The notes beneath the pieces are model-generated. The model did not search any database. It saw nothing but the letters and a program-made list of their open reading frames with translations, and was not told the origin of the DNA. Of a stretch of 21,820 nt of DNA, positions 1 to 21,820 are shown piece after piece. The stretch comes from Candidatus Hadarchaeota archaeon. Lineage in GTDB: Archaea > CAYQAE01 > CAYVLA01. How positions within the stretch are numbered: position 1 is the first letter of the stretch; each line of letters begins with the position of its first letter. The position numbers were made by a program, and so were the translations under genes. The DNA is taken from assembly GCA_964621445.1 (NCBI GenBank), contig CAZUNO010000033.1, positions 1-21,820 on the forward strand, in the 5' to 3' direction.

Positions 1-203
1 GCCTCCAACTCCTTTTTCACGGCATCGAAAACCTCTTCGATATCGTATCCCAGGTCCATCTTCTCGGATACAAGCTCCAGGACTTCCTCCCTGGAAACGG
101 CGTACGTCCCCACTATCAGGGCGACCCGAGCCTCCAGGTAGCGCTTCCTGTCCTCCTTTTTCCGGGGTTCCTCCTTCTTTCGGATCCTAGAGAATATGCC
201 CAG
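1..203 (-). CDS. Hypothetical protein, 5' part only (runs off the window); probable CTG start, begins (M)GIFSRIRKKEEPRKKEDRKRYLEARVALIVGTYAVSREEVLELVSEKMDLGYDIEEVFDAVKKELE
   Basis: Not in the ORF track. Translated by hand: open frame from 203 to the window edge, AGGAGG (211-216) 7 nt before CTG, in-frame TAG just upstream with no ATG/GTG/TTG in between, TATA-like box at 239-247. Confidence 0.75.
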   Translation of the reverse strand, partial: MGIFSRIRKKEEPRKKEDRKRYLEARVALIVGTYAVSREEVLELVSEKMDLGYDIEEVFDAVKKELE

Positions 204-238
204 GGGGATTCCTCCTGATGTCCCCTATTGGTGGGGCC

Positions 239-251
239 TTAAATAAATTTC
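239..251 (-). promoter_or_regulatory. Putative archaeal BRE/TATA promoter (GAAATTTATTTAA) for the 203-start gene
   Basis: AT-rich TTTATTTAA preceded by GAAA, about 35 nt upstream of the start codon. Confidence 0.55.
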
Positions 252-281
252 AGGAAACTGGCTGTCGAAATTTGAGCTTTC

Positions 282-1085
282 CTAGGAGGAGTATATCTTC
301 ATGTTTCTATTGCTTCCAACCGAGCGTGAAAGGTTTTCCATGACGCTGACCTTCACCGACCGGTCGCCAAAGATCAGGGTGTAGACCTGGCGCTGATCGG
401 CTCCCTCCTTCAACACATAGCTAAACTTGGGATAGTTATCCTTGTTCGACCGCAGGACCCTTTCCACAACCTTCCGGGGCTTGCCCCGTATTTCCACGTC
501 TATGCACTCGCCCTCTTCGGAAAATATCTCGTGGATGACGTCCTCCCGGATGCTGTATATGTTGGTCCTTCCCCTGTTGTCGACGACCTCCAGGGCGTTG
601 TAACGATTGTTCAGGATTGAGAGTATGTGCCTCTCGGATTCGGGAATGGAGGTTGAGTCGAAGGTGCTTCCCCCGAATTCCAGGGCCAGGTCCTTGAGCA
701 CCCTATTGTACTTGGTACCGTTGCTGGGGATCTTAACCTCATCCTGATCCTCCTTTCCCGAGGGGGCCACGCACTGGGATAGTTCCTCGCTTATGTCCAC
801 CAATTTCGATATCTTTTCCTCGATCCTCTCAATTCGCTCCTCGAGCTTCCTGCTTTTCATCCTAAACGAGCTGGATATGGATGACGCATGGCCATGGTAT
901 TCATTGGCGCCGCCCTCCTCACCCTTGGTAAGGCTTCCATTCAACTGGGGGAGATTCTGAACAAGGTGTATCAGAGTTTCATCATCCAGTGATGGGAAGG
1001 TCATCTTAAGGGTTCCGTCCCGTTTCATCTCGACCTCAAGCTTAAGTGGTTTACTCAGAACTCTATTTGACTCCTTAGTACTCAT
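282..1085 (-). CDS. Paralog A: N-terminal beta-hairpin/helix module + coiled coil + winged-helix-like domain + C-terminal ferredoxin-like module; function unknown
   Basis: 267 aa ORF with GAGGTG RBS at 1092-1097. Contains LEERIERIEEKI and IPSNGTKY...RHILSILNNRYNALEVVDNRGRTNIY, which align by eye with three neighbouring ORFs. Confidence 0.85.
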   Translation of the reverse strand: MSTKESNRVLSKPLKLEVEMKRDGTLKMTFPSLDDETLIHLVQNLPQLNGSLTKGEEGGANEYHGHASSISSSFRMKSRKLEERIERIEEKISKLVDISEELSQCVAPSGKEDQDEVKIPSNGTKYNRVLKDLALEFGGSTFDSTSIPESERHILSILNNRYNALEVVDNRGRTNIYSIREDVIHEIFSEEGECIDVEIRGKPRKVVERVLRSNKDNYPKFSYVLKEGADQRQVYTLIFGDRSVKVSVMENLSRSVGSNRNMKIYSS

Positions 1086-1110
1086 TCAACCCACCTCTTA
1101 GTTTCAATAT

Positions 1111-1131
1111 CCCCGAATTCCCCGAATTCGG
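1111..1131. repeat. Tandem CCCCGAATT x2 ending in the palindrome CCGAATTCGG
   Basis: CCCCGAATT at 1111-1119 and 1120-1128; CCGAATTCGG at 1122-1131. A second palindrome, GTTTCGAAAC, lies at 1144-1153. Confidence 0.6.
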
Positions 1132-1152
1132 AAAGGTCAGATTGTTTCGAAA

Positions 1153-1165
1153 CTACCGTGTCGAA
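1153..1165 (+). promoter_or_regulatory. Candidate operator motif CTACCGTGTCGAA (copy 1)
   Basis: 12/13 identical to CTACCGAGTCGAA at 1737-1749; both copies are preceded by CCGAATTC. Function is inferred. Confidence 0.35.
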
Positions 1166-1179
1166 AACGATGATCCTCA

Positions 1180-1194
1180 CTTAAATTTATTTTG
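1180..1194 (-). promoter_or_regulatory. Possible TATA element for paralog A (CAAAATAAATTTAAG)
   Basis: AT-rich box containing TTTAAG about 95 nt upstream of ATG 1085. Confidence 0.35.
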
Positions 1195-1297
1195 CAGTGA
1201 GCCTCTCACCCTTGACCCACGCCAGGTATAATCCATCCACGCGATATTTTCCTCTATCTTGAATTATATCCCATTTTAATGCATTATGATTGGTATA

Positions 1298-1305
1298 TTT
1301 TTAAG
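1298..1305 (+). promoter_or_regulatory. Putative TATA box (TTTTTAAG) for the small coiled-coil gene
   Basis: About 40 nt upstream of ATG 1346. Confidence 0.45.
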
Positions 1306-1345
1306 TGTGGAGAATGTATTGCATTAACACCTGTCGGTGAATGTA

Positions 1346-1555
1346 ATGGCTGCCACAATGGGGATGGAACAGGCCCTCGATGATCTCGAGAGGAGAATAG
1401 ACTCCCTCGAGGAAAAGGTCAACACTGCTCTTGAACAGAGCATATGTCTTTTGGAATATGTGAAGGAGAACCCCTCCAGAATTCGACCCCAGAGAACCGT
1501 AACCCGCCGCATTATACTGGAGGAAACCACGGCAATACCGGAAGCCGTTGACTAG
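1346..1555 (+). CDS. Small protein B consisting of the family coiled coil only (LDDLERRIDSLEEKVNTAL), no winged-helix domain
   Basis: The track gives GTG 1337; ATG 1346 is preferred because GGTGA (1336-1340) lies 5 nt upstream. The heptad segment aligns with the coiled coils of the four paralogs. Confidence 0.7.
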   Translation: MAATMGMEQALDDLERRIDSLEEKVNTALEQSICLLEYVKENPSRIRPQRTVTRRIILEETTAIPEAVD

Positions 1556-1626
1556 GGGTAGGGGAGAGCCCCCATTCTCCGTGTTTTAATCCATCCTCAT
1601 TAACCCATAACACGCCTTGATCCCTC

Positions 1627-1660
1627 TTTTTTGACAGGCTGCAATGCATTTACAGCCTTT
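1627..1660 (+). terminator. Possible terminator: T6 run followed by the inverted repeat AGGCTG-CAATGCATTTA-CAGCCT
   Basis: TTTTTT at 1627-1632; arms at 1636-1641 and 1653-1658, about 70-100 nt downstream of the stop of gene B. Confidence 0.3.
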
Positions 1661-1736
1661 CGTATGTCCTAATCCCGTCAACAAGGCTTCTTCAACCCTT
1701 GATTTGACATTCCGAATTCTGATCAATCATTCATAG

Positions 1737-1749
1737 CTACCGAGTCGAA
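1737..1749 (+). promoter_or_regulatory. Candidate operator motif CTACCGAGTCGAA (copy 2)
   Basis: Near-identical to 1153-1165; CCGAATTC at 1712-1719; lies upstream of the TATA-like box of paralog C. Confidence 0.35.
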
Positions 1750-1784
1750 TGTTATTGAGCACGTTTAAGGGTCCGGGCCACCTA

Positions 1785-1795
1785 GCTTAATAAGC
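1785..1795 (+). promoter_or_regulatory. Putative TATA box TTAATAAG within the inverted repeat GCTTA-A-TAAGC, for paralog C
   Basis: About 47 nt upstream of ATG 1842. Confidence 0.45.
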
Positions 1796-1841
1796 AGTGG
1801 TTGGTTTCTCATATTAGCAACAGGTCTGGGAATGATAATCA

Positions 1842-2252
1842 ATGGTACATGATCCGGAAGCTAACCGTTCGGTGGTAGCCTCCACCAACCCGGCAATCAC
1901 CAACATGGAAAGGCTGGGCAGCCGACTGGGAAGACTGGAGGAAACCGTCGATCAGTTGATAGCCACACACAAGACCCTGATGGAAAAGCTGCAGGCAGAG
2001 AAACAGGAGGATGACCGGAAGCTAATGCCCAGCCCCAATACCAAGTACTTTGACTTCCTCGTCTATCTGGAGGAGACCTTCAAGGGATCCCAGTTTACCA
2101 GCGATGAGATACCCAAGAAGAGCAGGCACATTCTCTCCATTCTCAACACCGAATACAAGGCCCTTGACGTGGTGTCCAAGCGAGGGCGTACCAACGTTTA
2201 CACCGTATCTCCCCAGGTCCGGGAGAAAATCGAGAGCCAGGAAACGGATTGA
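1842..2252 (+). CDS. Paralog C: minimal form, coiled coil + winged-helix-like domain
   Basis: 136 aa. LGSRLGRLEETVDQLI followed by MPSPNTKYF...FTSDEIPKKSRHILSILNTEYKALDVVSKRGRTNVY. Confidence 0.85.
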   Translation: MVHDPEANRSVVASTNPAITNMERLGSRLGRLEETVDQLIATHKTLMEKLQAEKQEDDRKLMPSPNTKYFDFLVYLEETFKGSQFTSDEIPKKSRHILSILNTEYKALDVVSKRGRTNVYTVSPQVREKIESQETD

Positions 2253-2279
2253 AGGGTCAATGATACCGGACCTACCAGA

Positions 2280-2287
2280 TTTATAAG
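2280..2287 (+). promoter_or_regulatory. Putative TATA box TTTATAAG for paralog D
   Basis: Close match to the archaeal TTTAWA consensus, 35 nt before ATG 2323, in the 70-nt C-D spacer. Confidence 0.55.
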
Positions 2288-2322
2288 ACAGCTCGAGGTT
2301 AACTAGACGGCCTTGGTCCATC

Positions 2323-2976
2323 ATGATTGAAATTATCAAGGAGCCCAGCGGGCCGGTGACCATCCGGATATCGGATGAGGATATTGAAGATATCAAGGAG
2401 ATACTGGGCTCTCTTTTCCGGGAGACCTCATTTGCCCAGGGGCGCATGAGGGCCCTTTCCAATCGGTTCCAGGACCTGGAGGACTCAATTGGGCAGCTGA
2501 TAGATATAAACAACCAGCTGGCCAGCGCCCTTCAGGAACAGGAGGAGACCAGGCCCCATCTTCCGGCACCGGGAACCAAGTACTTCCAGAGGCTCTGGAG
2601 CCTCTGCGCCAATAATATCGATCAAACCTTCACCAGCGAGGATGTCCCGGAAAACGAGCGGCACATCCTGTCAATCCTCAAGAACGAGTACGATGTTTTG
2701 GAGGTTGCCCGGAAGAAGGGAAGGCGTAACTTCTATCGTGTCAAGCCGGATATAGCCAGGAAGCTGATCGGGGATAATGGCTACCGGTTCTCCACCCAGG
2801 TGAGCCCCGAGGATAGAGAGGATATGGACTCCCTGGTGGAGGCCGAGAGGGGAGAGAAGAAATTCATCGCGGACACCCGGGAGGGAAAGACGGGGGTTAT
2901 CTACGAGTTTTTCTTCCCGGATCCGGAGGCCGGAGAGGCCTTCGAAAAAAAGGTCCTGGAGACTCCGGCCCAGTAA
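2323..2976 (+). CDS. Paralog D: N-terminal module + coiled coil + winged-helix-like domain + divergent C-terminal alpha/beta module
   Basis: 217 aa. LSNRFQDLEDSIGQLI and LPAPGTKYF...FTSEDVPENERHILSILKNEYDVLEVARKKGRRNFY. Confidence 0.85.
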   Translation: MIEIIKEPSGPVTIRISDEDIEDIKEILGSLFRETSFAQGRMRALSNRFQDLEDSIGQLIDINNQLASALQEQEETRPHLPAPGTKYFQRLWSLCANNIDQTFTSEDVPENERHILSILKNEYDVLEVARKKGRRNFYRVKPDIARKLIGDNGYRFSTQVSPEDREDMDSLVEAERGEKKFIADTREGKTGVIYEFFFPDPEAGEAFEKKVLETPAQ

Positions 2977-2979
2977 CCA

Positions 2980-3810
2980 TCAGGCCTCGCGGACTATCAG
3001 GTTGGTCTTGTTTCCCACGAAACGTCCTAGATTGGAGGTAACCGACAGCTGGACGGAGTTGTCCTTGAAGAACAGCCTGTATTTCTGCCTTAGACCGTTT
3101 CCCTCCAGGAAGGCGTAGGTGAACCCGGGGTATCTCTTCTGATTGGTGTCAAGGAAGGCGTCGCAGCTCTTCTTGTCCTTGCCCCGTATCTCGATTATGT
3201 TGGAGGTTCCCTCACTGGCCAGTATCTTCTGCATCACGCCCCTGCGGACCTTGTAGATGTTTGTGCGTCCCTGGGTCTCGGTGACCTTCAGGGCATTGTA
3301 CTTGTTGTTTAGAATTGACAGCACGTGCCTATCGTCCTCGGCCACGTCCCTTCCGGTGAATGTATCGTTTCCGAACCTCTCAACGAGCTCCTGGAGGACG
3401 GAATGATATTTGGTGCCCGAGCTCGGTATCTTTGGTTCCTGTTCGTCGTCCTCGGGATTGAGGTTCTGTATGAGTTTTTGGTTCATTTCGATGAGATTTC
3501 CAATCTTCTCCTCGAGGGTGCCGATCCTGCCCTCGATCTCCTTTCTCCTTCTCCTGACCCTCTCATCGCCCGCATCCTGCTGAGCGCTGCGCTCATCCTG
3601 CTGGTCCTCATCCTCCCCTTCCTGGACGTCGACTGATTTGACCTTGATTCCATTTGATGATTGTCGCTGCGGGGATTGCCATCCGTTGGAAATGTTCTGG
3701 ATGAACTCCATCAACTGTTTAACGTCGCTCACCGGCAGTTTCAAATGAACGGTACCGATGTCGCTCAGCTCTATCTCCACGCTCCCTATCCTCTTGGTCT
3801 CCACCATCAT
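2980..3810 (-). CDS. Paralog E: same full architecture as paralog A (closest pair), with a longer acidic linker
   Basis: The track start 3813 is TTG; ATG 3810 sits 6 nt after GAGG (3817-3820). IEGRIGTLEEKIGNLI and IPSSGTKY...RHVLSILNNKYNALKVTETQGRTNIY; the C-terminal EIRGK..YP.F.Y...EG...RQ.Y.L.F.D.SV..SV..NL.R.VG pattern is shared with A. Confidence 0.85.
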   Translation of the reverse strand: MMVETKRIGSVEIELSDIGTVHLKLPVSDVKQLMEFIQNISNGWQSPQRQSSNGIKVKSVDVQEGEDEDQQDERSAQQDAGDERVRRRRKEIEGRIGTLEEKIGNLIEMNQKLIQNLNPEDDEQEPKIPSSGTKYHSVLQELVERFGNDTFTGRDVAEDDRHVLSILNNKYNALKVTETQGRTNIYKVRRGVMQKILASEGTSNIIEIRGKDKKSCDAFLDTNQKRYPGFTYAFLEGNGLRQKYRLFFKDNSVQLSVTSNLGRFVGNKTNLIVREA

Positions 3811-3855
3811 CAACAGCCTCTTTTACGGTTTTGATATAACAACTGGGAATATCTT

Positions 3856-3874
3856 AACCTTAATAAAGGTTTCG
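3856..3874 (-). promoter_or_regulatory. Putative BRE/TATA promoter (CGAAACCTTTATTAAG) for paralog E, embedded in the inverted repeat AACCTT-AATA-AAGGTT
   Basis: Purine-rich BRE-like CGAAA followed by TTTATTAA, about 50 nt upstream of the start. Confidence 0.6.
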
Positions 3875-4083
3875 TAATCCTCTGAAGGTCGGCGGCTTCC
3901 TATCGTTGTGAGTATCACGGGGCATTTGACCTGCTTATTGTGCTCCTTGTAAAGTCTTATCTGGACATTTACGTCTCCAGAGGGCTTTAAATTCTAAATA
4001 AGAATTTCTAGGAACTTATAAGGCGATATCACTCTTCATTTATGGTATGGAATCCTCGCGAAATGAAATGCGAGTATCACATG

Positions 4084-4125
4084 TTTGATATCCATGGCTA
4101 ACTGGATATCCATCCAGATATCAAA
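4084..4125. repeat. Inverted repeat TTTGATATC...GATATCAAA enclosing a third GATATC
   Basis: GATATC at 4087, 4105 and 4117 (also 4025); GATATCCAT is directly repeated at 4087 and 4105. Confidence 0.5.
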
Positions 4126-4261
4126 GCAAGCACGAGAAATCCCATATCGAGGGCGTTCCAAAACCTTCGATCAATGGCATTCCATTCATCCCCAAACGGC
4201 AGAGACCGGAAGTTTGTCATGCTTTTTATTGCCCTATGGTTAGATATAGACCAGAGCTATC

Positions 4262-5359
4262 TTGACCATATCCGTCTCGGTCCCCGGAAGGATCAATGTC
4301 CTTGGCAACCCAACCGATGGGCTGGAAGGAGACTTCTGCACCATCTCCTGCGCCGTTTCCCTTCGTACCTACGGCGTATTCGAGGAGAGCGATGACTTCC
4401 TGGTTGACGTCAGGACCTCCGAGGGAGCCGACTCCTACCGCACGGTCCTCAAGAACGAATACAGGTACAACGGAAAGTACGACATCGTAAAGGCCTCCAT
4501 AAACAGGCTCAAGAAGGAATGCCCCGGCTTTTCCGACAAGTTCGAGGAGACCAAGTTCAGGCTCACCACCTGGACCGATATACCTCCCCGCAGCGGCCTG
4601 GGAGGGTCCTCGGCGGTCATAAACATGGTCCTGGTTGGATGCGTCCACCTCTATGGTCTTGATCTGAACAGGTTCAACGACTACCGCCTGGCCGAGATCT
4701 GCACCCGGGTCGAGTGCGACGAGCTAGGCTTCACCTGCGGCTACGCCGACAGGTACAGCACCCTGTTGGGTGGGCTGGCCTACATCGATTACCGGGACAA
4801 GCTCCACCACAAGCCCATCGACCAGGAGCCCTACGCCACCTACGAGAGGCTGGACCGCTACATACAGTCCATGCCCATGTTCATAGTGTACACCGGCGTG
4901 GCCCGAGACTCGGGCAACGTCCATGGAGTACTACGGGACCGGTACATGAAGGAGCTAGCCGGACAGGCGCAGGGCGAAAGATACGCCCTCAAGGGCATGA
5001 AAAAAATCGCCCGGACGGCCATAGAAGGGAAGAAGAGGCTGCTGGAGGGGGACTGGGAGGGATTCGGGTCCCTGATGAACGATAACCATCGATGGATTGA
5101 CTGGGTTATGAGAAAGGCCGGCTTCGAACACGGGGCCGGTGAGGTCGATAACCTGCTGGTTAACGAGGCAATCAAAAGAGGGGCTCTGGGTGCAAAGTTA
5201 ACCGGAGCCGGGGGAGGAGGGTGTGTGTGCATCCTCGCTCCTCATGGAAAAAAGGATAAGCTAATTCAATCCATGCACTCGGCCATAGAGGAGAGGGAAC
5301 TGGATGGCGCCAGGATATTTGACTTCGACATCTCCAGAAACGGTTACGTGGTTAGGTAG
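4262..5359 (+). CDS. GHMP-family sugar kinase (glucuronokinase/heptose-7-P kinase-like)
   Basis: PGRINVLGNPTDG (motif I), IPPRSGLGGSSA (ATP-binding motif II), GAKLTGAGGGG (motif III). TTG start; TTTTTATT box at 4223-4230. Confidence 0.88.
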   Translation: MTISVSVPGRINVLGNPTDGLEGDFCTISCAVSLRTYGVFEESDDFLVDVRTSEGADSYRTVLKNEYRYNGKYDIVKASINRLKKECPGFSDKFEETKFRLTTWTDIPPRSGLGGSSAVINMVLVGCVHLYGLDLNRFNDYRLAEICTRVECDELGFTCGYADRYSTLLGGLAYIDYRDKLHHKPIDQEPYATYERLDRYIQSMPMFIVYTGVARDSGNVHGVLRDRYMKELAGQAQGERYALKGMKKIARTAIEGKKRLLEGDWEGFGSLMNDNHRWIDWVMRKAGFEHGAGEVDNLLVNEAIKRGALGAKLTGAGGGGCVCILAPHGKKDKLIQSMHSAIEERELDGARIFDFDISRNGYVVR

Positions 5360-5367
5360 ATCCGGTA

Positions 5368-6258
5368 TTATCTGGAAAGGATCTGCTCAAGCCTGCTTCT
5401 AAACTCGGTGCTGATCTCGGGGTCGGCCAGGCACATATCCACGAAGGCCAGTCCATAGGTCAGCAGGTCGCCTATATCGTGCCTCTTTTCCCGATCGTTA
5501 AGCTTGAAGGCCCAAACCGGGTCCCCATCCCTTAGCATTATCCGGATGGCGTCTGTTAGCTGCCTCTCGCCGCCATGCCCCCTAGGGGTGCTCCGGATGG
5601 CGTCGAATATCCGCGGGTTGAACACGTATCTAGCGGCCACCGCCAGGTTGCTAGGGGCCTCCTCCACCTTTGGCTTCTCCACGATATCATCCAGGCGCAG
5701 GGAAAGACCGTCCACCAGTCGGGGTTTCACCACCCCGAACCTGCTTAATCTTTCCTTCTCCACCTCCTCCACGGCTATGGTGGCGCTGGCACCGGTCCTG
5801 GTGTGGGCATCGATCAGCTTCCACAGAAATCTGCCCCCCTCGTAGCTCTGTATTATGGTGTCACCCAGGCTAACGGCAAAGGGCTCGTCATCCACGAAGC
5901 TCTCTCCCAAGAGCACGGCATCCGCCAGGCCCGTGGGTTGGGATTGACGGGTGTAGTAAAGCTGAATGTCGAGATCGTCCAGGAAACGTACCTCCTTTAG
6001 GACCTCATCCTTGCCTCTATCCTCAAGCAATCGGTTGAGAACCGGGTCCCGATCAAAATGATCCTCGATCGCCCTCTTACGGGCGCCGGTGATGATCAGA
6101 ATCTGCTTTATCCCTGCACTGGCCGCCTCCTCCACCACGTGCTGGATCACGGGTTTCCGGCCCACGGGGACCATTTCCTTGGGCTGGGACTTGGTGGCGG
6201 GGAGGAGCCTGGTTCCGAAACCGGCGGCAGGGATTACGCACTTGGTGATCTTCCTCAT
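5368..6258 (-). CDS. galU: UTP--glucose-1-phosphate uridylyltransferase
   Basis: KCVIPAAGFGTRLLPATKSQPKEM signature; RQ..P.GL.DA, LGD and VEKP motifs. Confidence 0.9.
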   Translation of the reverse strand: MRKITKCVIPAAGFGTRLLPATKSQPKEMVPVGRKPVIQHVVEEAASAGIKQILIITGARKRAIEDHFDRDPVLNRLLEDRGKDEVLKEVRFLDDLDIQLYYTRQSQPTGLADAVLLGESFVDDEPFAVSLGDTIIQSYEGGRFLWKLIDAHTRTGASATIAVEEVEKERLSRFGVVKPRLVDGLSLRLDDIVEKPKVEEAPSNLAVAARYVFNPRIFDAIRSTPRGHGGERQLTDAIRIMLRDGDPVWAFKLNDREKRHDIGDLLTYGLAFVDMCLADPEISTEFRSRLEQILSR

Positions 6259-6340
6259 GGTGATACCGATATCTAGTGATTCTCCAGGCTCAAAAACGTC
6301 ACCCCTAGAGGTTGAAAACCAATTCGCACCGTTCGATACT

Positions 6341-7351
6341 TTATCCGACGATCACGGGCATGGCCGAGAAGCGTGGTTCCAGGGACGATGCCAGGCTGCG
6401 GCTTTCCTCCGGGGAACGGGCCAGTGCTATTATCGATCCCGCGCCCCCGGCCCCGGTCCACTTGGCACCCAGGGCACCGGCATCGCGCACCGCCTCCAGG
6501 GCCTCGTAGAGCACCGGAACGCCCAGCTCCTGGCTACAGAAGGGCTTCAAGCCGCGGTCATAGCACTCCTGGTTCCTGTTCATTAGCTCCCCTATCCTCT
6601 CCAGCCGGCATTTGCCTTCCATCTCCGACCTGCCACGGAGAACGAGTTCAGGTATGTCCTTGCCCAGGGTTCGGACTATCAGTGGGTCCTTCTCCTGGAA
6701 ATAGAAGCGGTTTAGGGTGTTCAGTATCCTCTTGGTGTCCCTTTCCCCGCCCAGGTCCACCACCACCAGGGGGAGCTGGTGCTTCATCTCGATGGGGGAG
6801 TATCGAAAACCGTTCTCAAAATCTATGAAAAGGGGCGATTCGTGGGCGGCCGCCGTCTGGTCCATCATCCCGCAGCCTATGCCCAGCAGGCCGTTTTCGG
6901 CCCTGTAGGAAACGCGGACCAGGTCATCCATGTCTAATCCCAGGAAATCGAGCACGTTCAAAGCCTTGCAGACCGAGATGCACAGAGCGGCCGATGAGGA
7001 GAGTCCCTTCTTCATGGGCACATCCGAATTTATCTCCATGTCAGTCCCTCCCAGCTGGCATCCCCTTTCCTGGAGAGCTGCCACCACGGCGTTTACATAT
7101 CGAAGGGAGCTTTCCATCAAGGGGAGGTTAGCAGCCTCGTCGAGCCGAAATTCGGCCTCCTCTTCCTGGTCGTGAAACGTATTCCTAATTCTGATACTGA
7201 TCAGGTCACCCTCCCTCTTCCTGGCCCTGGTGACTATTTTCCTATCCATCGAGGATGCGATAACCTGCCTTTGAGCCCAGTCACAGTGATCGCCTAGCAG
7301 GCAAACTCGGCCAAAACCAACTCCCTCCGCGTTTTCACTAATCTTCACCAT
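6341..7351 (-). CDS. GHMP-family sugar kinase (galactokinase-like, substrate uncertain)
   Basis: GRVCLLGDHCDW, PMKKGLSSSAA, AE...G.GCG.MDQ and GAKWTGAGGAG motifs; 14-nt overlap with the upstream epimerase. Confidence 0.88.
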   Translation of the reverse strand: MVKISENAEGVGFGRVCLLGDHCDWAQRQVIASSMDRKIVTRARKREGDLISIRIRNTFHDQEEEAEFRLDEAANLPLMESSLRYVNAVVAALQERGCQLGGTDMEINSDVPMKKGLSSSAALCISVCKALNVLDFLGLDMDDLVRVSYRAENGLLGIGCGMMDQTAAAHESPLFIDFENGFRYSPIEMKHQLPLVVVDLGGERDTKRILNTLNRFYFQEKDPLIVRTLGKDIPELVLRGRSEMEGKCRLERIGELMNRNQECYDRGLKPFCSQELGVPVLYEALEAVRDAGALGAKWTGAGGAGSIIALARSPEESRSLASSLEPRFSAMPVIVG

Positions 7352-8465
7352 CTCCTACCACCAGGCCCCGGCTCCTCAACTCCCGGGATGCCTTTTCATA
7401 ACCATCAGCCGACTCCTCATTCTCGGCCCACTGAATGAAATTCCTTATGCCGGTCTTCAGATCCACACTAGGTTCAAATCCATAATTGCGAATACTTTCT
7501 ATTTTCGCATAGCAATGACGAATATCTCCCTTACGGTAATCCCCCGAAATGTGTGGGTCTAGGTCCACGCCACATTCATCGATCATCATCCTCGCTAGGG
7601 ATATGATGGAGGTCGGTATCCCGGTTCCTACATTGAATCGGCCATAATTCATGGCCTGGCTTTCCATTGCCAGGACATTGGCATTAACCACATCGGCGAC
7701 GTTAACGAAATCCCGGCTCTGTAAACCATCTTCATAGACTATCGGAGGTTTACCTGCCCTGATTCGGGATAGAAAAATCGATGCGACCCCCGTATAGGGA
7801 TTTGATAAGGACTGACCGGCTCCCTGTACGTTGAAATACCTCAGGGCGACGGTCGGGATTCCATAGGTTTTTCCAACTAGAAGGGCCATATCCTCCTGGT
7901 CTCTTTTACTCATGGCATATATGGAGGTCGGATCCCTGGGCTTGTCCTCCCCGGTGCCCACAGCCTTCAGTTCTCGACCACACTCCTCGCACCTTGGTTC
8001 CCATAAACCTCGCTTCAGGTTTTCTGACCCTCGTGGCCCAGGAAACATGGGTCCGCAGTTATCGCAGATATACGCTCCCTCACCGTAAACCGTGTTTGAG
8101 GATGCGACCATGAGCTTACTAACCTCATGCTCCTGGTTAACAAGGAAATCAAGTAGATTTGCCGTCCCCCCGATGTTGACGTCGACATACTTACCAATCT
8201 GATACATGCTTTGGCCGATACCGACGGAGGCGGCCTGGTGAAAGATCACCTCCACGCCCTCCATACAGCCTGACCAGTCTTCAGTGTTTCGCACATCCCC
8301 CTCCACAAATTCTAGGCCCTCTGGTGGGTTAACGGACCCGCCGTGAACCTGGGGCTCGAGATTATCCAGAATCCTGACCTCGTTGCCCCTATCCACCAGC
8401 TCGTGGGCCAGGTGGGAGCCTATGAAGCCCAAACCACCGGTAACCAGAACCTTGCTGCTCGTCAT
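7338..8465 (-). CDS. NAD-dependent nucleotide-sugar epimerase/dehydratase (extended SDR) with a 4-Cys insertion
   Basis: TGGLGFIGSH (GxxGxxG), catalytic YAMSK, LRYFNV.G and RDFV motifs; AGGAG RBS. Confidence 0.92.
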   Translation of the reverse strand: MTSSKVLVTGGLGFIGSHLAHELVDRGNEVRILDNLEPQVHGGSVNPPEGLEFVEGDVRNTEDWSGCMEGVEVIFHQAASVGIGQSMYQIGKYVDVNIGGTANLLDFLVNQEHEVSKLMVASSNTVYGEGAYICDNCGPMFPGPRGSENLKRGLWEPRCEECGRELKAVGTGEDKPRDPTSIYAMSKRDQEDMALLVGKTYGIPTVALRYFNVQGAGQSLSNPYTGVASIFLSRIRAGKPPIVYEDGLQSRDFVNVADVVNANVLAMESQAMNYGRFNVGTGIPTSIISLARMMIDECGVDLDPHISGDYRKGDIRHCYAKIESIRNYGFEPSVDLKTGIRNFIQWAENEESADGYEKASRELRSRGLVVGDGED

Positions 8466-8511
8466 CTAGATCTCCTTGTAAGTAGGGAAATTTAACGTTG
8501 ACCCAGAAAAT

Positions 8512-8537
8512 ATTGGAAAGCGATGCGATTTCCCAAT
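8512..8537 (-). terminator. Imperfect hairpin ATTGGGAAA-N9-TTTCCAAT followed by ATTTTCT
   Basis: Starts 10 nt downstream of the stop codon at 8548. Confidence 0.25.
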
Positions 8538-8547
8538 CGGAACCAAG

Positions 8548-9519
8548 TTAGCCAAGCAAGCGGGAGGCCACGCTAACCGGGGACTCCATGCTCCTCATAA
8601 CCCGGGAAATCTTTCGCCGTATCTTCCTCCTCCTTCCCGCATCCAGAAGGGAACAAACCTGGTCTCTAAGGGTGTGTTCATCCCTGGTTTCAAGGACCTG
8701 GGAGTACATGGCTTGTAGGTCCCCGTAACGTTGATGGGGGAGAAGCACCAGGGGTTTTCCAAGGACAAAGAATTCCGCCGCCATCCTCCCTGATCCCACA
8801 TAGAGGTCATGTATCAATGGGGGAGGGTTGACCGAAACCTGGGCACCAGTACTCGGACCAGGCTCCTGTTCGGACTCGATACGGGTCATCACCTCGCCTA
8901 CATCCTGCTTGAGCATTTGGGTGACCTTCTGGATCCAAGCCCTCTCTGTTTGTTCTCTTGATCTGAGAAGCACTCTCGATGTGTCCTCCCGCTGGGAGTT
9001 CCTCATGCTCGCCCACGGCTCTTCCAGGAGATAGCACTCGTTCCATCCCTTGAAATTGTGTATCTGGTCCCTGACCAGTCCCATGGATACCAACCTTTCA
9101 TCGGGAAAATCCTGGGAAACGAAGATCTTCTCGCAAAGAGGAAGGGTCATTCTCTGGACGTTGCTCTGAACGGAATTTGCCGCCTCGCGGAAAAAGGTCC
9201 AAACTGGCATGCCCAGGCCAAACGCCGTCCTTACGGCCGAGGGATCGAGATCTGAGATCAAAAGGTCCGGCTCCCTCCTCTTGATGAAATCGGTTAGTTC
9301 AAGTATTCGGTGGCCGTATGAATGGGTTGAGCTGGATCCATTGTGACTTCCATTGAACTGGGAAAAATTCACCTGGTTCCCGTAAAGAACGCGCGCCAGT
9401 GAAGGGTTACGACTGGTGGTGACCACCACCTCTACATCGGGGTGTAGTTCATAGATTAGGGTGGCAAGTAGATTTGCCTGGCGAATCGATGTGATATCCA
9501 GCCACACCTTTGTGCTCAA
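8548..9519 (-). CDS. DUF354-like (GT-B fold) protein, divergent copy
   Basis: N-terminal KVWLDITS..Q, PDLLIS..P.A.R.AFGLG.P and LTLPL-like MTLPL..KI patterns typical of DUF354; colinear with the neighbouring paralog; TTG start. Confidence 0.7.
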   Translation of the reverse strand: MSTKVWLDITSIRQANLLATLIYELHPDVEVVVTTSRNPSLARVLYGNQVNFSQFNGSHNGSSSTHSYGHRILELTDFIKRREPDLLISDLDPSAVRTAFGLGMPVWTFFREAANSVQSNVQRMTLPLCEKIFVSQDFPDERLVSMGLVRDQIHNFKGWNECYLLEEPWASMRNSQREDTSRVLLRSREQTERAWIQKVTQMLKQDVGEVMTRIESEQEPGPSTGAQVSVNPPPLIHDLYVGSGRMAAEFFVLGKPLVLLPHQRYGDLQAMYSQVLETRDEHTLRDQVCSLLDAGRRRKIRRKISRVMRSMESPVSVASRLLG

Positions 9520-9640
9520 TTTTTAACCCTACTCGTTCGACGGGCGGCTTGGAATAAATAGCTATGCAGAACCTCTGTATATGACAACTCTGGGGACAGA
9601 TGTCACCTGAGTGATTGGTTTCAAAGCCTTGGCAAAGGTT

Positions 9641-10678
9641 TCATGCACCAATATCGGAATCTAAAAGGGAATCGATTATGTCCACCGGGTCCTCCATACT
9701 ACCTATCACTTCCTGGGATCTCCTTTGGTATTCCTTTCCTGAATCCTGGTCCAGCAGATCGGTGGCCAGATCGCATACCTCCCGGGGGTCCGTTGACCTC
9801 GGGATGTGACGGTGAAGAACCTGCATGGGGACGGTCAGGTCCCAGTAGATGCAGCTGAGGGCCGGTACCCCCAGGGTGAAGGCCTCGCATAGCATGGTCT
9901 CCGCCGATCCCATCACCAGATCGGAGTGGGCAATCGGGTTTCCTGGCAGGGATGATTCCGGGATTATGGCCCCTATCCTCCGGTATCTCTCCCGCTGTTC
10001 GGCGGTCCGGGGTAGGACAACTATGTTAAGATCCATCCTGCTCAACATGCGCTCCACGACCTCTTCCAGGATCGGTTCATAGCTATCGAAGAAAACCGAG
10101 AACTCGAACTCGGGACGTACCAGTATTAGGGGGGCCTGTTCATGGTTAAGTTGCAGGTGTTGGAAGGGATCGATCTGCGGTATCTCAGCACCCTTTAGAT
10201 AGCAGGTGATGAAGCCATTGAACCAGATGATCTTATCCTTATCGGTCACTCCCTGGCCCTGTATGGTCTCGAATTCGTAAAAAGAAGGGACCAGAACCCT
10301 GCTCGCGAGGGGATGGGTCATCCTGTTTACGTGGAACTCCCGCTCATCATTGAATATGGTCCAGCAGGGGATATCCGCCAGGTGGGCAACGTGAACCGCG
10401 GGGGGATACCTCTCGGTTAGAACCAGGTCAGGGTCGTAATCATCGACCAGATCCCCCATGGAGATAAGCGAATTGGCAAATTCCTTTAGCTTCATGTCCA
10501 GGCTCGATCCCTTGTAGCCTCCCAGATTGACGTGCTCTAATCCCTTATCCTCCAGCATGGATAGGGTAACGTCCCTGTCCCTGGCGGCAAACAGGTACTC
10601 CTCACCAGGCCTCCTCCTAACCAGTTCGTGGAAGAAATTTACCTGAAAGGGCGTACTCACCGCACATATTATCCTCAT
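9641..10678 (-). CDS. DUF354 family predicted glycosyltransferase (GT-B fold)
   Basis: STPFQVNFF, ARDRD.T..ML, DPDLV, NRMTHPLA, ILVRPE, VVLPR..EQ and TM.CEA..LGVPA motifs; ATGA overlap with aglH. Confidence 0.8.
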   Translation of the reverse strand: MRIICAVSTPFQVNFFHELVRRRPGEEYLFAARDRDVTLSMLEDKGLEHVNLGGYKGSSLDMKLKEFANSLISMGDLVDDYDPDLVLTERYPPAVHVAHLADIPCWTIFNDEREFHVNRMTHPLASRVLVPSFYEFETIQGQGVTDKDKIIWFNGFITCYLKGAEIPQIDPFQHLQLNHEQAPLILVRPEFEFSVFFDSYEPILEEVVERMLSRMDLNIVVLPRTAEQRERYRRIGAIIPESSLPGNPIAHSDLVMGSAETMLCEAFTLGVPALSCIYWDLTVPMQVLHRHIPRSTDPREVCDLATDLLDQDSGKEYQRRSQEVIGSMEDPVDIIDSLLDSDIGA

Positions 10679-11790
10679 TTCTCATCACCTTCCAAAGTAG
10701 TATCCGGACTGAAATTGGCTTTCTCTACAATGGCCCTGAAGGATAGTATGATCCCGGCCACCGGCAGAGTCCCGATGACCAGCCTATGAAAGGGGTTGTT
10801 TCGGTAGCCGATGATGCCCAAAACACCTGATCCCGGGAGAATTAGGGCCAATAGCACCGCGGCCAGACCACAGAGGGCCGAGATTCCCCATAAGCCATGC
10901 ACCAGCTTCCTTTCCCTGGATAGAACCTTCATGACCTGATGGGTAAGACTCATGTAGGGTGCCGGGGTGAGGGTACTATCATCGTTCAGGCTCGAATGTC
11001 CTAATTGGCTTGTGGAGAAGGATATCCTGGCCTTGAACAGGAAATCAAGGATCAGTGGAAGAAAGATGAGTACTGCAAAGAACTCCACTCCTCCCAGGAT
11101 GGCCGCAATACCAACTCCCGCGCCCATTAGCAGGGTCCCGGTGTCACCCGGAAAGACGCTTGATGGATATCTATTGTAAATCAGGAAGGCCGCCATACCG
11201 CCCATAAGGGGTAGCAGATAGGGGATGGACTCCCTTCTACCCACCAGATATATGACCGCAGAGGTGAAGAACAGCGAAATAAGGCAGACCCCGGTTTCCA
11301 GGCCGTTGAAGCCGGCATACATGTTTGCCAGGTTTGCGGTGACCGCCACTCCCACGGGGATCAATACAAGGGCGTAAACCAACCCCAGTGATACATATCC
11401 TAATCCCGGGAGGAAGATGTCCGTGGCATAGCTTCCGGAGGCCACTACGGGCAGGGCGGCAAAAAGGGTGAGAACCAGCTTGTGTCGCTGTCGAAGGCCG
11501 AATATATCATCGATGGCGCCCACTGCGGACATCAAGGCCAGGGAGAGGGCTATCCAGAGTATGGTAAGGGCTTGTTCTGGGATAAGAATGATCAGGGCAA
11601 CGAAGCCGGCCAAAACGCTGAGCAGGATGGAGACCCCGCCCATCTCCGGTATCTCCTGGTTCGATGGTTTATGTATATCCCTAGCGGATATACCCCTGTC
11701 CAGGAATTTCCTAGAGATCCATGGAGTTATGACTAGGCCCACGGTAAAGGGGATAACCAGAACTGCTATGGACTCAAATAAGGTCAGCAA
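10675..11790 (-). CDS. aglH: UDP-GlcNAc:dolichyl-phosphate GlcNAc-1-phosphate transferase (AglH/GPT-type, MraY/WecA superfamily)
   Basis: Multi-TM protein with DIHKP, IPEMGG, GAIDD, NLANMYAGFNGLE and YNRYPSSVFPGDTGT. The N.AG.NGLE and FPGDT forms are those of the archaeal/eukaryotic GPT branch. Confidence 0.82.
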   Translation of the reverse strand: MLTLFESIAVLVIPFTVGLVITPWISRKFLDRGISARDIHKPSNQEIPEMGGVSILLSVLAGFVALIILIPEQALTILWIALSLALMSAVGAIDDIFGLRQRHKLVLTLFAALPVVASGSYATDIFLPGLGYVSLGLVYALVLIPVGVAVTANLANMYAGFNGLETGVCLISLFFTSAVIYLVGRRESIPYLLPLMGGMAAFLIYNRYPSSVFPGDTGTLLMGAGVGIAAILGGVEFFAVLIFLPLILDFLFKARISFSTSQLGHSSLNDDSTLTPAPYMSLTHQVMKVLSRERKLVHGLWGISALCGLAAVLLALILPGSGVLGIIGYRNNPFHRLVIGTLPVAGIILSFRAIVEKANFSPDTTLEGDEK

Positions 11791-11914
11791 CTAATTCCAC
11801 AACAGTTTTTTTCGTGATAATGAAATATGGTTCCACCGTAATATTCCCATTGCGTTTAATTCTCGCAGTTCAAAATGACTCCTCTTTCAAACCATTGCAT
11901 GGCCTGTCATTGGT

Positions 11915-13699
11915 CTAGCCGAGGAGATTCAATGAGCTCCTTGCCGGCAAATCTACCATGAACATCGCTCTCTTTCCCCCGTCAAACTCGACATCAATGG
12001 GAACACCGCTTATGGGATCATCTGATGGATTTGCGATCCTCACCACCTCCGGACCCCAATCCAGATTAACCTCCCCGTGAACCGGGCACAAAACCGCTTC
12101 CCAGTACTTGACCAGCGAGGCATGGGTTGTTATCCAGATCAGGGAGCCCTTGTCCCCTACCAGGAACCTCATCAACTCCCGGAGTGGCCGTCGAGAGGAA
12201 TGCTGACCGTAGAACGGGCGGTATAGCCTTAGATGGGGATGGATGAGGAAGGTTACCTGTTTACCGCATTCCAACGCCTCCAGTACCCCTTTCTTCAGGC
12301 AGATCAACTGGGTTGGGGTGTGGGGGTCAAATCTATGGATGTGGGCCTGGGTCTCCACCACCTCCCTGTCCGGGGGATGGTAGGGCCTAACCGCCCCCAG
12401 GGGCGGCCTGTAGGGATCGATCTCCCGCGGCATGATAACCCCCCGGGGGTGGGCCTCAGAGGATCCCTTTAGTCCTGACGCATCCAGGGCCCTGGGCATC
12501 TTGGGATGACTGGTGTCAGCGGGGGCTGCCCAGGTTTCCGGGGTGACCCCCAGTTTAGATGATATGATCTCCTGATTCATCTTAATATTCAAAGCCAGGG
12601 CCTCTACCGGGTTTTGAGGATCCGTCATCCCATCAGCCAGCAAATGGCCCGCTTTTATCGGGCTCAGTCCCTTCTTCCATCCCCAGGTGCACCCAGCATC
12701 GTATCCATACGAACTGCCATAGTGGAGGTACATATGATTGCCCACGCTCACCGGCTTATCGCCATCATCTATCGGGTATTCTAGGTCATCGCTGGAGATT
12801 CTCTCAATCAGATATTCAGTGAAACGATCGAATCTCTCCCTGGTCGCCTTTTCCTCCAGGAATTTATCCGGGAAATGCTGGACCCAGGAACTCCATTCAT
12901 CGAAGTTCAGGGTCAGCCTCCCGGAGATGAACAGGGACAGCGGAAATCGAAAGCGTCGGCAGAGTTTGAAGGACTGATTTAGGGTCTTTTCGTTGCTAAG
13001 GTTATCGAGGCCGTCGAGGTCCCCCCGCCAGCATACGGCGGCCAGGTTTCCGTATTTCCACCTGGATATCGAAGCTTCGCGAATGGATACCGAGGTATGG
13101 TCGAATATCGATCTTATTTTTAGCCTCTTTACCGCTTCTCCTCCCTGCCAGCGGTATCCAATTATGATCCTGGTTCCATCCCTAGCAGGAGACTTCGGAG
13201 TAACGGTTAGGCATAATTTTTTGACCTCTCCCGGGGAGATTTTGATGGGTTTATCTTCCTGTGGAAGCCCGGAGATATCCAGTATGTCGGGATCCCAGTC
13301 GCATCCCTCATAGGCGGCGAGTTCATTATTCCCTATATTGTGCAGGATTATAGTAAGTTCAAAGGAAATTCTTGAGGGTCGATCCCCCAGATCCAAATCA
13401 TTGGAGGGCCCCATTTTACTGGCATCTCGGGCCGATACCAGAGGGGCCCTCACATTTAGGGCCAAACCCTTTGGGTCGGATTCGATCCTCTCGGCTTCGC
13501 GTCTAATCTGGCGGATCAGGTGGAGTGTAGTTGCTCCGACTCCCAGGAATAGTACCAGGATGCCGGGCCAGAAGGCGCGTAGAAATATGGCGAGGGAAAT
13601 CAGAGAGGTAATTGCGTAGAGAAGGAAGTCTGACCTATACACGCGATATATCACCAGGAAGGCCCGGAGAGGTCTAGTCAAGTTCCTTTTCACGGACAT
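11915..13699 (-). CDS. Membrane-anchored protein with N-terminal TM hairpin, Ig-like segment and polysaccharide deacetylase (NodB/CE4)-like domain
   Basis: Two hydrophobic segments at about aa 25-61; LHNIGN...GEVKKL beta-rich region; WRGDLD, GNHMYLH (HxxxH), WAAP and LIHP resemble CE4 motifs. Confidence 0.6.
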   Translation of the reverse strand: MSVKRNLTRPLRAFLVIYRVYRSDFLLYAITSLISLAIFLRAFWPGILVLFLGVGATTLHLIRQIRREAERIESDPKGLALNVRAPLVSARDASKMGPSNDLDLGDRPSRISFELTIILHNIGNNELAAYEGCDWDPDILDISGLPQEDKPIKISPGEVKKLCLTVTPKSPARDGTRIIIGYRWQGGEAVKRLKIRSIFDHTSVSIREASISRWKYGNLAAVCWRGDLDGLDNLSNEKTLNQSFKLCRRFRFPLSLFISGRLTLNFDEWSSWVQHFPDKFLEEKATRERFDRFTEYLIERISSDDLEYPIDDGDKPVSVGNHMYLHYGSSYGYDAGCTWGWKKGLSPIKAGHLLADGMTDPQNPVEALALNIKMNQEIISSKLGVTPETWAAPADTSHPKMPRALDASGLKGSSEAHPRGVIMPREIDPYRPPLGAVRPYHPPDREVVETQAHIHRFDPHTPTQLICLKKGVLEALECGKQVTFLIHPHLRLYRPFYGQHSSRRPLRELMRFLVGDKGSLIWITTHASLVKYWEAVLCPVHGEVNLDWGPEVVRIANPSDDPISGVPIDVEFDGGKRAMFMVDLPARSSLNLLG

Positions 13700-13703
13700 C
13701 CAC

Positions 13704-15164
13704 TCAGGTCAGAAGCATATAGAGGAGAATTAGGGTCTCGGCGATGATAATCCCTCCAGCGCCCATCACACCGAGTTTGATTCTCCTGCTCAGGGACTTT
13801 GTATTGGCCACATGCACGTTGGGGAAAGCGCCGAAGGGCACCCCCCTCAGGGGCTCGGTGCTGTACAGGAGGTGGTCCTCCTTCTTCGGGAAATAGGCCA
13901 CTGTTCTTCCCTTTTTCAACAGGCGCACCCTGTCCCGGTTCTCATCAATCTCATATCCATCATCGGTATCCTTAACCAGGTGCTGGACCGCATCTGGCTC
14001 AGGTATGCGGGAACCATTTGGGAGTAAACCGGCCAGCATGTCAAGGACGAAGACCGTCCAGAAGGGCACGCAAACCTCATCCCTCCATTTGGTCTTGTCA
14101 GGCTCGCAGGGATACATCTCCGGGGTCCAGATGTCGGTAATTCCCCTGAAGGTCGGGAAGCCGCCGTGGCCCTGCTGGGTCTCGAGCAGGGCGTCTATGC
14201 TATCCTCTATCTCGAAGCCGTAGCCCAGTTTGTTGAGTCTATTGATCTGTCGTAAACCCAGGCCGGAGGCCGATACCATTATTGGATACTTGTGAAGTTC
14301 GTATCCCCCCCTGGTCTCGACGTACCTGTGGGAGAAAAGCTTGGTCTCCGGATCTATCATGCCCATAAGGTGCTCGCCTCCCAGGACCGCTGACTCCAGG
14401 TATCTATCCGTTTTCGTCGCATGGTAGATGTCCAGGAGACCCATCACGTTTAGGGCGGTGTAGATGTAGTAATAGAGGTGGTTGCTGGAACCGTCATTGT
14501 AGCCCCAGCCCCCGCGCAGAGGGCTGGATCCCTGGTTCTGGTCCTCGACCAGCCGGTCCGCGGCAGGTATGGCATATCGCTGCAGGTAGTCCTCGCCCGG
14601 TCTTAGCCGTTCAAGGGAGGAGAGGACCGATATGGTCACCGCAGTTTGGTTATAGGTGTGAACCCTGTTCCCCCTGAAACCGGGCGGGCAGAAGAAGAAA
14701 TCTCCCATGGAGAGGTCCCAGTACCTGGGTATTATGCTTTCCCGGAGACAATCTAGACCCACCTTAGATAGATTCCCCCACTCGGATTTTCCGGCATCAC
14801 GTAGTTCGGTTGCACACTGGAAAAGAGCCAGGCAGGGCCAGGCGTTGTTGACCAGGGTCAGAGGGGTCGTGGAATCCGGGAAAAGGTGTTCCTCCCCGAC
14901 GTAGGAGGAGGTCAGGTATCTCGAACCGATAAAGGCCTTCTGGAGCCATCCCTCATCCCCGGTTTTTCGCCATATCTCCAGATTCGCCAGGATACGAACC
15001 GACTGTTGCCAGGTGGCCGGGCTAAGGAGGATTCCATAGTCCCGGTGGTGGTGGATTATATAGCCGTGTAACCCCCCGGAGCCGTCCGTCCAGGTGTCCA
15101 GGTACGAATCCAGGTTGGAGATATGAAGAGCTGTTTCCCGGTCCATTATCTTGCCCACAACCAT
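13704..15164 (-). CDS. Alpha/alpha-barrel-like protein (six-hairpin glycosidase/prenyltransferase-repeat-like) with a C-terminal TM anchor
   Basis: Helical repeats such as W.KTGDE.WL.KA and Y.ATK.DRYLESA...G.HL; Q...GGWGY and QQGHGGF QW-type repeats; hydrophobic final 23 aa. Confidence 0.6.
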   Translation of the reverse strand: MVVGKIMDRETALHISNLDSYLDTWTDGSGGLHGYIIHHHRDYGILLSPATWQQSVRILANLEIWRKTGDEGWLQKAFIGSRYLTSSYVGEEHLFPDSTTPLTLVNNAWPCLALFQCATELRDAGKSEWGNLSKVGLDCLRESIIPRYWDLSMGDFFFCPPGFRGNRVHTYNQTAVTISVLSSLERLRPGEDYLQRYAIPAADRLVEDQNQGSSPLRGGWGYNDGSSNHLYYYIYTALNVMGLLDIYHATKTDRYLESAVLGGEHLMGMIDPETKLFSHRYVETRGGYELHKYPIMVSASGLGLRQINRLNKLGYGFEIEDSIDALLETQQGHGGFPTFRGITDIWTPEMYPCEPDKTKWRDEVCVPFWTVFVLDMLAGLLPNGSRIPEPDAVQHLVKDTDDGYEIDENRDRVRLLKKGRTVAYFPKKEDHLLYSTEPLRGVPFGAFPNVHVANTKSLSRRIKLGVMGAGGIIIAETLILLYMLLT

Positions 15165-15188
15165 CGAAGTGATATATTCCCGGCCCGA

Positions 15189-15249
15189 ATTAAAAACCTC
15201 TGAGGTCGCATCGTTTCCAATTGACCCCGATTCACATATGTGTTTATGA
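15189..15249. promoter_or_regulatory. Divergent promoter pair: TTTTTAAT (minus, 15189-15196) and TTTATGA (plus, 15243-15249)
   Basis: Each lies 21-24 nt before the respective ATG, compatible with leaderless transcripts. Confidence 0.45.
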
Positions 15250-15270
15250 GGAAGCCCCTAGAAAGTTAAG

Positions 15271-16716
15271 ATGGTTTGGATGGTAGATGTGGTTCTCATA
15301 GCATCCGCCCCCTCCGGTTATAAGAGAACCGGGCCTCCACTGGGCATTGCCTACCTTTCCGCCGTCCTCAGAAAGGCGGGGTACTCGGTCAACCTGGTTG
15401 AACCGAGCCCCCTGGATATGCCCGAGAGGGAGATCATCGAGTCGGCGGTTTCATCAAAACCATTGGTTACCGGCCTCTATTGCTGCACCATGGACAGGTA
15501 TGAGGCCTTTAACTTGGCGGCCAGGATACGTAAGCGGCTCTCCGAAACCCACATAACCATGGGCGGACCGCACGTGACCTTCGTTGACCGGGAGACCTTA
15601 AGGCACGTAGGGTGCCTGGACAGCATCGTCCGGGGCGAGGGGGAGAAAACCATGCTGGAGCTGGTGGAGCGTGTCAAGGACCGCTCTCCCCTCGACGGGG
15701 TCCTGGGAATAACCTACAGAGATGGGTCCGAGGTGCATAGAAACCCTGGAAGACCTCCCATAGAAGATCTAGATTCCCTGCCTCTACCCGATTACGAGCT
15801 GCTCCCTGACCTTGATCTCTACGCCCCCCAGGGGATCGCCGGGAAAAGAAGGTCCTCGGTGGTAATGACCAGCCGGGGATGCCTCTTCAACTGTTCATTC
15901 TGCAGCTCAAAGCCCTTCTGGGGCGGGTCCCGGTTCCGTAGTCCCCAGAGCGTGGGGGACGAGCTCCAATATCTGGTGGAGGAGCAGGGGGTCGAATTCG
16001 TCAAGTTCTACGATGATGTTTTCACCCTGAATAAGGAGAGAACAATCGAGATCTGCGAGCAGATAGTATCCAGGGACCTGGATATCGGGTTCTTCATATT
16101 AACCCGGGTGGATAGGATGGACAGGGAGATAATACAACATCTTAGGGAGGCGGGATGTGAACAGATACAGTACGGACTGGAGTCCGGGAGCCAGGAGGTC
16201 GTCGATGGGGTGGGGAAGGGAATTAAGGTCTCCAGGGCAAGAGAGGTCCTGGCCATGACCTCCGAGGCCGGAATCCAGAGCTATCTTTTCCTGATGTTGG
16301 GACTTAGAGGAGAGACCGAGAAGGACATAGAGGCAACTCTCAACTTCGTTTACCGCAATTCACGTAATATAGGGACCATAGAGGCCTCAATCAACTCGAT
16401 CTATCCCGGATCCCCAGATTATCACTACTGTCTGGATAAGGGACTAATCGACGAGGATATCTGGTTCACTTACAGGAACGACGACCCCCTGCTATACAAG
16501 GACACGCCGCCCTTTCCCTCCCCAATACCGCTGAGGAGGCTAAAGGCCTACCGAAGGTTGATCTACCTGCTGAAGACCGGACTGACGGAGAAGACCACCA
16601 TCAGAACCCTAAGCGCTGCCCTGGGTTACGTGAAGAACCATTTCCTGCATCCCGATGACATGGCCCTGCTGGGCCCGAAACTTCGACGGGCCCTTTCCCT
16701 CAAATATGAGAGATGA
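15271..16716 (+). CDS. Cobalamin-binding radical SAM protein (class B methyltransferase-like)
   Basis: PPLGIAYLSA, GGPHVT and VRGEGE in the B12-binding domain; TSRGCLFNCSFC (CxxxCxxC), FYDDVF and GLESGS. Confidence 0.92.
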   Translation: MVWMVDVVLIASAPSGYKRTGPPLGIAYLSAVLRKAGYSVNLVEPSPLDMPEREIIESAVSSKPLVTGLYCCTMDRYEAFNLAARIRKRLSETHITMGGPHVTFVDRETLRHVGCLDSIVRGEGEKTMLELVERVKDRSPLDGVLGITYRDGSEVHRNPGRPPIEDLDSLPLPDYELLPDLDLYAPQGIAGKRRSSVVMTSRGCLFNCSFCSSKPFWGGSRFRSPQSVGDELQYLVEEQGVEFVKFYDDVFTLNKERTIEICEQIVSRDLDIGFFILTRVDRMDREIIQHLREAGCEQIQYGLESGSQEVVDGVGKGIKVSRAREVLAMTSEAGIQSYLFLMLGLRGETEKDIEATLNFVYRNSRNIGTIEASINSIYPGSPDYHYCLDKGLIDEDIWFTYRNDDPLLYKDTPPFPSPIPLRRLKAYRRLIYLLKTGLTEKTTIRTLSAALGYVKNHFLHPDDMALLGPKLRRALSLKYER

Positions 16717-16728
16717 CCGAATCGAGGT

Positions 16729-17793
16729 CTAAAGGTAGCAGTCCATATTCCTCTTCTCGAGTTCCTCCACTATCCTCTTTACCTCCTGGGCTCTGTCCCT
16801 GCGAGCAACCAGGACGGCGTCACCGGTAGCGGCGATTATCAGGTTCTGGACTCCCAAGGTACTAACCAGAGGGCCTTCGGAGAAAATAATGCAGTTCTTA
16901 GAGGACTCGACCAATTTATCCCCCCCGCCCCGCACGAAATTTCCATTTACATCAGGCTCCCCTATCCTGGAGAGAGAATTCCAGGACCCCAGATCCTCCC
17001 AAGCGAACTCCCCCCTGACGGCCACCAACCTATCCGTCTTCTCCAACAGGCCATAATCGATGGAAACGGGATCGATCCGTTCGTAGGCCCTTCTGATAGC
17101 CTCCTCACCCCTCCTGGTCCCCAGATGGCTCCTCGCATCTCCCATCTCCCGGGATAGGTCGGGCATCTTTTTTGCCATCTCATCCAGGAATACGTCACAC
17201 CTGAAGGTCAGGATTCCGGTGTTCCAAAGATAAATCCCCGAGTCCAGGAAACGTTTTGCATCATCCAAGGAGGGTTTCTCCTCGAATCCCGGACAACGGA
17301 AGCACCCGTCACCTATACGGTCCCCCAGCCTTATGTATCCATAACCGGTGCTGGGCCTGGTGGGAGCTACCCCTAAGACCACTATATCCCCATCCTCGGC
17401 CCTTTCTACCGCCCTTCCTATGCTGGCGGAGAACAGGTCCGGGGAACCGATCTGGTGGTCCGAGTTTAAGGAAACCACAACCGCCTCCGGGTCTGCTTTG
17501 TAAATAAGGTTACTGGCCAGGGCCAGAGCGGGAGCGGTGTCCCTTCGAAAGGGCTCCAGGATGATATTCTCCTCCCTTATCCCCAGCGAGTGAACATCCA
17601 TTACCTCTCCCAGTTTCTCGGTTGTGCAGAGATGAATCCCGTCCTCGCTGGTCAGGGATCTTGCCCTTTCTATGGCCTCCTCCAAGGGGCTCGCCCCCGA
17701 ACCCAGAGCCAGAAGCTGCTTGGGTCTTTCCTTCCTGCTAAGGGGCCAGAACCGTTTTCCCCTGCCCCCTGCCAGTATCAGTACATGAAGCAT
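16729..17793 (-). CDS. manC: Mannose-1-phosphate guanylyltransferase (no C-terminal cupin isomerase domain)
   Basis: ILAGGRGKRFWPLSR..RPKQ, EP..RDTAPA, SDH, TGYGYI, FEEKP, WNTG, SIDYGLLEK and W.DLGSW motifs. Confidence 0.9.
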   Translation of the reverse strand: MLHVLILAGGRGKRFWPLSRKERPKQLLALGSGASPLEEAIERARSLTSEDGIHLCTTEKLGEVMDVHSLGIREENIILEPFRRDTAPALALASNLIYKADPEAVVVSLNSDHQIGSPDLFSASIGRAVERAEDGDIVVLGVAPTRPSTGYGYIRLGDRIGDGCFRCPGFEEKPSLDDAKRFLDSGIYLWNTGILTFRCDVFLDEMAKKMPDLSREMGDARSHLGTRRGEEAIRRAYERIDPVSIDYGLLEKTDRLVAVRGEFAWEDLGSWNSLSRIGEPDVNGNFVRGGGDKLVESSKNCIIFSEGPLVSTLGVQNLIIAATGDAVLVARRDRAQEVKRIVEELEKRNMDCYL

Positions 17794-17959
17794 TACTCTC
17801 TCCCTCTCGTAGTTCTGGGCATTGACATGGCTTTATTTCCATATAATGAATTGCATTTTTGTGGGGGAAGCACCACCTCCAGTCCGCAACTTTCCAAGGC
17901 GTTGGTTCGAAAGACGTAATAGTGGAGTTCAAGGCCTATGATATAGGTCGTCTTGACCG

Positions 17960-18994
17960 GTGGGAAGTTCGGACTTGATCGAGACTAGGACCGAGATGGA
18001 TGAAAAGGAGTGGGAAAGGGCGTCAACCCTGAGAGGGGGCGCTCATGAACAGAGCTATGCATTTGGAGAGGTCGGTAAAAAGGTCAAGGGATCGGATCCG
18101 GTTAGGGTCCTGGTGGTCCGGGACGAAGAACCCATCGCCTGTATCCAGGGGATCGGTAAGACCAGGATACCGGGGTCAATGGTCAAGGTCGGGGGGGTGA
18201 GCGGTGGTCCCGTGATCTCCTCCGATTTTCAGGGCGACCGGGAGGCCCTGTCCCATCTCCTCCTAAGTTTCGAATCGACATTCAAGAAACGACTGGGCGG
18301 GCGGATAGTCCTTTACTGTCCCCTGGAATCCCCCCTGGAAAGGCTTTCCCGGGAGAAGGGTTACCGAAAGGACAGGGGTCTCGAGGTGTATAAGGTGGAC
18401 CTGAAGGGGGGGCCCGAGGAACTGTGGGACCGGATGAAGCACAATAAGAGGAGGAAGATTAGGCAGGCCAGGGAACATGGAGTGACCATCCGGAAGACGG
18501 GGCCCTCCGAGCTCGATCTTGCCCTGGATATGTTCGAAACTGCGGCCGAAAGAGGTGGTTTTTCACCCATTTCCAGGAAATGGCTAGCCGCATATCTGGA
18601 TATCTATGGACGGAGAGGCATGGCCAGCCTTTACTTCGCCGATGTGGACGAGGAGCCGGTGTCCTGCGCCCTGGTGGTCAGGCACGGGGAGACCGCATAC
18701 TGCCCCGCAGCCGGGTCCTACGAGAAGGGGTGGCACGCCAGACCAAATGACTTCATACACTGGAAGATAATGGAACGCGAATACCGGAACGGGATCAGGG
18801 AATACAACATGGGGGGAGTGGACACCAATCCGGATTCCTCGGCCTATGGGGTTTATAGATGGAAAAGGGAGTATGGGGGAAGTATAGACCAGTACTCCGT
18901 GTTTTCGAAGCAGGTAATGCCTGGCCTGGCCGGAATCCGGAAAAGGGTTAGGTCCCTAGCAGGACGAGGAATGGGAACGAGGAGCGGACAATAG
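17960..18994 (+). CDS. FemAB-like / GNAT-fold acyl- or aminoacyl-transferase, copy 1
   Basis: VDL....EELW..M....RRKIR.A...GV, PNDFIHWKIM, YNMGG and GVYRWKREYGG patterns. Start is GTG 17960 or ATG 17996. Confidence 0.8.
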   Translation: MGSSDLIETRTEMDEKEWERASTLRGGAHEQSYAFGEVGKKVKGSDPVRVLVVRDEEPIACIQGIGKTRIPGSMVKVGGVSGGPVISSDFQGDREALSHLLLSFESTFKKRLGGRIVLYCPLESPLERLSREKGYRKDRGLEVYKVDLKGGPEELWDRMKHNKRRKIRQAREHGVTIRKTGPSELDLALDMFETAAERGGFSPISRKWLAAYLDIYGRRGMASLYFADVDEEPVSCALVVRHGETAYCPAAGSYEKGWHARPNDFIHWKIMEREYRNGIREYNMGGVDTNPDSSAYGVYRWKREYGGSIDQYSVFSKQVMPGLAGIRKRVRSLAGRGMGTRSGQ

Positions 18995-18995
18995 A

Positions 18996-20015
18996 ATGGA
19001 GGGGACCCGTTCTCACGAATATGATCTGACCTCTAAGGGGAACCGGGAGCCATGGGACCGGGTGGTGGACCGTTGCCCCTGGGGCAAGTTCTTCCACAAG
19101 TCGGCATGGATTGATTTCCTGGAAAGATACGGGAAGGTTAGCGGGGATTTCCAACCCTGTCACATAATCTATACCCAGGAGGGCGAAATGACCGGGGCCC
19201 TGCCCCTATTCGTTACCCCTGAACAAAGAGGGTTGAGCCTGCCTCTGGGCGATTATGGGGGCCCGGTAATCGCACCCGAGAAGGGAAAGCGGACCGTCTT
19301 GCGGGAGCTGTTGGATGAAATACCTGATCTGGCATCCATTAGGTTGAAGGCGATCCCCAGGGCCATTCAGGGCTCATTGGACGGCCATGGGTTTTCAGTT
19401 AGGCCCTATTCATCCACCTTCAGGCTGGATCTGGAGGGGAGGGATGAGGGTGGTTTGTTCCAGGCCCTTAGACGCGATGGCAGGAGGGGGATCAACAAGG
19501 CCAAGGATAAGCTCTTGGTAGCAGAGGCCCGACCGTCAAAGGGAGATGCGGAGGGATACATGTCGCTTCACCAGGATACCAGCGAGCGTCTGTCGACACC
19601 GGAAAGGTCGTACAGGTTCTTCAAGCTCCTCTGGGAGAGACTACTGGAGCCAGGTTTTGCCCGGGCAACCTTTGCCTGTCTTGAAGGTGAGAGGGTTGCC
19701 GGGGTGATCGTGCTGTATGACAGGGACCATCCCTCGACCCTTCATATATACTCCAACGTTTCCCGGGAAAAGGGACGGGACCTCCATGCCAACGACCTGC
19801 TGTACTGGGAAATCATTGAATGGGCTCTTGACAATGGATTCAAGGAGATAGATATGGGCCTGTCCCCGTTGGACCCCCAGCACGGGCTTTGTGTGTATAA
19901 GAGAAAGTGGGGGACGGAGCGATCCATTCTCCATTTGGCCGAGAAGGGCAAGCTAGCTGATTGGCTGGAATCCCACCTCAGGAGCCTGGCCAGCATGGTC
20001 AGGGGTGGGCTTTAG
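18996..20015 (+). CDS. FemAB-like / GNAT-fold acyl- or aminoacyl-transferase, copy 2
   Basis: FFH..AW, GALPL, SLPLGDYGGP, RRGINKA, ANDLLYWEII.WA, DMGLS and GL..YKRKWG; starts 1 nt after the stop of copy 1. Confidence 0.85.
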   Translation: MEGTRSHEYDLTSKGNREPWDRVVDRCPWGKFFHKSAWIDFLERYGKVSGDFQPCHIIYTQEGEMTGALPLFVTPEQRGLSLPLGDYGGPVIAPEKGKRTVLRELLDEIPDLASIRLKAIPRAIQGSLDGHGFSVRPYSSTFRLDLEGRDEGGLFQALRRDGRRGINKAKDKLLVAEARPSKGDAEGYMSLHQDTSERLSTPERSYRFFKLLWERLLEPGFARATFACLEGERVAGVIVLYDRDHPSTLHIYSNVSREKGRDLHANDLLYWEIIEWALDNGFKEIDMGLSPLDPQHGLCVYKRKWGTERSILHLAEKGKLADWLESHLRSLASMVRGGL

Positions 20016-20028
20016 GGGAGGTGATCTC

Positions 20029-21147
20029 ATGCCGTATTACGTGGCCAGGGTTTTGCCGGATTTCATGCCCATACGTGATGCGTATGGATATTATGTGGGA
20101 TTTAATCGCTTGTCGGAAGCCCAGGTTGCTCTCGGGGACAGGGTTGATATCCACTGCCCGGCCGGAGGGGAGGCTGAATTGGATCCCTGCCCCCAGCAGA
20201 TAGACGGGCTGCCATGTTTCTTTCATGCCGCTCCCAAGGGAAGGTACTTCACATTCCCGGCCAAGATCGCCCGTAGACTCAAGGATTCGGATATCGATCT
20301 GATACATGCCCATACCCGGATAGGCCTCCCGGTGAAGGCCTTCGGCTTCGACGGGAAGCTCGTGGTTCACCTCCATGGACTTCCGTACTACGCCACTGAA
20401 CCCGACCTTGGTTACACGAGGTATGATATCTACGCCTATCTCTACATGAGGGCATATCTGAGAAAGGCGGACATGGTGATATGCTACTGCAGGAGTTTGG
20501 CCCATAGAGTTGTCGAGCTGTTCGATATTGAACCCGAAAAAGTAAGGGTGGTGTACAACGGCATCGATGCCTCCCTCTGCGAGAGGCCCTTGCCCTGCCT
20601 GGAAAGTAGAGGCGGAATGGGGGATCGGTCAGTGGTGCTGTTTGTGGGACGGGCCGAGCCCATCAAAGGAACCTTTGAATTCCTAGAAAGCCTCACCATG
20701 CTTGGAGAATGGAAAGACGACATCAGGGTCGTATTCGTGGGCTCTGGATGGGCCGAAACTCTTAGGGATGTCGATCTACCCATGGAGACCACCGTCCTTC
20801 CACATGTGAGTCACCGCCAGATTAACAGGTTATATGAAAATGCCGATGTACACGTGGCGGTTACCAAGGCATTCGGATACCAGAAGACCACCATGGAGGC
20901 CATCTCATGTGGAACCAGCGTGGTGGCGACCGATAACCAGGATAACCGCGCCATATGCGGCGATTCCGGTTTCTACGTGGATCCCTTCCAGCCCCAGGAC
21001 ATAGCTGAGGGAGTGCGTAGGGCCCTATCCAGCCCTCCCACATGGCGACAGATGAGGAAGGATGCCCAAAGGGTCCGCCGCTCCTTCACCTGGAAAAGGG
21101 CTGCCCAGGAATGCCATGTAATCTACCACCAGCTTTGCGATATCTAG
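20029..21147 (+). CDS. GT4 (GT-B) glycosyltransferase with an atypical EX7E region
   Basis: DLIHAH, VVHLHG, VVYNGID, LFVGR....KG and MEAISCG.SVVAT. ATG 20029 follows GGAGGTGAT (20017-20025) and is preferred to GTG 20005. Confidence 0.85.
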   Translation: MPYYVARVLPDFMPIRDAYGYYVGFNRLSEAQVALGDRVDIHCPAGGEAELDPCPQQIDGLPCFFHAAPKGRYFTFPAKIARRLKDSDIDLIHAHTRIGLPVKAFGFDGKLVVHLHGLPYYATEPDLGYTRYDIYAYLYMRAYLRKADMVICYCRSLAHRVVELFDIEPEKVRVVYNGIDASLCERPLPCLESRGGMGDRSVVLFVGRAEPIKGTFEFLESLTMLGEWKDDIRVVFVGSGWAETLRDVDLPMETTVLPHVSHRQINRLYENADVHVAVTKAFGYQKTTMEAISCGTSVVATDNQDNRAICGDSGFYVDPFQPQDIAEGVRRALSSPPTWRQMRKDAQRVRRSFTWKRAAQECHVIYHQLCDI

Positions 21148-21182
21148 GGTCTAATGGAAGCGGGCTGGCTCCTACTGAGGAA

Positions 21183-21820
21183 TTATTCTTCCAGAAGAGA
21201 CTGGAAAACCCCCGTGTACCTTTCCGAAACATACTGCCAGGAGAAATTATCCTCAACTACACGCCTTGCAAGCCTTCCCATTCTCATGGCCTCGTAGGGA
21301 CACTCGATGATCCTTTCCATGCATGATACCATGCCGCTGAGGCTATTTCCACGGTAAAGAAGACCGTTGACCCCGTGCCTAATGACGCTTGGTATGCCAC
21401 CAACTCTAGGGGCGATGGACGGCCTACCGGTTGCCCCGGCCTCCAGAAGAACCTTGCCTAAACCCTCGATCTTGCTGCCCAGAACCACCATCAGGGACCG
21501 TTTGAATACCTGGGGCATCTGAAAATGATTTACGGGATCGACCAATTCTATCCTGTCCTCCAATCTAAGGCCACGGATCATCCTCATCACCTCACCGTAA
21601 TCGGAATCCCCGGGTGATCCCCCCGCCAGAATGAGTCGGGCCTCCGGGTTATCGAGTACAACCTCCGAGAAGGCTCGAACGATCAGCCCCACCCTCTTGA
21701 CACCCCTGAAGGACCCCGCGTAAAGAATACCGGTTTTCTCCGGCAACGGCGTTTCCTGAAAAAGATCGACATCAACCCCGGAGGGGATCATGCGGATCGA
21801 ATCTCTTCGGATTCCATCCT
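21183..21820 (-). CDS. GT4 glycosyltransferase, 3' part (start lies beyond the window)
   Basis: The frame stays open upstream of ATG 21791 to the window edge (DGIRRDSIR-MIPSGVD). YAGS....K, EGLGKVLLEA (EX7E) and GGIP.VI..G.NG motifs. Confidence 0.9.
   Translation of the reverse strand, partial: DGIRRDSIRMIPSGVDVDLFQETPLPEKTGILYAGSFRGVKRVGLIVRAFSEVVLDNPEARLILAGGSPGDSDYGEVMRMIRGLRLEDRIELVDPVNHFQMPQVFKRSLMVVLGSKIEGLGKVLLEAGATGRPSIAPRVGGIPSVIRHGVNGLLYRGNSLSGMVSCMERIIECPYEAMRMGRLARRVVEDNFSWQYVSERYTGVFQSLLEE

What the first reader, a model, noticed from the sequence alone, without database searches (positions are those of the whole stretch)
1346..1555. Coiled-coil-only mini-protein, a candidate dominant-negative partner of the paralogs
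Seen: this 69-aa ORF carries the family coil (DLERRIDSLEEKVNTALEQSICLLE, compare A: KLEERIERIEEKISKLVDISEELSQ) but no winged-helix block. It has its own TATA box and RBS and sits divergently from paralog A. Established: proteins with only an oligomerisation domain inhibit their transcription factors in eukaryotes (HSBP1 for HSF1, Id proteins for bHLH factors). Inference: B could enter hetero-oligomers and remove a DNA-binding head, giving a titration switch. The comparison is an analogy, not a homology claim.
Basis: partly seen in the sequence, partly recalled or inferred. Interest (0 to 1): 0.72.

Follow-up and report, generated by a model that had tools for sequence, protein, structure and literature searches.

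The report
Conserved headless coil mini-protein in archaea
A 69-residue gene is a conserved fifth member of a five-gene set of coil-plus-winged-helix proteins in uncultured archaea; it keeps a family-like coil, lacks the DNA-binding head and adds an unvarying tail, so it may tune its larger relatives, though binding is untested.

Summary
The ORF at 1346-1555 (+) is a real gene. It is intact (69-73 aa) in 3 of 3 related genome loci, inside the same cassette A(-) B(+) C(+) D(+) E(-). It evolves like a coding sequence: pN 0.27-0.34 against pS 0.63-0.76. A TATA box and a GGTG ribosome site precede it in 4 of 4 loci. "Decaying remnant" is rejected.

The coil likeness to the paralogs is position-specific. 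The four B orthologs are the top non-family hits among 354 local ORFs. They beat heptad-preserving shuffles. B shares the invariant Arg and Glu of an R-h-x-x-h-E motif. In bits, though, the likeness is no stronger than to unrelated trimeric coils such as HSBP1, HA2 and YadA, so common descent is not proven.

B is not "coil only". An invariant tail, RT(V/I)TRRI(I/V)LEETT..P, is as conserved as the coil and has no counterpart in the paralogs.

No tool result shows B binding a paralog. Best reading, at moderate confidence: a microProtein-like, SinI- or HSBP1-like headless subunit of the paralog oligomers. The family is new (no Pfam or NCBIfam match) and narrow: 5 clusters in 1.84 billion representatives.

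The parts
1346..1555 (+). B: 69-aa small protein gene (ATG at 1346; the GTG at 1337 lies inside the SD and is unlikely to be the start)
   Evidence: Orthologs of 69, 70 and 73 aa in L001, L002 and L003. Seven further homologs of 69-73 aa. pN 0.27-0.34 against pS 0.63-0.76, and mismatches by codon position run 3>1>2.
1373..1465 (+). B coil module (residues 10-40): heptad helix with R17-I-D-S-L-E22, an R-h-x-x-h-E motif. Ala28 sits at the core d position where all paralogs have Leu.
   Evidence: Motif definition from PMC3653964. No model of B itself was made, so the helix is inferred from the heptad pattern and from alignment to the modelled helices of C and A.
1493..1540 (+). B tail module (residues 50-65), RTVTRRIILEETTAIP: invariant or nearly invariant across the family, with no counterpart in A, C, D or E
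   Evidence: entropy 0.56. All matches of the B profile to paralogs fall in profile positions 4-46.
1294..1305 (+). TATA-like box of B (TATATTTTTAAG)
   Evidence: A like box lies 39-55 nt before the ATG in 4 of 4 loci.
1336..1340 (+). Shine-Dalgarno-like GGTGA of B
   Evidence: GGTG(A) lies 6-11 nt before the ATG in 4 of 4 loci.
282..1085 (-). Paralog A (267 aa): beta-beta-alpha N-domain, coil, winged-helix-like domain, beta-alpha-beta-beta-alpha-beta C-domain
   Evidence: Model with pLDDT 76. Foldseek local hits to PII/GlnK and CutA1 with probability 0.97-0.99, but no hit with E below 1e-3. 15 orthologs.
1131..1154 (.). Conserved 24-nt block between A's TATA (1180-1195) and A's start; holds the palindrome GTTTCGAAAC (1144-1153); candidate operator
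1842..2252 (+). Paralog C (136 aa): coil plus winged-helix-like domain only; own TATA CTTAATAAG at 1786-1794
   Evidence: Model with pLDDT 80. All top Foldseek hits are winged-helix proteins, with E of 0.027 or more. 20 homologs. TATA.
2323..2976 (+). Paralog D (217 aa)
2980..3813 (-). Paralog E (277 aa), the long form sister to A. Its coil is the closest to B's.
   Evidence: Tree. B profile scores best on E (8.7 bits). 78% DNA identity over 32 nt between 1386-1417 and 3505-3536.

Best explanation
B is a genuine, independently transcribed small protein. It is the fifth fixed member of a conserved cassette of paralogous coil proteins (A, C, D, E = coil + winged-helix-like domain; A and E also carry a PII-like C-terminal domain). 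The cassette is found in uncultured archaea whose MAG records are labelled Hadarchaeota or Thermococci.

B has three parts. The first is a helix of about 30 residues in the same heptad register as the paralog coil, with the same Arg(g)-h(a)-x-x-h(d)-Glu(e) motif. The second is a variable linker of about 10 residues. The third is an invariant, beta-branched tail, RT(V/I)TRRI(I/V)LEETT..P.

Inferred mechanism. B uses the coil to join the parallel oligomers (dimers or trimers) formed by the paralog coils, most likely those of the A/E type. That oligomer then carries one DNA-binding head fewer. The tail supplies a second, specific contact whose target is unknown. B's core Ala, where every paralog has Leu, would weaken B-only bundles and so favour mixed ones.

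What is shown: gene reality, conservation, synteny, own promoter signals, position-specific coil likeness, absence of a head, and the conserved tail. What is inferred: coil-to-coil binding, its consequence (inhibition or tuning), DNA binding by the paralogs, and any link to the adjacent glycan genes.
For: - Cassette order A(-)B(+)C(+)D(+)E(-) with an intact B in 3 of 3 genome loci.
- B's mean amino-acid identity across the 4 loci is 0.55, similar to D at 0.57 and C at 0.61. pN is 0.30 against pS 0.70. dN/dS is 0.15-0.26 in the 5 of 6 pairs where it could be computed, with dS saturated.
- TATA and GGTG signals in 4 of 4 loci, and only the sense frame is open in all 4.
- With the ACDE profile, the 4 B orthologs are the next 4 hits among 354 ORFs, and all align to the coil positions 57-103.
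- Heptad-preserving shuffles reach the real score in 0 of 300 trials for 9 of 11 B members, and in 1 and 6 of 300 for the other two.
- Arg and Glu are invariant across all five window proteins and across 16 of 16 ACDE sequences. They fit the R-hxxhE motif as defined in PMC3653964.
- Ala28 is invariant in 11 of 11 B sequences, at the position where Leu95 is invariant in 16 of 16 and 21 of 21 paralog sequences.
- No unfavourable g-to-e' charge pair between B and any paralog coil.
- DNA identity of 78% over 32 nt to E's coil and 73% over 33 nt to A's coil.
- The four paralog groups are each monophyletic, so the cassette predates the split of these genomes.
Against: - Coil likeness is weak in absolute terms: hhalign probability 1.7% and E = 0.029; BLASTP E = 50 to A and 0.076 to C.
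- B scores 7-13 bits against the ACDE profile. The ACDE profile gives 17.6 bits to human HSBP1, and the B profile gives 15-16 bits to fibrinogen, HA2 and YadA coils. The likeness could therefore be convergence on a trimer-type coil.
- The most conserved part of B, the tail, is not explained by a passive poison-subunit model.
- No truncation intermediate and no winged-helix remnant was found.
- The oligomeric state is ambiguous. R-hxxhE and hydrophobic e positions point to trimers. Ile/Val at a, Leu at d, a polar a layer and a palindromic candidate operator point to dimers. By the passages read in PMC3653964, the motif also occurs in some dimers.
- The paralogs' DNA-binding role rests on models whose best Foldseek E-values are 0.027 and 0.0035.
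- No result here shows B touching any paralog.
Confidence: 0.4

Rival explanations
1. B is an assembly or bridging subunit, not an inhibitor. Its coil nucleates or completes a defined hetero-oligomer of the paralogs, as HSBP1 is reported to promote WASH-complex assembly. Its tail holds a further partner or domain. Loss of B would then lower cassette function, not raise it.
For: B is fixed in the cassette in 4 of 4 loci at one copy, like a stoichiometric subunit. The invariant tail suggests a specific second interface. PMC8634480 (introduction passage and a reference title) states that HSBP1 forms trimers and is crucial for WASH complex assembly. All five coils are mutually charge-compatible.
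Against: B has its own promoter signals and is not co-transcribed with a partner. That fits a separately dosed regulator at least as well. There are no binding data of any kind.
Confidence: 0.22
2. B acts on its own as a homo-oligomeric small coiled-coil protein. Its working part is the invariant tail, which might bind a non-paralog target such as an enzyme of the neighbouring glycan cluster or the basal transcription machinery. The coil likeness to the paralogs is convergent.
For: The tail is at least as conserved as the coil (entropy 0.56 against 0.63) and has no paralog counterpart. The coil likeness is within the generic range. HSBP1, XhlA and Spectrin_SESTD1 profiles hit 7, 7 and 9 of 11 B members at sub-threshold scores.
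Against: The strict synteny with the four coil paralogs would then be a coincidence. The four B orthologs are the top four non-family hits to the paralog profile in their own loci. B shares the register and the invariant Arg and Glu. A core Ala at a d position should weaken a B-only bundle (inference).
Confidence: 0.2
3. B is a decaying remnant of a truncated paralog, or a spurious ORF.
For: It is short. It has no Pfam, NCBIfam, PADLOC or PHROGs family. Fewer homolog clusters were found for B (7) than for C (20) or A (15).
Against: B is intact at 69-73 aa in 11 of 11 family members, down to 51% identity. pN is well below pS, and codon-position mismatches run 3>1>2. Start, stop, TATA and SD are conserved. 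No alternative frame is open in all loci. No winged-helix remnant lies downstream.
Confidence: 0.03

Closest known systems
SinI-SinR of Bacillus subtilis (a small antagonist that shares only the oligomerisation surface of the repressor)
   Same: A small protein (SinI is 57 aa, per the abstract of PMC5864091 in the listing) is encoded next to its multi-domain DNA-binding relative. It lacks the DNA-binding domain. [quoted passage not shown] SinR controls matrix polysaccharide genes, and this cassette sits beside a glycan cluster. That parallel is an analogy only.
   Different: No sequence relation: no SinI family appears in the Pfam scans. SinR and SinI use a helical hook, not a long heptad coil, and an HTH of another type (recalled). 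Here there are four possible targets, an archaeal promoter set-up and an extra invariant tail. Binding is untested.
HSBP1-HSF1 (eukaryotes)
   Same: [quoted passage not shown] HSF1 itself trimerises (abstracts in the listing) and, from recall, carries a winged-helix DNA-binding domain. Both B and the paralog coil give their best or near-best sub-threshold matches to HSBP1: Pfam PF06825 hits 7 of 11 B members with best E = 0.0041, and PDB entry 3ci9 is the top hit of the ACDE profile at 17.6 bits and E = 0.021.
   Different: The score is below Pfam's gathering cut-off (16.7 against 28.6 bits), so B is not a member. Domain order in the paralogs is coil then head, the reverse of HSF (recalled). 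B has a tail that HSBP1 lacks.
Plant and animal microProteins (Id proteins, LITTLE ZIPPER against HD-ZIPIII)
   Same: The concept is a small protein with a single interaction domain related to that of larger, evolutionarily related proteins, arising by duplication and domain loss ('trans-miP'). ZPRs bind HD-ZIPIII through a leucine zipper and abolish DNA binding (PMC9638782, abstract and introduction passages).
   Different: All described cases in that review are eukaryotic. A search of its text found 'prokaryot' 0 times. B carries a second conserved module. Common descent of B's coil from the paralogs is not proven.
R-h-x-x-h-E parallel trimerisation motif coils (coronin-1, ccbeta, FapF)
   Same: Arg at g, Ile/Leu/Val/Met at a, Leu/Ile/Val at d and Glu at e are present in register in A, B, C and E of the window. 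Definition taken from PMC3653964 and PMC6173795.
   Different: D has Phe at the a position. Two of 11 B members have Asp in place of Glu (alignment). [quoted passage not shown] The oligomeric state was not tested.

Membership tests
A/C/D/E paralog family of this cassette (coil + winged-helix-like domain) | Coil with invariant Arg and Glu (R84 and E89 in A numbering) in a fixed heptad register | tested here: met
   Arg and Glu are invariant in the 5-protein alignment that includes B and in 16 of 16 ACDE sequences. The ACDE profile aligns to B at the coil positions. The real score beats heptad-preserving shuffles. The invariant Leu95 is Ala in B.
A/C/D/E paralog family of this cassette (coil + winged-helix-like domain) | GTKY...RHILSIL...GRTNxY winged-helix block | tested here: not met
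   The block is absent from B and from all frames of 1300-1860. No profile match lies outside the coil.
A/C/D/E paralog family of this cassette (coil + winged-helix-like domain) | Statistically significant sequence homology | tested here: inconclusive
   hhalign E = 0.029, probability 1.7%. hmmsearch E = 0.002-0.064 in a database of 354 ORFs. The bit scores are no higher than for unrelated coils.
HSBP1 (Pfam PF06825) | Score at or above the gathering cut-off of 28.6 bits | tested here: not met
   16.7 bits and E = 0.0065 for window B. 7 of 11 family members match at E up to 1, with best E = 0.0041.
SinI-type antagonist (sequence family) | Match to a SinI/SinR multimerisation-domain profile | tested here: not met
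   No such family is among the Pfam matches of B or of the 11 B members at E up to 1.
microProtein / oligomerisation-domain-only antagonist (functional class) | Small, and lacks the functional (DNA-binding) domain of its larger relatives | tested here: met
   B is 69 aa with no winged-helix block.
microProtein / oligomerisation-domain-only antagonist (functional class) | Consists of a single interaction domain only | tested here: not met
   A second conserved module, the tail at residues 50-65, is as conserved as the coil.
microProtein / oligomerisation-domain-only antagonist (functional class) | Binds the related larger protein and blocks its activity | not testable with these tools
   This needs pull-down, SEC-MALS and EMSA. 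No tool result here bears on it.
Parallel trimeric coiled coil with the R-h-x-x-h-E motif | Arg(g)-[ILVM](a)-x-x-[LIV](d)-Glu(e) in register | tested here: met
   Window B has R17-I-D-S-L-E22. 9 of 11 B members have Glu and 2 of 11 have Asp (L001, L003) (alignment). Register. Definition from PMC3653964.
Parallel trimeric coiled coil with the R-h-x-x-h-E motif | Three-stranded parallel assembly | not testable with these tools
   No oligomer model or measurement is available, and the motif also occurs in some dimers (PMC3653964 introduction passage).

The most novel reading that the evidence does not exclude
The five genes encode a combinatorial oligomeric regulator built on one shared coil. A, C, D and E would be HSF-like coil-plus-winged-helix subunits, with A and E also carrying a PII-like sensor domain. 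B would be the dedicated headless subunit that sets how many DNA-binding heads each oligomer carries, while its invariant tail adds a second, specific contact. That would be an archaeal microProtein switch, evolved independently of SinI, Id, ZPR and HSBP1. It would probably autoregulate through GTTTCRRAAC sites and control the adjacent surface-glycan genes.
Probability: 0.17. Interest if true: 0.75.

Novelty: new variant of a known kind. Interest (0 to 1): 0.5.

Why it matters
Headless, oligomerisation-domain-only partners are an established way to tune transcription factors in eukaryotes (Id, ZPR, HSBP1) and in Bacillus (SinI). Two full-text searches found no described archaeal case.

This locus offers a compact candidate that can be tested in vitro: five small soluble proteins, a candidate operator, and a clear prediction that B changes oligomer composition and DNA binding.

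It also defines two families that have no profile in Pfam or NCBIfam. One is the coil + winged-helix + PII-like paralogs. The other is the B mini-protein with its invariant tail.

The limits are plain. The lineage is uncultured and narrow, and nothing beyond sequence and fold prediction supports the function.

Tried and rejected
- **Complex prediction.** Complex prediction of full-length A (alignment A8, 21 rows) with B (alignment A6, 11 rows), B as partner, gave a verdict of 'no answer': score 0.13 and 0.13 against a mark of 0.32, and the controls were not run. Only the 1:1 A+B pair was tried. C, D, E, 2:1 mixtures and B alone were not, because the cap was 1 job.
- **Family libraries.** Pfam, NCBIfam, PADLOC and PHROGs gave nothing at or near a curated cut-off for A to E. 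The JukA hit to A (E = 0.0014, 16.4 bits) and the MoaD hit to A (E = 0.0004, 20.8 against a cut-off of 49.5) were set aside as weak.
- **ESM Atlas.** The best score was 0.87 for B and 0.85 for C, both under the 0.9 level. MarR-type names appeared for C as a lead only.
- **PDB by sequence.** Only generic coils came up.
- **Rfam on 1-4400.** There was one sub-threshold C/D-box match.
- **B-C spacer.** There is no conserved RNA structure (consensus energy -0.95 kcal/mol) and no conserved small ORF. The only hits are antisense shadows of B.
- **Fused or longer forms of B.** The representatives search has no length filter. It found two 137-aa entries whose first 65 residues look like upstream read-through, not a domain.
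- **Mobile-element origin.** tblastn of A against phages and plasmids found no match.
- **B's tail as a derivative of paralog helix 1 or the wing.** This was considered because window C has YLEETF. It was rejected because the C family varies there (YLDQNF, YLNENF) and the B profile never aligns its tail to a paralog.
- **g/e' charge pairing as a guide to the preferred partner.** It did not discriminate.
- **Cluster look-up.** Whether the B orthologs of L001 and L002 are annotated anywhere therefore stayed unchecked.
- **Closed collections.** Presence or absence of B on the other contigs that carry A or C homologs could not be checked.

Full report
**What is at the coordinates**

Positions 1346-1555 (+) hold an ATG-started ORF of 69 codons plus stop. 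It lies between paralog A (282-1085, -) and paralog C (1842-2252, +). D (2323-2976, +) and E (2980-3813, -) follow. All four larger proteins share a coil followed by the block GTKY..F..RHILSILNN.Y.AL.V...GRTN.Y. B aligns to them only over the coil. No trace of the block exists in any frame of 1300-1860. None of the five proteins matches a Pfam or NCBIfam family at or near its cut-off. The rest of the window (4262-21820) encodes sugar-nucleotide and glycan-assembly enzymes: GHMP kinases, GalU, an epimerase, an MraY-like transferase, a B12-radical-SAM protein, ManC, two FemAB-like proteins and GT4 transferases.

**Is B a real gene?**

Yes.
- A word-indexed search of 5.8 billion proteins found 7 homologs of 69-73 aa at 60-97% identity (alignment).
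- A full HMMER pass with the family profile over 1.84 billion representatives found 8 hits at E up to 0.001. Five belong to the family. The other three are repetitive coiled coils. Two of the five are 137-aa calls whose extra N-terminus looks like upstream read-through.
They come from MAGs labelled 'uncultured Thermococci archaeon' and 'Candidatus Hadarchaeota archaeon'.
- All three loci carry the whole cassette in the same order and orientation, with B intact at 69, 70 and 73 aa and 52-56% identity.
- Across the four loci B has pN 0.27-0.34 against pS 0.63-0.76. dN/dS is 0.15-0.26 in the 5 of 6 pairs where dS could be computed. Synonymous sites are saturated, so the ratio is rough. Mismatches by codon position run 3>1>2.
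- B's mean identity (0.55) is close to that of D (0.57) and C (0.61).
- Only the sense frame is open in all four loci.
- A TATA-like box, (A)TATTTTTAA(G/T), lies 39-55 nt upstream, and a GGTG(A) ribosome site 6-11 nt upstream, in 4 of 4 loci. C has its own invariant CTTAATAAG box.
- The 266-320-nt spacer between B and C holds no conserved ORF or RNA structure.

**Is it 'the family coil'?**

The answer depends on the measure.

*For the claim:*
- An HMM built from 16 A, C, D and E sequences was searched against all 354 ORFs of 40 aa or more in the four loci. After its own members it ranks the four B orthologs next (E 0.002-0.064, 7-12 bits). All four align to the coil positions, and the following hit has E = 3.
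- The coil of each of the 11 B members was shuffled with core and non-core heptad positions kept apart. The shuffles reach the real score in 0 of 300 trials for 9 members, and in 1 and 6 of 300 for the other two. The likeness is therefore position-specific, not just composition plus heptads.
- B shares the two coil residues that never vary in the paralogs, Arg and Glu.
- At the DNA level B's coil is 78% identical over 32 nt to E's and 73% over 33 nt to A's.
- The B profile scores E best (8.7 bits), then A (7.1), C (5.4) and D (2 or less).

*Against the claim:*
- Pairwise BLASTP gives E = 50 to A and 0.076 to C.
- hhalign of the B family against the C family gives E = 0.029 and probability 1.7%.
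- Unrelated coils do as well or better. The ACDE profile's best PDB hit is human HSBP1 (3ci9, 17.6 bits, E = 0.021).
- The B profile's best PDB hits are fibrinogen alpha, influenza HA2 and YadA coils at 15-16 bits.
- Pfam HSBP1, XhlA and Spectrin_SESTD1 match 7, 7 and 9 of 11 B members below threshold.

My reading is that the resemblance is real and in register, but it cannot be told apart from convergence on one type of coil.

**What type of coil?**

The shared Arg and Glu frame the pattern R-[ILV]-x-x-[LI]-E in A, B, C and E. D has Phe at the first hydrophobic position. With the register set by the a/d hydrophobic residues, Arg is at g and Glu at e. This is the published trimerisation motif Arg(g)-h(a)-x-x-h(d)-Glu(e), said to specify parallel three-stranded coils. 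[quoted passage not shown] The original description by Kammerer and colleagues is recalled and was not seen.

Other signals point both ways:
- Hydrophobic e positions favour a trimer.
- The PII/CutA-like C-domain of A also favours a trimer. The model has pLDDT 76. Foldseek local matches have probability 0.97-0.99, but no hit has E below 1e-3. That those proteins are trimers is recalled.
- Ile/Val at a, Leu at d, a polar a layer (Ser, His or Asn) and a palindromic candidate operator favour a dimer.

The oligomeric state is open.

One difference is systematic. The core d position that is Leu in 16 of 16 and 21 of 21 paralog sequences is Ala in 11 of 11 B sequences. I infer that this weakens B-only bundles relative to mixed ones. 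Charge pairing at g/e' shows no clash between any two of the five coils, so it gives no partner preference.

**B is not coil-only**

B has two conserved modules separated by a variable linker of about 10 residues:
- the coil, alignment columns 10-39, mean entropy 0.63
- the tail RT(V/I)TRRI(I/V)LEETT..P, columns 50-66, mean entropy 0.56
- the linker between them, mean entropy 1.92 (invariant columns)

The tail is rich in beta-branched residues, which suggests a strand (inference; no model of B was made). It has no counterpart in the paralogs: every match of the B profile to a paralog lies in profile positions 4-46. A passive poison subunit would not need it, so any mechanism must give the tail a role.

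**What the paralogs are**

- The C model (pLDDT 80) is a 41-residue helix followed by a helix, strand, helix and beta-hairpin domain. All leading Foldseek PDB hits are winged-helix proteins (eS25, FOXN1, HlyU/ArsR, TubR, AspA, NolR) with probability 0.85-0.97, but E is 0.027 or more and none is below 1e-3.
- A adds a small beta-beta-alpha N-domain and a beta-alpha-beta-beta-alpha-beta C-domain.
- In a tree on 117 shared columns, C and D each form a clade with support of at least 95/92 and A forms one with 89/86. The E rows are unresolved within an A+E group supported at 88/82. The duplications therefore predate these genomes.
- DNA binding is thus inferred from fold only.

A possible operator supports that inference. 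A 24-nt block (1131-1154) between A's TATA box and its start codon is nearly invariant in 4 loci. It contains the palindrome GTTTCGAAAC. All 5 exact matches to GTTTCRRAAC in the three loci lie in cassette intergenic regions: upstream of A in L001 and L002, and between C and D in L002 and L003. With one mismatch allowed the window has 11 matches against 3.6 expected, and 0 of 100 shuffles reach 11. Some matches lie near the starts of glycan genes, at 4155, 6212 and 9618.

**Mechanism and rivals**

| Reading | Confidence |
|---|---|
| B joins paralog oligomers through its coil, most likely the A/E type, giving an oligomer with one head fewer; the tail makes a second specific contact | 0.40 |
| B is an assembly or bridging subunit, as HSBP1 is for the WASH complex (PMC8634480 passage) | 0.22 |
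| B is an independent homo-oligomer whose tail acts on a non-paralog target | 0.20 |
| B is a remnant or an artefact | 0.03 |

What is shown is that B is real, conserved, syntenic, separately promoted, coil-like in register, headless and tailed. Binding and its effect are inferred.

**Comparison with what is known**

In the way it may work, B is closest to three systems:
- SinI-SinR, where the heterodimer surface is conserved between the two proteins and DNA binding is lost (abstract of PMC3163267, listing)
- HSBP1-HSF1
- eukaryotic microProteins such as ZPR and Id (PMC9638782, abstract and passages)

B is a member of none of these by sequence. HSBP1 scores 16.7 bits against a cut-off of 28.6, and no SinI family appears. 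B also fails the 'single domain' criterion of the microProtein class because of its tail. Two literature searches turned up no archaeal example. Subscription journals are largely outside that library.

**What stayed unchecked**

- The complex prediction gave no verdict; it is reported under Tried and rejected.
The presence of B on the other contigs that carry A homologs (15 clusters) or C homologs (20 clusters) is unknown.
- No structure model of B alone was made, because both jobs went to C and A.

**Verdict**

B is a genuine, conserved and previously undescribed mini-protein. Interest is 0.5. Novelty is a new variant of a known kind.

Noticed in passing
window 1131-1154 (palindrome at 1144-1153); L001 2013-2022; L002 3230-3239, 3247-3256, 4512-4521; L003 2907-2916; window 4155, 6212, 9618: A near-invariant 24-nt block lies between A's TATA box and its start codon. 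It contains GTTTCGAAAC. All 5 exact GTTTCRRAAC sites in the three loci fall in cassette intergenic regions. One-mismatch sites are enriched in the window (11 against 3.6 expected), and some lie near the starts of glycan genes. This is a candidate operator of the winged-helix paralogs.
   Followed up: partly
window 282-1085 (-) and 2980-3813 (-): The long paralogs A and E carry a beta-alpha-beta-beta-alpha-beta C-terminal domain. Its best local fold matches are PII/GlnK and CutA1 proteins (probability 0.97-0.99, E about 0.01). They also carry a small conserved beta-beta-alpha N-domain. Together these suggest ligand-sensing regulators. NCBIfam gave a weak MoaD-family hit to the same region of A.
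   Followed up: partly
window 3814-3900 (-); the corresponding stretches of L001, L002 and L003: E's upstream region has an invariant GAAACCTTTATTAA (BRE/TATA-like). About 26 nt downstream lies TATCAAAAC, which resembles the TTTCAAAAC of A's conserved block.
   Followed up: no
window 1556-1841 and the corresponding spacers in L001-L003: The B-C spacer is unusually long and keeps its length (266-320 nt) in all 4 loci. It is poorly conserved apart from a GCAGCCTTTC block and C's TATA box. No conserved ORF or RNA fold was found.
   Followed up: partly
window 4262-9519 and L001 5494-9774: The genes next to E are the same in the window and in L001: GHMP kinase, GalU, a second GHMP kinase and an epimerase. 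The cassette's link to a sugar-nucleotide and glycan cluster is therefore conserved in at least 2 genomes. The contigs of L002 and L003 end before this region.
   Followed up: partly
window 3768-3817 (-): A sub-threshold Rfam match to the C/D-box sRNA sR53 (25.7 bits against a gathering score of 49, E = 0.0063) overlaps the 5' end of E. It is probably chance.
   Followed up: no
window 15271-16716 (+), 17960-20015 (+): A B12-binding radical-SAM protein and two tandem FemAB-like peptidyl-transferase homologs sit inside the glycan cluster, along with an MraY-like transferase at 10675-11790 (-). This hints at a peptide-decorated surface polymer.
   Followed up: no
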